Virus record (IMG/VR): IMGVR_UViG_3300036822_000287 | Coordinates: 1-53,686 of that record | Strand: one strand, 5' to 3' | Source: a virus | Taxonomy: Duplodnaviria > Caudoviricetes | Length of the DNA stretch: 53,686 bases | The notes under the pieces: generated by a model | Told to the model about the DNA's origin: nothing | Seen by the model: the letters and a program-made list of their open reading frames with translations, nothing else | The model's database searches: none | Position numbers and translations under genes: made by a program | In this document: positions 1-53,686 of the stretch, in pieces | Numbering within the stretch: the first letter of the stretch is position 1 | Layout of the letters: every line of letters starts with the position of its first letter

Positions 1-1376
1 ATGGTTTACGAAATCTCTGTTTGTTTTAAATCTGTACGCAATACAATGTTGTGTTTAGTTATTCCTCTGTTCATGATCTCCACGGCAAACGCCACGTGCT
101 ATCTTATTAGCTATAATGGTACCAGAGGTGTTAACGATAATACTTATATAGACCCTGCCTATGGCACTAATGCATCCTGGCCGGGATCGAGTGATACCCA
201 AGGAACGGCAGCAAATATGCCGGGAAAATTAACCTGGACAACCTTGCTTTCCAGCCTGAAGGTACTCTGATATGGTCTGGCACGGATACGTTTTATAATA
301 TGGAAACACCTTCTTTCACACCTGAGCAAGTTTTATTTCGCTGCACGCCAGATGAGGAAGGAAAAATATATGAATATTACGCCACTAATGGAGATAGCAC
401 CTATGGTGGTAAATACGAGGATGGTGCAGATATTGGTTTGCCAGACGCCTATGCCACATACTTTAAAGGACTTTTGATCCGCGTAACCAACACTACGACG
501 GGTGAGGCTTATAGCCGTTATTGGAAGGCCAGAGCATTTACGGATCTCGATAAAGATGGTAAAGGATGGCTATTAGTCAAAGCGAAAAACTTCTCTCAAG
601 GTGTGAAAATAGAATTATTTCGTGCAAGTAATAACCAGCATTATGGGAAATCTAATGCAGGAAACTATAGCCATTCACAGCCTGCTGCCTATGTTGCTTT
701 TAAAGGCGGCGGTATTGGTAATAACCTTTCGCCTGGCGCGGATTCAGAAAACCATTATGACGGCTGGTATGGGGATTGGCCGGGTGCTGTTAATCTCTAT
801 AATCATGTTTACATCACCTACAGTGCGACCTGTATGGTGGCGAATGTGACCCCCTATGTCAGATTCCCCACTATTTCACAGGCAGAATTAGCCAGTGGTG
901 CTAAGCCTTCCTCCAACGTACAGGTCAGGTTTAATTGCGAAACAGCAACGCCTGATAGCGGGATTTCAGCATTTAAGAGTGGAACAGATTCCGGGCAGAC
1001 GGCAATGGGTTTGCTGCCTGATGCAGAAAATGTGACGACAGCCATTAACGAAGGTTTTGGTACCTCCAAGGGTGGGGTAAGCTATTTATTGTCAGACGGG
1101 TATGGTACTGACCCAACGATCGCAACAGGTGTCGGTATTCAGATCAGTGATAAAAGTGGCGCCCCTCTCACACTATTGGGTCAACTGGGTAATTTTGGCA
1201 ACGGAGAAACCTCAGGTTGGTATCCTGTCCTGGATAATAGCGATTTACAAGGCTCAGATTCATCGGTGTCCTATTACAGCAAAACACTGACCGCATCCTT
1301 AATGCAGTTGCCGGGGAAAACCGCTACCACAGGCAAGGTTTCTGCTAATCTCAAGGTTATTATTCAGGTTCAGTAA
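1..1376 (+). pseudogene. Fimbrial adhesin/tip protein (StbD-like), split by a 1-nt frameshift
   Basis: ORF 1..270 has a signal peptide; ORF 300..1376 ends in a pilin-like domain (..GKVSANLKVIIQVQ). Adding one A to the A4 run at 225-228 joins them (MPGKINLDNLAFQPEGTLIWSG...METPSFTPEQVLFRC). Confidence 0.75.
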
Positions 1377-1387
1377 AGGGGGGCGGA

Positions 1388-2107
1388 ATGGGAAGCATAC
1401 GATACATATCAGAAAGATTAGGCATGTTGTTACTTTCTCTTATGATAGTTTCTCCTTTCGCTCAATCTGAGATGTATTTTCAATCCTCACGTGTGGTCTT
1501 TGCTGCGGACAGTAAACAAGTTAATTTTCTTATCTCAAATAAATACCCTTATCCGGTAATGATTATGAGTTGGGTTGATGATGGCCAATCACAATCACCG
1601 GTTGATTTTAAAGGTAGCCCGGTCATACCTTATCCAGCAACGCAGAGAATTCTTGGCGGAAGCACTGAATACCTTAAGCTAATGAATACTTATGCTGACC
1701 TGAAAAATAAAAGAACAGAGTCTTTGTTTTGGCTTAATATTCAAACGATAGCACCGAAAGCAAACGCCACGGCCAGCAATGATATGGATGTCTCAATACT
1801 GACAAAATTCAAACTTTTTTATCGACCAGCTTCGCTCAAAGAAAATGTGTCCGAGGTCGTTAATAAAGTGACTTATTCTGTTGCGACTGAAACTCAATCA
1901 GTGACCGTAAATAACCCAACACCCTATTATATCACGTTCAGGAAATTTGCCGTTGATGGGACACCCGCGTTAAGCGGATTTATGGTTGCGCCTGAATCCA
2001 GTAAGAATGTAGAAATGCAAAAAAATATTCTCAGTCATCAGACTGTAAACTATATAATAATAGATGATGATGGACAATTCGTGGCGGGAGAAGGCATTGT
2101 TAAATAA
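1388..2107 (+). CDS. Fimbrial periplasmic chaperone (PapD/StbE-like)
   Basis: Signal peptide; SRVVF, SWVD, RTESLFWLNIQTIAP, KLFYRP and NPTPYYITF chaperone motifs. Confidence 0.9.
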   Translation: MGSIRYISERLGMLLLSLMIVSPFAQSEMYFQSSRVVFAADSKQVNFLISNKYPYPVMIMSWVDDGQSQSPVDFKGSPVIPYPATQRILGGSTEYLKLMNTYADLKNKRTESLFWLNIQTIAPKANATASNDMDVSILTKFKLFYRPASLKENVSEVVNKVTYSVATETQSVTVNNPTPYYITFRKFAVDGTPALSGFMVAPESSKNVEMQKNILSHQTVNYIIIDDDGQFVAGEGIVK

Positions 2108-2120
2108 AGTTTATTCATAA

Positions 2121-2158
2121 TAAAAGGGCCAGAGTAAATTCTGGCCATTTTATTTTTT
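2121..2158 (+). terminator. Rho-independent terminator of the fimbrial operon
   Basis: GGCCAGA/TCTGGCC stem followed by a T-rich tract. Confidence 0.7.
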
Positions 2159-2561
2159 ACCTTAGAAGTTTGTACCCGATGCTTATTTTCTTAACGCATG
2201 GTAGTTTGATGCTCCCACTTGTTCAAAATATTATTTTTCTGGAAAACCATTTGTATAATGGGGTTAGGGCTTTTTACAGAGATTTTGATTTGGTGGGTTA
2301 CTGAACCTGCTTTTGTGTAATTTGTATTGGTGTTTTCTAGAAAACTTCAAGTTTTATCAGATTACCAAAAGAGATGTTCTGTGAAGAGTGATTGTTGCTG
2401 GGTAAGGTCAATTTGGTTGCCTAAACCGACTTGTCTAAGACGCTCGGAGTTATCAAAAATGAAGTGAAAATGCTGTTCTGGTTATCCGGGAGCGGTCTGT
2501 TGTCTCAGGAACTGTAAGTATCCCAGCTTTAGTTTTATGCACTTTTGAGAGTTCCGGCTTT

Positions 2562-3030
2562 TGACCTTGGTCCGAAATCAAAGCAGTGCTAAATTAGAGA
2601 TCTTCGTCCTTTTGCAGGCTCCGGATAAACTCAGCCGGAATCATGTCATTTAATGATGTATGCGTTCTCTCATGATTTTATTTCCTGCGCCAGTTGTCGA
2701 GTTTGTCTTGCGCATCTTCCAGTGGGGGAACCAGTGAAAGTTCTGGCATTCATCCCGCAGACTACCTTTAAATGATTCAATCAACGGGTTATCTGCCGGC
2801 TTTCCGGGGCGAGAGAAGTCCATCGTCATTCCATTTTCATACGCCCATTTATCCAAACTCTTTGAGATAAATTCACTGCCGTTATCTGTCTGAATACGCA
2901 CTGGCTGGCGTTGAATCAGTACCCGTAATTATTCCATCACACCGACTACATCCTCGCCTTTAAGTGATTTTCCGGCGTGCATCGGCAGGCACCCACGACT
3001 AAAATTATCCACTACAGTTGCCTGAACACC
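2562..3030 (-). mobile_element. Degenerate IS3-family (IS407-like) transposase remnant
   Basis: IQTDNGSEFISK..WAY..DFSRPGKP.DN..IESF.GSLRDEC integrase-core motif with frameshifts and stops; probable terminal repeat TGACCTTGGTCC at 2562. Confidence 0.85.
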
Positions 3031-3436
3031 GAAAAAGAAGTGGCATAGTGTGACTTTTATACAAAAAGCGAAAAATACCGTGAAAAACATCGCCAAACAT
3101 TGGTCAATTTGCATTCCATTTTACAGTCATGTCGACGAGATAACGTGTTAGCTAATATTTCATATTAGCTAACGTTTTATTTATTAAAAAATGCACGAGA
3201 GATTCAGGTTTTTCAGCATCATTGTGACCTGAGCGCTCTTATACTATTGCATTCTAAATATTACATCCAACTTTTACTGATTTATTTTTTTCCGCAGAAT
3301 TCGTCAGGGTTTATAATTAAAATGCTTTCTATTGGTTTCTGTTTTTTTCATTGTTTATCACATTGTAACTTTATTTTTACTTATTATGACTCAACGAATC
3401 GATAATTAACGCTCGTAAAATAGAGAGGATTGAGAA

Positions 3437-4363
3437 ATGACTGATGGTATTCGCCCTGATGGCGCAATATTTGCTTCTAAGGCCCCTGTAGGCGAAATAG
3501 AGGATTTTCCCTCTATAAACCGTGGCTGGGGCGTCACTTTTGATGGGAATGATGAAAATGGAGACACTGTCGCCAGTGCGACCAACGGGATCCCGCCGAT
3601 GGAGTGGGATAACGGGCAGCGTAATAAGGTGGACAATAATATCTGGTGGCTTATGCAGCATGCAATTCCTGACTGGTCTGAAGGTACATGGGCCGCAGGT
3701 GCATTTGTTCGATATAACAGTTGGGTCTATTTTAATTCAGCAGATATATCAACCTCGGATAGTCCTGATGAAGGGGGGTGGAGCCCTGTCTTGCCACTAA
3801 ACGGTACCGACGGTTACCTCCAAATCAAAAGCAACCTGTCTGAAATTGCTAATGCCGGAGCCGAAGCACAATCAGCTGCACGTCTCAATCTTGGCATTGA
3901 TACGTTGACTATTATGCAAATGATATATCCGATTGGGGCTGTTATACATAACACTGGAAAGAATCCTTCAGAATATCTTGGGTTTGGAGACTGGACTCAG
4001 CGTGCGGGGAGTATTTATGGTTCAGGTAATGTTACAGACTCTAATGGCGTAGTTCAGGCGCTTGAAGGAGGGGCGATTGCTGGCAACTGGCGCATTCTTC
4101 ACTCTCAAATACAAACTCAAGCTTATAGCTTTACAACTTCGGATGATGCACATAGCCATACTTATAACCAATTTTTAATTGATGGGCATAATGGCACTGA
4201 CAGTAACGATAACAATTATCAAAATGTTCTGAATCCCAGAACGTCAAGTACCGTAACATCATCAGATACTCACAATCATACCGGGAGCATCAGTGTTGGT
4301 GGAAATTTGTCCAACTATTACCAGCCAGGTTATGTTTTCGCCGTATGGGAGCGAATTGCTTGA
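3437..4363 (+). CDS. Tail fibre protein, paralog of 14616..15584
   Basis: N-terminal half collinear with the operon fibre (31 identical aa); YPIGAV..NP..YLGFG.W motif, HxH motifs, C-terminal WERIA. Confidence 0.85.
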   Translation: MTDGIRPDGAIFASKAPVGEIEDFPSINRGWGVTFDGNDENGDTVASATNGIPPMEWDNGQRNKVDNNIWWLMQHAIPDWSEGTWAAGAFVRYNSWVYFNSADISTSDSPDEGGWSPVLPLNGTDGYLQIKSNLSEIANAGAEAQSAARLNLGIDTLTIMQMIYPIGAVIHNTGKNPSEYLGFGDWTQRAGSIYGSGNVTDSNGVVQALEGGAIAGNWRILHSQIQTQAYSFTTSDDAHSHTYNQFLIDGHNGTDSNDNNYQNVLNPRTSSTVTSSDTHNHTGSISVGGNLSNYYQPGYVFAVWERIA

Positions 4364-4489
4364 GTTATGTTATTAATTGGCTTGTTTAATTTCGCGGTTT
4401 CTTGAAAGGTGCTTTTGAAACTCCAGACTGGAGTATTGTGCATAGATAGGTATTACAGTCCTCACTACCAGGCCTTTTCGAAGGCCCCC

Positions 4490-4600
4490 GGAGTGACGCC
4501 ACAAATATTCTCGTGGCGAGCGATATCCCAGAGCACTGTGCGGATGTCATTCGTTGTAGTGCTCGAACGCCGCCGAAAGGTTCTTTCCCGCTGTTACGCG
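4490..4600 (-). mobile_element. IS2-like (IS3 family) OrfB C-terminal remnant
   Basis: Minus-strand translation [27 protein letters not shown] matches the IS2 OrfB C-terminus, with an internal stop. Confidence 0.8.
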
Positions 4601-4938
4601 GTACTGACAGGCAACCATTGGGTGTCATTTCTGTTTCGAATCGGAGATATTAACTATGCTAAATGCAGTTTACTTCCTGATTTAATGCAAACTGTAAACC
4701 TGCGGGATTATTACAGTGATTGACATTAACGAGGGGTAATACTAAGTGTCAACTTAAATGCACTGGAAAATAGTATGATTTAATTTTAAATAAACAATCG
4801 ATTGATCGGGAAATTCCAAAGGCGTAATTTAAATTGCATTGTAAAGACTAATATTTTTACTAGTACACATCATGAAGTTTTTTAAATGGATAATCATTCC
4901 CTTAGTTGTCCTGAAACTGGTGGCGGTATGAGGTATAT

Positions 4939-5325
4939 ATGAGTGACATTACTATTGAGAACTTTCGAGTTCGTTTTCCAGAGTTCGATGATATTTCTGA
5001 TGAGCGTATTCAACTCGCGCTTGATGATACCCTCCCCTATGTTCCAGAAACCCAATTTGGCGACTTCTACGAGCAGGCTTACTACCACCTCACAGCTGTA
5101 TTTCTGACTGGAATGATTACAACCTCTGGACGTGATGGTACCGGGACGGGGTGCACGGCAGGTGCGTTACCGGTGATATCTCAGCAGGCCGGGAGTGTAA
5201 CACTTCAAACATCTGAACCTTTCTCTGTAAATGATTCCTGTTTTGATACCTGGCTTTCGCTTACTGTTTATGGTCAGAGATTTCTTGCTGCACGTGAACA
5301 GGCATTGGCAGTTAACGGCTCATAA
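4939..5325 (+). CDS. Head-tail adaptor-like protein (DUF4054 family)
   Basis: FRVRFPEF..ISDERIQ..L N-terminus, AGSVT, and WLSLTVYGQRF C-terminal motif; GAGG RBS. Confidence 0.75.
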   Translation: MSDITIENFRVRFPEFDDISDERIQLALDDTLPYVPETQFGDFYEQAYYHLTAVFLTGMITTSGRDGTGTGCTAGALPVISQQAGSVTLQTSEPFSVNDSCFDTWLSLTVYGQRFLAAREQALAVNGS

Positions 5326-5376
5326 TTAACATCTGGCTTTGCTGAATTTTTATTTTTCAGAAATACAGGCGGCACC

Positions 5377-5730
5377 ATGATTATTAATCTAAATCCTGTT
5401 GTGAGTGGTTTATTAAGCCAGCCTTTTACGGTTTCGCATCCCGTTGAAAATGACTGGTCTGAATCAAGAGATGAAATAGCCTGTGTTGGTATTATTTCTA
5501 CTGGTCAACCTGACAATGCGCAATTTCTACCAGAAGGTACTCGTCTCCACAATTCCATCGAAATATATTCAGCGTCTGCTGTGAATTTTGGTGATGTGGT
5601 CAATTACCGCAATCAGTCCTTTAAAACCGTTCACTGTCAGGATCACACCGATTATGGCTATCACTACGCTCTCGCGGTTCTCATTAACGAGCCTGCAAAC
5701 CCTGCTGGAACAGGCTTTATCGACGTCTGA
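5377..5730 (+). CDS. Head-closure/stopper-like neck protein
   Basis: 117 aa, QFLPEGTR..SIEIYS and DYGY..A motifs, position after DUF4054. Confidence 0.6.
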   Translation: MIINLNPVVSGLLSQPFTVSHPVENDWSESRDEIACVGIISTGQPDNAQFLPEGTRLHNSIEIYSASAVNFGDVVNYRNQSFKTVHCQDHTDYGYHYALAVLINEPANPAGTGFIDV

Positions 5731-6187
5731 GCAATCGATTGTATTTCATCTGGCAGAGGCCGGAGATGCAGTGACGGCGGGACCATTTATGACCCTGTCA
5801 CTGAATAATGTAAAAAACCCGGGGATTTCGCAGCGTATTCAGGTGGATGACCTCAGTGAGGAAATTCATCAGCCCTGCCTCGGACAGTGCGTTATTCAGG
5901 CTTTTGGCAGCGGCGCATTTGCCCAACTCTCACGGTTAAGTGCCTGGACTGCATCAAGTGCAGGTGGTGAGGCGTTACGAAGCATCGGTGTTACCTGTCT
6001 CCTGGTCAGTGATATTGCGAACACCTCTGCTCCTGTTGCCAGTGGGTATGAAGAGCGCGCCACGATAAGTCTGGCACTGGCCTGGACCGATATTTATCAG
6101 ATTGAACAAACAACTATCAGTGAAGTGCCAATCACCGTACTGGCTGATAACCCTGCAGTACAAATCGATATCGTTGTTACCAAATAA
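5654..6187 (+). CDS. Tail terminator/neck protein
   Basis: Likely ATG at 5654 overlapping the upstream gene; IQAFG..A and YEERA motifs; directly before the sheath. Confidence 0.6.
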   Translation: MAITTLSRFSLTSLQTLLEQALSTSEQSIVFHLAEAGDAVTAGPFMTLSLNNVKNPGISQRIQVDDLSEEIHQPCLGQCVIQAFGSGAFAQLSRLSAWTASSAGGEALRSIGVTCLLVSDIANTSAPVASGYEERATISLALAWTDIYQIEQTTISEVPITVLADNPAVQIDIVVTK

Positions 6188-6197
6188 GAGGATTACT

Positions 6198-7331
6198 ATG
6201 AGTCTGTCACTGGACAATGTCATCAGTGTGACGGTGAACCCACCGGCTGATGTCGTCTCTACCGCTGATTTTGGCACTGTCGTTATTTTTTCACCGGATA
6301 TTTTTATTGCAGCCCTGGATACCCAGGCGTACCTCCAGTATTCGAGCCTGGTTGCCTTCCAGCAGGACTTTCCCCAGGACTCTACACCGGACAGCCTGAC
6401 GCAGACGGTTGAGTATTTCTTCTCACAACCTAAGCGTCCGTCGAAGCTCTATCTTGCACCATGGAATGTTGAGGACAACCAGACACTGGCGGATGCCTAC
6501 GCCACGCTCTCCTCCAGTTGGGATGGCTGGTATTGCGCCGTTCCGGTAGGACATGTCGCCGAGCCTGAAGAACTGCTGGAGGCCGCACAATGGATCCAGG
6601 CAGCATCCAAAATCCAGGCAATCAGCGATGGTGCGGCGAGTGACACGACCCCGTCGACCAGTACTCTAAAACCGCTTATTGATGCCGAATTGTACCGTTC
6701 TCTCGTGCTGTGGTCTTCGGCGTTAACGGATGCAGGCTCTTCCCCGGTAATTTCCGCTGCTGCGTTACTGTGCTCTATCAATTTTAATGCACCAAACAGT
6801 ATGCTGACCCTGAAGTTTAAAGATTTGCCCGGCGTGACGACAGATGACGCTATTACTGACACCATCGCTGATTCGTTAACTCAACAGGGAGTTAACTATT
6901 TCACCACGTTTGGCACTAAGCGCATGCTGGCAGAAGGCTGGATGCTTGGGGCAACAATGTGGGCCGATGAGGTGATTGGCCTTGACTGGCTGCGCAGCGA
7001 ACTGCAGACCAGTGTGTTTAACGGACTTTCAACCCTGGACCGCATCCCACTCAGCGATCAGGGCGTGGCGACAGTGATGAACTATGTCGATACCGCAATG
7101 CGAAAAGCCTTACGCAATGGCCTGATTGGTCCGGGAGTATGGGAAGGAAATGCGGTGGGTGCGCTGAATACTGGCGATTATCTGGAGAACGGCTATTACA
7201 TCTACGCCGACTCAGTCTCCACGCTTTCTGAAGACGATCGCAAGAACCGTAAATGCCCACCAATTACTGTCTGCGCACATATCGCTGGCGCTATACACAG
7301 CGTAGTCATCAACGTTAACACGTCTCGCTAA
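6198..7331 (+). CDS. Contractile tail sheath protein (DUF3383 family), compact 377 aa
   Basis: ATG at 6198 after GAGG; YFFSQ..RP, TLKFK.LPGV, WADEVIGLDWL, GYYIY, R.CPPI..AGAIH motifs. Confidence 0.88.
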   Translation: MSLSLDNVISVTVNPPADVVSTADFGTVVIFSPDIFIAALDTQAYLQYSSLVAFQQDFPQDSTPDSLTQTVEYFFSQPKRPSKLYLAPWNVEDNQTLADAYATLSSSWDGWYCAVPVGHVAEPEELLEAAQWIQAASKIQAISDGAASDTTPSTSTLKPLIDAELYRSLVLWSSALTDAGSSPVISAAALLCSINFNAPNSMLTLKFKDLPGVTTDDAITDTIADSLTQQGVNYFTTFGTKRMLAEGWMLGATMWADEVIGLDWLRSELQTSVFNGLSTLDRIPLSDQGVATVMNYVDTAMRKALRNGLIGPGVWEGNAVGALNTGDYLENGYYIYADSVSTLSEDDRKNRKCPPITVCAHIAGAIHSVVINVNTSR

Positions 7332-7341
7332 GGGGAATTCC

Positions 7342-7776
7342 GTGGCTTATTTCGATATCAAACAGGTCAACCTCAGCCTGAACACGCGCGCTATTACCGG
7401 CCTTACCACCGACAACGATGCCATCTCATTAAAATCCACGAAAGATGCTGGCGCATGGACGCTGGGTGCAAGTGGAAGTGGGGTATGGACTGCAAATTCG
7501 GATACCTCAGGCACACTGACGCTAAAACTGGTGCAAAACCACCCGGATAATGCCTGGCTTAGCCAGCAATTCGCCCTGCAGCGCAATGACCTGCGGGCAT
7601 TCACGCCGTTTGCGCTCGTGATCCGTGATTTGCTAAACAACGATTTGGTGATGGCCAGTAACGGCATGTTCTCTACACCGTTGACCTTTACCCGCGGAGC
7701 ACAGCCGAACGTCAGCCTCTGGACCATCGCTTTCGAATCCGTCCAGTTGACGCTGGCACCAGGCTACGGGAACTGA
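7342..7776 (+). CDS. Tail tube protein (DUF3277-like)
   Basis: 144 aa directly after the sheath; GA.G.GVW and SGTLTLKL.Q motifs. Confidence 0.8.
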   Translation: MAYFDIKQVNLSLNTRAITGLTTDNDAISLKSTKDAGAWTLGASGSGVWTANSDTSGTLTLKLVQNHPDNAWLSQQFALQRNDLRAFTPFALVIRDLLNNDLVMASNGMFSTPLTFTRGAQPNVSLWTIAFESVQLTLAPGYGN

Positions 7777-7782
7777 TAACCG

Positions 7783-8268
7783 ATGGAAGCGCAGAAAACT
7801 CTGATTCTCGACGGCGTAAGCTACATCATGAGCCCGGCCAATGCGTTCAGTGCGTGGGAAAACCTGCAGAAGCTGCTGGGAGCGATTGGTCGTTCGAAGA
7901 TGGATCACCCGGGGGATGGTTCAATGGCAAGTGCTATTGGCCTTGCATTCTCTGTGATGGATACGCACGAGCTAACGAACATTCAGCGAATGGTGTTCGA
8001 CTACACCGTTGTGAAACCTGTCGAGGGCAATCCTTTCAAACTCAGCGATGGCGCCGAGACGCATTTTAATCAGTATCGCGCTCATCTGCCGACGCTGTTA
8101 GTGGAGGGGGTTATCTACCAGTTCGAGGATTTTTTTACTGGTATCCGCGACGTACTGACCGGTTTGTTTCCGGGCATGACGGAGATGCTGCGCTTCCTGG
8201 AGCAGGCCCGGAAAATGGTCACGACGCCATTATCACCCACAGCTCCGGGAGTGGAGACGACGGCGTAG
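7783..8268 (+). CDS. Tail assembly chaperone (gpG equivalent)
   Basis: Between tube and tape measure; HFNQYR.HL..L..EG..YQF.DFF motif with slippery T7 at 8130-8136. Confidence 0.8.
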   Translation: MEAQKTLILDGVSYIMSPANAFSAWENLQKLLGAIGRSKMDHPGDGSMASAIGLAFSVMDTHELTNIQRMVFDYTVVKPVEGNPFKLSDGAETHFNQYRAHLPTLLVEGVIYQFEDFFTGIRDVLTGLFPGMTEMLRFLEQARKMVTTPLSPTAPGVETTA

Positions 8269-8420
8269 ACTGGTTTATCTGGACGCCGGTTACCCGGCGT
8301 TTTTGTACGCTGCATGAGCTGCGTACTGTCTACAGTCTTGCCGATCTGATGGCCATGCATGATGCAATCCATGCAATGAATCAGCATGCTCTTGCCAGCC
8401 AGACTGGTGAGAAAGGCTGA
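8130..8420 (+). CDS. -1 frameshift extension of the chaperone (gpT equivalent, DUF6889-like)
   Basis: -1 frame is open from 8070 to TGA 8418-8420, has no plausible early start codon, and encodes VDWFIWTPV..FCTLHELRTVYSLADL..MH. Confidence 0.72.
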   Translation, partial: FFYWYPRRTDRFVSGHDGDAALPGAGPENGHDAIITHSSGSGDDGVDWFIWTPVTRRFCTLHELRTVYSLADLMAMHDAIHAMNQHALASQTGEKG

Positions 8421-8450
8421 GAATGTGTTGTTACGCATTCAGGGGAAAGA

Positions 8451-9752
8451 ATGGTTATTGATGAATTTCTTCAGGCTCTTGGCGTGGAAAGTCTGCCTAC
8501 AGATTTTCAGTCATTAGATGCTTCTGTTGTGCAAAACAGTACAGCCCTGCTGGATGTAGCCAGTCTGTGTGCCGGGCTGTCAGATGCGCTGAATCAGGCT
8601 CAACAGAGTGTCAGTTTCTTCGGCACACAAACCGTTACGCTGGCAACGTTAATGCAGCAAGCGGCTGAGAGCGGAATATCAACGCTGCAAAATGAGCCGA
8701 TACAGACGGTTCTCGCTCAGGTTCAGCCTGGGGCTTCCGGCACATCAACCCTGGCAGCAACTCCTGCTTCGCCATCCCTGTTCACATCAGCCTCCGCGGC
8801 GTTTGGTGATCTGGATGACCAGTCGGTACGTCTGGCTCAAAGCTGGCAGGCATTTTTGCAGAACCAGGACGTCGGGGCTTTTGCACAGTCGCTGAGCGAT
8901 ATCGGCAGCGCGGTAGCAGGCGATGCCGATCAACTGACAAGTGCGAAACAGGAAGTCATGGACTTCTTTAACAGCATCAATGACGGAATTGCGTTTTTCG
9001 AAGAGTTACAGACTGTCATTACTGCTGTGGGTGAGGCCGAAGGTTTTGCCGCCACGATGGGAGAGTTGATGGCGTTGCCCTTCACCGCAATTGCAGCCGC
9101 TATTGTGGCCGTCGGTGCCGCGCTGGTTTATGCCTATCAGCAATACCAGGCGTTCAAACAGGGGGCCACTGATGGCCTGTTATACGACGTTTTCACCGGG
9201 TTCAGTGAATTACTGGTTAGTATTAGTGGCCTCTGGCGCTATGTGATGGACGAAGCCATTGAGAGTCTGCTCAAAATCAAATCAAATCTGCCAGGCTTTG
9301 CAGGCGGCGGTCTGAGTGATGAAGAGCAGGTGAGACTGACCCAATTGCAAAAACAGACCGCAAAAGGGTTGTCAGGTTATCAGAATACGGCTGTCACTCA
9401 GTATAAAAATGAGCGCCATGCCATTGAGGCCAAAGCCCGTGAGCAGAAAGCCAAAACACCCGCACCGCAACCTGCTCCTGCGCTTTCAGCGCTGCTCCCT
9501 TCACCCAATGCACTTTCTAACATTCCCGCGCACGGTGCGCTGACGCATCGCTCCCCAATGGCGGCAGCTTCGGTGGGACCATCAGGCGTGGAGCCTTCCG
9601 GCAGCACTCAGTTCTATATCGACACCCTCAATGTGACGGCAGATTCACCAGCTGAACTGGCCAGCAGCGTCGCACAGGAAGCCGATGTCGTTCATTCCCG
9701 GCATGTCTCTACCATGCTGAATTATTCCCGTGGGAAAGGAGTCAGACCATGA
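8451..9752 (+). CDS. Tape measure protein (short, 433 aa)
   Basis: MVIDEFL..LG N-terminus, A/Q/S-rich helical body with a hydrophobic segment, position after the chaperones. Confidence 0.75.
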   Translation: MVIDEFLQALGVESLPTDFQSLDASVVQNSTALLDVASLCAGLSDALNQAQQSVSFFGTQTVTLATLMQQAAESGISTLQNEPIQTVLAQVQPGASGTSTLAATPASPSLFTSASAAFGDLDDQSVRLAQSWQAFLQNQDVGAFAQSLSDIGSAVAGDADQLTSAKQEVMDFFNSINDGIAFFEELQTVITAVGEAEGFAATMGELMALPFTAIAAAIVAVGAALVYAYQQYQAFKQGATDGLLYDVFTGFSELLVSISGLWRYVMDEAIESLLKIKSNLPGFAGGGLSDEEQVRLTQLQKQTAKGLSGYQNTAVTQYKNERHAIEAKAREQKAKTPAPQPAPALSALLPSPNALSNIPAHGALTHRSPMAAASVGPSGVEPSGSTQFYIDTLNVTADSPAELASSVAQEADVVHSRHVSTMLNYSRGKGVRP

Positions 9753-10543
9753 CTGAACAGGCCTTCATCTGGACGGAGACTGGCAGCACGTTTGCGCTGG
9801 ATGCCACGACCACAGAAAATCATGCCCGAACCTCACAAACGACGAGTAACCCCGTAGAGAGTGGCGCGGTGATTTCCGACCACACGATTATTGCACCCGC
9901 AACACTGACGCTGACTGGCGTGATGGTTGACGTCAATTCTGCGAAACCGCCACTGGAGAAACTGACGGGCGTGCTTCAGGCATTCATCGATAATCCGAAT
10001 TTCATTGATGATATCTCCATCCCCGGGACTCTGAAAAACATCACCGACCAGACCGTGGAATTCGTCGATCGCTCCATTGACCTGATTGCGACGACCATCT
10101 CCAGTCTTGTTGATGGCGTGAGCAGTGAGCAACGGGCCCTGGCGCCCTGGATCCCCACACTGTTCCCCTCCGATGCAGTCGATTTCAGTGACGGAAAGCT
10201 GCGGATTGCGCAGGCCTATGATCAGCTGTTTGCGATTCAGAAGTCAGGGTTGCCTGTCTCGGTGGTGACCTCTACGGCGCTTTACAGCAACATGATCATT
10301 ACCAGCGTCAAGGTCGATATTGATGCCTCTAAAGGGAATTTCGCCGTGTTTACCCTGGCGTTTCAGGAAGTTTTGATCGTAGATACGCAAAACACGAGTA
10401 TGACCAACACTCAGCATTCACAGCTCATTGGTACCTGTAGCGGCAGAACGGCTGCACAGACGGCAGCGCCACGCAATGCCGGGGAAGTAACGCCAACCAC
10501 CGTCAGTGAGTCTGATGCTGCTAAGTGGGGAGAAGTGTTATGA
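9749..10543 (+). CDS. Baseplate/tube-initiator (Dit-like) protein
   Basis: LDAT..E.H..T.NPVESGA.ISDH motif; Y.NMIITS and F.EV.IV motifs; ATGA-coupled to the tape measure gene. Confidence 0.75.
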   Translation: MTEQAFIWTETGSTFALDATTTENHARTSQTTSNPVESGAVISDHTIIAPATLTLTGVMVDVNSAKPPLEKLTGVLQAFIDNPNFIDDISIPGTLKNITDQTVEFVDRSIDLIATTISSLVDGVSSEQRALAPWIPTLFPSDAVDFSDGKLRIAQAYDQLFAIQKSGLPVSVVTSTALYSNMIITSVKVDIDASKGNFAVFTLAFQEVLIVDTQNTSMTNTQHSQLIGTCSGRTAAQTAAPRNAGEVTPTTVSESDAAKWGEVL

Positions 10544-10854
10544 ACATCTGGAAAATTCCGGTAAACAGTTCCCCCCGCCAGAGCATGCGCTTTCAGGTCG
10601 GCGACCTGCACGTAGGGCTTACGCTGTACTACAACCCGGTACCGGACGGTGGCACATGGGTGATGGATTTAATCGATGCCGACAGCAATGACGTTCTGGT
10701 GAGTGGATATAGTCTGGTCTGTGGTGTCCCTATTCTTAAACGCACCACGCTGCCGTTCTGGTTTCGTCTTGTAGATATCAGCGGACTGCATCTGAACCCC
10801 TATAACGGCAATGATCTGGGCACCCGCTGTCTGCTCTATGTCGTGGAGAAATAA
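10540..10854 (+). CDS. Small baseplate protein
   Basis: ATGA overlap at 10540; IPV..P.QS, W.MDL, LVCGVPIL and DLGTRC.LY motifs. Confidence 0.7.
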   Translation: MNIWKIPVNSSPRQSMRFQVGDLHVGLTLYYNPVPDGGTWVMDLIDADSNDVLVSGYSLVCGVPILKRTTLPFWFRLVDISGLHLNPYNGNDLGTRCLLYVVEK

Positions 10855-10855
10855 G

Positions 10856-11803
10856 ATGCGGGAATATGGACGTCAGTATGTACTGCAGATTGGTGAAGAT
10901 GGTGATGCCTTGATCATCAATAATCTGCGCATCAACTTTTCCTTCAGCCACACACACGACAAGACGGCGAATACCGGCACCATTAAGGTGTACAACCTCA
11001 GTCGGGATACCATAAATCAGATCCAGACAGGCAAAGCTGACCGCTACCACCAGGTCACATTGTCGGTGGGTTACGGCGATCTGAACGATGTGCGAACGCT
11101 GTTTACCGGACAGCTGAGCAATGCAGTGGTCAACAAGGGAGGCTCCGCTACACAGACATCTACTCCTGCGACCGGACAAACGACCAAAGCCGGCGCAAGC
11201 ACGTCAGGCGCTGAAGTGGATTCCATACTGGAATTGACCTGCGACGACGGCGGTGTGGCATCGCGTAACGCCATGATGAACACCTCCTTTGCTGCAGGCA
11301 GTTCTCATGCTGAGCTGGTGAAAGCCTGCGCATCAACAATGACGGGTGTGATCCCCGGACTGGTGGGAATTGCCAGCAATCTGGTGCTGACCCGGGGTCG
11401 CGTCTGCTATGGCATGACGCGCCATATCCTGACGCAAATTGCCAGTCATCATGACGCAGACTGGTCCATTCAGCATGGCTATCTGATGATTATGGCATCT
11501 GATTATGTTCGCCCGGAGTCGGCCGTGGTGCTGAGCCAGCAAACGGGCATGATTGGCGCGCCCAAAAAATCGGGAGACAAGGTGACGGTGACCTGCCTGT
11601 TACGCCCGGAGATTCTGATTCACTCGAAAGTCCGGATAGATTCCATCAATGACAGCTTTGATGGGGAGTACAAAGTAGTGGATATAAAATCAGAAGGCGA
11701 TACGCACGCTAATTCCTGGAAAAGCACGCTGGAGCTGAAACTCCCTGAAAGTGGTGCGTTTAAATCCGCTACCAAGGCCAATTCCGCCGGAGGAAAAGCA
11801 TGA
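10856..11803 (+). CDS. Baseplate hub protein
   Basis: N.G.IKVYNLS, LSVGY, WSIQ.G.L, TGMIG.P and CLL.P.I motifs. Confidence 0.78.
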   Translation: MREYGRQYVLQIGEDGDALIINNLRINFSFSHTHDKTANTGTIKVYNLSRDTINQIQTGKADRYHQVTLSVGYGDLNDVRTLFTGQLSNAVVNKGGSATQTSTPATGQTTKAGASTSGAEVDSILELTCDDGGVASRNAMMNTSFAAGSSHAELVKACASTMTGVIPGLVGIASNLVLTRGRVCYGMTRHILTQIASHHDADWSIQHGYLMIMASDYVRPESAVVLSQQTGMIGAPKKSGDKVTVTCLLRPEILIHSKVRIDSINDSFDGEYKVVDIKSEGDTHANSWKSTLELKLPESGAFKSATKANSAGGKA

Positions 11804-12540
11804 TCTACCCACGAGAAAATACCTCCCTGGAAGGCATCATTAATAACGCGCTCGCCGATCACGCAACCCATTTTCGCGTGGCAGTACCTGGCATTATTGA
11901 CAGTTTTGATGCTGTTAAACAAACAGCCACCGTAATTGTGGCGTGCTCCGGCAGTGACAGCGATGGCAGTGAAATGCGCCTGCCGCCGTTGCTCGACGTA
12001 CCAGTAAGCTTCCCTCGTGGTGGTGGATTTGCCGTCACTTTTCCGGTTGTACCGGGTGATGAAGGCCTGCTTGTCTTTTCCGATCGCTGCATTGATGGCT
12101 GGCATCAAAACGGCAAGCCGGGTATTCCGCCGGACTATCGTCTGCATGATTTGAGTGATGCCAGTTTTATTCCGGGTATAAGTTCGCTGGGACGCGTCAT
12201 TTCTGAACACCGCACTGACGCGATTATGTTGCGCCAGCTCGACGGGAACGGCTATGTGTCCATTGACACTGACGGCAATGTCGATATCGATGGGGCAATA
12301 CTGCGGGTGCATTGTCCGGTTGAATTTATGCAATCCGTCACGATGGATGACACGCTGAATGTCGCTAAAACCCTGACTTACCAGGGGGGTATGAGCGGCA
12401 GCGGTGGTGATGGTGTTGTGGCTTCCTTCAATGGTGCTATCACCGTGAACGGGGATGCCATTATCAGCAATATCAGCTACGGCGGCCACACCCATCAGGA
12501 ACATGGGGATGGCGGCGGGATCACAGGAGGACCGCAATGA
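11800..12540 (+). CDS. Baseplate spike (Gp138/gpV-like membrane-piercing spike)
   Basis: LP.L.DVPV.FP.GGG..TFPV.PGDEGL.VF.DRCID.W and R.HDLSDA motifs; C-terminal HTH (HxH) metal site. Confidence 0.85.
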   Translation: MIYPRENTSLEGIINNALADHATHFRVAVPGIIDSFDAVKQTATVIVACSGSDSDGSEMRLPPLLDVPVSFPRGGGFAVTFPVVPGDEGLLVFSDRCIDGWHQNGKPGIPPDYRLHDLSDASFIPGISSLGRVISEHRTDAIMLRQLDGNGYVSIDTDGNVDIDGAILRVHCPVEFMQSVTMDDTLNVAKTLTYQGGMSGSGGDGVVASFNGAITVNGDAIISNISYGGHTHQEHGDGGGITGGPQ

Positions 12541-12884
12541 GAACCCGGAGAATCAATGACAATAATGACTGGCTTTTCGGCGCCGGTCGCCAGAGTTATC
12601 TCTCTGGCTCTGACGCGGTGGCACAGAAGGTGTTAACCCGACTTCAGTCATTTAAAGGAAACTGGTTTTTAAATCTCGACGCCGGTATCAACTGGGTTGC
12701 TGAGATGGAACAACGCGGTCAGCAACCTTTACTGGAAGCCAGTGTAAAAACAACCATTCTGAATACCCGGGGCGTGGTATCGCTTAATACCTTCAGTCCG
12801 TCATGGGACGCCCGCAACCGGAAATTAACCATCACTGCCAGCTACACCGATATCTACGGTGTTACAAATGAGGTCACGGTGTAA
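12537..12884 (+). CDS. Baseplate wedge / sheath initiator (gp25/gp46-like)
   Basis: MR.RR...DW.FG.G, AQ.V.TRL..F.G.WFL..GI.W and DIYG motifs. Confidence 0.78.
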   Translation: MRTRRINDNNDWLFGAGRQSYLSGSDAVAQKVLTRLQSFKGNWFLNLDAGINWVAEMEQRGQQPLLEASVKTTILNTRGVVSLNTFSPSWDARNRKLTITASYTDIYGVTNEVTV

Positions 12885-14035
12885 TGGGACAGTTAACCCC
12901 TCAGGGCTATGTAGCCGATACGTTTAATGACATCTTCAACCAGTTTATTACCGGCCTGAAAGGTATCTATGGCGATGATATCCTGGTCGATCCGGACGAC
13001 CCGGATGGACAACTTGCCGGTATCCTGGCACAAATGCGTGCCGATATCGAAGGCACAATTCTGGCAATTTATCAGGCAAACGATCCGGATAATGCTACGG
13101 GAGCGTGGCTTGAGCAGAAAGTCGCTTATGCCGGGCTTGAACGCCGTGCCGCTCAGTATTCCTACCTTCGCGATGTTGCGTTGACCGGATCGGCCGGGGT
13201 GCTGATTAAATCGGGCGCTATTGTCCGTGATGACAGCGGTGTCCAGTGGATAAGTCAGACCGATGTGACGCTTGATGATGACGGAAATGGCGTTCAGGAT
13301 TTTCGCTCGCAGTCACTCGGGCAATATCAGGTGGCCGCCCATATTTCACTGACTATCATGACGGTAGTCGCGGGCTGGCAGACAGCGGCCACACAATACT
13401 CGTCAGAGACCGGGCTCGAAGAGGAAACTGACCCCCAGCTTCTGGCTCGCTTTTACCGTTCGCGCAGCAAACCCGCTGTGAACTGTGTGGATGGTACGGT
13501 GGCGGATATTTATGCTCTGCCAGATGTCAGTGAAGTGGTGTCCCTCGAAAACAGCAGCGACGAAGTCGATGGCAATGGCGTGAATGCACATACGGTCAAT
13601 TATGTTGTTGATGGCGGCGATAATTCTCAGATTGCGAAAGCCATATACCGCAACTGGCCGGGAACAGGCCTGCAGGGCGATATTTCTGTGCCGGTGACTC
13701 GCTACAGTGGCAATACCGTCGATATTCAGTTTGACCGGCCCACCCCCGTGGATGTGTCCACGGAGATAACTGTTGGCCGACGTAAGAATTTCACGTATGT
13801 CGACACCACCCAGATAATCGCTCAGGTGATGAGTATGCAGTTCTCTATTGGTGAATCCGTTTATCAGGCGGATATTTCAGATGTCGTGAATCAGACCTCC
13901 GGTGTGTATGTGAAATCGATTTTACTGGGGCGTGACGGTGATGAGCTGGCTGACATCGACGTACTGAAGATGACTGCCCGCGAAAAGGCCCGTTTCCTTA
14001 GTGGCAATGTCACTGTGACCGTGGTGGACGAATGA
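12884..14035 (+). CDS. Baseplate J/gp47-like wedge protein
   Basis: IYG.DI..DPD..DGQ, DPD.A.G.WL, G.EEETD..L..R and F.RP motifs. Confidence 0.85.
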   Translation: MGQLTPQGYVADTFNDIFNQFITGLKGIYGDDILVDPDDPDGQLAGILAQMRADIEGTILAIYQANDPDNATGAWLEQKVAYAGLERRAAQYSYLRDVALTGSAGVLIKSGAIVRDDSGVQWISQTDVTLDDDGNGVQDFRSQSLGQYQVAAHISLTIMTVVAGWQTAATQYSSETGLEEETDPQLLARFYRSRSKPAVNCVDGTVADIYALPDVSEVVSLENSSDEVDGNGVNAHTVNYVVDGGDNSQIAKAIYRNWPGTGLQGDISVPVTRYSGNTVDIQFDRPTPVDVSTEITVGRRKNFTYVDTTQIIAQVMSMQFSIGESVYQADISDVVNQTSGVYVKSILLGRDGDELADIDVLKMTAREKARFLSGNVTVTVVDE

Positions 14036-14036
14036 T

Positions 14037-14612
14037 ATGGCTGAATATGCAGACCTTCTGATCGTCCAGTATGCCGGTAAGCCGAATGCTACCGCGACCA
14101 TCCGGTTGTTGAGCGAGCAGTGGACGCAGTCATTTGAGGGGGCCACCAGTATTCCGGAAATGCTCAATATCGATACTGCGGCAGGCGTGAACCTGAATAT
14201 CGTGGGGAAAATCGTAGGACAGGACCGCACGTTGCCCGCGGCTGTTCCCCGGGAGTTTTTTGCTTTTGAAGGCAACCTCACAACCAAAGGGTACCAGGCA
14301 AACGGACAAGGAGGGTCACCCTGGTACCGGAAAGGAGATGCCCTTGAAAGTTCTGGTGAACTCTCCGATTCGGAAATGCGCATTCTAATCAAAGCGCGAA
14401 CCATCAAAAACTTCAGCCGCTGCAGCATGGATGATGTCGAGCGTGCCTGTGAAGTGCTGTTTGGCAAGAATGGGTATCAGATAACGGTAACAGCCCCCTG
14501 CGTCTGGACCATTACCACACAGCGTGCAGACCCATTTGTGCTGTACGCCGCTCAGGAACTGGACGTTCTGCCCAGAGCTGCGGGCGTTCGCTATGAATTT
14601 ACAGAGGAGTAA
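14037..14612 (+). CDS. Baseplate wedge protein (DUF2612 family)
   Basis: Y.DLLI.QY..KP.A, NIDTA.G..L.IVGKIVG..R and LPR.AGV motifs. Confidence 0.82.
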   Translation: MAEYADLLIVQYAGKPNATATIRLLSEQWTQSFEGATSIPEMLNIDTAAGVNLNIVGKIVGQDRTLPAAVPREFFAFEGNLTTKGYQANGQGGSPWYRKGDALESSGELSDSEMRILIKARTIKNFSRCSMDDVERACEVLFGKNGYQITVTAPCVWTITTQRADPFVLYAAQELDVLPRAAGVRYEFTEE

Positions 14613-14615
14613 ACC

Positions 14616-15584
14616 ATGACTCAAGGTATCCGCCCGGACGGGCAAATTTTTGCTTCTGACGCCAGTGACGGTGAGCTGGAAGCCTTCCCGGCAACTGCTC
14701 GTGGCTGGGGTGTGACCGTCGATGGGAAAGATGAAGCTGGTAATAGTGTTGTTGAAGCCACCAATGGCATCCCACCGATGGAGTGGGATAACGGGCAACG
14801 TAATAAAGTGGACAATAATATCTGGTGGTTGATGCAGCATGCCATTCCGGAGTGGCAGGCTGGTAACTGGGATGCCGGTGCGTTTGTACGGTATAACTCT
14901 GTGGTGTATTACAACGCAACGGATGCGGAAATCTCAGGTGAGCCAGGGGACAGTGCTGACTGGACATCGATACTTCCATTGAATGGGGCTGATGGTCGTT
15001 ATTTGCAGGTGAATAACAACTTGTCGGAGATTGCGGCGAAGGGGGCTGATGCGCAAACTCAGGCCCGTATAAATCTTGGTTTGAATGATACAGATGCAAT
15101 CACAAAATTAATTTACCCTGTTGGTGCCGTAATAATGAATAAAGGGACTAATCCTGCAACATATTTAGGGTTTGGGACATGGACACAAAGGAGTGGCGCT
15201 ATTTATGGTGGCGGGAGCGTAACTGATTCCGATAGCAATATACAGACGTTTGCTACAGGGAGTGTCTCTGGTTATTTTAGAGCTCATCGCTCTCATTTAT
15301 ATAGCGACTCGATATCGGTGAGTGTTAGCGGTACCACTAATAGTACAGGGGGCCACTTACATGCTGCGCCAGTTGAGAAAGGAAATGGTCCAACTGCCTC
15401 TCAATCAATTGCAGGTAGTGCCTGGGGAGGATCGCGAGAAAATACGACAACTAATGCAGGGACATCCACTGATGGAGCGCATACACATACTGTTACAAGC
15501 TCCGGGTCTTTTTCCCTAGGCGCAAATACCAATAACTTTGTAACACCTGGTTATGCATTTTCTGTATGGGAACGGACGGCATAA
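14616..15584 (+). CDS. Tail fibre protein
   Basis: Last gene of the operon; RGWG..GIPPMEW.N baseplate-binding region, YPVGAV, HxH motifs, C-terminal WERTA. Confidence 0.85.
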   Translation: MTQGIRPDGQIFASDASDGELEAFPATARGWGVTVDGKDEAGNSVVEATNGIPPMEWDNGQRNKVDNNIWWLMQHAIPEWQAGNWDAGAFVRYNSVVYYNATDAEISGEPGDSADWTSILPLNGADGRYLQVNNNLSEIAAKGADAQTQARINLGLNDTDAITKLIYPVGAVIMNKGTNPATYLGFGTWTQRSGAIYGGGSVTDSDSNIQTFATGSVSGYFRAHRSHLYSDSISVSVSGTTNSTGGHLHAAPVEKGNGPTASQSIAGSAWGGSRENTTTNAGTSTDGAHTHTVTSSGSFSLGANTNNFVTPGYAFSVWERTA

Positions 15585-15689
15585 TAAAATTCATATCATC
15601 CAAATTGCTTGGAATGCTGTTAAACAACACATGAAGTTAAACATCATTCCACATAGGATACCCTCCCTCAGAACTGAACTCATCATAGC

Positions 15690-15720
15690 TGAACACTTTT
15701 AGATTTCTTAAAAGTGTTCA
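15690..15720. repeat. 12-bp inverted repeat downstream of the tail operon (possible terminator/operator)
   Basis: TGAACACTTTTA-N7-TAAAAGTGTTCA. Confidence 0.4.
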
Positions 15721-15787
15721 ATAACACTGTATAAAAATCATAATAAATGCCATAGTAGTATTAAATTTCTCTAATCAAATGAAAAAC

Positions 15788-16686
15788 ATGTTAATCTCTA
15801 AATTTCTGCATTGGGAAGAGTGTTCGTTAAAAAGTTATGGAACTGTTTGCCAGCTTTAAGGTTTTAATTGCGAATCATCTCCCGAATTCTTATCGTTTAT
15901 GATGCGCCATAATTCTCCTTTACGTTTTTTTGAATATAAAAGAAAAGGAAATATCCTTGGTGGGGTTTGCGTTGACCAAGGGTGGCTTGCAAATGATATA
16001 AAGAATAAAAATAGGTCTTTGCAGTCATTACCAATCCCAACAGCTTCAATCTACCTTCCTTTCGACATGAACTCGCCAGGGGAATCAATAATCCCATTTA
16101 AATCTAAATGCTTGCACCCACTTCAAAAAGACTTATTTGTAAACACTTCTTATAATTTATTTAGTAAGCGAAAAATTGGTTTGGTAAAATCTTTTCCTTC
16201 GGGCTTCTCCAAGAAAACAATATCTACTCGCGAAAGAGAAATTAGAAAGTTCCTTGCTGTTGGTGGAGCATTTGTTCCCATCAGTGATTTGGATAGTAAT
16301 TATTTCTTCGATATATATCGAGAGTTGTTTTTCGCTCGACGTAAACGAGAGATCATTGAACAAGATTTAAATAGGATTTTTTCAATGAGTTTCATCATTG
16401 TTTTAAAGGTGATGTTATTTTTTTAAATAATGAATCTATAGCGATCCAATTACTTCTTTCTGTATCTAGTCAAGCAGGTTACTTTGTGGATTTCATTAAT
16501 ATAGGCTACACACAAGAAAGCCCGCTAAATTCGTTGGGTACTATACTCATGTGGCGAAATCTAACTTCGCTGACAGCTGAAGCCGCTGAAAAAAATCAGA
16601 ATCTGTTCTACTCTTATGGATTTATGTCTGGGGAGTACAAAACTAGATGGTGTAACTCTTTATCTGTAGGGCGTGCTATATGTTGA
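15788..16686 (+). pseudogene. mig-14: Mig-14-family antimicrobial-peptide resistance protein, inactivated
   Basis: ATG 15788, in-frame TAA at 15857, frameshift in the T-run near 16380; KCLHP, DFINIGY..SLGTILMW.N and YK.RWC motifs. Confidence 0.75.
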
Positions 16687-16891
16687 TTACTCAATGTTAG
16701 GATAGTGCACTTGAGGTTGAGGCTGTATCCGTTGTACAACTTTGTTACACGTTTAAAACGCAGCGGCAGTCCTTACTTACCTTGGAGGTCGTAAATACGT
16801 ATATGGCTATAATGCGAGCTTTCTAACATAAGTGACTTCTTTTTCTAAATTCAATATGCTGTGATTCGAGTAATAAAAATCCTCTCTGAGA

Positions 16892-17160
16892 GGTATTCTT
16901 GAATAAATCATATTTGCAAAAAATTCTCGAAACAAGTTGGTACCAGTCGGGCGGTACGCATATTTTCAGACATATCAGTCTTCGTCATTTTATTCAGCGC
17001 AATCACCATGAGTCATAGCCTCCGCAACACGCAGTATCAATGAACATCCGAGTAACTGTTTTACCCGCACATCGCCGTTTCCACTATCGAGCCTGTCTAT
17101 TTCCACCACGCTTATTCCCGCTCAGCCGCTGATTAGCAACAGCACGGTTACGATCTATGT
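16892..17160 (-). mobile_element. IS903-like (IS5 family) 3' remnant
   Basis: Minus strand resembles the IS903 tnp 3' end (..CGTAACCGTGC..GCTAATCAGCG..GAAACGGCGATG..GTAAAACAG..GCGCTGAATAAAATGACGAA); degenerate IR TTGAATAAATCA near 16899. Confidence 0.75.
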
Positions 17161-17227
17161 ACCCACCCAGCCAGTACTCTGCCCCCTTTGGGCAGGTATG
17201 AGAGCACTGATTTACTTACTATTGAGA

Positions 17228-17371
17228 TGTGCGATCTTCTGCATGATGGGTTTTTTAGGAGGGATGTACTTAACGTAGTGATTTTTAAGGATATGCTTTA
17301 GTTTTGTTGCTTCTTTTCTTCTGCATGAAAATCACGTGATTTAATTCTTATTTGCACATTCTTTTGCATTG
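17228..17371 (+). repeat. Putative prophage left end with transposase-binding repeats
   Basis: TG at 17228; TCTTCTGCATGA at 17235-17246 and 17317-17328, variant TCTTTTGCATTG at 17360-17371. Confidence 0.6.
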
Positions 17372-17431
17372 CCCGGAGGTGTCAGCCAAAGAAATTACAG
17401 ATACAAGGGTACCACTATGCTCTACGGGAAG

Positions 17432-18055
17432 TTAGAGCATTTTTTTTACTGACTGATCGGTCAGAGGCACCGCACATTTGTCCCCTCTAAAGCTCTCACA
17501 AATCTCTCTCGTGCGTTGCGAGGGAAGTGATTTAAGTATAAGCGCTAACTCTTTGATTTCATGATTTAAGTTAAGTAATTCAATATTTTCTTCATCAGTA
17601 AGCTGCAATAACGTCTCAACCCCTTTTCTAATTAGGACATCGGCAACCGCTTCTTGATCGGATAAAGATAACCTCTGCAATAGCATCATTAGCATCTGAG
17701 ATGTGTTATTAGCTTCAATTGGTGCAGAGACCTTCTGTTCTACATCAGACGCCTCGATCTTTTGGTCGACATCTTTGTTCGATTCATCACTATCACCCGT
17801 CAGTAGCCATGTCATGGATACATTACAGGCATCTGCAACAGCTGCAAGATTGTCTATCCCTGGGTAGATTTTACCACTCAGATATTTACGAATAGTTGTC
17901 TCGGACAGGCCACTTCTTCGTGCAAGCTCAACATTACTCATCCCATTCATAGCGTCCTTTAGGCGCTCGCCAAAACGGATTATTGTGTCTCGTCCATTAA
18001 TCCGCTCCCCATCGCTTTTACTATCTTCGGATTTTTCCCCGTAACCATATGACAT
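17432..18055 (-). CDS. Phage repressor (XRE HTH)
   Basis: FGERLK..MS..ELARRSGLSETTIRKYLSG..P..L..A..VS..WL; divergent from ner; start at 18055 inferred. Confidence 0.85.
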   Translation of the reverse strand: MSYGYGEKSEDSKSDGERINGRDTIIRFGERLKDAMNGMSNVELARRSGLSETTIRKYLSGKIYPGIDNLAAVADACNVSMTWLLTGDSDESNKDVDQKIEASDVEQKVSAPIEANNTSQMLMMLLQRLSLSDQEAVADVLIRKGVETLLQLTDEENIELLNLNHEIKELALILKSLPSQRTREICESFRGDKCAVPLTDQSVKKML

Positions 18056-18117
18056 AAAAAGAGTTCCATTGGGATTCACACAAAACAAAAGGTCGAGCAA
18101 ATAATCCGATTTAAAAA

Positions 18118-18189
18118 TTGACATCGGATTATTGTTCGAATAAGCTTTTATCAAGTTCGATAAGCGAATGCGATTATCGAATTCGATAA
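18118..18189 (+). promoter_or_regulatory. Early promoter (Pe-like) with two operator palindromes
   Basis: TTGACA (18118)-17 bp-TAAGCT (18141); TTATCAAGTTCGATAA 18148-18163 and perfect TTATCGAATTCGATAA 18174-18189. Confidence 0.7.
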
Positions 18190-18207
18190 ACGATAAAGGA
18201 TCACATA

Positions 18208-18480
18208 ATGCAGATGACTACACAAGATCTAGCTGCGTTCTTCATTACTGAGGGCGAGGACTGGGAAGCTGGAGTTATTCATGCAGCCCTGAAACGTAAA
18301 GGCTGTACGATTTCCAGCCTTGAGCGTGAGCGTGGCCTGAAGCCCGGCGCTATGCGTAACGTCTTATATCGTCCTTGCGATGCGTACGAGAATGCAATTG
18401 CAGCCGTCATTGGTGTCGACCCGGCAGTTATCTGGCCAAGTCGATATCAGGATAAAAATACTCAGGTAGTGGCGGCTTAA
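18208..18480 (+). CDS. ner: Ner-like transcriptional regulator
   Basis: DW...I.AALK.KG..L...GL..E..IA..IGV.P..IWPSRY signature. Confidence 0.9.
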   Translation: MQMTTQDLAAFFITEGEDWEAGVIHAALKRKGCTISSLERERGLKPGAMRNVLYRPCDAYENAIAAVIGVDPAVIWPSRYQDKNTQVVAA

Positions 18481-18481
18481 G

Positions 18482-20476
18482 GTGAGCAGTGTGTGGGTAA
18501 CAGCCAAAGAATGTGTTGACCTTCCGGGATTTGCCAGCCGGGCGCATAACGTCAGGATCAAGCTGGATAAACTGATTCAGTCAAATGCTGAAATGCGCCG
18601 TAAAAAAGAAGGCAGCAAGGAGTTCGAATATCTCGTTACCTGCCTTCCTAAACCTGCGCAGGATGCCCTTTTCAAGCGCCAGATGCTTGAGAAAGTCAGC
18701 AAGGCACCGGCTTTGGCGAAAACTGAACTGGTCATCACTGATTTAACTAAAGCCCAGCGCATTTGTGCTGACGCCCGTGCGGCGCTTTGTAAGGCTGTTG
18801 TCGACCTTGAGATAGAAACCTGTGCAGCGAGAACGAAAGTTATCGCCCATGTGGTCAGCGATATCTCACTCGGTATCGCGTCACCTGAACTGCTGGAACT
18901 GGCGCAAAAAGCCAATGCCCGCCCGACAGGTAAAGTGAAACTGGGAGCCAGAACGCTTAACGGCTGGCTGCTGGAATACTGCAAGGCATCAGGCCCATCA
19001 GAAGTGCTGACCCGACTGGCCCCTCGCCCGTCCCGCAGTAAGGTCAAACCAATACAGGTGCCATGGTTTACCCGTTTTATGGCGTTTTATCGTGACCCAC
19101 GCGGCCTGCCTGCCACTGAAGTCTACGAAGAATTTAAGGAGGACTGGATGAAGTATTACAACGACCAGCCATTGCTACTCTCCGCAGTACCCAGCTATGA
19201 CGCGGTTTTACGTATGCTGCGCAAGCTGCCAAAAGTCGAATCACTACGTGGACGTGTGACTGGCAGCGCCTGGCGAGCACTACAGCCTTATGTGCGCCGC
19301 GACTGGTCTGTACTCAAAACCAACGACGTCTGGATCGGTGATGGTCATGGCATGAAGATGACCGTGCGTCACCCTGAACACGGTCAACGTTTCAAGCCTG
19401 AGCTGACGTTGATTATCGACGGCGTAACCCGCTATATCGTTGGCTGGAGTATTTCTTACTCCGAGAATGTGATCGCGGTATCGGATGCGATGCGTCACGC
19501 CATCGAACAAAACGGTGTGCCGCTGTTCTATTACTCAGATAACGGTGCAGGCCAGACCGCTAAGCCTCTGGACGCGGAGGTTACAGGTATGCTTCCCCGT
19601 CTCGGTATTGGTCATGAAACCGGTATTCCAGGTAATCCACAGGGTCGCGGCATTATCGAGCGCGTCCACAAAACAATCCTTATCCGTGTGGCGCGTAAGT
19701 TCCAGACCTTCAATGGCGGCAGTGCAGATCGCGAATGGGTTCGCGCCACCAGCGTAGCCATTGATTCAGCGTTAAATGCTGAGAAGAACGGTAAAGAACT
19801 GACCATCAAACAGTCCAATGACCTTAAGAAGTTACCGTCATGGCAGCAGCTGATTGACGCCGTAGAAGAAGGCATTGAGTGGTACAACACCCGACACGAG
19901 CATTCAGAGCTTCCGAAGCGTGCTAACGGCAAGCACTACACCCCGGCACAGTATCGTGCCGAACAGCTGCAGATGGTTGAATTGCACTATCTGACTGATG
20001 CAGAGAAGCGCGATATGTTCCGCCCTTCCTTTGAGGTATCTACCCGCAATGGTGAAGTCCGGCACCTCAACAATATTTATTTCTCTGATGCGCTGGCTTC
20101 ATATCATGGCGAGAAAGTACATATATTCGTCGATATCCACGACGCAAATAGCGTAACAGTGCGCACGCTTGACGGCGTATTCATTTGCGAAGCGGCCTGG
20201 AATGGTAATAAGAAAGCGGCATTCCCGGTCACTATGGTTGAGAACAAACGCGAAGAACGCGCCATTGGTATCAAGAAACGTGCAGAGAAAGTTATTGAGA
20301 AAGCAGAAGCTGAGCTTTATCCGAATCGTACTATCGAACACGCCCCTGATTTCAGCCAACTAGCCGGACCGGTGCCAGTACCTGCATTTGAAGCCGTCGA
20401 GGAAGAACCAGAATTTTTCTTCCCTTCTGAAAGGGCCAAATGGGAAGAAGAACAGCGGAAAAAGAAAGCGGGCTGA
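18482..20476 (+). CDS. MuA-like DDE transposase
   Basis: N-terminal WVTAKE DNA-binding region; WIGDGH, YSDNG and GIIER catalytic motifs. Confidence 0.95.
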   Translation: MSSVWVTAKECVDLPGFASRAHNVRIKLDKLIQSNAEMRRKKEGSKEFEYLVTCLPKPAQDALFKRQMLEKVSKAPALAKTELVITDLTKAQRICADARAALCKAVVDLEIETCAARTKVIAHVVSDISLGIASPELLELAQKANARPTGKVKLGARTLNGWLLEYCKASGPSEVLTRLAPRPSRSKVKPIQVPWFTRFMAFYRDPRGLPATEVYEEFKEDWMKYYNDQPLLLSAVPSYDAVLRMLRKLPKVESLRGRVTGSAWRALQPYVRRDWSVLKTNDVWIGDGHGMKMTVRHPEHGQRFKPELTLIIDGVTRYIVGWSISYSENVIAVSDAMRHAIEQNGVPLFYYSDNGAGQTAKPLDAEVTGMLPRLGIGHETGIPGNPQGRGIIERVHKTILIRVARKFQTFNGGSADREWVRATSVAIDSALNAEKNGKELTIKQSNDLKKLPSWQQLIDAVEEGIEWYNTRHEHSELPKRANGKHYTPAQYRAEQLQMVELHYLTDAEKRDMFRPSFEVSTRNGEVRHLNNIYFSDALASYHGEKVHIFVDIHDANSVTVRTLDGVFICEAAWNGNKKAAFPVTMVENKREERAIGIKKRAEKVIEKAEAELYPNRTIEHAPDFSQLAGPVPVPAFEAVEEEPEFFFPSERAKWEEEQRKKKAG

Positions 20477-20510
20477 CACTTTTTAAACGTATTTATAAGA
20501 GGTTTTAAAA

Positions 20511-21404
20511 ATGAGCAATTATGCAGAACAATTGGCATCGCTGATGTCCCGCCGCGAGTGGAGTCAGGGCGATGTGGCGAAAAAAATCGGTATGAGTCAC
20601 GGGGCCGTGAGTACCTTTTTGAGCGGCAACTACAAAGGCAATCTTGCCAGTATTACTGAAAAAGTTGGCAGCCTTATTCGTAAAGAGAATAAAAAAGACG
20701 GCCTGACCAGCGTTCAGACTGGCTTTGTCATGACTGAAACAGCGGTACAAATGGAGTTTGTTGCAGATTCTGCCCGAGATGATGGTGAAATTGTTGTCAT
20801 CCATGGCGGCGCAGGTCTCGGTAAAACCAGCTTTTTGATGCACTACGCCAACAAGCACCCCGATACCATCCTGATTGAAACGGATCCCAGTTTTACAGCT
20901 CGTGGAATGCTGGAAGAACTTTGCAAAAAACTGGATGTAAAAAAGCGGGGAAACATGCATACCCTGACCAATGAGATTATCGAAAAGCTGAAAGGTTCAG
21001 GGCATGTTCTGTTAGTGGATGAAGCAGAACTCCTGCCGTATCGGGCACTGGAAGTGGTCCGCCGTATCCATGATAAAACGGGCGTTGGGGTGGTGCTGGT
21101 TGGCCTTAATCGTCTTCTTGTCAATCTTAAAGGACGTCGGGGTGAATTTCTTCAGTTATACAGCCGCGTCGGTTGTTGTCTGGATATAGGCAATGAGCTG
21201 CCAGTGGACGACATTCACGCCATTACACGTCAGGTGATTTCATATTGTGATGAATCACTTCTTTCAAAATTTTATGAGCAATCAGGGGGTAACGCCCGAC
21301 GTCTTGCCAAACTGATTAGCGGTTCCGTTCGCATGGCTGAGCGCAATAAAGGTCGCGTCGGTCTTAAAACGGTAGATAAATTTGCTGAAATGTTAATCAA
21401 GTAA
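20511..21404 (+). CDS. MuB-like AAA+ transposition ATPase
   Basis: N-terminal HTH; Walker A GGAGLGKT, Walker B LLVDEAE, LYSRVG and GNAR motifs. Confidence 0.93.
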   Translation: MSNYAEQLASLMSRREWSQGDVAKKIGMSHGAVSTFLSGNYKGNLASITEKVGSLIRKENKKDGLTSVQTGFVMTETAVQMEFVADSARDDGEIVVIHGGAGLGKTSFLMHYANKHPDTILIETDPSFTARGMLEELCKKLDVKKRGNMHTLTNEIIEKLKGSGHVLLVDEAELLPYRALEVVRRIHDKTGVGVVLVGLNRLLVNLKGRRGEFLQLYSRVGCCLDIGNELPVDDIHAITRQVISYCDESLLSKFYEQSGGNARRLAKLISGSVRMAERNKGRVGLKTVDKFAEMLIK

Positions 21405-21415
21405 GGGCCTTCATT

Positions 21416-21658
21416 ATGATGACCGATACGAAATTATCCTCCCTCGTAGGGGCTGGCCTGAGAGTTCGGCACCTGTTACGTAAAAAGGGATGCCATGAAG
21501 TGAAGACCTATTTCTTTAATCGCCGCCCAATGATTGAGGTAACTTGCCCACCAGCAGAGTTACTGGCACATGCAGAGCGGAATACTGAGAGCCATAACGG
21601 TATCACCCGTAGCGTATGGATGGCATCTTATTGCGGCTGCTTTATTATCTGGCGCTAA
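21416..21658 (+). CDS. Mu-like early hypothetical protein
   Basis: 80-aa ORF after B ending in the GC.I.W motif seen in such phages. Confidence 0.65.
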   Translation: MMTDTKLSSLVGAGLRVRHLLRKKGCHEVKTYFFNRRPMIEVTCPPAELLAHAERNTESHNGITRSVWMASYCGCFIIWR

Positions 21659-21734
21659 TAAAATTGATATTTAACTGCTTATTTAAAGCATATTTAACAA
21701 CGTAATATTTAATCAACAAAGAAGGTAATTAATT

Positions 21735-22430
21735 ATGACTCACGACACTGTCGCGGCATCCCCACGCCAGAATGGCAACAATAGCGCTATTTCTCAGCAG
21801 GAGAATAAACAGTACACCAATATCGCATCACCGGATGGTTACTGGACTGATGCGCGTGGCGTGCTTACGCCTGAGCGTCTCATCAAACCAGTGGACAAGT
21901 TGCGTGACCAGCTCGTTGGCGAGATTGTGGAACGCGCTCTGGCCCTGAATAAGGCGCTGACAGACTTCAAAATTAACGGCTTTGCTGATATCGCGGCCTT
22001 TATTGACCTGTCCTCAAGTGAATACGGTGTCAATCTCGGTGGCAAAAAAGGCAATGTCACGCTGTATACCTTTGATGGTCGTTACAAGATCCAGCGAGCT
22101 ATGCAGGAGCGTATCGCCTTTGATGAGCGTATCCAGGCAGCTAAAGCGTTGATTGACCAGTGTCTGGCTGGCTGGACTGAGAAAGCTGGCCCTGAGATTA
22201 AAATCATCGCCAGTGAAGCGTTTGCCACTGATAAGGAAGGTAACATCAATACCTCCCGTATTCTCGGTCTGCGCCGCTATGACATTAAGGATGAGCGCTG
22301 GCTCCAGGCAATGACGGCAATTAGTGAGGCTGTTCAGGTTATCGGCAGCAAAAGCTATATCCGTGTCTATGAGCGTGTTGGCGATTCTGACGAGTATCGT
22401 TCTGTTTCACTGGATATCGCGGGGGTGTAA
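21735..22430 (+). CDS. DUF3164 family protein
   Basis: GYW.DA.G.L.P..IKP.D, GGKKGNVTL.TFDG and SKSYIR.YER motifs. Confidence 0.88.
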   Translation: MTHDTVAASPRQNGNNSAISQQENKQYTNIASPDGYWTDARGVLTPERLIKPVDKLRDQLVGEIVERALALNKALTDFKINGFADIAAFIDLSSSEYGVNLGGKKGNVTLYTFDGRYKIQRAMQERIAFDERIQAAKALIDQCLAGWTEKAGPEIKIIASEAFATDKEGNINTSRILGLRRYDIKDERWLQAMTAISEAVQVIGSKSYIRVYERVGDSDEYRSVSLDIAGV

Positions 22431-22633
22431 TGAACGCCACGCAATTTAATCAGTGTTACCCGGTGGGTAAGGTGATTTTTATTCATCAGCCCCATAGCGA
22501 TGTGACCTATGGGCGTGAAGTGAAAACAGTCGCAATTGCCCGTGACTTTCCATGCGGGACCATTGTTGAAATTAATGTTGAGCCGTATTTCGCCAAAGTT
22601 GAAACGTTAATTCCGGCAAATCGTTTCGGGTAG
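22430..22633 (+). CDS. Phage hypothetical protein
   Basis: Coupled ORF with an FN..YPVG domain. Confidence 0.65.
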   Translation: MNATQFNQCYPVGKVIFIHQPHSDVTYGREVKTVAIARDFPCGTIVEINVEPYFAKVETLIPANRFG

Positions 22634-22689
22634 CGCACTCAGCTATTACCACCAGCGCAGGACTGCCTGCGCTGCTTACCGGAGTCAGT

Positions 22690-22923
22690 ATGGGTAAGCA
22701 TCGTTATTTAAATTGTCGCGGGCGCATTCCGAACCGGATACGCAGACTCGCTATGCATCGACTCAGTGATTATCGCCAGCAGTTTATTGGGCATCGCGTC
22801 ACGCGCAATAAAGGTCACTGGGTCATTAACGTAACACGTAATTATCGGCTGCTGTCCCGTAATCAGGGGCGATGGTGGTTTTTAATGCCGCACAGTCTTT
22901 ATGACATTGAGGTGGATTTATGA
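22690..22923 (+). CDS. ParE/RelE-like small basic protein
   Basis: GGAG RBS; I.V..YRLLSR..G..W.LM.H..Y motif of phage ParE-like proteins. Confidence 0.6.
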   Translation: MGKHRYLNCRGRIPNRIRRLAMHRLSDYRQQFIGHRVTRNKGHWVINVTRNYRLLSRNQGRWWFLMPHSLYDIEVDL

Positions 22924-23357
22924 AATATGATACCGCGAAGGAATTTAATGAAAATATACCAATTCACAGCGCTGTTATTTACACCTCGCTACGAGGTGAT
23001 AAACGCCAGACCACGCTTAAGGGCTGCGCCCGTGTGATGACCGGCGGTGCCATCGTGGCGCAGGTTACAGGTGTCTTTGGTGAAGTTGATATCGCACGCA
23101 TTGAACTGCTGACTCTGGTCAATGTAAAGCAATACGGTGTTGTCAGAACGGCAGATGATTTTAATGCCATCTATCCCGTTGGCACCACGTTCAATTACTA
23201 CCCGTTCACAGACAGCGAAGAATATCGCGTTGTCACCACTGTTTCGACGGCGTGGTTGATAGGTCGTGAGCCTGTGGTCTCTGTGTCAGGTATGAGTGGC
23301 GGCGTGAGCATTCACCGTCTTGAAGCGGTTTTAAATGCTCAGGAGAGGCTCGCGTAA
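22920..23357 (+). CDS. Phage hypothetical protein with two tandem FN..YP.G domains
   Basis: Internal repeat TAKEFNENIPI / TADDFNAIYPVG. Confidence 0.65.
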   Translation: MKYDTAKEFNENIPIHSAVIYTSLRGDKRQTTLKGCARVMTGGAIVAQVTGVFGEVDIARIELLTLVNVKQYGVVRTADDFNAIYPVGTTFNYYPFTDSEEYRVVTTVSTAWLIGREPVVSVSGMSGGVSIHRLEAVLNAQERLA

Positions 23358-23647
23358 TGGCAAAAGTCTACATCGCAGGTCCGATGACGGGCCTGCCTGA
23401 TTACAACCGCCCGGCGTTCTTCACTGCCGAAACGGTGTTGCAGGAATACGGCCATACCGTCCTCAACCCGGCAGTGCTGCCCGATGGCCTGGAGTATTGC
23501 GAATACATGCGAATTAGTAAGGCCATGTTGATGTGCGCCGACAGTATTTATTTGCTGGAAGGCTGGGAAAACTCTAAAGGCGCTATTACCGAGAAGATGC
23601 TGGTGATGGCATTAAATCTGGCAATTGAATATCAGGCAGGTAATTGA
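23357..23647 (+). CDS. DUF4406 (nucleoside 2-deoxyribosyltransferase-like) protein
   Basis: KVYIAGPMTG..N..AF, NPA.L and GWE.S.GA..E motifs. Confidence 0.85.
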   Translation: MAKVYIAGPMTGLPDYNRPAFFTAETVLQEYGHTVLNPAVLPDGLEYCEYMRISKAMLMCADSIYLLEGWENSKGAITEKMLVMALNLAIEYQAGN

Positions 23648-23965
23648 ATGACCGATAACAAGCTAACAGATAGGCGCTTAGAGCAATTTACGAAAAAGCA
23701 ATTTACACCAGATGGCGTGGAGCCATTCATACCTATGGGGAGTGAGGTCGTGTTGATGGCTTGCGAGCTTCAACAGTACCGCAAATCCTCCGCGCCAGAA
23801 CTGAAAATGGCAAACCTCATCAACAAGTTCTACAAGCGCTATCCGTTTGAGACATTCAAAAGCGATAGCGAACGCTCTGAGGCTCTTGGTTATTTCATTG
23901 CTGGCGCGGAATTACAGTGTTTTGGCGGATTTGTTAAATACGAGGATCTGTACGGTGATGAATAA
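23648..23965 (+). CDS. Ead/Eaa-like phage accessory protein
   Basis: LT..RL..MA.ELQQYRK module. Confidence 0.6.
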   Translation: MTDNKLTDRRLEQFTKKQFTPDGVEPFIPMGSEVVLMACELQQYRKSSAPELKMANLINKFYKRYPFETFKSDSERSEALGYFIAGAELQCFGGFVKYEDLYGDE

Positions 23966-24899
23966 TAACCTACCGGGCGAACTTATTGGCGAGCTAATCG
24001 CTCAATATGAAAACGACGGATTCAACGACATATCAGATAGCGAAATGATGCGAGCGTTATACGAGCTTCAGCAATACCGTAAAGCGGCAGGTGAGCCAGT
24101 CGTCAGCGTAATTTTCAAGGGTGGGTGGCCTGAACCTAACTCAGCAGCTCCTATCGCTGGCTCTCAAGCTTTGCTTGATGGGGTTCATGAATTCTACCTC
24201 GGTTCACAACCTGCGCCGGTATTTCCGAATGAAGCACAGTTACGCGATTTATTCGAGGCTTGGTTCGCATCAGATTGTTCGTTTGATCGTTCGCCTGAAG
24301 CAACGGACGATGATAACTATGCCTGGAAAGAATCACTTTGGCATACATGGCAGCAATGTCGGGCCGCCATGCTCAACCATTCCGGTGATGCCAGCGAAAA
24401 GGTCGATGCATCCCTCATCAGTGAGGGTAACAACCAGGCAGGTAACTCGTCGGTAAGCATCAGGGCTGAATTTCAAACGATGATGGAGTCAGCACCGCAG
24501 CAATCATTGTTGCCCCATCACATCCGAGAACTGGTTAATGAGCTGCGCGATGTTGCAATCGAATGTCATGGTAAGCAGCAGCTGCGTGAGAGAATTGCTC
24601 GCATTGTAAACAAATACGTGGCGATTGGTGCAAAAACTGAAATTCGTCAACCAGAAATTGGTGCGGAAACGCGAATTTGTCAACCAACGCAGGGTGAATG
24701 GATTAAGTGCAGCGAGAGGATGCCGGAAGAGCATGAGCCTGTGCTGGTGCATCAGGAAGGTGGTGTGATTTTCTGCGCAGAGCATGAAGATGGTGAGTTC
24801 TATCCCGACGAATTCCCGAACGTGCCAAAGCAAGGATGTGAAATCACCCACTGGATGCCACTGCCAATCGCACCGACGCAAGATAGCCGGAGGCGATAA
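23958..24899 (+). CDS. Eaa-like protein with C-terminal DUF551
   Basis: WIKCSERMP..VLV..ITHWMPLP..P motif; start at 23958 inferred. Confidence 0.8.
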   Translation: MNNNLPGELIGELIAQYENDGFNDISDSEMMRALYELQQYRKAAGEPVVSVIFKGGWPEPNSAAPIAGSQALLDGVHEFYLGSQPAPVFPNEAQLRDLFEAWFASDCSFDRSPEATDDDNYAWKESLWHTWQQCRAAMLNHSGDASEKVDASLISEGNNQAGNSSVSIRAEFQTMMESAPQQSLLPHHIRELVNELRDVAIECHGKQQLRERIARIVNKYVAIGAKTEIRQPEIGAETRICQPTQGEWIKCSERMPEEHEPVLVHQEGGVIFCAEHEDGEFYPDEFPNVPKQGCEITHWMPLPIAPTQDSRRR

Positions 24900-25363
24900 T
24901 GCAGCTTAAAAACCGCAACGCGTACTACGGGCTAATCCACAAAGGCCACGCCCTCCGTGCGGAGGCCGTGGCCGGTCAAAATCTTCTTCCTGGTGCAATG
25001 GATAATGCTTATCGTGCATGGCTGGCAGAGCGTACTGGCCAGCGCAGCTGCAAGGGGCTGACATTTGCCCAGTTGCAGGCACTACTGGATGAACTTATTG
25101 CTGGTGGCTGGCTCAAAGACCTCAGCAAAAATCGTCCCGGCGGCAAAATGTCAGACCGTCCTACCGACCAGCAGTGGCGCAAACTGGCAGCACTGACAAA
25201 GGTCATGGAATGGAAAGGTGGACTAAATGCGCATGAGTTGCGCACCTTCGTACAGCGCACGGCGAAGGTCTCAGGCACACGTTTTTTAACAAAAGTATCA
25301 ATCAGCCAGGTGATTACCGGGCTTGAGAACTGGATTGAAGGTGGTGGTCATGGGCAAAGGTAA
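24899..25363 (+). CDS. GemA/gp16-like (DUF1018) protein
   Basis: IH...D.AYRA.L...TG.RSC..L, L..FV.R and VI.GL..W motifs. Confidence 0.75.
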   Translation: MQLKNRNAYYGLIHKGHALRAEAVAGQNLLPGAMDNAYRAWLAERTGQRSCKGLTFAQLQALLDELIAGGWLKDLSKNRPGGKMSDRPTDQQWRKLAALTKVMEWKGGLNAHELRTFVQRTAKVSGTRFLTKVSISQVITGLENWIEGGGHGQR

Positions 25364-25964
25364 AGTATGGTCGGGTGCTGAAATTACCTTTTTGCGCAGA
25401 CATTACAGCGATATGCATGCACGGGATATTGCTACTGCGCTGGACCGATCTGAAAAATCAGTAAGGTCGAAGGCTGCCATGCTGGGTCTCAAGGCAAAAT
25501 CCCGCACCCACTCCCCGATAGCGAAAGTCCAGCAACTCAAGGCTGATGGGCTGACCATCGCTGAGATTGCCGAGCGCCTGCAACTGACCATTGGTCGTAT
25601 CTATTATTGTCTTTATAAGTGTGATCGTGCCAGTTCGCTGTACACCCCGCGCAGTATCACTATATGGACTGAAGAACGAGCCGAGAAACTGATTTGCCTC
25701 GCGAGAAAGAAAACGCCTACCAACATTATCGCGGAAAAACTGGGTGTCACAGTCTCCGCAGTTCACCATAAGGCCCATCAACTCAAAATTCATCTTCACG
25801 GAAACAGGCGCTATTCTCAGCGAGATATCGACCAGGTTCACCAGATGTGGAGCGCGGGTTGTTCGGTCCGGGAAATAGCCCGGAAGCTGGGTGGCCAGCC
25901 AACACTGATCAGCATGGTGCGCAGAATTCTTTCGAATGAGTCACCCTCATGGGAGGGAACATGA
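25350..25964 (+). CDS. Multi-HTH DNA-binding protein (candidate late activator)
   Basis: Four short HTH/Myb-like units (IA..LDRS..SV, IAERLQLT, IAEKLGVT, IARKLG). Confidence 0.65.
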   Translation: MGKGKVWSGAEITFLRRHYSDMHARDIATALDRSEKSVRSKAAMLGLKAKSRTHSPIAKVQQLKADGLTIAEIAERLQLTIGRIYYCLYKCDRASSLYTPRSITIWTEERAEKLICLARKKTPTNIIAEKLGVTVSAVHHKAHQLKIHLHGNRRYSQRDIDQVHQMWSAGCSVREIARKLGGQPTLISMVRRILSNESPSWEGT

Positions 25965-26221
25965 ATGTAAACCCCGACCACGTACTTTCAGTTATTACGT
26001 TCGAATCAGAGCAGGAGTTGGAAACGTTGCTTAATATGCGGTGGCCTGACCACCGCATCCCGGCGGTAGAGTTTCAGCAATTGACTGAAGGTATTCCAAA
26101 AATAAATAATCACGTCTGGCATCACCATACAGGTCTTGGTCGCAAGTGGTATAATACCCATGAAGTGGCTGAGCTTTTATGGAGACTGGCAGATGAAAAT
26201 ACGCGTGACCCCGATGAGTGA
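25961..26221 (+). CDS. Phage hypothetical protein
   Basis: GGAGG RBS, ATGA-coupled ORF. Confidence 0.6.
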   Translation: MNVNPDHVLSVITFESEQELETLLNMRWPDHRIPAVEFQQLTEGIPKINNHVWHHHTGLGRKWYNTHEVAELLWRLADENTRDPDE

Positions 26222-26420
26222 GCTGGATATGACGCTGGTCAATCCGGCGTCACTTCGACTGGTGGAGTGTTGCAAAGTGATTGGTGAGAGCCAGCGCAAT
26301 ATGTACCGCCGCATCAAGCGCAGAGAGTTCTTCGCCACTCGCCTTCAATCATGGCTGGTCTTTGTGATCGTCGATGAAGAGAAGGCGAAGCAGTCGCGAC
26401 CACAACTTGAATTGTTTTGA
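26214..26420 (+). CDS. Small HTH-like protein ending QLELF
   Basis: E...IGES.RN.YRRIK excisionase/HTH-like pattern; last gene before a terminator. Confidence 0.55.
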   Translation: MSELDMTLVNPASLRLVECCKVIGESQRNMYRRIKRREFFATRLQSWLVFVIVDEEKAKQSRPQLELF

Positions 26421-26449
26421 CCTGTTAGTTGCTTGTTTATTTTTGAATT

Positions 26450-26478
26450 AAGCAGCACTTTGAAAGTGCTGCTTTTTT
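26450..26478 (+). terminator. Terminator of the early/middle operon
   Basis: AAGCAGCACTTT-G-AAAGTGCTGCTT inverted repeat plus T tract. Confidence 0.8.
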
Positions 26479-26520
26479 ATTATCCAATATCGGTTAGTTT
26501 TAAATTTGACAGGTAATAAA

Positions 26521-27087
26521 ATGAGTAATGAAAAATCGAACCCCAGCACCTTGCTTTGGGCCGCGATTGGAGCAGCAATGTCCATATATTTCTTTCATGG
26601 GTATGGTCATGCAAAGCAAGTCAATGCCTACCAAAATATCGTACTTGGAAAGTCATGGCAGGAGATGAAGGCAGCGCATGTTTGCAGTTTTTCACCACCA
26701 ATAGGGATGAGTGACATGAACTCAAATGTAAACAAGGTGAAATACACCTCCTGCCCTGATTTCAATGCGTTTGGAAAACAAAGGACTGTAATGTTTGAAT
26801 TCATCGGTAATAAGCTAACAAAGGCAGTCATATTCATGGACTGGGGGGAGTGGAGACGCGTTTTCCCCGCACTAGAAAAGCAGTTTGGTTCTGCCGATAA
26901 AAAACTTACCAGCGAAGAAGTCGAGGCTCAGTCTGAAGATGCAGAGGGAACTTATCTACAAGTTAATTTTGGGCGAACAAAAAATATCTTTTACCATTTT
27001 GGTAATAATTTCACCTCGCAATTTGAAACGTTAGTTTTACAGACCACATCTCGAGAGTCAGATTTCAAGTCTGCTGCCCTTGAATAG
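26521..27087 (+). CDS. Moron: AT-rich hypothetical protein with an N-terminal membrane anchor
   Basis: Hydrophobic LLWAAIGAAMSIYFF segment; flanked by two terminators. Confidence 0.65.
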   Translation: MSNEKSNPSTLLWAAIGAAMSIYFFHGYGHAKQVNAYQNIVLGKSWQEMKAAHVCSFSPPIGMSDMNSNVNKVKYTSCPDFNAFGKQRTVMFEFIGNKLTKAVIFMDWGEWRRVFPALEKQFGSADKKLTSEEVEAQSEDAEGTYLQVNFGRTKNIFYHFGNNFTSQFETLVLQTTSRESDFKSAALE

Positions 27088-27091
27088 CATC

Positions 27092-27114
27092 AAGCCCCGA
27101 TCGGGGCTTTTTTT
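27092..27114 (+). terminator. Terminator between the moron and the convergent baseplate operon
   Basis: AAGCCCCG-AT-CGGGGCTT followed by a T tract. Confidence 0.75.
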
Positions 27115-28243
27115 ATAGTTCCGTCTCATCCACCACAGTCACATTGATCTGCCCAATGCTCACATCCGGGAACTGATCCTGCCCCAGTTGCTGATATTCC
27201 ACCGTGGTCTGAGCACGGTATACACCACCAATTGCCTGTACAACCGCCTCCAGTGCTTCCGGCACAATATCCCGCCCCAGCTTACCCCTCCAGCGGTTGG
27301 TTATCAGGGTCATGCGCTCTGCTGCGGTCTCCTGGATTTTGTCCGCAAGTGCTGCCGCCCCGCTGTAAATCTGAATGTTCATATCCCCGGTGGCGCTGAC
27401 CGGCTGGGATGTGACAACGCTGACCCGGTCGCCCAGTGGGCGTACGGTCTTGTCTGAGCACTTATCAAGGATGGCTTGCTGCAGTGCATCATCGGGCACC
27501 ACTCCGCCCTCCAGTACCGCACAGATGGAGATATCGTTCGGGTATGGACTCCAGACTGATACATCAGAGATGGCAGCGCTGGCGCTGCGGGTGAAGTACT
27601 CATAGGCATCATACGGACCGGCCACACTGAACTTGCTGGGAGCCAGCCAGATGCGGCGGGCGTAGCGGTCATCATCTTCGGTATCCGCGCCGCCCTGTGC
27701 TCTGGTGGTGTTGGTGACCGTGATGACGTACGGGTTCTGCGTCAGAGGTGTGGAGATTTCACCGGGCAAAAACTTATTGCCATCTTCGCCGGGCGTGGTG
27801 GCCGTGAGCATGGTGTCAACACTGACGGCGCCTGCCGGAACGTCGATATCATCCGTGGTCGCAAAGACCGTCACGCCGTCATCGGCCTGCACTTCGAAAC
27901 CCGCCGCAATGGTAGTGTCCGGGTGGTCATCCGTCAGCGTGATGGTGGCACTGGTGGTGGCGGGTGCGGCAGGCAGGCGCGGGGTTTCAGTCAGTGCGCC
28001 GAGGTTGTCCAGGTTGTCGCCAGTGGCATACCCGAGCAGGTTCTGCTGCGCGGTCTCGTTGATATCATCTACCACCAGCTCGCGTTCGTGAGCGAGCTCT
28101 TCCAGCAGGAACGTCTCCGGGTCGTTAGTATCCGGGTAGTGACCGGTCAGCGCTTTATATTCAGTTTTAACCCGCTTTAACGTGCCGTCGTAATCCGGTT
28201 CAATGATGACCGGGGGCGGTATTTGGGGAAAACGGTCACTCAT
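27113..28243 (-). CDS. Baseplate J protein (P2 gpJ-like)
   Basis: QNLL.YA.G..LD.LG, GGAD.E.DD.Y..RI..AP..FSVAGP..AY and VRPL.DRV motifs. Confidence 0.9.
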   Translation of the reverse strand: MSDRFPQIPPPVIIEPDYDGTLKRVKTEYKALTGHYPDTNDPETFLLEELAHERELVVDDINETAQQNLLGYATGDNLDNLGALTETPRLPAAPATTSATITLTDDHPDTTIAAGFEVQADDGVTVFATTDDIDVPAGAVSVDTMLTATTPGEDGNKFLPGEISTPLTQNPYVITVTNTTRAQGGADTEDDDRYARRIWLAPSKFSVAGPYDAYEYFTRSASAAISDVSVWSPYPNDISICAVLEGGVVPDDALQQAILDKCSDKTVRPLGDRVSVVTSQPVSATGDMNIQIYSGAAALADKIQETAAERMTLITNRWRGKLGRDIVPEALEAVVQAIGGVYRAQTTVEYQQLGQDQFPDVSIGQINVTVVDETEL

Positions 28244-28247
28244 ATGA

Positions 28248-29258
28248 TTACCCTTTTTTCGTCATTTTGATGGTGGTCTTCCAGGTGCTGTTCGTCACGC
28301 TGGTGGTCTGCTGGGCAATAGTCCAGTCCGCTGGCAGTTTGCCTGCATCTGTCAGGTGGACCGGCTGCCCGACCGCTGCCGGGGTGTTAATCAGCTCAAG
28401 GCGAGATTCAGCCTGGTGTTTTCCGCCGCCTGCCGCAGCCTTTGACTGTGCGTAGCGTTTCGCCTCTGCCAGATTGCTGACCTGAACGTTGTATTCCTGC
28501 AGGGTGTGCTTGTCGTCGGTGACCTTGCCGGTGGAGTACGTGCCGGACTCTTTGGTCTCATCGTTGTAGTAATGCACCACCACGCTGTGGGCAGTGTTGC
28601 GGGGGGATGAGCTGACAATATCGGCGCTTTTTAGCACGCTGCGGTTCTTCATGCTGACGGTGAGCGTGCCGAGCTTAGGGCTACCGACGTAGACCGTTGC
28701 ATCCTTGAGTGAGACCGGGAGGTTGTACTGTTCTGCCAGACGCGTGAGCAATTCCCGGCTGGATTCGTTGCGTTGCTGTACGTGGTCGATAATGGTGTCA
28801 TCCCCCGTAAAGCTGCATTCCATTCCGGCTTCTGCTGCAAGCGTGGTACACAGCAGGCGCAGGCTGATGTTGTCCCAGTTGCGGTTGTTGTTCTGCTCCA
28901 GTTTATCCGCTGCCTTGCCGCTGGCCAGCGCCCCGATGGTCACCTCATCCGGCCCAAAGCGAAAGCGCACATCGTCAATCGTGAAGCGGCCCCAGCGCCA
29001 TGTGCTGAGCTTGCCGGTAATGAGGTCGAGCCAGCTCACGCCGGGCTGAAGCACGTCGCCGCTTTGCGGGTACCAGTCGCTGGTGAATATGCCGGTGCTG
29101 TTATCCAGCGTCAGCTGCACGCGGTCACGCCCGGCGCTCTTTTTACGCTTGCTCTCGGTGTAGGTGATGCTTTTCACGTAGCCGCTCAAATCCTGCGTGA
29201 CGTGTCGCCCGGCCCAGTTCAGCACGATGATGGGTTTAATGGGATCTAACGTTGCCAC
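28248..29258 (-). CDS. Tail hub protein (P2 gpD-like)
   Basis: SITYT...D...LTL, G.FTID and Q.NES...L.RLA..Y motifs. Confidence 0.82.
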   Translation of the reverse strand: MATLDPIKPIIVLNWAGRHVTQDLSGYVKSITYTESKRKKSAGRDRVQLTLDNSTGIFTSDWYPQSGDVLQPGVSWLDLITGKLSTWRWGRFTIDDVRFRFGPDEVTIGALASGKAADKLEQNNNRNWDNISLRLLCTTLAAEAGMECSFTGDDTIIDHVQQRNESSRELLTRLAEQYNLPVSLKDATVYVGSPKLGTLTVSMKNRSVLKSADIVSSSPRNTAHSVVVHYYNDETKESGTYSTGKVTDDKHTLQEYNVQVSNLAEAKRYAQSKAAAGGGKHQAESRLELINTPAAVGQPVHLTDAGKLPADWTIAQQTTSVTNSTWKTTIKMTKKG

Positions 29259-29476
29259 GGTGCCACCTCCACGGTCTGCGCTTCCTGCAGGTTTTCCAGG
29301 GTGATTACCGGAACGGTGATAAGTGCGCCTGCGGGGAGTGTGAACTGGCGCAACCCCTGCACCAGTGAGCGGTTGGCGTGACGCAGCGCCAGCACGGCCT
29401 GTTCCGTCGCCACACCATAAACCCGCATAGCGAGCTGGTCCCAGCGTTCCCCCTCAATACTATGCACGGTCCGCAC
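29246..29476 (-). CDS. Tail protein X (P2 gpX-like)
   Basis: GERWD.LA.R.YG..AN..LPAG..I.VP..PW. Confidence 0.8.
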   Translation of the reverse strand: MRTVHSIEGERWDQLAMRVYGVATEQAVLALRHANRSLVQGLRQFTLPAGALITVPVITLENLQEAQTVEVAPWQR

Positions 29477-29897
29477 CGCGTACCTCCGTCAGTTGCAGGT
29501 CGTAGCGTACCGCCACGGTCACGCCTTCCGGGCTGGTGTCAGTCAGTGTTTCGCGAATGCTCTTTACCACGAACATGCCTTTGGACTGACTGCCAATGAC
29601 CAGCGCACGCGGGACCTGATTCTGCGCCATCGACAATAATCGCTGATACATATCAGCGATATTGGCAAAGCGATTGTGCAGCGTGATATCGAGCTGGATG
29701 GTGCGCTCAGCCTCGCCCCCGGCCTGATGCGCGGGATAACCGTTAATCAGTTTCTGCTGCTGCCAGCTCCACTGCCGGTTATCGCTGACGCGGCCCGGCG
29801 AGTTGTGGGACTGAAACACGACATCCCCCAGCGCCCCCCACTGGGCGTGCTTCGGTCGGTTCTGGTCATCGTGATACGCGTTGTTGAGAATGGCCAT
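29460..29897 (-). CDS. Tail tube initiator (P2 gpU-like)
   Basis: LGD.VF, P..Q..G..RTI.L, G.FVV..I.ET and L.L.E motifs. Confidence 0.8.
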   Translation of the reverse strand: MAILNNAYHDDQNRPKHAQWGALGDVVFQSHNSPGRVSDNRQWSWQQQKLINGYPAHQAGGEAERTIQLDITLHNRFANIADMYQRLLSMAQNQVPRALVIGSQSKGMFVVKSIRETLTDTSPEGVTVAVRYDLQLTEVRGADRA

Positions 29898-30537
29898 CGA
29901 CAATAAACTCCTCTCCGGTCGGGTCCCGGTGGTACACGACCTGTTTCAGTTTCGGGTTGTTGAAGTAGCGGTGAACGGTCATGACCATCTCCACCACCCA
30001 CGTTTCGCTCCAGATGTAAGGCTTGTTGCTGTGCTGGTCAGATTCAGCGTCCACCTCGATACCTGATGAGATACGCCGGGCACTCACCATCTCAGCATCA
30101 CCCACAATGCGGGTGAAGAGATAACGCCCTGGCTGGTCACGGTCGAGCAGATGTATCTGCTGCCCCACGTCTTCGAGCACCATCAGGTCATCGGTAAACA
30201 GGCACTGTAGGGCGATGCCGGTCTGTATCATCTGGCTGGTGAGGTAATCACCGGCATTGCCACCGGAAAGCCTGACGGTAATCTGTACATCCTGCAGCAA
30301 TTCCAGCGGGGTATAATCCTGCTGAATTTTGAACGGCAACGGCGACAGCTTGCGGCCCAGAGCAGCAATGCGCACCGAGCGGCGGCTCAGGGCATTGTTG
30401 GGAGCCATGATGGCGGTCATATTGAGTTCGGTTTCCAGCCATACGCGCAGCTTGTCCACAAACTTCAGACCGCCATCACGCAGCCCCGAGCGGTCGCTCT
30501 CTTCAGGCTGTTCAATGTTTTCATGTTCGTCACTCAT
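29866..30537 (-). CDS. Hypothetical virion protein (possible tail terminator)
   Basis: 223-aa coupled ORF between the gpS-like and gpU-like genes. Confidence 0.55.
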   Translation of the reverse strand: MSDEHENIEQPEESDRSGLRDGGLKFVDKLRVWLETELNMTAIMAPNNALSRRSVRIAALGRKLSPLPFKIQQDYTPLELLQDVQITVRLSGGNAGDYLTSQMIQTGIALQCLFTDDLMVLEDVGQQIHLLDRDQPGRYLFTRIVGDAEMVSARRISSGIEVDAESDQHSNKPYIWSETWVVEMVMTVHRYFNNPKLKQVVYHRDPTGEEFIVDGHSQQRVSR

Positions 30538-31196
30538 TTGGTTCCCTTCATCAGGTACTGTTTCCCGATATCGTTCAGCAACTTCACCTGGTCAGGCTTG
30601 AGCACCATAAACTCACGCTTTGGTACGGTGATGCTCTTCTTGCGGTAGAAAATCAGGTAGTAGCTGAAGCGCTTACTGGTGCGCTTATTCTTGCGTCGGG
30701 CCTTACCTTTGGTCATGGCAATCTGCACCCCGAAACCCTTACGCCCCTCCGGGCATTTGCCAATCAACGCCCCCGGTCGCCAGATGAGGTCCCAGCCTGA
30801 TGACTCCAGCCAGTCCAGTGTCTGCTTCACGCCCCAACTGTCTACCCGTGCCTTAACGTCCTTGCTCGCAGGCAGGATGAGCTTCTGCGCTTTCTTCGCC
30901 GTCACTGTGCCGCCGTAGTTAATCAGCGGCGCGTGTTTTTTGTTGGTGCCGACGGTAAAGCCGCTCTCGGTCAGTACGTACGTGATACTGGCGCGGGTCT
31001 CACCGGTGTTAATCAATGCCCGTGAGCCGCCGTTTTTCAGCGCCTGCGTCAGCGGGGCGTTGGGTGTCCACGGGCCTTTGGTCATATTGGCCTGCACCAT
31101 GCCCACCGCTACCGGGGCCATCACCGTATTGACCGTATCAATGCGCTTTGTCATCGCCGTCAGCTGTTTTTTAAAGCCGTCCAGTGTTCCCGCCAT
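30534..31196 (-). CDS. Virion morphogenesis/tail completion protein (Mu gpG / P2 gpS-like)
   Basis: W.P....T...K...L..TG..RASI, VGTN..A...YGG and VPKREFM motifs; GGAGG RBS. Confidence 0.8.
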   Translation of the reverse strand: MAGTLDGFKKQLTAMTKRIDTVNTVMAPVAVGMVQANMTKGPWTPNAPLTQALKNGGSRALINTGETRASITYVLTESGFTVGTNKKHAPLINYGGTVTAKKAQKLILPASKDVKARVDSWGVKQTLDWLESSGWDLIWRPGALIGKCPEGRKGFGVQIAMTKGKARRKNKRTSKRFSYYLIFYRKKSITVPKREFMVLKPDQVKLLNDIGKQYLMKGTK

Positions 31197-31225
31197 GCCG
31201 CCTCCGGGTGTTACGTCTTGTAGTC

Positions 31226-31291
31226 AGTCTATCGGGATTAGCCGGGTCAGATGGCAGTACTGCCACACGCGCGCGGTAAATGGCGTAGCCT
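31226..31291. promoter_or_regulatory. Bidirectional late promoter centred on palindrome TGGCAGTACTGCCA (31252-31265)
   Basis: -10-like TAGCCT (31286, +) and TAGACT (31231-31226, -), each 20 bp from the palindrome. Confidence 0.72.
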
Positions 31292-31320
31292 TTGGGCATG
31301 TTTTAGGGAGAGAGAAAATT

Positions 31321-31884
31321 ATGGGCCGACGATCCAAATGCGACGCGGACGGACTGGTCGAACACGTCATCGGCCTTTACCAGCGCGATAAAAAGACTAT
31401 GAAGCAGATAACAGAGATATTGCAGGCTGAGGGCTACACCATCTCAAAGTCTTCCGTACACCGTGTGATCAAGGGCAATAAAGAGACAGTGCTGGAGCTA
31501 CGCAAAGCCAAGCAGGATGCGGAGATTTTGCTGGCAGAGGTGCGCGACAATCCCGGTACCGACCTTATTGAAGTCGGTCAGCAGCTGCTAGCCAATCGCA
31601 TTGTGAACCACATCAAGGAGCTGGAGCTTGATGATATTGAGTTCAAAGACACGGGCGATCTGATCCGCGCCCTGACCAACATCAGTTACGCCCAGGCCAA
31701 TACCGGTCGTCTGCGCCTGGAATTTACCGCCGGGGTGGCTGCGGCGAAAACCGCCATTGAGGGGAAACTCACCGAGTTACTGAACGACGGTTATCCCGAC
31801 CTGCTGCGCCAGCTGCTGGATGCGCTCGATGCCATTGAAATCACCAAACAGGATCTGAACCGTGCCAAAAAGTCTCTTCAGTGA
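31321..31884 (+). CDS. Terminase small subunit-like (DUF3486 / Mu gp27-like)
   Basis: MGRRSK, GY.ISKSSVHR HTH; overlaps the large terminase start. Confidence 0.75.
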   Translation: MGRRSKCDADGLVEHVIGLYQRDKKTMKQITEILQAEGYTISKSSVHRVIKGNKETVLELRKAKQDAEILLAEVRDNPGTDLIEVGQQLLANRIVNHIKELELDDIEFKDTGDLIRALTNISYAQANTGRLRLEFTAGVAAAKTAIEGKLTELLNDGYPDLLRQLLDALDAIEITKQDLNRAKKSLQ

Positions 31885-33487
31885 CCCGGTAGCCCGTGAA
31901 AACCTGCGCCATGGCCTTGACCAGCGGGCGCGGGAGGCGGCTGTCCGTGAGGGTATGAGCGAGGAGGAAGAGTTGCGCCTTGCCGAACGGGCTGAGCGCA
32001 TGGTTACGGCCCGCACGGATATGGCGTACTTCTGTAAGGAATACTTGCCCCAGGCGTTTCCGCTGCCGTTTGCTGACTACCAGCTGGCGCTGGCCCGTAC
32101 TGTCTCTCAGCGCACGCTGAGCCGTGCCGACGAACGCCTGTTTAAATCCCTGACGCTTCCGGCAGACCACGCTTACATCCTCGGTGAGCAATCGCAGTAC
32201 GAAGGCATACTTGATCTTGAACCGCGTGACCACGGTAAGACAACCCGTAACACCCAGGCGATGCCGCTGTGGCTGGCACTGAACTATCCCGGCTCGTTCA
32301 TTGTCATCTGCGCCGCCAGCTCAAAGTCTGCTGAGGACATGATGAATGCCATCAAAACCAGCCTCGAAGATGACGAGGTGATCATTGATGACTACGGTGA
32401 GCAAAAGGTGCGGGGCAATAAGTGGTCCGCCCGTAAAATTCAGCTGGCGAACGGCAGCGCCATTGCCGCCGTCGGGGCCGGTCAGTCCCTGCGTGGTATC
32501 AAAAACAAATATCAGCGCCCGACCCATATTATCTGTGATGACCTGCTCGACGATGCGGACGTTGAGTCCGTCATCATGCGTAAGAAGATGTACCTCTGGT
32601 TTAAGCGGGTGATCCTGAGCCTCGGCAAAGGTGCTCTCACCATCATCGCCAATACCATCATGCACCCGGAAGACCTGCCCAGCACGCTGCTGAAAGAGAT
32701 AGCCGAAGGCAAGCTGGAAGACTGGCTGGGGCTGCGCTTCGGGGCCATTACCCCGAATGGTGATGCGCTGTGGCCGGAGCGCTGGCCATTATCAGTGCTG
32801 GAGAAAAAGAAGAAACAACTCGGCGACCTCTTTGATACCGAGTGGATGAACCAGCCGGTGGCGGAAAGCGAGAAAGCGTTTCGCGACGAAGATATCAGCT
32901 ACTGGCAACCGCGTGATTTCAGTCTGGCTGACTGCGATATCGTGATGGGTGTGGACCCGGCAACTGGCCAGAAGAAAGGCGACTACTCTGCCATCTCCGT
33001 CACTGCTAAACACCGTGCCACCGGCATTGTCCGGGTGTTGTTCAGCAAGGGCTGGCGAGAATCCGATCTGGCCTTTGCCCGTCGTATCTGTGATGTGTTC
33101 AAGCTCTTTCGCCCGACGAAGGTTTTATTCGAGTCAGTCGCCTTTCAGGCTATCTATAAGCGTGAAGTCATGCGTGAAGCCAGTCGTCAGGGCCTGCGTA
33201 TTCCCATGCAGCCCTTTAAAGGCGGTAATAAAGAAATTCGTATCCGTTCGCTGGCCCCACTGGTTGAAAATGGGATCGTCCAGCTCGCAGAGCGTGGGCA
33301 GGAGATGCTCGTCGAGCAGCTGTTGGCGTTCCCGCGTGGTCACGATGACTGCCCGGATTCTCTGGAGATGTGCGTCAGTGCGCATGAGAGCAGCTTTATT
33401 GGTGGTATGCCGGTCAAAACGCAGAAGGTGTCCAGCGGTGTACGCCGTATGGCTAATTTTGTGCAGCGCTTTGGTCGCAGGAGGTAG
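31862..33487 (+). CDS. Terminase large subunit
   Basis: PRDHGKT Walker A, RP..IICDD Walker B, LWPERW, GVDPA and HDD.PD nuclease motifs. Confidence 0.93.
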   Translation: MPKSLFSDPVARENLRHGLDQRAREAAVREGMSEEEELRLAERAERMVTARTDMAYFCKEYLPQAFPLPFADYQLALARTVSQRTLSRADERLFKSLTLPADHAYILGEQSQYEGILDLEPRDHGKTTRNTQAMPLWLALNYPGSFIVICAASSKSAEDMMNAIKTSLEDDEVIIDDYGEQKVRGNKWSARKIQLANGSAIAAVGAGQSLRGIKNKYQRPTHIICDDLLDDADVESVIMRKKMYLWFKRVILSLGKGALTIIANTIMHPEDLPSTLLKEIAEGKLEDWLGLRFGAITPNGDALWPERWPLSVLEKKKKQLGDLFDTEWMNQPVAESEKAFRDEDISYWQPRDFSLADCDIVMGVDPATGQKKGDYSAISVTAKHRATGIVRVLFSKGWRESDLAFARRICDVFKLFRPTKVLFESVAFQAIYKREVMREASRQGLRIPMQPFKGGNKEIRIRSLAPLVENGIVQLAERGQEMLVEQLLAFPRGHDDCPDSLEMCVSAHESSFIGGMPVKTQKVSSGVRRMANFVQRFGRRR

Positions 33488-33490
33488 CAT

Positions 33491-34135
33491 ATGCTGCAGG
33501 ATATCAACGAACAAAACTGGGATATCAAAGATATCGCCGCCCGCCTTGAGCGCATGGTGCAGTACGGTGAAGTCGCTGAGATGAGCACCGACGGCACCAA
33601 AGCCCGTGTGCTCTTTCCGGCGCTGGGGGGCAATAGCCTGTGGCTAAAAGTGGGTGTGCGGCGGGCGCTTGGTGCCAGTCAGGCCACGCGGTATCAGCCC
33701 GGCGAGCAGGTCACCTGCCTGATGGTGCCAGTGGGTGATGTGTCACGCGGCACCATCCTTTGCGCAAATCATAACGCCAGTGACCTGCCCTGGACGGACA
33801 GCCCGGATATCGAGGGCATCAAATATGCCGACGGGACTGAGTTCAGTTATGACATGGAGAATGGCAAAGCCACACTGAGCCTGCTCGATGGCAGTGTAGC
33901 AATGGTGGCCACGAAGGAAGGCTGGGTCTTTAAGGGGAAAGTGACGTTCGAAGATGAGGCGCATTTCAACGAGGCGGTAAACTGTGACAAAACGCTGGAT
34001 GCAAAAGACAGCATCAGCAGCCAGGCTGAACTTTCCGACAGTAAGGGCGCGTTGTCACAGGTGCGTGAGCAGTATAACGACCACGACCATGAATATGACG
34101 ACGGCACGACGGGCAAACCAAATCAAAAAATGTGA
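33491..34135 (+). CDS. Baseplate spike (P2 gpV-like)
   Basis: S.WL, PGEQV.CL, YADGT..SYD and C-terminal YN.H.H motifs. Confidence 0.87.
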   Translation: MLQDINEQNWDIKDIAARLERMVQYGEVAEMSTDGTKARVLFPALGGNSLWLKVGVRRALGASQATRYQPGEQVTCLMVPVGDVSRGTILCANHNASDLPWTDSPDIEGIKYADGTEFSYDMENGKATLSLLDGSVAMVATKEGWVFKGKVTFEDEAHFNEAVNCDKTLDAKDSISSQAELSDSKGALSQVREQYNDHDHEYDDGTTGKPNQKM

Positions 34136-34247
34136 ACGCCTCAGACGCGCTGTAAGCGATTTTTATACCTGACTGGCGTAATGTCATAGGTGGCAGTGGT
34201 TAAATTAAAATTTAAAGCGTTTAAAAGGGTCTTTAAAGGGGTTACAC

Positions 34248-34631
34248 ATGAGCTTTGGTATCAGTCTTTCACATGACGGGCGTAACGCAACTTTGCAGGA
34301 TGATATCGACCAGGCAATTTCGATCATCCTCTTTACGATGCCGGGTGAGCGTATCTATGACCCGGAATACGGGTGTGAACTGCGAAATGCACTGGATAAA
34401 CCGCCGTATGTACTGCAGCAGGCCAGCGTGTCCGTGGTGGAAGCCATCAACAAATACGAGCGTCGGGTCGAGGTACTCAGCGTCAGCATCGATACGCCCA
34501 GTACAGCGGCCCTTGCCCAGGGGATATTGCGCGTGAGCCTCATCTACAAAATCTCAGTGACCGGCCTGATTGTCTCACGGGCCTATCAGAGCGACGGTAG
34601 CATCCTGCGCCTGACACTTTCCTCCCGGTAG
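34248..34631 (+). CDS. Baseplate wedge gpW/gp25-like
   Basis: I.QAI.IIL.T.PGER...PEYG..L and AI..YE.RV motifs. Confidence 0.88.
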   Translation: MSFGISLSHDGRNATLQDDIDQAISIILFTMPGERIYDPEYGCELRNALDKPPYVLQQASVSVVEAINKYERRVEVLSVSIDTPSTAALAQGILRVSLIYKISVTGLIVSRAYQSDGSILRLTLSSR

Positions 34632-34638
34632 CCCTGTT

Positions 34639-34678
34639 TGGCAGTACTGCCACCTGCATTTTTTAGCTGGTCAATAAT
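34639..34678 (+). promoter_or_regulatory. Late promoter of the sheath-tube-head operon
   Basis: TGGCAGTACTGCCA 34639-34652, then AATAAT at 34673, 20 bp downstream. Confidence 0.7.
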
Positions 34679-34709
34679 AGCCCTGTAAATTCATTACGGG
34701 GTTCAGACT

Positions 34710-36557
34710 ATGATCGTGACTTCCGGCCAGCGCACGCAAGGCAAGGCCAAACTCAAGACAAAGCAAAAACCCATCACGCAGTACATGCGCCTATCCAGTT
34801 CGTCCGGCACATTCCTGCACGGTGTGGAGACGGTCGAAGTCACGACCGGCGCATCAACCATCAGTGAGGTGGCGAGTTGTGTTATCGGTATCGTCGGTAC
34901 GGCAGAAATTGCCCCTGCCGGTGAGCTGGTTGTGGTGCGTAACGCTGATGATGTGGCAAGTAAGCTCGGCGCAGGTACCATCGCCACCGCCTTAAACCGC
35001 ATCTATAAAAACTACCTCGCCAGCAATACCGCCATTTGTCTGCCATTGGGTAAGGACAGTGACTTCAGTGGGAATGCCGTTCCGGCTCCGTCCGGGGTCA
35101 GCGGCACCACGGCGGATGTGATGCTCTACAGCGACAGCGCAATCACATCCCCGCAGTGGCTTATCAACAACCCGAACGACCTGCCGGTGACGTTTGCCGC
35201 TGACGATGAGACGGTCTTTACCGTGGACAGCGACGGCAATCTCACGCCGGTTGCCACAGGCAGCGGCACGCTGACCATCACCGTCGATGGCGGTGATAGC
35301 TATACCTCAGACGTGCTGACCGTGAATGTCACTGTTGCAGATGATGCTGATATTCCGGCTGACCTGATGCCTTCCGGGGCGTACTTCAGCGCCGGGGCAA
35401 CATCCATGCTGGTTGCACAGCCGGGTTCCCCGGTCGTACTGACGAACCCGGACGATCAGACCGTTGCCTGGTCCGTGGATGATGCAAGCATTGCCACCGT
35501 GGATACGCTCACCGGCGAAATCACCCCGCTAGGGGCCGGGTCAACCACGCTAACGGCAAGCCTTGCGGCAACCGATACAGTGATGGCGGTGGACGTGACC
35601 TGCACCCTGACCGTGGCGGCATCGCCAGCCAATCCGCTACTGGCGGCATTTATCTCTGGTCTTTCCACATTCCGCAAAGCGCGTCAGCTGTTTGGGGCAA
35701 GCCCTAAAATCATGCTGGCTCCGGGCATCATGAGTCTGGAAGGGGCGCAGGGACCGGCGAACTCACTCGGCAATCAAATCCGCGCAGTCTGGTTTGGAGA
35801 CCTGCCACAAGGCATTGAAAGTGTGGAAGAGGCCTATGCGTGGAAGAACAGCAACTGCGTCTATTCCCGTATCTTTGTGGACTGGCCGCGCGTGGCGGTG
35901 ATTACCGAAGACGGCTCCACTGCTTACGACGAGGTCGCCCCGTCGATGATTGGCCTGTGCTGTCAGCTGGATAAAAACCTGACCGGCCTTGGGTATGAGA
36001 CCGGCTACTGGTTCAGCCCGTCCAATATCGTGCTCCCGGATGTGGTGGGCGTGGAAAAGGTGCTGGACTATCTGCCGAATGACCCGGACAGCGAGGTTAA
36101 TTATCTCAACAGTCAGGGGATTGCGACGGTCATCAACCAACTGGGCGGCTGGCGTGCTTTCGGTAACCGTTCGACGGTCTTTCCCGGCACCAATGATCCG
36201 ACCAGCATGATTATGTGGCGGCGCGTGTGCGACATCATCGAAGACTCCGTCGAGTACTACACCCTGCAGTACCTCGACCGTCCGATGTTCACTCGTCCGA
36301 CCGATATCTCATCGAGCCTTATCGGGATTATCCAGGATGCGGTCAACACGTTCCTGCGCAGCAAAATCGGCACCGCGCTGGTGTACGGCGAGTGTTTCAT
36401 CTACAGCGATGAAAACACCGCTGAGACGCTGCAGGCCGGGACCATCAAGTACCACTATAAAATCACGCCGCCAATCCCTGCCGAGCACATTTCCTATACC
36501 AGTGAAGTGTATATCGCCGGTCTGGAAGACGCGTTTCGTAAGTTAACCGGGAGCTAA
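34710..36557 (+). CDS. Tail sheath (P2 FI-like) with two inserted Ig-like domains
   Basis: FLHGVETVEV, PKI.LAPG, GYW.SPSN, LN..GI.T and GWR.FGNR motifs; Big_2-like repeats at about 35150-35620. Confidence 0.88.
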   Translation: MIVTSGQRTQGKAKLKTKQKPITQYMRLSSSSGTFLHGVETVEVTTGASTISEVASCVIGIVGTAEIAPAGELVVVRNADDVASKLGAGTIATALNRIYKNYLASNTAICLPLGKDSDFSGNAVPAPSGVSGTTADVMLYSDSAITSPQWLINNPNDLPVTFAADDETVFTVDSDGNLTPVATGSGTLTITVDGGDSYTSDVLTVNVTVADDADIPADLMPSGAYFSAGATSMLVAQPGSPVVLTNPDDQTVAWSVDDASIATVDTLTGEITPLGAGSTTLTASLAATDTVMAVDVTCTLTVAASPANPLLAAFISGLSTFRKARQLFGASPKIMLAPGIMSLEGAQGPANSLGNQIRAVWFGDLPQGIESVEEAYAWKNSNCVYSRIFVDWPRVAVITEDGSTAYDEVAPSMIGLCCQLDKNLTGLGYETGYWFSPSNIVLPDVVGVEKVLDYLPNDPDSEVNYLNSQGIATVINQLGGWRAFGNRSTVFPGTNDPTSMIMWRRVCDIIEDSVEYYTLQYLDRPMFTRPTDISSSLIGIIQDAVNTFLRSKIGTALVYGECFIYSDENTAETLQAGTIKYHYKITPPIPAEHISYTSEVYIAGLEDAFRKLTGS

Positions 36558-36559
36558 CC

Positions 36560-37069
36560 ATGGCAGAGAAGAACGTCGTCTGGCGTAACCAGACGGTGAT
36601 GCTCAACGACAACATCTACGTGGGGCGCATCAGTAAAGCGGGCATGACGCTTGAGCGTAAAACCACCACGCTCTCATCGCTGGGCGGCATCGGCGACGTC
36701 GCTGTGCCGACGGGCAAGCTGAATGCGTCCACTGCCACACTGGAGTTCAGCAACTTATCGACCTCCGATACGGCGCAGTTGGTCGGCAATGACGGCTGGA
36801 CCCGTCTGCGCCTGACCGGAGAGTGCCGCGTCACCGACAGCGCCACCGGTACGCGGGTTATCAGCCGGGCTACCACGCTGATTAACGGCTGGATAACCAA
36901 TCCACCGGTGAACATGTTCAACAACGATGAGCCGTATACCGCCAACATGAGTGTGCTGTACATGTGCGTGACCGACGAGTCCGGGAAAATCCTCGAAGTG
37001 GACTGGGATAACGGCACCATCTTCCCGGATGACAACGCGCAATCCGAAGGCTACACCATCACCGTTTAA
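36560..37069 (+). CDS. Tail tube (P2 FII-like)
   Basis: 169 aa after the sheath; G.G.V.VP.GK and EVD..N motifs. Confidence 0.78.
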   Translation: MAEKNVVWRNQTVMLNDNIYVGRISKAGMTLERKTTTLSSLGGIGDVAVPTGKLNASTATLEFSNLSTSDTAQLVGNDGWTRLRLTGECRVTDSATGTRVISRATTLINGWITNPPVNMFNNDEPYTANMSVLYMCVTDESGKILEVDWDNGTIFPDDNAQSEGYTITV

Positions 37070-37078
37070 GGAGGCTGT

Positions 37079-38014
37079 ATGGCACGTCGCCGCACGCTCA
37101 GCCTGATTACCGCAGGCGTTCAGAAAAACGGTAAGCCGGTGGACCTCGATATCCTCCGGCAGGTGGTGAAAAACCACAGCGAACAGTCCCGTGCGCCCAT
37201 CAGTCTGGGGCACCCGGACAAGGGCGCTGACAAAGTCGCTGCGCTGGGCCGCATCAGCTACCCCCGTGTGGAAGGGAATGAACTGGTGGTCGAGCTGGTA
37301 TATACGCCTGAGCTGGAGCAGCTCGAAGACGAAGGCAAGTTCGAAGGCTTCAGCGCCGGTATCTATCCCCGCCCGGATGACGGGGAGTACTACCTGCATC
37401 ATGTTGCTGCACTGGGGCAATTGCCTCCGGCAGCCGATATCAAAACCCGCGATGTGGTGAATCTCTCAGTGGATGCTCCTGAAGAGATGATCACCCTGTC
37501 AGCAAACATCAAAACGGAGCTGTATATGTCCATGACCAAAGAAGATAAAGACGCGCTGCTTGGCGAGTTCGGCACGCTGATGGATACCAAACTGAAAGAG
37601 TTTCAGGCCACTACTGGTGATGACAAGTCAGGCACCAAAGCGCCAAAAACAGGCGATGACAAAACCAACGACCCGAAGCTGACGGAAATGGAGACCCAAC
37701 TGGCTTCCATGCAGGAAAGTACCAAGGCGGACCGCATCGGCACCATCACCGAGCTTGCGGATGCAAAGGGGCTTACCGATGCAGAGAAAACGCCACTCAT
37801 CGCCATGCTGAAATCCCGTAGTGCAATTGAACTGTGCGACAACAGCGAAGGCGGCATCTTCGCCACCACCAAAGCCATGCTGGGTGCCCGCGAGGACAAG
37901 GCAGAAAGCAAAGGTAAAAATCCGCTGCTTGACCCGTTGGAGTTTTCCGACGCCAAAGGCAACAAGGTGACCGTGGAAGATGTGTCCACACTTGCCGTGA
38001 AAACTGGTTTTTAA
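37079..38014 (+). CDS. Head maturation protease / scaffold (Mu gpI-like)
   Basis: API.LGHP, A.G.I, SA.IY and YL.HVA.LG..PPA motifs; charged C-terminal scaffold region. Confidence 0.85.
   Translation: MARRRTLSLITAGVQKNGKPVDLDILRQVVKNHSEQSRAPISLGHPDKGADKVAALGRISYPRVEGNELVVELVYTPELEQLEDEGKFEGFSAGIYPRPDDGEYYLHHVAALGQLPPAADIKTRDVVNLSVDAPEEMITLSANIKTELYMSMTKEDKDALLGEFGTLMDTKLKEFQATTGDDKSGTKAPKTGDDKTNDPKLTEMETQLASMQESTKADRIGTITELADAKGLTDAEKTPLIAMLKSRSAIELCDNSEGGIFATTKAMLGAREDKAESKGKNPLLDPLEFSDAKGNKVTVEDVSTLAVKTGF
37526..38014 (+). CDS. Nested scaffolding protein (Mu gpZ-like), internal in-frame start
   Basis: GGAG at 37516-37519 and in-frame ATG at 37526, right after the protease domain. Confidence 0.55.
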   Translation: MSMTKEDKDALLGEFGTLMDTKLKEFQATTGDDKSGTKAPKTGDDKTNDPKLTEMETQLASMQESTKADRIGTITELADAKGLTDAEKTPLIAMLKSRSAIELCDNSEGGIFATTKAMLGAREDKAESKGKNPLLDPLEFSDAKGNKVTVEDVSTLAVKTGF

Positions 38015-38068
38015 GTGCGGATTAACCCTCTTTAATCCCTGTTTAAACATGCTTTAAGGAACCAAATT

Positions 38069-38614
38069 ATGTCTCTTTTTTCGAACAAGATTAAGGATAT
38101 CAACGGTAGCGGCGTCATTGCCAGTGGCCACCCTCCGGTGATCCACAACTGGCCGTTGCCTGACGGGGTGACCGTGACTGCAGGCCAGGTGCTGATGAAA
38201 CCGTTTGGCGGTGACCTGGCAGTTTGGGATGGCACCAGCGACAGCGTCAGTGCCTCGGCCCTCACCGCTACCAGTACCGCAACCAGTACCGCCACCAGTA
38301 CGGCTGTGAACACCGTTACCCAGGACGATACGACCAAGGATGTGTCGGCGGTGGACAGTGATATCGACACCGAAGTAACAACGACGGTTGATACCGTTAT
38401 CAGTGGTGATACCGGCGGAGGCGGCGGTGCGGTCTTTGCGATTGCGGTTAATGACCCGCTTGAGGGCGATACCGGCGTGATCGTGCTGATTCATGGCTGC
38501 TATGTATACAGCCGCGTCACTGTAGCTGATGCACCACTGACCGTCGCACAGTGCGATCAACTGATGGTTGCAGGTCTGTTTGCTGAAAACGCCTGGGCAC
38601 GTCAGGAAGCATAA
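38069..38614 (+). CDS. Head decoration-like protein with a Thr/Ser-rich insert
   Basis: Between scaffold and capsid; AGQVL and V..HG motifs; 12-bp tandem repeats. Confidence 0.6.
   Translation: MSLFSNKIKDINGSGVIASGHPPVIHNWPLPDGVTVTAGQVLMKPFGGDLAVWDGTSDSVSASALTATSTATSTATSTAVNTVTQDDTTKDVSAVDSDIDTEVTTTVDTVISGDTGGGGGAVFAIAVNDPLEGDTGVIVLIHGCYVYSRVTVADAPLTVAQCDQLMVAGLFAENAWARQEA
38264..38305 (+). repeat. 12-bp tandem repeat (ACCGCNACCAGT) x3.5 encoding TATS
   Basis: accgctaccagt accgcaaccagt accgccaccagt acggct. Confidence 0.85.
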
Positions 38615-38648
38615 CCGCCACATTCTCACTTTATAAGAGATTAAGAAC

Positions 38649-39824
38649 ATGGAACTTATTGATTTACTACGCAAGTGCTTTGGAATGCAGGCTGTCGCGA
38701 TGCTGCTCGGCAGTCGTCAGAACTTGCCCGCACCTATCCGTAAGCAGTTTTTTGCCGACGGTGGCCAGTGGCCGCTGGCGAGCATCAGCATGGCAGAACT
38801 ACGCGGCCTGATTACCAACGTCCCGGTTGTACGTCGCGGGACTACTGCCTGGGCATTAGATCGCGGTAAAGACAGTCTGATGAGCATCGAACCGCAGGGG
38901 ATTGACTTGTCAGACGTCATCACGGCTGCGGCGATGAACAACCTGAAAGGGCTGGGCGTCAGCGGCGTGCAGGCATACGCCAATCAGATCATGAACCGCA
39001 TGATGAACACCGCTCAGGTCACCACTGAAGCAATGTGTGCCCAGGCGCTGACCGGGGTCATTGCCTACCCGATGAAAGCCGAAGGTGGCGTACTTGACGT
39101 CTATGGCGTGGACTATGGCACCCCGACCGCGCTACCTGATGCAGACCTGAGTGTCGCCAGCACCAGCATCATGGATGTGTACACGCTGCTCGATAACCTG
39201 CATACCGCGTTGCAGATGCAGGGTTACGGCGCAAGCATGAGTATTGCTGCCGGTAGTCAGGCATTCTCGGTCATCCTGAAACTGGCTGATAACTCAAAGT
39301 CCAACATCCTGCAGGTGAATGTCTCCGTGCCGGGTGAAGTCAATATCGGGGGGTATACCGTCAAACTGCAGTCAGGGATGCACCGCGACTTTGACGGTAC
39401 CATGGTGCCTAACATCCCGCCGAACGCTCTGGTGGCGGTCGATACGTCAGCGGGCCATTGCGTCAAATATCTGGCGCTGGATGATATTGAGAATGGCCTG
39501 CAGCCGATGCCGTTTGCTACCTCAACCGAAGTGAAGATCAACCCGTCAGTGATGGAAATCGTCGGACGCAGTAAGCCGCTTCCGATTGTGGCTGTGGGCG
39601 CGATTGTGTGGGCGAAAGTGCTGCCAGATACCGTTGTCGCCAAAGTTAAAGGTAAACCCACGCTGGTTCGCGCTGAAAAACAAACACCGATGAAGACGGT
39701 CATTCAGTCCCGTCACGATAAGGTGATGAGCGAAGCCAAAAACGCGACGGAAGACATGGAACAGTTCAATGTCAGTTTCGACTCGTCAAAAATCAACGCC
39801 GAACCAGACGGGGACGATAAGTAA
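38649..39824 (+). CDS. Major capsid protein (lambda gpE-like family)
   Basis: P.VRRG, TTEAMCAQALTG.I, VDYG and SKPLP motifs. Confidence 0.85.
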   Translation: MELIDLLRKCFGMQAVAMLLGSRQNLPAPIRKQFFADGGQWPLASISMAELRGLITNVPVVRRGTTAWALDRGKDSLMSIEPQGIDLSDVITAAAMNNLKGLGVSGVQAYANQIMNRMMNTAQVTTEAMCAQALTGVIAYPMKAEGGVLDVYGVDYGTPTALPDADLSVASTSIMDVYTLLDNLHTALQMQGYGASMSIAAGSQAFSVILKLADNSKSNILQVNVSVPGEVNIGGYTVKLQSGMHRDFDGTMVPNIPPNALVAVDTSAGHCVKYLALDDIENGLQPMPFATSTEVKINPSVMEIVGRSKPLPIVAVGAIVWAKVLPDTVVAKVKGKPTLVRAEKQTPMKTVIQSRHDKVMSEAKNATEDMEQFNVSFDSSKINAEPDGDDK

Positions 39825-39828
39825 GCCT

Positions 39829-40149
39829 ATGAATCTGATTGACCTGAAAGCGATGGTTAATCCGAAGGATATCAAGGCCGCAATGGATGCGGCTGAGTAT
39901 TCCTTCCGGGTTGAGGATGATAACCAGCAACACGCTGTTGAGGCTGCTGCCTGTTGGGGCTATGCCTGCCTGCAGGCGCACCGTATCGTGGCCGACCTCA
40001 CAGGGGATACGATGGCCGTGATACGTGTGGCGCTGATTAAGCGCACCGTGTATGAGCTGGGCCTGAGCTGTGGTGAGTTTTTTGAGACGTACGGGCATCA
40101 GAAAGACGATGCTGATGTGCTGATGGATGCTGTCCTGAACGGAGTGTGA
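39829..40149 (+). CDS. Head-tail connector-like protein, paralog 1
   Basis: Collinear with 40153..40626 (ALIKR.VYELG, DDAD..DAVL). Confidence 0.6.
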   Translation: MNLIDLKAMVNPKDIKAAMDAAEYSFRVEDDNQQHAVEAAACWGYACLQAHRIVADLTGDTMAVIRVALIKRTVYELGLSCGEFFETYGHQKDDADVLMDAVLNGV

Positions 40150-40152
40150 CCG

Positions 40153-40626
40153 ATGACCCTCGCCGAACTGAAAGCCCTGATAACGCCTGCGGAAGTGGAA
40201 GCCGCACTGGACCAGCAGCTGTATGATTCGCTGACGTTTAACCGTGAAAACCGGAGTCTGCGGGCGAATGTGCAGTATGCCGTGGCGGCTTCAGCCCGGT
40301 GGGGGTACTCCCGCCTGATGGGCGGGCACGCCGAACGTAAAACATTCAGCGCGGATGAAAGGGAAGTTATCCGCGAAGCCCTGATTAAACGTGCTGTTTA
40401 CGAGCTGGGCCGCACCTCGGAGTTCAAAGAGAACTTCGATATGGACCGCGATGATGCCGATACGATGTTTGATGCGGTACTCGGTCGCGGGGATGGCAGC
40501 AGTGACAGCGGAAGTGATAACGGAGAAGCCACCGCCATGGTCGGTGCAGCAGGTACCCAGTATGACCAAGTCCACAAACCGTGCCGCCAGGCTCTCTACC
40601 CTTTTACCTCTCGCCGACGCGGGTAA
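40153..40626 (+). CDS. Head-tail connector-like protein, paralog 2
   Basis: Helical protein between capsid and portal; paralog of the upstream gene. Confidence 0.6.
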   Translation: MTLAELKALITPAEVEAALDQQLYDSLTFNRENRSLRANVQYAVAASARWGYSRLMGGHAERKTFSADEREVIREALIKRAVYELGRTSEFKENFDMDRDDADTMFDAVLGRGDGSSDSGSDNGEATAMVGAAGTQYDQVHKPCRQALYPFTSRRRG

Positions 40627-41701
40627 CGCGTTCGCCGATCATTACCCTGTGCCGATCAGCCTCGGGGCTGCCGGTAATCAGGTCACTGACTACTACTGGA
40701 TGTGCATCGATGCCATGCTGCAGGATGAGGAGATCGCTGCCGATTTTGAGCTGCGTCACGCCACCAGCATCATGACCCCGTACACCGTGGAAGGCTCAGC
40801 CAGTGACATTGCATTCGTCAACGACATGCTGGCTGAACTTGAGCTGGATGTGCTGATGGAGCACTGCCTTTATCATGCCGATTATGGCTTTAACCCGGTC
40901 GAACTGGACTGGGTGGAAGATGGCGGTCTGATCCGTCCGGTTCTCTCTGAGCGTCGCCACCCACGTTCCTTCCGCTGGGGCAAAGATGGCAAGCTGCTGT
41001 ATTCCGCCAGCGGTGGTACTGGCTTTGACTTTAAAGCGGTCCCGGAAGGTAAAGTGATCCCCGTGGTGCGTAATGGCTCCCGCGAAAAGCCCTACGGTGA
41101 ATCCGTGCTGGAGCCTGCCTGGCCTGTCTGGCAGACCAAGTGGGCACACGTCGAACAGCTGGAGCGTCTCGCACAAAAGTACAGTGTGCCGACCTCTATC
41201 GCCCTGGTCGACAGCACCAACGCCACCGAAGCGAGCCTTGCTAATATCTCCGCCAACATGGCTGCTATTGATGGCGGCGGCAGCGTAGCGCTGTCTGGCG
41301 TGAAGGAGGTGGTGCAGCTGACTGCCAGCGGCAAAGCGACCGAACTGATGAACGTCATCAAGGACTATAACAACAGCCTCGCCAAACTCATCACCGGGCA
41401 GACGCTCACTAACGGTACGCAAAAATACGGCTCGCGCTCACTCGGCGAAGTGCAGGAGCGTGCCGCGCTGCGCATCATGGTTAATGATGCCCGGACAGTG
41501 TATGCCGCCCTCAATCGCACCCTTCTGAAATGGGTGTTTGCGCTCAATAACCGCCCCGGCAGCGTGCAGCTAAAATTCGATAAAAAGCGTTTCAATGCTG
41601 AGCTGGCTGTTCTGCAGGGCAATGGCGGTGCTGCACTGCTGAACTTTGCTGACGACCGCGATGATAAGCCGCTGTCGCGTGCGCGGAGGCTGTGCTTTTG
41701 A
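40562..41701 (+). CDS. Portal protein (DUF935 / Mu gp29-like)
   Basis: A.YGF..VEL.W, PYG.S.L, KY..P and K.I.GQTLT..GS..LGEV motifs; start at 40562 inferred. Confidence 0.85.
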   Translation: MTKSTNRAARLSTLLPLADAGNAFADHYPVPISLGAAGNQVTDYYWMCIDAMLQDEEIAADFELRHATSIMTPYTVEGSASDIAFVNDMLAELELDVLMEHCLYHADYGFNPVELDWVEDGGLIRPVLSERRHPRSFRWGKDGKLLYSASGGTGFDFKAVPEGKVIPVVRNGSREKPYGESVLEPAWPVWQTKWAHVEQLERLAQKYSVPTSIALVDSTNATEASLANISANMAAIDGGGSVALSGVKEVVQLTASGKATELMNVIKDYNNSLAKLITGQTLTNGTQKYGSRSLGEVQERAALRIMVNDARTVYAALNRTLLKWVFALNNRPGSVQLKFDKKRFNAELAVLQGNGGAALLNFADDRDDKPLSRARRLCF

Positions 41702-43038
41702 GTGAGCTCCTTCTGCAAATCCAGCGCACCGAGTACCGCAACCTGCTTCAGCTCGATGCCGCTGAACGTCTCGGCCTGACCGTCACCGCGCAAGCGCTGA
41801 GCGACGAACTGGCGGCCCACTTTGATGGCGCTGTAATGGTGAACGAAGATGACATCGGCCAGTACGCCACGCTCTACACCGACTCGATGATACTGTCCTG
41901 GTTGCTGGGGCAGTATCACATCCTGCAGATGGTGGCGCAGCCGGTGATGCTGGCAAGCGATGACGAGGCCATCAAAGACGCGGACCTGACCTTTAACGAG
42001 GCGATAGGCTTTCTGCGCTCTCAGGTGCCGGTGGACGGCACGACCTACCGCGATATGGAGGCTAATCTCAAGCTGCGCGGGTTTACCGTTGCCGCCGTCT
42101 CATCCGTTCACTCAGCCCATGATGTACAGCGTCTGTACGAGACAGCGCTTAAAACCGGGCAGACCTCAGCAGAAGCAAAGCAGAACGTTAACGCGTATCT
42201 GAACGCGGCAGGCGTGTCACCCACTAACCCGTACTATCTGGAGCTGCACTACCGCAACAACATGATGACCAGTTACAACGCCGGACGCTGGACGCAGGTC
42301 GTGGATAATGACGCAGTGCTGTATCTGGTTTACGTGGCCGTGCTCGATGATGGCACCACCGAGCTGTGTCGCCACCTGGACAATATAGTCAAAGCGAAAA
42401 CGGATGAGTTCTGGATAAAGTACTACCCGCCGAACCACCACAAATGCCGCTCGACCGTCAGCCCATTGGCGCAGGCCCAGCACGGTATGCTGAGTGATGA
42501 CGAGCAACAGGAATCTGGTGCAGTGACCGACCACAGCATCCAGCAAAACAGCATAATGGCGGCTGAACATCAGTTCAAAAGCTCACCGGTTAATGCGATG
42601 GCCACACTGCCGAAGTCACTTATGGATCAGGCTGAACAGTTCGGTCTGACCAGCAATATCCTGAAGTACACGCAGAGCGTCAGCGGGGATGTGCTGGCCT
42701 CACGCAATGCGGCCCTGACCACACAACAGGTCAGCCGCAGCGTTATCAACAAAGCGGTGGATGCGGACCCGGAGCTGAACCCATTTGCGGAGATGGTTGC
42801 CAGTGTGCCGCAGAACGCGGACGAGGCAAGGCTGGGCTTTGAGACTCTTTATGGAGAAGATCCGACGCTGACGATCCAGTACCTGCAGCAGGCTGATGAA
42901 AATACCTGGTTGATGGCATCAGCGCCTGCCTATACTGAAGATGGTGTTCTCAATGCGACGGCTTTGTCTGCTGAAGAGCGCAGGCAGGTATTGAATGACA
43001 CCATCCCTCTGGATGTTAAGAAAGTCATTCTGCAATAA
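41692..43038 (+). CDS. Minor head protein MuF
   Basis: FTVA, YR.N...SYNAGRW, Y.AV.D..T..C and FW..YPPNH..CRS motifs. Confidence 0.88.
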   Translation: MLLSELLLQIQRTEYRNLLQLDAAERLGLTVTAQALSDELAAHFDGAVMVNEDDIGQYATLYTDSMILSWLLGQYHILQMVAQPVMLASDDEAIKDADLTFNEAIGFLRSQVPVDGTTYRDMEANLKLRGFTVAAVSSVHSAHDVQRLYETALKTGQTSAEAKQNVNAYLNAAGVSPTNPYYLELHYRNNMMTSYNAGRWTQVVDNDAVLYLVYVAVLDDGTTELCRHLDNIVKAKTDEFWIKYYPPNHHKCRSTVSPLAQAQHGMLSDDEQQESGAVTDHSIQQNSIMAAEHQFKSSPVNAMATLPKSLMDQAEQFGLTSNILKYTQSVSGDVLASRNAALTTQQVSRSVINKAVDADPELNPFAEMVASVPQNADEARLGFETLYGEDPTLTIQYLQQADENTWLMASAPAYTEDGVLNATALSAEERRQVLNDTIPLDVKKVILQ

Positions 43039-43040
43039 GC

Positions 43041-43068
43041 AAAAAGCCCACATGATGTGGGCTTTTTT
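43041..43068. terminator. Bidirectional terminator
   Basis: AAAAAGCCCACAT-G-ATGTGGGCTTTTTT between convergent genes. Confidence 0.8.
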
Positions 43069-43082
43069 ATGTTGAAGATGAT

Positions 43083-43475
43083 TTAGCGATGGCGGAAGAG
43101 ATACTTGGTGACAACGAAGACAAGACCAAAAACCTCCGTCAACGTTCCCCCCATATACAGCTGTAGCGTCAAATCCTTAAAGTCGAGCCACTTCAGGCCA
43201 TCACAGATGAACACCCCGTTCATCACCAGTAGCTGCGCTGCCAGGATGATAAGAAACCATTTTCCGTATGTTTTCTTAAGTGCGATCTCCGCTTCGAAAT
43301 CCTTGTTGTTTAGCTTTGTCCGCTCCGGGTCCAGCGTGTTGAGCTGTCGGGCATCAGATGCGCTTCGATTCCCCGCCACAACATTCGGTTGATTATTTTC
43401 AGGCTCCAGATGCCGACGCTGATCCAGTGTCTCTTTGAGCTGGCGGAGCACCTTATCTCTGATTTCGTCAGCCAT
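43083..43475 (-). CDS. Two-transmembrane-helix protein co-transcribed with the ImmA peptidase
   Basis: WFLIILAAQLLVMNGVFI and LYMGGTLTEVFGLVFVV..YLF hydrophobic segments; starts just after the peptidase stop. Confidence 0.75.
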   Translation of the reverse strand: MADEIRDKVLRQLKETLDQRRHLEPENNQPNVVAGNRSASDARQLNTLDPERTKLNNKDFEAEIALKKTYGKWFLIILAAQLLVMNGVFICDGLKWLDFKDLTLQLYMGGTLTEVFGLVFVVTKYLFRHR

Positions 43476-43482
43476 TCTCACG

Positions 43483-43971
43483 TTACCCCAGATTGAGATT
43501 CATCAGGCGATAACGCATTGCATCATCTGAAACGCCAAAGTAATGCGCCATGATGTAAGAAGGTTGACCTTGCTCATACAAACGCTTCACGGCATCAACC
43601 GGCATCAACAGTTCTGCAGCAAACTTATTGGCAAAGATTTCTTCCGGGTCTGTGCCGTTCTGAGCTTGCTCACCTCTCAGGTCTACATACTCATACACAT
43701 CACTGTCGTCAGCCTGACGCGCGATGTAATGACCCAGTTCATGACCGCATGAAAAGCGCTGTCGCACTTTATTGTCATCGGCATTAAGGAAAATAGCGGG
43801 GTCCTGGTCTTTTTGCTTAATGAGCGCTCCTGATACTTTCCCCGGCAAATCAACAACCAGAACATCAAGGCCCATATCATTGGCAATTTTTACCGGATCA
43901 ACAGGAAAATCACGCCCACACCAGAAGGTATCCAGCACACGTTTTGCATGTCCACGTGGATTTATCGCCAT
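43483..43971 (-). CDS. ImmA/IrrE-family (M78) Zn metallopeptidase
   Basis: PVDP..IA, RQRFS..HELGH and E..AN.FAAELLMP motifs; GAGGAGG RBS. Confidence 0.92.
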   Translation of the reverse strand: MAINPRGHAKRVLDTFWCGRDFPVDPVKIANDMGLDVLVVDLPGKVSGALIKQKDQDPAIFLNADDNKVRQRFSCGHELGHYIARQADDSDVYEYVDLRGEQAQNGTDPEEIFANKFAAELLMPVDAVKRLYEQGQPSYIMAHYFGVSDDAMRYRLMNLNLG

Positions 43972-44167
43972 AAGTGCCTCCTCTGCGTATATGACTATTG
44001 TTATATAAAATAACGTAGCACGAGAAAATACGGAACAGCGGCGGAGAAATAATTATCCGCGCGGATAAGAAATAGCTGAGATTAGATGAGTAAATGACCG
44101 CTATTTTCCTCTAAAAATGGCGAAATTTGCTATCGCCATTTCAGAAGGAAAGCTGGCTGGTATGGAG

Positions 44168-44884
44168 TCAATCAAGTTTGCTGAGGCGTTCGCACGCCAC
44201 GTCAAACACCCGCAGATCCATTTCAATGCCCGTGAAGTGCCCGCCCCGGCGCAGCACTGGAATAGCGGTCGACGCAGACCCCATAAATGGATCAAGCACA
44301 CGCGGCTCTGCCAGTGGCTGGATGAGTGCGTCCATCAGTTGCACCGGCTTACCGGTCATATGCAGTTTTTCGGCAGGAATAACGCGCTGGGTCAACAGTC
44401 CCGGCCACGGCCCCCCGTGAGTACATTTGGCGATAGGGCCAATGCTGCCCCATACGATGTACTCGCACTGATGGCGGAAATAGCCCTTGTGCGGCGCACG
44501 GCTGGAGAGTGTCTTATCCCATGGCACAATACCGCGCCAGATAACGCCCCCGCCCTGAATCACGTCGGTTGTCGCCGGTAATTGCCGCCAGTCGGTAAAC
44601 AACATCACATAACCACCAGGCTCTACCAGACGTGCCGCCTGTCCCAGCCAGACCATTGACCAATGAGACCATGACCGCGCATCGCGATTATCGCCGGAGA
44701 AGTTCAGGTGACCGGGGATACCGTATTTTCCATCCGGCGGAGCCTGACGACCGCTGGCGAATATCCCGCCGCTGCTGTAGGGCGGGTCAGTGATAAGGCC
44801 GTTAAATCCCGGTTCGAGTTGCGGCAGAATATCAAGTGCATCTCCGCAGTACAGCGTGGCGTTCCCGATGATTTCTTTTTGCAT
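44168..44884 (-). CDS. DNA N6-adenine/N4-cytosine methyltransferase (beta class)
   Basis: LYCGD, TDPPY, H..GKP and VLDPFMGS.ST motifs. Confidence 0.9.
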   Translation of the reverse strand: MQKEIIGNATLYCGDALDILPQLEPGFNGLITDPPYSSGGIFASGRQAPPDGKYGIPGHLNFSGDNRDARSWSHWSMVWLGQAARLVEPGGYVMLFTDWRQLPATTDVIQGGGVIWRGIVPWDKTLSSRAPHKGYFRHQCEYIVWGSIGPIAKCTHGGPWPGLLTQRVIPAEKLHMTGKPVQLMDALIQPLAEPRVLDPFMGSASTAIPVLRRGGHFTGIEMDLRVFDVACERLSKLD

Positions 44885-44929
44885 AACAACTCCGTTTTAA
44901 ACAGGGTTTAAAGAGACGTTAAAGCCAGT

Positions 44930-47221
44930 TTAATTACTGGGGCGCTGGTGGTCGTTATTCAGCATGAGCTGAGCGAGAGTGTCCTCCAGTTGTTGCATCA
45001 TCTCCGGCGTAGATTGTCGCAATGCCTCTGCCAGCGCTTTGCTGATATCGTCCGGGTTGGCTGTCATGGCATCAATTTTGATAGCAGGGTTAAAACTGAG
45101 CTGCACATTGGGCACATAGCCACCATCGGTGCTGGTGGTCAGGTCCTGATTAGATGGCAGATTATTGACCATCGTCTGCATCTGCTGCTGGCTGTTATCG
45201 TGTTTGTCGTCGTCACCCTTGATCCAGTCGTAGAGAGATTCTCCCAGCTTGTCGCCGCCCCAATAGCCCAAGGCACCGCCAACGACACCACCTATAGCGG
45301 TGCCAATGACAGGCACGACTGAACCGACTGCCGCTCCTGCTGCGGCACCAGCCCCCATACCACCGAGGGTGCCGCCTACATCGCCTGCCGCACTGCGCAT
45401 ATCACCTTTTTGATAGTCGTCATAAGCACTAAGGCCGCCAATGGCAATATCGCCAACCGGACCTAGCCAGCGCCCCCCAAGGCGGGCAGCTTTGCCGAGA
45501 TAGCCCAGACCACCGGACACCCCCCGCCCAAGCAGACCCGCACCTTTTTCTGCGATATTCAGCGTGCCAGAAAGCGCGCTGCCGAGTTTTGTGTCAGCAA
45601 GCATCATTCCGCCACCCAGCAACAAGCTACGACCGCCTCGCGCTAGCCCGCCGCCCAGGCGGCTTATGCCAAACAAACTACCCGCACCGCGCATCATTCG
45701 TCCTGCACCTAAAACTTTCCCCGCGAGTAATGTTCCACCAAATAATCCAGCTGCAATTTCACCAGCCATCGGATGATCGCTTGAAAGTGAGGTCAGTTTT
45801 GTGGTGGCTGTCGTCAGTGCATCCGTAAACCCTTGAAGATGCTTTGTCGCATCGGCAGAAGCATTACTAAGTGATTCGGTAATTGCCGCCTTATTGGCCT
45901 CAGCTTGCTCGGCTTGAGTAAGAAGTTGCTGATGGCTATCAAAATTAGCCTGCGCATCCCCCACGGATCCATTCGGGTTTGACAGCGCTTTATTGAGCGC
46001 AGCGGCTGCATCGGTAGCAGAGTCTTCGGTCAGCATCGTGCCGCCGATGGTCTCAGAGATGTTGCGTAGGGCTGCGGGATCAACTTTGCCTACTTTCGCC
46101 AGCTGACCGTAAATGTTGGCTACATCACCCACGGTGTTTTTATTTTCAGAGAGGTCTTTCTGAAATTTCAGGATAGCAGCACGGAGATCGTACTTTGGTT
46201 TACCATCTTTCATCTGGTCGATGACCCCGGCCTTTTTACCACCGCCCAGCAGTCCAGCCATTACGGTCGGGTCGGTTAATCTGGCGGCAAATGTTTCTTT
46301 CAGGCTGTCACCAATTTTGTCATAACTGAACACCTTCCCTTCGGTGGTGCCCTGAATCATGGCTGCAAAAAATTGTTCAGCGCTCACGCCGCGACTGTGA
46401 AGGTTGGTGTAGTACTCCTGGACTGCATCCATCAGGTCACCGGCATCACCGCGCCCCTTCAGGAAGGTGTTATAAAGCAGCGAGGCCGCTTTCTCTGGTT
46501 TCGTGCCACCGGCGATCAACTGTGTCATGGCGCGGTTAATTTCTTCCTGTCCAACCTGACCCTGCATCAGATTACCCAGATGAAGTGATGCGGCAGTGGC
46601 GGCTTCGTTCTGTTTGCCGTTGAGCTGGTTCTGGCGATTGAACCATGTTTGAGTGCCCGCGCTCTCTCCGGCATGAACGCCGTATTTTTGCGTCATCGCA
46701 GTGCGGAATTTTCTGCCCTGGTCACCACCGATTTCTGCTTCACTCAGGTTCGACTGGTTGCGCATCAGCAACTGTATCTTTGCCATCTGGTCACCGGCTG
46801 CCATAAAAGCTTTCAGAAGACCGTGAGAGGCGACAGCAGTGATGCCGCCGGTAATGAGGTCTTTAAACCCGGAGCGCTTCTTCAGCTCGGTGTTGGTCTC
46901 CTTCATCTGTCGGGTCAGGCGCTGTTCTTCGCGGGTGATGTTGCTGACATCCACGCCTGCTTTCTTCAGGCTTTTCGCCAGGTCGTCCACCACCTTTTCC
47001 TGCTGCTTCATATCGGCAGCGCTGGTGTCGCTGGCTTCACCCATTTTTTTCATTGCTTCGGTGGCCTTGTTGTAGGCCGCCACGTCGTCGCAGGTCTTCT
47101 GCAGCGCCGTGGTGTCTTTGTCCAGCTTGTTCACTTCGGCGTCGATTTGTTTCGCCTTTTGCGTGAACATATCCTTGATGCCGACGACCAGCTCAAGAGC
47201 AAAATCATTACCTTCCGCCAC
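44930..47221 (-). CDS. Tape measure protein of the Mu-like prophage
   Basis: 763 aa, coiled-coil N-terminus and Gly/Ala-rich GA.AGA.VG..PVIGT.IG C-terminus; GGAGG RBS before GTG. Confidence 0.88.
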   Translation of the reverse strand: MAEGNDFALELVVGIKDMFTQKAKQIDAEVNKLDKDTTALQKTCDDVAAYNKATEAMKKMGEASDTSAADMKQQEKVVDDLAKSLKKAGVDVSNITREEQRLTRQMKETNTELKKRSGFKDLITGGITAVASHGLLKAFMAAGDQMAKIQLLMRNQSNLSEAEIGGDQGRKFRTAMTQKYGVHAGESAGTQTWFNRQNQLNGKQNEAATAASLHLGNLMQGQVGQEEINRAMTQLIAGGTKPEKAASLLYNTFLKGRGDAGDLMDAVQEYYTNLHSRGVSAEQFFAAMIQGTTEGKVFSYDKIGDSLKETFAARLTDPTVMAGLLGGGKKAGVIDQMKDGKPKYDLRAAILKFQKDLSENKNTVGDVANIYGQLAKVGKVDPAALRNISETIGGTMLTEDSATDAAAALNKALSNPNGSVGDAQANFDSHQQLLTQAEQAEANKAAITESLSNASADATKHLQGFTDALTTATTKLTSLSSDHPMAGEIAAGLFGGTLLAGKVLGAGRMMRGAGSLFGISRLGGGLARGGRSLLLGGGMMLADTKLGSALSGTLNIAEKGAGLLGRGVSGGLGYLGKAARLGGRWLGPVGDIAIGGLSAYDDYQKGDMRSAAGDVGGTLGGMGAGAAAGAAVGSVVPVIGTAIGGVVGGALGYWGGDKLGESLYDWIKGDDDKHDNSQQQMQTMVNNLPSNQDLTTSTDGGYVPNVQLSFNPAIKIDAMTANPDDISKALAEALRQSTPEMMQQLEDTLAQLMLNNDHQRPSN

Positions 47222-47369
47222 TGGCGACCTCCGTTGCGAATATCAGTTCCTGCCATGTCATACCCATCACCTCTGTAATGCTGGCCCGCTGCAATTTGGG
47301 ATGGGTCAGGAAATCAACGACTTTAATCAGGGTTTCGCCCCGGACACGGACGAGGCCTGCGTCTTTACC
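47208..47369 (-). CDS. Probable -1 frameshift extension of the tail chaperone (gpE'-like)
   Basis: -1 frame open from about 47394 to TAA 47208: ..LIKVVDFL..SITEVMGMTWQELIFA..; candidate slip site G GTA AAG (47369-47363). Confidence 0.5.
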   Translation of the reverse strand, partial: GKDAGLVRVRGETLIKVVDFLTHPKLQRASITEVMGMTWQELIFATEVASGGR

Positions 47370-48106
47370 AGCAGGTTGTTCAATAGCATCAGGTCAGGGA
47401 ACAGAAAATGCTCCACCATAAACGGCAGCTCGATACTGGTCTGGTTTATCAGGTGCGGTGTGCCGCCGTCGGTACTGAGGGTGCCGAACTTCATTGTGCT
47501 GGCAGCAGTACCTGCCATGACCACGTCGGTGAAGTGGTAGCCCCATTTCTCCATGGAGAAGCTGCGGGCTGTGATGTGGTCGCGTACCACCGGGCGACGG
47601 GTGCGCATTGCGGCGTTTATGGTGCAGCCATTAACCGTATAAGGCTGGTGGAGCGGCACAATACCGTTTTCATCAATCAGGTTACGTATCTGCTCCTGAG
47701 TCATCGGGTGCTTTGTGCCTTTGCCCATCAGGGCGTTAACCCGCAGCAGGTCGTCGTAGTCGAAATTATCAATAATCATATCTACCGGCAGGACAATGTC
47801 TTCCACCAGACCCGGCGTGCTTCCCTCGTCGGTATGTTTGCCGAAGCGCAATACCAGCGAGGCGATATAGCTCACCACCACGTCCATGCTCTCAGCGCCG
47901 AACTCTTCCATGCTGTAGCGGCAGGCGCTGACCCGGTCTTTTATGGTCGGAATGCGAATGCGGCGGGCGGCATCAATCCGTTTTTTGTCCGGCAGATTAA
48001 GGTCGTATTGCAGTAGCAGGCGCGTCAGTTCCTGCGACTCGCTGACCTCTGGCTTGTTTTCTTTTTCTGGCTCTTTGGCGGCGGTCTTATTTGTGGCTTT
48101 GGTCAT
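47327..48106 (-). CDS. Tail assembly chaperone with an internally duplicated domain
   Basis: Directly upstream of the tape measure gene; two R.P..RD..A..SME..G..FG..LP..D repeats. Confidence 0.65.
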   Translation of the reverse strand: MTKATNKTAAKEPEKENKPEVSESQELTRLLLQYDLNLPDKKRIDAARRIRIPTIKDRVSACRYSMEEFGAESMDVVVSYIASLVLRFGKHTDEGSTPGLVEDIVLPVDMIIDNFDYDDLLRVNALMGKGTKHPMTQEQIRNLIDENGIVPLHQPYTVNGCTINAAMRTRRPVVRDHITARSFSMEKWGYHFTDVVMAGTAASTMKFGTLSTDGGTPHLINQTSIELPFMVEHFLFPDLMLLNNLLVKTQASSVSGAKP

Positions 48107-48136
48107 GACTTATTTCCGAAGGGGTTATTTGACTCC

Positions 48137-48202
48137 AGTGTAATGCAGCTTATTTAGCAAGCTGGCAGTACTGCCACATCGCTATTTGCCCGGTGCTACC
48201 AT
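48137..48202. promoter_or_regulatory. Bidirectional late promoter centred on palindrome TGGCAGTACTGCCA (48163-48176)
   Basis: TACCAT (48197, +) and TACACT (48142-48137, -), each 20 bp from the palindrome. Confidence 0.72.
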
Positions 48203-48227
48203 CACTTCATCATTTAAAGAGGTGCTT

Positions 48228-48782
48228 ATGATTCCGGGAATTATTAGCGGGAATAAAAACCTGAAAGCAGTGAGTGACATCAGTCGCAAAGAGATGGCGT
48301 CCCTGATGCCGCTTATTCGCAAGCTGGTCATTCTTGATATCGACAACGTGGAGCCGCAATTCCTGCCGTATCTGGCGGCATGGTTTCGGGTGGAGTACTG
48401 GGATACCACCTGGACGGTGGAGCAGCAGCGCGAGAAGGTCAAAGGTGCGCTGGCGGTGTTTCGCAAGCTGGGCACTCCTGCTGCCGTGGAAGAGACGCTG
48501 ACCTTCCTGACCGAAGTCTACGGCTATCCGTTATCGCTCACCGAGTGGTTCGATATGCAGCCCGAAGGCACGCGTGGCACTTTTATGATTAATACCGACA
48601 CAGGGCAAGATGGCTTTGTCATGGATGACGCTTTCTACGAAAAGCTGTTTGCCGGTGTCGAGCGGAATAAGCGCGGTTCACAGCACTGGGGCTTTCGCAT
48701 CCAGGGCAATGTCACCGGAGAATGTTATGCAGGCAGTTATTTATATTCGTCTGAATTTTGCAGGGTAATCAGCAATGAGTGA
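48228..48782 (+). CDS. Tail protein I (P2 gpI-like)
   Basis: LPYLA..F.V..W, R.LGT..AV..L, EWF and K..S.H motifs. Confidence 0.87.
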   Translation: MIPGIISGNKNLKAVSDISRKEMASLMPLIRKLVILDIDNVEPQFLPYLAAWFRVEYWDTTWTVEQQREKVKGALAVFRKLGTPAAVEETLTFLTEVYGYPLSLTEWFDMQPEGTRGTFMINTDTGQDGFVMDDAFYEKLFAGVERNKRGSQHWGFRIQGNVTGECYAGSYLYSSEFCRVISNE

Positions 48783-50217
48783 TGAAAAGTATTACGCCAT
48801 TCTGACCGACCTCGGTCAGCAACTCATTACCGCCGCCTATCAGGCGGGAGAAGTGGTCACCATCACGCAGATGGCTTTTGGTGATGCAGGTCAGGTCTAT
48901 GTAGCACCGGACCCGGCAATGACAGCGCTGGTGAGTCAGACAGACATTTTGCCACTGGTTCGAGGACCGCAGGCAGAAGACATTATCGGTGGCGGGATTG
49001 ATATTTTATCGGATGATTACCCTGACTCATGGATATATGAGGTGGGTTTATTTGACGCTGATGGCAATTTAATTATTTATGCCAGCTATCCACCGACATT
49101 AATACCACCCTCCACTGACAGCGTTAAAAAAGGCGTGTCGCTGGATATCGGGATGGTTATGTCGGCCACTGACAATATCACTGTCTATGTCGATCCAAAG
49201 ATTGAAGCTCTGACACGGGAAGTTGCAGACACGTTGTATCTGCAAATCACTAACAATCTGTCAGAAATTGCCGACCAGGGCGCGGACGCTCAGGGCGAAG
49301 CGCGAGAGAGCATCGGCTGCGGTACGGCGGCAACTCACGATGTGACCGAGTCGTACCGAGACTCTACGCCTGGTCGGGTTATGCTGAACGGTGATCATGG
49401 GCTGGGTGGGCCTGAGGTTAATGTTGCTGATGGTTCCGATATTTATAACTTTTTCGCAACGGCAGTATCTGGGAATTATGGTGGCGGTAGTGATTTAATT
49501 AATGTCGTGACATCTGGCTATCGTTGCTTTAAATGGCAGCAACACGGCGGTGGCAATCTGTACGGGATATTGATTGAGACAGGTAGTACTTCGGGTCAAA
49601 TGGCGATCCATGTTTATAACAATCCCACTGGGGATATGGCAACACCTGAAAAATACTGGACAAACACAGGGATTTTCTATTCGCCGAAAAATAAGCCGAC
49701 TGCTGTTGATGTTAACGCCCTTCCGCTTAGTAAATCAGGACTCGCAATTGATTTAAATACGCTTGGGGCGAACTCCAGCGCGGGTATTTATTATCAACCA
49801 GCAAGTGCTAACGCAACTACTGCCAACAATTATCCCATTCAGGAAGCAGGAACGCTGCTTGTTACGCCAAGCGCCTATGGCTCACAGCAGGAATACACGG
49901 CATTTGGGACCGGTCGGAAATTCTTCCGTGGACTGACTGGTAATTTCAGCACGAACGGGCCATGGCATGACTGGATTGAATACATAACCGACGCAACCTC
50001 AAATTCTAAATTTGTGCAGGGCGTGCAGTTGGGGGCGGAGTCGTCAATGGCAGCCAGCGGCGGTTCCGGAGATTCTCAAACTGCAAAAGTCCCGGCAGGC
50101 AATGCGGTGACCGGGACGCACTCAAACTACAACGACAGCAACTGGGAGCTGGATACCCTTTATTTTAAGCCGATTCAGGAGGACGTGAATGGCACGTGGA
50201 AAACAATTGAAGGCTGA
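48775..50217 (+). CDS. Tail fibre (P2 gpH-like)
   Basis: YYAILT..G, MAFGD and EVGLFD.DG.LI N-terminal motifs; pyocin-knob-like GIYYQ..NYP..AG.L.V; C-terminal Y.KPIQ..NG.W. Confidence 0.88.
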   Translation: MSDEKYYAILTDLGQQLITAAYQAGEVVTITQMAFGDAGQVYVAPDPAMTALVSQTDILPLVRGPQAEDIIGGGIDILSDDYPDSWIYEVGLFDADGNLIIYASYPPTLIPPSTDSVKKGVSLDIGMVMSATDNITVYVDPKIEALTREVADTLYLQITNNLSEIADQGADAQGEARESIGCGTAATHDVTESYRDSTPGRVMLNGDHGLGGPEVNVADGSDIYNFFATAVSGNYGGGSDLINVVTSGYRCFKWQQHGGGNLYGILIETGSTSGQMAIHVYNNPTGDMATPEKYWTNTGIFYSPKNKPTAVDVNALPLSKSGLAIDLNTLGANSSAGIYYQPASANATTANNYPIQEAGTLLVTPSAYGSQQEYTAFGTGRKFFRGLTGNFSTNGPWHDWIEYITDATSNSKFVQGVQLGAESSMAASGGSGDSQTAKVPAGNAVTGTHSNYNDSNWELDTLYFKPIQEDVNGTWKTIEG

Positions 50218-50803
50218 GTCGTTGCGGAATATCAAAAACTTTACGGTGTACGAACCCAACCCGGAACAACGTGCAGCTGACCTTGCGACTACAGGCAAGC
50301 GCTACCGCTATCTGGTCTCAGAGGATGGTCTGGACTGGTATGACTGCCAGCAGCTCTTCAGTGACCAGACGGTGAAGGTGATGTACGACGCAAATAATGT
50401 GGTTCGTGCAGTTGTGGCAGAACCAGTTCCGCAGCGCGGGAATGTGTACGCCGTCTCGATGTTCTTCCCGCTGAACATGAGCGTGGCAGAGATTGGCGGC
50501 ACTATCCCTGAAGGTTTTGAGCTGAATACCGGCTCCTGGCTATTTGACGGTCAGGTGGTCTATCAGGATGCAGCACTGCTGGCGACATACACTCTGTGGC
50601 AGAACCAGAAAGGGCTGTCAGCCCGCCTGTCGAAAGCTGCTGGCTTTGCGTTTGCTATTCAGTCCAGTGCGGCTGTCGGCAATCCTCGCGATGGTGACAG
50701 CAATCACCTGCTGAAACTCCAGGAGTACGCTGATGAATTACGCGACGTTGACCTGACCGCCACTGAGCCAGTGTGGCCTGCGATACCTTCTTTTATTCAG
50801 TAA
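50189..50803 (+). CDS. Tail fibre assembly protein
   Basis: IKNF..Y, SEDG.DWY..Q..F, S..FP..SV.E and L..VD...P.WP..P motifs. Confidence 0.85.
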   Translation: MARGKQLKAESLRNIKNFTVYEPNPEQRAADLATTGKRYRYLVSEDGLDWYDCQQLFSDQTVKVMYDANNVVRAVVAEPVPQRGNVYAVSMFFPLNMSVAEIGGTIPEGFELNTGSWLFDGQVVYQDAALLATYTLWQNQKGLSARLSKAAGFAFAIQSSAAVGNPRDGDSNHLLKLQEYADELRDVDLTATEPVWPAIPSFIQ

Positions 50804-50835
50804 AGGGCGTTTAAACGCTGTTTAAAGGTAATGAA

Positions 50836-51762
50836 ATGAATGACTCAAACAATCACGAACCCTGCATTGCCAGTTGCGTACGGCGACTTCTGACGAAGCG
50901 CCCGGAGCCTCACTTCTTCACGCCACATCCGGCTCATGCTGCACCGGCGTTGAAGGGGTTCTCTATGGAGGCTTTCCTGACACGCCTGAACGCGGTGTGG
51001 TTTGACGGCAGCATGAACGATATACAGCGCCAGTGCCTGACGGTCTTTGCCTCTGCGTATCTGCTTTATACCCGCGTGCTGGGGCGGGATGTTCCGGTGA
51101 GCTGGCTGGCCTACGGTCTGGCCACGGCGTATCACGAAACCGCTTTCACCATGAAGCCCATTGCTGAATATGGCAAAGGTGCTGGCTATCCGTATGGCGA
51201 GCCTGACCCGACAACCGGGCAGGTTTACTACGGTCGTGGGCTGGTGCAGTTGACCTGGCTCGCCAATTACCAGAAAGCACAACTGGCGGTTATCAACCCG
51301 GCCACGATGCAGCTGGATGTTCCTCTGGTGAACAACCCGGACCTTGCTCTCAATCCGTTTTATGCCGCTCAAATTCTGATTAGCGGTATGTCGGAAGGCT
51401 GGTTTACGGGCAGGAAGTTCAGCGATTACCTAACTGATACCAAAACGGACTACGTCGGTGCCCGCTACATCATCAACGGGCAGGATAAAGCACAACCCAT
51501 TGCGGCCTACGCAACTGAAGGCGAGGACGCTGTCCAGCTTGCTTTAGGTATGGGCATCACCCGCAGTACCATTCAGAACGGCAGCAAAGGCACTGATGCC
51601 TGTGAGCTGCAACTGATGCTGGGCTGTGACCCGGACGGTATTGCCGGGAACAATACCATCAGCGCCTTGATGGACTTCCAGCGCAACAACAATCTGGATC
51701 CAGACGGTATTTGCGGCACGCAAAGCTGGGCCGCGCTTGATAAGGAGATTAACCACGTATGA
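50836..51762 (+). CDS. Endolysin: GH19/chitinase-like domain plus C-terminal peptidoglycan-binding domain
   Basis: LATA.HET, YYGRG.VQLTW..NY and AR.IING motifs; DGI.G..T repeats; start may be at 50965. Confidence 0.87.
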   Translation: MNDSNNHEPCIASCVRRLLTKRPEPHFFTPHPAHAAPALKGFSMEAFLTRLNAVWFDGSMNDIQRQCLTVFASAYLLYTRVLGRDVPVSWLAYGLATAYHETAFTMKPIAEYGKGAGYPYGEPDPTTGQVYYGRGLVQLTWLANYQKAQLAVINPATMQLDVPLVNNPDLALNPFYAAQILISGMSEGWFTGRKFSDYLTDTKTDYVGARYIINGQDKAQPIAAYATEGEDAVQLALGMGITRSTIQNGSKGTDACELQLMLGCDPDGIAGNNTISALMDFQRNNNLDPDGICGTQSWAALDKEINHV

Positions 51763-51935
51763 AACGACTGGTTGCAGCGTTGCTGACCCTGCTGCTCGGT
51801 GGCTGTTCTGCCACCATGGTCAGCTACTCATCCGGCACCGGGCAAACGGATTGCCCGCCGGTCGTTAGTGTGCACAGCATTGGCGGCAGCGTAACAGTGA
51901 CAGACGGCGCAGAATGTAAGGCAGGCCATAAATGA
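51759..51935 (+). CDS. Small lipoprotein (58 aa, absent from the ORF track)
   Basis: AAGGAG upstream; ATGA overlaps at both ends; MKRLVAALLTLLLGGC lipobox. Confidence 0.7.
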   Translation: MKRLVAALLTLLLGGCSATMVSYSSGTGQTDCPPVVSVHSIGGSVTVTDGAECKAGHK

Positions 51936-52117
51936 AGAAAATGATTTTATCCCTTGCGGTTGCTACGGCGGCCTGCACGTTGATTGCCTGCTCTAACATC
52001 ATCACCTATTACCGGCATGATGAATCGAAGGGAAATGTGCAGTGCAGCAGCGACAAGGCATTGAAGCGCGACAGCGTATGCAATGCTCATGCAGGTACTG
52101 AGCAACAGAAACAGTAA
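51932..52117 (+). CDS. Small lipoprotein
   Basis: MKK-hydrophobic-LIAC lipobox and two further Cys. Confidence 0.7.
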   Translation: MKKMILSLAVATAACTLIACSNIITYYRHDESKGNVQCSSDKALKRDSVCNAHAGTEQQKQ

Positions 52118-52153
52118 ACACTCCGCAAGCCAGAAGCTCACAGAAGAGGCAAC

Positions 52154-52405
52154 ATGAAAACACAAACGCTTGATATCGACAAGAGTTGGGTGGCAGTACT
52201 GACCGGCCCAACAGACAAGGCGGTCACGATGACCACGGCACAGACTGATATCTGGCTGGCGGTGGACAGCGAGACACCGGTTGATGAAACCGGTCATCTG
52301 CTGGTGCGGGGATTGTCTGTTCTGGTCAGTCTGGATGAGGGAGAAGTGCTGTATGCCCGCGCGGCTTCAGCTTTCGCTCACAGCCTTCTGGCATTCACGT
52401 CCTGA
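52154..52405 (+). CDS. Hypothetical small beta-rich virion-type protein
   Basis: GAGG RBS; P...GH.L..G..L..GE.LYAR pattern. Confidence 0.6.
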   Translation: MKTQTLDIDKSWVAVLTGPTDKAVTMTTAQTDIWLAVDSETPVDETGHLLVRGLSVLVSLDEGEVLYARAASAFAHSLLAFTS

Positions 52406-52417
52406 GCAGGTGGCACA

Positions 52418-53686
52418 ATGGCAACGTTAATTTTTCAGGGGGCAATGGCGCTCCGCAGCAAAGCCGGCTCACCAGTCGGCTCGGGCCTTCAGACCGTGGA
52501 TGGTATCGGTGGGGATGAAAACGGTAACGCTCAGCTCAATGCCGACAGCTACTGCGGTACATGGCAAAGCGGCACAACCTACCGGCTCAATAACATCGTC
52601 TCAGAAACAGTGAATGGCATACCTGGCCTGTTTGTGTGCCTTGTTGCTTCCTCATCAGCTGAACCATCAGGTAGTAGTGACTGGCGACGTATAGCAGGCT
52701 CAGCCAGCGCGATTGACGGCGTTTCTGCGGGCAGTGATGGCATCATCCTGTATAACCGCACTCAGGATGTAACGGCGGAAACCGTCACGCCATCGTTCAA
52801 TGGCGAGCTGTCGCAAACGCTGAACATTACGTCCAGTACTGAAGTTAACGTCAGCGGCCTGGCTAATACGTTATTCAATACGAACCCGGCGGCAGCATTG
52901 CATCTGGTTATCAGCGCAACAGATGCACTGAGCGTGACTTTTACGGGCAGCGATAACTACTGGCTCCCTGACGGCACCTACAGCACCGAACCACCGACCT
53001 TTGATCTGGATGGTACTGTTTCGCTGACATTGCTTGAGGTATCCCTCGTCACGAACTCCACCGCCCCCGGTGTGTTGATTCGACAGGCTTACCCCATTAT
53101 TGCGTCTGGTGGCGAGGGTGGTGGTATCACCTCTGTCGATGGACATTATCCTGATGCATCAGGTGCCGTAGAAACGGGGGCGTATTCTCCCGATAATCCT
53201 CCACCTCTCACGCTGCCGGTGTTCGGTATGCCCGGAGCCTCTGGGTTTTTCATCTGCTCAGACACTGCCGCCCTGACGCCGTCTGATACCACATCGGGAA
53301 GCAAGCTAAGGTATGCGGGAATTAATGACGGGGAAACCCCGCTGGTGCCGTACGCTAACAATACCCCACCGGGAACATGGCAGATGAGAGGGTATGTGTC
53401 CTCCTCGGTTGATTCGACTCGGGAAGCGACCATGTTTATACGCATTGATGGCACGAACCTGGTATCGGCGAAGCAACTCCTACAGGCTGTCAGTATCAAT
53501 GAGCGCGTCCGGGATTGTCGTTACAGCTCAGCTGATGAAAGTACCATTGATTGTGAGGTGCTGGTTAACGGAACCTGGTATCCATTCACAGCAGCGGCAG
53601 ATGATTTGACGCATTACGGACCGTTGATTTATGAAAGTGCAGTGAGTGGAAACTATGGAGAGGTTGCTGCCTATTCGGAAGGATGA
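52418..53686 (+). CDS. Second fibre/appendage-like protein
   Basis: TVDGI.GD.NGN repeat, CBM5/12-like W.SGTTY..EP...W, PPGTW..RG, and C-terminal IDCEV..W.PFTA..D..G..IY...G.YG module. Confidence 0.6.
   Translation: MATLIFQGAMALRSKAGSPVGSGLQTVDGIGGDENGNAQLNADSYCGTWQSGTTYRLNNIVSETVNGIPGLFVCLVASSSAEPSGSSDWRRIAGSASAIDGVSAGSDGIILYNRTQDVTAETVTPSFNGELSQTLNITSSTEVNVSGLANTLFNTNPAAALHLVISATDALSVTFTGSDNYWLPDGTYSTEPPTFDLDGTVSLTLLEVSLVTNSTAPGVLIRQAYPIIASGGEGGGITSVDGHYPDASGAVETGAYSPDNPPPLTLPVFGMPGASGFFICSDTAALTPSDTTSGSKLRYAGINDGETPLVPYANNTPPGTWQMRGYVSSSVDSTREATMFIRIDGTNLVSAKQLLQAVSINERVRDCRYSSADESTIDCEVLVNGTWYPFTAAADDLTHYGPLIYESAVSGNYGEVAAYSEG

What the first reader, a model, noticed from the sequence alone, without database searches (positions are those of the whole stretch)
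4939..15584. Intact head-less contractile tail operon: candidate new tailocin / tail-only system
Seen: 15 uninterrupted, tightly spaced genes covering neck, DUF3383-type sheath, tube, chaperones, tape measure, spike, full baseplate and fibre. There is no capsid, portal, terminase, integrase, replication, regulator or lysis gene. Most neighbours (adhesin, IS3, IS2, mig-14, IS903) are decayed. Established: the best-known R-tailocins derive from P2-like (R pyocin, carotovoricin, xenorhabdicin) or Mu-like tails and usually carry lysis genes. This module instead has the DUF4054/DUF3383/DUF3277/Gp138/DUF2612 architecture of a different myophage lineage. Inference: an independently domesticated contractile nanomachine rather than random prophage decay.
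Basis: partly seen in the sequence, partly recalled or inferred. Interest (0 to 1): 0.9.

Follow-up and report, generated by a model that had tools for sequence, protein, structure and literature searches.

The report
Head-less phage tail kept by selection
A soil bacterium carries a complete set of genes for a contractile phage tail but none for the phage head, and comparison with a second, diverged copy shows these tail genes have been kept working by selection, so it is probably a new lineage of tail-like bacterial weapon, though nobody has seen the particles.

Summary
Window 4939-15584 (+) is 15 tightly packed, intact genes: a three-gene neck (adaptor, collar/stopper, terminator), DUF3383 sheath, tube, chaperone with conserved frameshift extension, tape measure, full baseplate, spike and fibre. 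There is no head, packaging, replication, lysis or regulator gene.

The block is syntenic with temperate myophages of the Salmonella phage SEN34 type. No sequenced phage has a sheath above 32% identical. All seven head-bearing relatives examined carry a full head module immediately upstream.

A second head-less copy (L004) shares the same left junction, a dead IS3-family transposase stub with the same in-frame stop, and the same right flank. Head loss is therefore ancestral to both. Since then all 15 genes stayed open in both copies. Pooled dN/dS is 0.08-0.12, the same as in head-bearing phages, with 0 stops where neutral drift predicts 10-48.

Selection-maintained domestication is supported; a tailocin function is inferred, not shown. 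Open problems: no promoter, lysis or regulator genes, the portal adaptor is still constrained, recombination with phages continues, and the host genome is not available. This is a new variant of a known kind.

The parts
3437..4363 (+). Orphan tail-fibre paralog (308 aa). Its N-terminus resembles the block's fibre, and about 27 b upstream resemble the 3' end of the DUF2612 gene. Probably a relic of a second tail cluster or an alternative fibre.
   Evidence: Pfam Gp10_C; PHROG tail-fibre families; direct repeat 3410-3709 vs 14589-14888 at 72%; L003 fibre N-terminus 57.5%; only its last 43 b survive in L004
4376..4624 (-). 3'-end stub of an IS3-family transposase with an in-frame TGA. This is the deletion scar shared with L004.
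   Evidence: rve_3 profile 42-67/67, E 2e-07, 31.1 bits, read with TGA=X; same stretch about 90% identical in L004 with the same stop
4625..4938 (+). A+T-rich leader upstream of the first gene. The last ~150 b and the Shine-Dalgarno sequence are conserved in L004. No consensus sigma-70 promoter was found.
   Evidence: Alignment A1; promoter scan has no + strand site between 4226 and 5304
4939..5325 (+). Head-to-tail adaptor (DUF4054), the portal-binding dodecamer in E217
   Evidence: Pfam DUF4054 1.4e-15; PDB E217 gp27 8fvh and XM1 gp1 7kln; E217 paper neck section; dN/dS 0.059 vs L004
5377..5730 (+). Collar / stopper (head-closure-like) neck protein
   Evidence: phrog_939; profile hit to 7kjk 'Head completion protein' at 1.2e-4, weaker hits to head-closure/stopper chains; 52% to L003 homologue
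5654..6187 (+). Tail terminator (gateway). The start is inferred from homologues; the ORF is open from 5588.
   Evidence: Pfam Phage_tail_terminator_9; phrog_6920/7975; tblastn start
6195..7331 (+). Minimal tail sheath (DUF3383, 378 aa)
   Evidence: Pfam 3.4e-59; phrog_205; Pam3 sheath 8hdr 2.2e-21; 97% aa to L004, dN/dS 0.039
7342..7776 (+). Tail tube
   Evidence: Pfam KPP10_Orf10; phrog_280; position after the sheath as in SEN34
7783..8420 (+). Tail assembly chaperone (7783-8268) plus an overlapping alternative-frame extension (open from 8103 or before to about 8420) conserved in L004 and L003
   Evidence: Pfam Phage_TAC_9; three-frame translations
8451..9752 (+). Tape measure protein (433 aa, short)
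   Evidence: phrog_1272/1533; position; weak match to L003 tape measure
9749..10543 (+). Dit-like baseplate hub component
   Evidence: Pfam Dit_like 1.8e-28; phrog_817
10537..10854 (+). Baseplate plug (Pam3 gp18-like)
   Evidence: Pfam Pam3_gp18; phrog_349
10856..11803 (+). Baseplate hub (E217 gp41-like)
   Evidence: Pfam E217_GP41; phrog_196
11800..12540 (+). Central spike
   Evidence: Pfam PF18352 5.3e-34 plus a sub-threshold Apex motif
12537..12884 (+). Small baseplate wedge protein (gpW/gp25-like)
   Evidence: phrog_120 9.8e-28
12884..14035 (+). Baseplate wedge J-like protein
   Evidence: Pfam Baseplate_J; phrog_6
14037..14612 (+). DUF2612 baseplate protein (fibre socket position)
   Evidence: Pfam DUF2612 9.5e-35; phrog_587
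14616..15584 (+). Tail fibre (322 aa) with Gp10_C distal domain
   Evidence: Pfam Gp10_C; PHROG fibre families
15899..16686 (+). mig-14 homologue, split in the window (two ORFs) and intact (302 aa) in L004. This is the right-hand flank shared by both copies.
   Evidence: Pfam Mig-14 on both pieces and on the L004 ORF; dS 0.265
16879..17219 (.). IS903B-like remnant, multi-copy in the source sample. The homology with L004 ends inside it, at 16975.
   Evidence: 69% identity to E. coli IS903B copies; about 4x depth in run X1; blastn limits

Best explanation
The block is the neck-plus-tail half of a temperate SEN34-like myophage. The ancestor lost everything upstream of its head-to-tail adaptor gene, probably by an IS-mediated deletion. 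The remaining 15-gene tail half has since been kept functional by selection in at least two diverged bacterial lineages. It most likely still assembles head-less contractile particles. The tape measure and frameshifted chaperone would set tube length on the Dit/plug/hub/spike/wedge baseplate. The minimal DUF3383 sheath would polymerise around the tube, the terminator would cap it, and Gp10_C fibres would bind a target cell. The particles would act like an R-type tailocin. Transcription would have to start from a new promoter in the A+T-rich leader or by read-through, and release would depend on lysis functions supplied in trans, for example by a co-resident prophage. Shown: gene content, synteny, shared ancestral junction, intactness, purifying selection. 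Inferred: particle assembly, killing, regulation, release.
For: (1) The tail set is complete. 15 of the 26 queried L003 prophage proteins, from adaptor to fibre, have counterparts in order; 0 of 8 head/packaging proteins do. The order matches annotated SEN34. (2) L004 aligns to window 4321-16975. It shares the rve_3 stub with the same in-frame TGA and the mig-14 flank, so the common ancestor was already head-less. (3) All 15 genes are open in both copies. Seven low-divergence genes (1474 codons) give dN 0.023, dS 0.279, dN/dS 0.083 (bootstrap 0.063-0.110), with dS like the mig-14 flank (0.265). Eight high-divergence genes give dN/dS 0.124. Neutral simulation expects 10 stops (low-divergence set) or 48 stops (all 15), 0 were seen, and 0 of 2000 simulations gave none. 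(4) Constraint equals that in head-bearing phages L003 vs L005/L007, which give 0.073-0.085 and 0.132-0.136. (5) The chaperone's alternative-frame extension is conserved. (6) The nearest head-bearing relatives are only 55-66% identical in the sheath, so this is not a fresh deletion. (7) Precedent: tailocins arose repeatedly from different phages, and incomplete lysis sets possibly supplied in trans are described for R-syringacin (passages read).
Against: No lysis or regulator gene lies in or next to the block, whereas known tailocin loci keep them. There is no consensus promoter on the + strand upstream. The full relative uses a lambdoid Q antiterminator far upstream, which is gone here. The portal-binding adaptor (dN/dS 0.059) and the collar have no obvious job in a head-less particle yet are constrained. 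Divergence is mosaic: the tube and the tape-measure-to-J segments have dS above 1. So part of the apparent constraint was imported from working phages. Only two lineages are known, both from soil metagenomes. Purifying selection on defective prophages is reported to be common (Bobay et al. 2014, recalled; the paper is not in the library).
Confidence: 0.5

Rival explanations
1. A defective prophage remnant with no function for the host. It looks intact and constrained because homologous recombination with infecting or co-resident phages of the same family keeps overwriting segments with phage-selected sequence. It would be a tail-gene reservoir, with selection acting at the phage level.
For: The same mosaic pattern occurs in the head-less pair and in the head-bearing phages L003/L005/L007: a diverged tube between a conserved sheath and chaperone, and dS above 1 from tape measure to J. 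dS varies from 0.02 to 0.43 even among the 'low-divergence' genes. There is no promoter, lysis gene or regulator. The surroundings are an IS-rich graveyard. The useless-looking adaptor is as conserved as the sheath.
Against: The low-divergence genes have dS matching the flanking host gene, as vertical descent predicts, yet dN/dS is 0.083 with 0 stops where 10 are expected. The flanking mig-14 did break in one lineage while 15 of 15 tail genes did not break in either. The closest head-bearing phages found are 65-66% identical in the sheath, so no near-identical donor phage was seen in any collection searched.
Confidence: 0.25
2. The tail half of a system whose heads are encoded elsewhere. It could be a prophage split by rearrangement, a GTA-like multi-locus particle, or a chromosomal tail supplier for capsid-only elements. 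In all these cases the tails still dock onto DNA-filled heads through the retained adaptor.
For: The block keeps a complete E217-type three-protein neck (adaptor, collar, terminator/gateway). The adaptor, which in E217 inserts into the portal, has dN/dS 0.059. Related tails are combined with at least two unrelated head modules, so head/tail modules are exchangeable in this group.
Against: No head gene of a matching type is in the 53.7 kb held. The only head genes there are Mu-type and belong to the neighbouring prophage, which has its own tail genes. The Neck1 gene (phrog_222), present in all 7 head-bearing relatives examined, is absent from both head-less copies. No packaging function is linked.
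Confidence: 0.15
3. The block is the tail module of the adjacent Mu-like prophage, or of one large composite provirus as the IMG/VR call suggests.
For: IMG/VR delimits one 'provirus' covering both. The Mu-like element's late genes look scrambled.
Against: The repressor, ner-like gene and transposase A/B at 17432-21404 mark the Mu-type left end, so the block lies outside it, separated by mig-14 and an IS903-like remnant. The Mu-like element has its own tube, Baseplate_J, Tail_P2_I, fibre and tape measure. The L004 contig ends inside the IS903-like remnant, before the Mu-type end. A separate short contig of that run runs on into unlike sequence from about 17175-17189.
Confidence: 0.03
4. An extracellular contractile injection system (Afp/PVC-like) or a T6SS-related secretion device.
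For: Contractile sheath, tube, baseplate and spike without a head.
Against: Fourteen of the 15 genes map to phage virion families in order; the chaperone's PHROG family is unannotated but Pfam places it in Phage_TAC_9. None is an AAA+ ATPase, effector or toxin, TssB/C or ClpV. The block has a phage tape measure, a frameshifted chaperone and phage fibres.
Confidence: 0.01

Closest known systems
Salmonella phage SEN34 (Brunovirus) and related temperate myophages, including prophages of the Lelliottia wanjuensis type (L003)
   Same: Same gene order from adaptor to DUF2612 and fibre. Same families: DUF4054, DUF3383 sheath, Dit-like, plug, hub, spike, wedge, J, DUF2612.
   Different: Those are complete phages with terminase, portal, MuF, scaffold and capsid directly upstream, plus lambdoid early genes and a Q antiterminator. 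They also carry a Neck1 (phrog_222) gene that the block lacks. Sheath identity is only 31.5% (SEN34) and 66% (L003).
R-type tailocins: R-pyocin (P2-like), R-syringacin (Mu-like), pantailocins (ENT90/P2-like), carotovoricin
   Same: A chromosomal contractile-tail gene set without head or replication genes, conserved at one locus with divergence like its flanks. That is the argument used for pantailocins (abstract and passages read).
   Different: A different phage ancestor: no paper in the library links DUF3383 with tailocins (0 papers). No lysis cassette or regulators in the locus. Head-side neck genes are retained, whereas R-syringacin is stated to keep only tail and regulatory genes (passage; its Table S1 could not be seen). 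No particles or killing have been shown.
Pseudomonas phage E217 (Pbunavirus) and cyanophage Pam3 virion structures
   Same: The adaptor matches E217 gp27, the hub and plug families are named from E217 gp41 and Pam3 gp18, and the sheath matches the Pam3 minimal sheath. The three-protein neck follows the E217 pattern.
   Different: These are distant lytic or cyanobacterial phages with heads. The similarity is at family level only (E 1e-3 to 1e-21).
Domesticated defective prophages under purifying selection (Bobay, Touchon and Rocha 2014; recalled, not read here)
   Same: A vertically kept prophage fragment with low dN/dS.
   Different: Here a whole functional module (15 of 15 tail genes) is preserved with a defined ancestral deletion scar, rather than scattered genes.

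Membership tests
R-type tailocin (phage tail-like bacteriocin) | Complete contractile-tail structural gene set | tested here: met
   Sheath, tube, chaperone with frameshift extension, tape measure, hub, plug, spike, wedges, fibre and terminator are all intact
R-type tailocin (phage tail-like bacteriocin) | Absence of capsid, packaging and replication genes from the locus | tested here: met
   0 of 8 L003 head/packaging proteins match. No Terminase_6C match in the window or L004. But two head-side connector genes (adaptor, collar) remain.
R-type tailocin (phage tail-like bacteriocin) | Locus conserved by descent in the host lineage and under purifying selection | tested here: met
   Shared junction and flanks with L004, dN/dS 0.08-0.12. 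Only 2 lineages, both from metagenomes.
R-type tailocin (phage tail-like bacteriocin) | Linked lysis cassette and (often SOS-linked) regulators | tested here: not met
   None among the 15 genes or in 2108-17431. The only PG_binding_1-domain (possible lysis) protein seen in the window is at 50836-51762.
R-type tailocin (phage tail-like bacteriocin) | Production of head-less particles that kill related strains without replication | not testable with these tools
   No isolate; no RNA run holds the stretch
SEN34/Brunovirus-like myophage tail module | Gene order and families from adaptor to DUF2612/fibre | tested here: met
SEN34/Brunovirus-like myophage tail module | Neck1 / tail-completion gene (phrog_222) between adaptor and collar | tested here: not met
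   Absent from the block and from L004. The only window match is at 30960-31184 in the Mu-like element.
Intact (inducible) prophage | Integrase or transposase, repressor, replication, packaging, head and lysis genes contiguous with the tail genes | tested here: not met
   The neighbouring Mu-like element is a separate unit.
eCIS (Afp/PVC-like) | AAA+ ATPase, cargo/toxin genes, Afp-type sheath and tube paralogs | tested here: not met
   No such family among the 15 proteins
Gene transfer agent / split prophage | Head and packaging genes at another locus of the same genome | not testable with these tools
   Only the 53,686 b record is held

The most novel reading that the evidence does not exclude
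The block is not a weapon but a chromosomal tail factory. It is kept with a complete, selection-maintained portal-docking neck (adaptor, collar, gateway), and its tails join DNA-filled heads made by another element: capsid-only satellites, a head locus elsewhere, or incoming phages. This would be the mirror image of capsid-forming satellites that borrow helper tails (the satellite comparison is recalled, not read here).
Probability: 0.12. Interest if true: 0.85.

Novelty: new variant of a known kind. Interest (0 to 1): 0.55.

Why it matters
Tailocins studied so far derive mainly from P2-, Mu- and lambda-like tails. A selection-maintained head-less tail from the SEN34 lineage (with DUF3383 sheath and families named from E217 and Pam3) would add an independent co-option. 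It uses the smallest known type of sheath and a short tape measure, which is of interest as a compact scaffold for engineered killing particles.

It also poses two concrete, testable questions. First, how is a tail module expressed and released when it has lost its Q-dependent late promoter and lysis genes? Second, why are portal-docking neck proteins conserved without a head? The shared IS scar gives an unusually clean before-and-after marker for measuring selection on a prophage fragment after head loss.

Tried and rejected
**Near-identical DNA.** Megablast of the block and of both window ends found no match in the phage or E. coli collections.

**More copies.**
- The genome-contig scan gave only the Lelliottia prophage.
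- The metagenome scan gave only L011, the same contig as L009.
- 401 sampled genomes of the Lelliottia family gave 1 sheath match, the Lelliottia genome itself, and 0 adaptor matches.
- Sheath clusters at 88-92% identity (P0001-P0003, P0008) and adaptor clusters at 80-81% exist.

**Host identity.** The Mig-14 anchor gave 40 of 401 genomes with a match, the best at 59%. The PapD chaperone had only itself and a 45% homologue. The host remains unknown.

**Expression and coverage.**
- No RNA holder is listed for the stretch.
- Laying contigs showed that run X2 holds the L004-type 12.7 kb contig, probably the same source as L004 and so not independent. Run X3 holds low-depth fragments of the window type.
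- Parts without cover say nothing.

**Other checks.**
- There is no tRNA and no Rfam family near the block.
- The promoter scan found fewer sites than shuffles gave (16 vs 18.6), and none upstream on the + strand.
- I first read the absence of Neck1 as a second head-related deletion. The E217 paper shows that a natural three-protein neck exists, so I dropped that reading.
- I considered the block to be the tail of the Mu-like prophage and rejected it (see rivals).
- The L004 ends are not inverted repeats of each other. The reversed match at L004:37-188 is another IS903-like fragment.
- The Bobay et al. 2014 paper is not in the library and is cited from recall.
- The PhageTAILor preprint and the tailocin review were read only as passages.
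- Supplements are closed. Table S1 of the R-syringacin paper, which lists retained genes, may bear on whether known tailocins keep neck genes.

Full report
**What is there.** The window is a 53,686 b IMG/VR 'provirus' record; no host genome is held. It comes from a soil metagenome.

From 4939 to 15584 on the + strand lie 15 ORFs with overlaps or gaps of at most 10 b. The exceptions are a 51 b gap after the first gene and a 182 b gap after the chaperone.

- Pfam places 12 of 15 above curated cut-offs: DUF4054, Phage_tail_terminator_9, DUF3383, KPP10_Orf10, Phage_TAC_9, Dit_like, Pam3_gp18, E217_GP41, PF18352 (spike N-domain), Baseplate_J, DUF2612 and Gp10_C.
- PHROGs places 14 of 15, including the three that Pfam missed: phrog_939, tape measure and baseplate wedge.
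- The 182 b gap holds an alternative-frame extension of the chaperone. It is open and conserved in L004 and in the Lelliottia prophage, as expected for a programmed frameshift product.
- The block has 52-54% G+C, and its flanks have 36-44%.

**What it derives from.** The sheath has no near relative among 50,697 phage records. There were 307 matching records, all below 60% identity; the best was 31.9% and SEN34 was 31.5%.

The annotated SEN34 genome shows the same order: adaptor-like protein, Neck1, 'head protein', terminator-position protein, sheath, tube, chaperone, tape measure, Dit-like protein, plug, hub, spike, wedges and the DUF2612-position protein. All of this is preceded by terminase, portal, scaffold and capsid.

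- The closest genomic relative is a Lelliottia wanjuensis prophage (L003), with a sheath 66% identical. Directly upstream it has TerS, TerL, Phage_portal_3, Mu F, DUF2213 and Major_capside, and further upstream DnaB, NinG and a Q antiterminator.
- L005 and L007 are the same phage type.
- L006, L008 and L009/L011 (55-58% sheath identity) join the same tail to a different head module. L008 has Terminase_6N; L006 and L008 have a DUF4055 portal, a Gp13-like capsid and a DnaT_2-type adaptor. L009/L011 were compared only by tblastn; their TerS, Neck1, neck and sheath matches lie at the same places as in L008.
- All seven head-bearing relatives examined (L003, L005, L007, L006, L008, L009/L011, SEN34) therefore have heads next to the neck. 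They also all carry a phrog_222 Neck1 gene.

**The window lacks heads.** By tblastn, 0 of 8 L003 head/packaging proteins match anywhere in the window or in L004, while 15 of the remaining 18 queried proteins match in order.

The only head genes in the window (capsid E, Mu portal, Mu F) belong to a Mu-like element. Its repressor, ner-like gene and transposase A/B start at 17432, and it carries its own tube, Baseplate_J, Tail_P2_I, fibre and tape measure. The block is outside that element. They are separated by a split mig-14 and an IS903B-like remnant.

**The decisive comparison.** IMG/VR contig L004 (13 kb) aligns with window 4321-16975.

- The homology starts inside the last 43 b of an upstream fibre gene.
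- It then runs through a stub of an IS3-family transposase on the minus strand. The stub matches rve_3 profile positions 42-67 of 67 at E 2e-07 when the in-frame TGA is read as X.
- It continues through an A+T-rich leader into the adaptor gene.
- L004 has the same stub with the same stop. On the right it has the same mig-14, intact there but split in the window.

The common ancestor of the two copies was therefore already head-less, and the head loss plausibly came from an IS-adjacent deletion.

Since that ancestor:
- Flank identity fell to about 90-95%, and mig-14 dS is 0.265.
- All 15 genes remain open in both copies.
- The seven genes with flank-like divergence (adaptor, collar, terminator, sheath, chaperone, DUF2612, fibre; 1474 codons) give dN 0.023, dS 0.279 and dN/dS 0.083 (bootstrap 0.063-0.110).
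- The other eight genes give dN/dS 0.124.
- Random placement of the observed numbers of substitutions predicts 10 stops in the low-divergence set and 48 in all 15 genes. None is seen, and 0 of 2000 simulations had none.
- The same statistics for the head-bearing phages L003 vs L005/L007 are 0.073-0.085 and 0.132-0.136. No relaxation of constraint is visible in the tail genes.

**Complications.**
1. Divergence is mosaic. The tube (73-81% nucleotide identity) sits between a sheath and a chaperone at 90-97%. The stretch 8521-11778 is 61-78% identical. The head-bearing phages show exactly the same pattern. These segments are therefore exchanged by recombination within the phage family, and part of the constraint measured in them was earned in working phages.
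2. The first two genes are head-side connectors.
   - The DUF4054 protein matches E217 gp27 and XM1 gp1. In E217 this protein inserts into the portal (neck section read).
   - A profile of the second protein hits XM1 'head completion protein' at 1.2e-4, with weaker hits to head-closure and stopper chains.
   - Both are constrained: dN/dS 0.059 and 0.170, and 0.12 for the three neck genes pooled.
   - With the terminator they form a complete three-protein neck of the E217 type.
   - The lack of Neck1 therefore need not be a second loss.
3. No lysis gene, regulator or consensus promoter is present. The Q-dependent late control seen in the full relative is gone.
4. Only two lineages are known, and run X2's contig is probably the source of L004.

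**Interpretation.** Random decay is excluded by the intactness and dN/dS after an ancestral deletion.

- The best reading (0.5) is a selection-maintained head-less contractile particle that works like an R-type tailocin, with expression and release supplied by new or trans-acting functions. The R-syringacin paper considered trans lysis from a resident prophage for its incomplete lysis set (passage).
- The main rival (0.25) is a remnant kept looking alive by recombination with related phages.
- A second rival (0.15), and the most novel reading, is that the conserved portal-docking neck means the tails still join heads encoded elsewhere.
- Being the tail of the Mu-like phage, or an eCIS/T6SS, is rejected.

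**Novelty.**
- Independent origins of tailocins from different phages are established (review passages; pantailocins; R-syringacin).
- No paper in the library joins DUF3383 and tailocin (0 papers). One paper mentions DUF4054 together with DUF3383, and it describes a lytic Pseudomonas phage.
- Rhizoviticin is F-type (abstract).

This would therefore be a new lineage of a known kind, with unusual features: no linked lysis or regulation, a retained neck, and a minimal sheath.

**Limits.** The host is unidentified: its chaperone has only a 45% homologue among 5.8 billion proteins.

Noticed in passing
window 3410-4363: An intact orphan tail-fibre gene (308 aa, Gp10_C, about 40% G+C). Its first ~113 residues resemble the block's fibre and L003's fibre, and it is preceded by about 27 b like the end of the DUF2612 gene. 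L004 keeps only its last 43 b. It may be a relic of a second, tandem tail cluster or a spare receptor-binding fibre.
   Followed up: partly
window 17432-51762: The Mu-like transposable prophage has its late genes in an order unlike Mu: Baseplate_J and a morphogenesis gene on the minus strand at 27-31 kb; gp27-like at 30.9 kb; tube at 36.6 kb; capsid E at 38.6 kb before the portal (40.4 kb) and F (41.7 kb); tape measure on the minus strand at 44.9-47.2 kb; then Tail_P2_I, fibre and assembly protein. It is either rearranged, two elements, or an assembly chimera.
   Followed up: no
L003 vs L005/L007 (tube ~11153-11584; tape measure to J ~14166-20204 in L003): Head-bearing phages that are 97-99% identical in head proteins show saturated synonymous divergence in the tube gene alone and from tape measure to J. 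The head-less pair shows the same mosaic. This suggests distinct exchangeable 'alleles' of the tube and inner baseplate circulating in this phage family.
   Followed up: partly
window 16879-17219; L004 37-188: An IS903B-like remnant (69% to E. coli copies) with about 4x depth in the source run. L004 carries a reversed fragment of the same element at its left end, so in that lineage the tail block plus mig-14 is bracketed by IS903-like fragments.
   Followed up: partly
window 15899-16686 vs L004 11682-12590: The mig-14 homologue is intact in L004 (302 aa) but split into two ORFs in the window. This host-side neighbour decayed while all 15 tail genes did not.
   Followed up: yes
window 4808-4821: In the conserved leader, a short palindrome (9 b in the window) is replaced in L004 by a different 10 b palindrome at the same place. 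It could be an operator or hairpin, or chance.
   Followed up: no
window 300-2107: A fimbrial subunit and a PapD-type chaperone without an usher gene downstream, followed by an IS3-family remnant (2650-2901, minus strand). The chaperone has no homologue above 45% identity in the 5.8-billion-protein collection, so the host lineage is very poorly sampled.
   Followed up: partly
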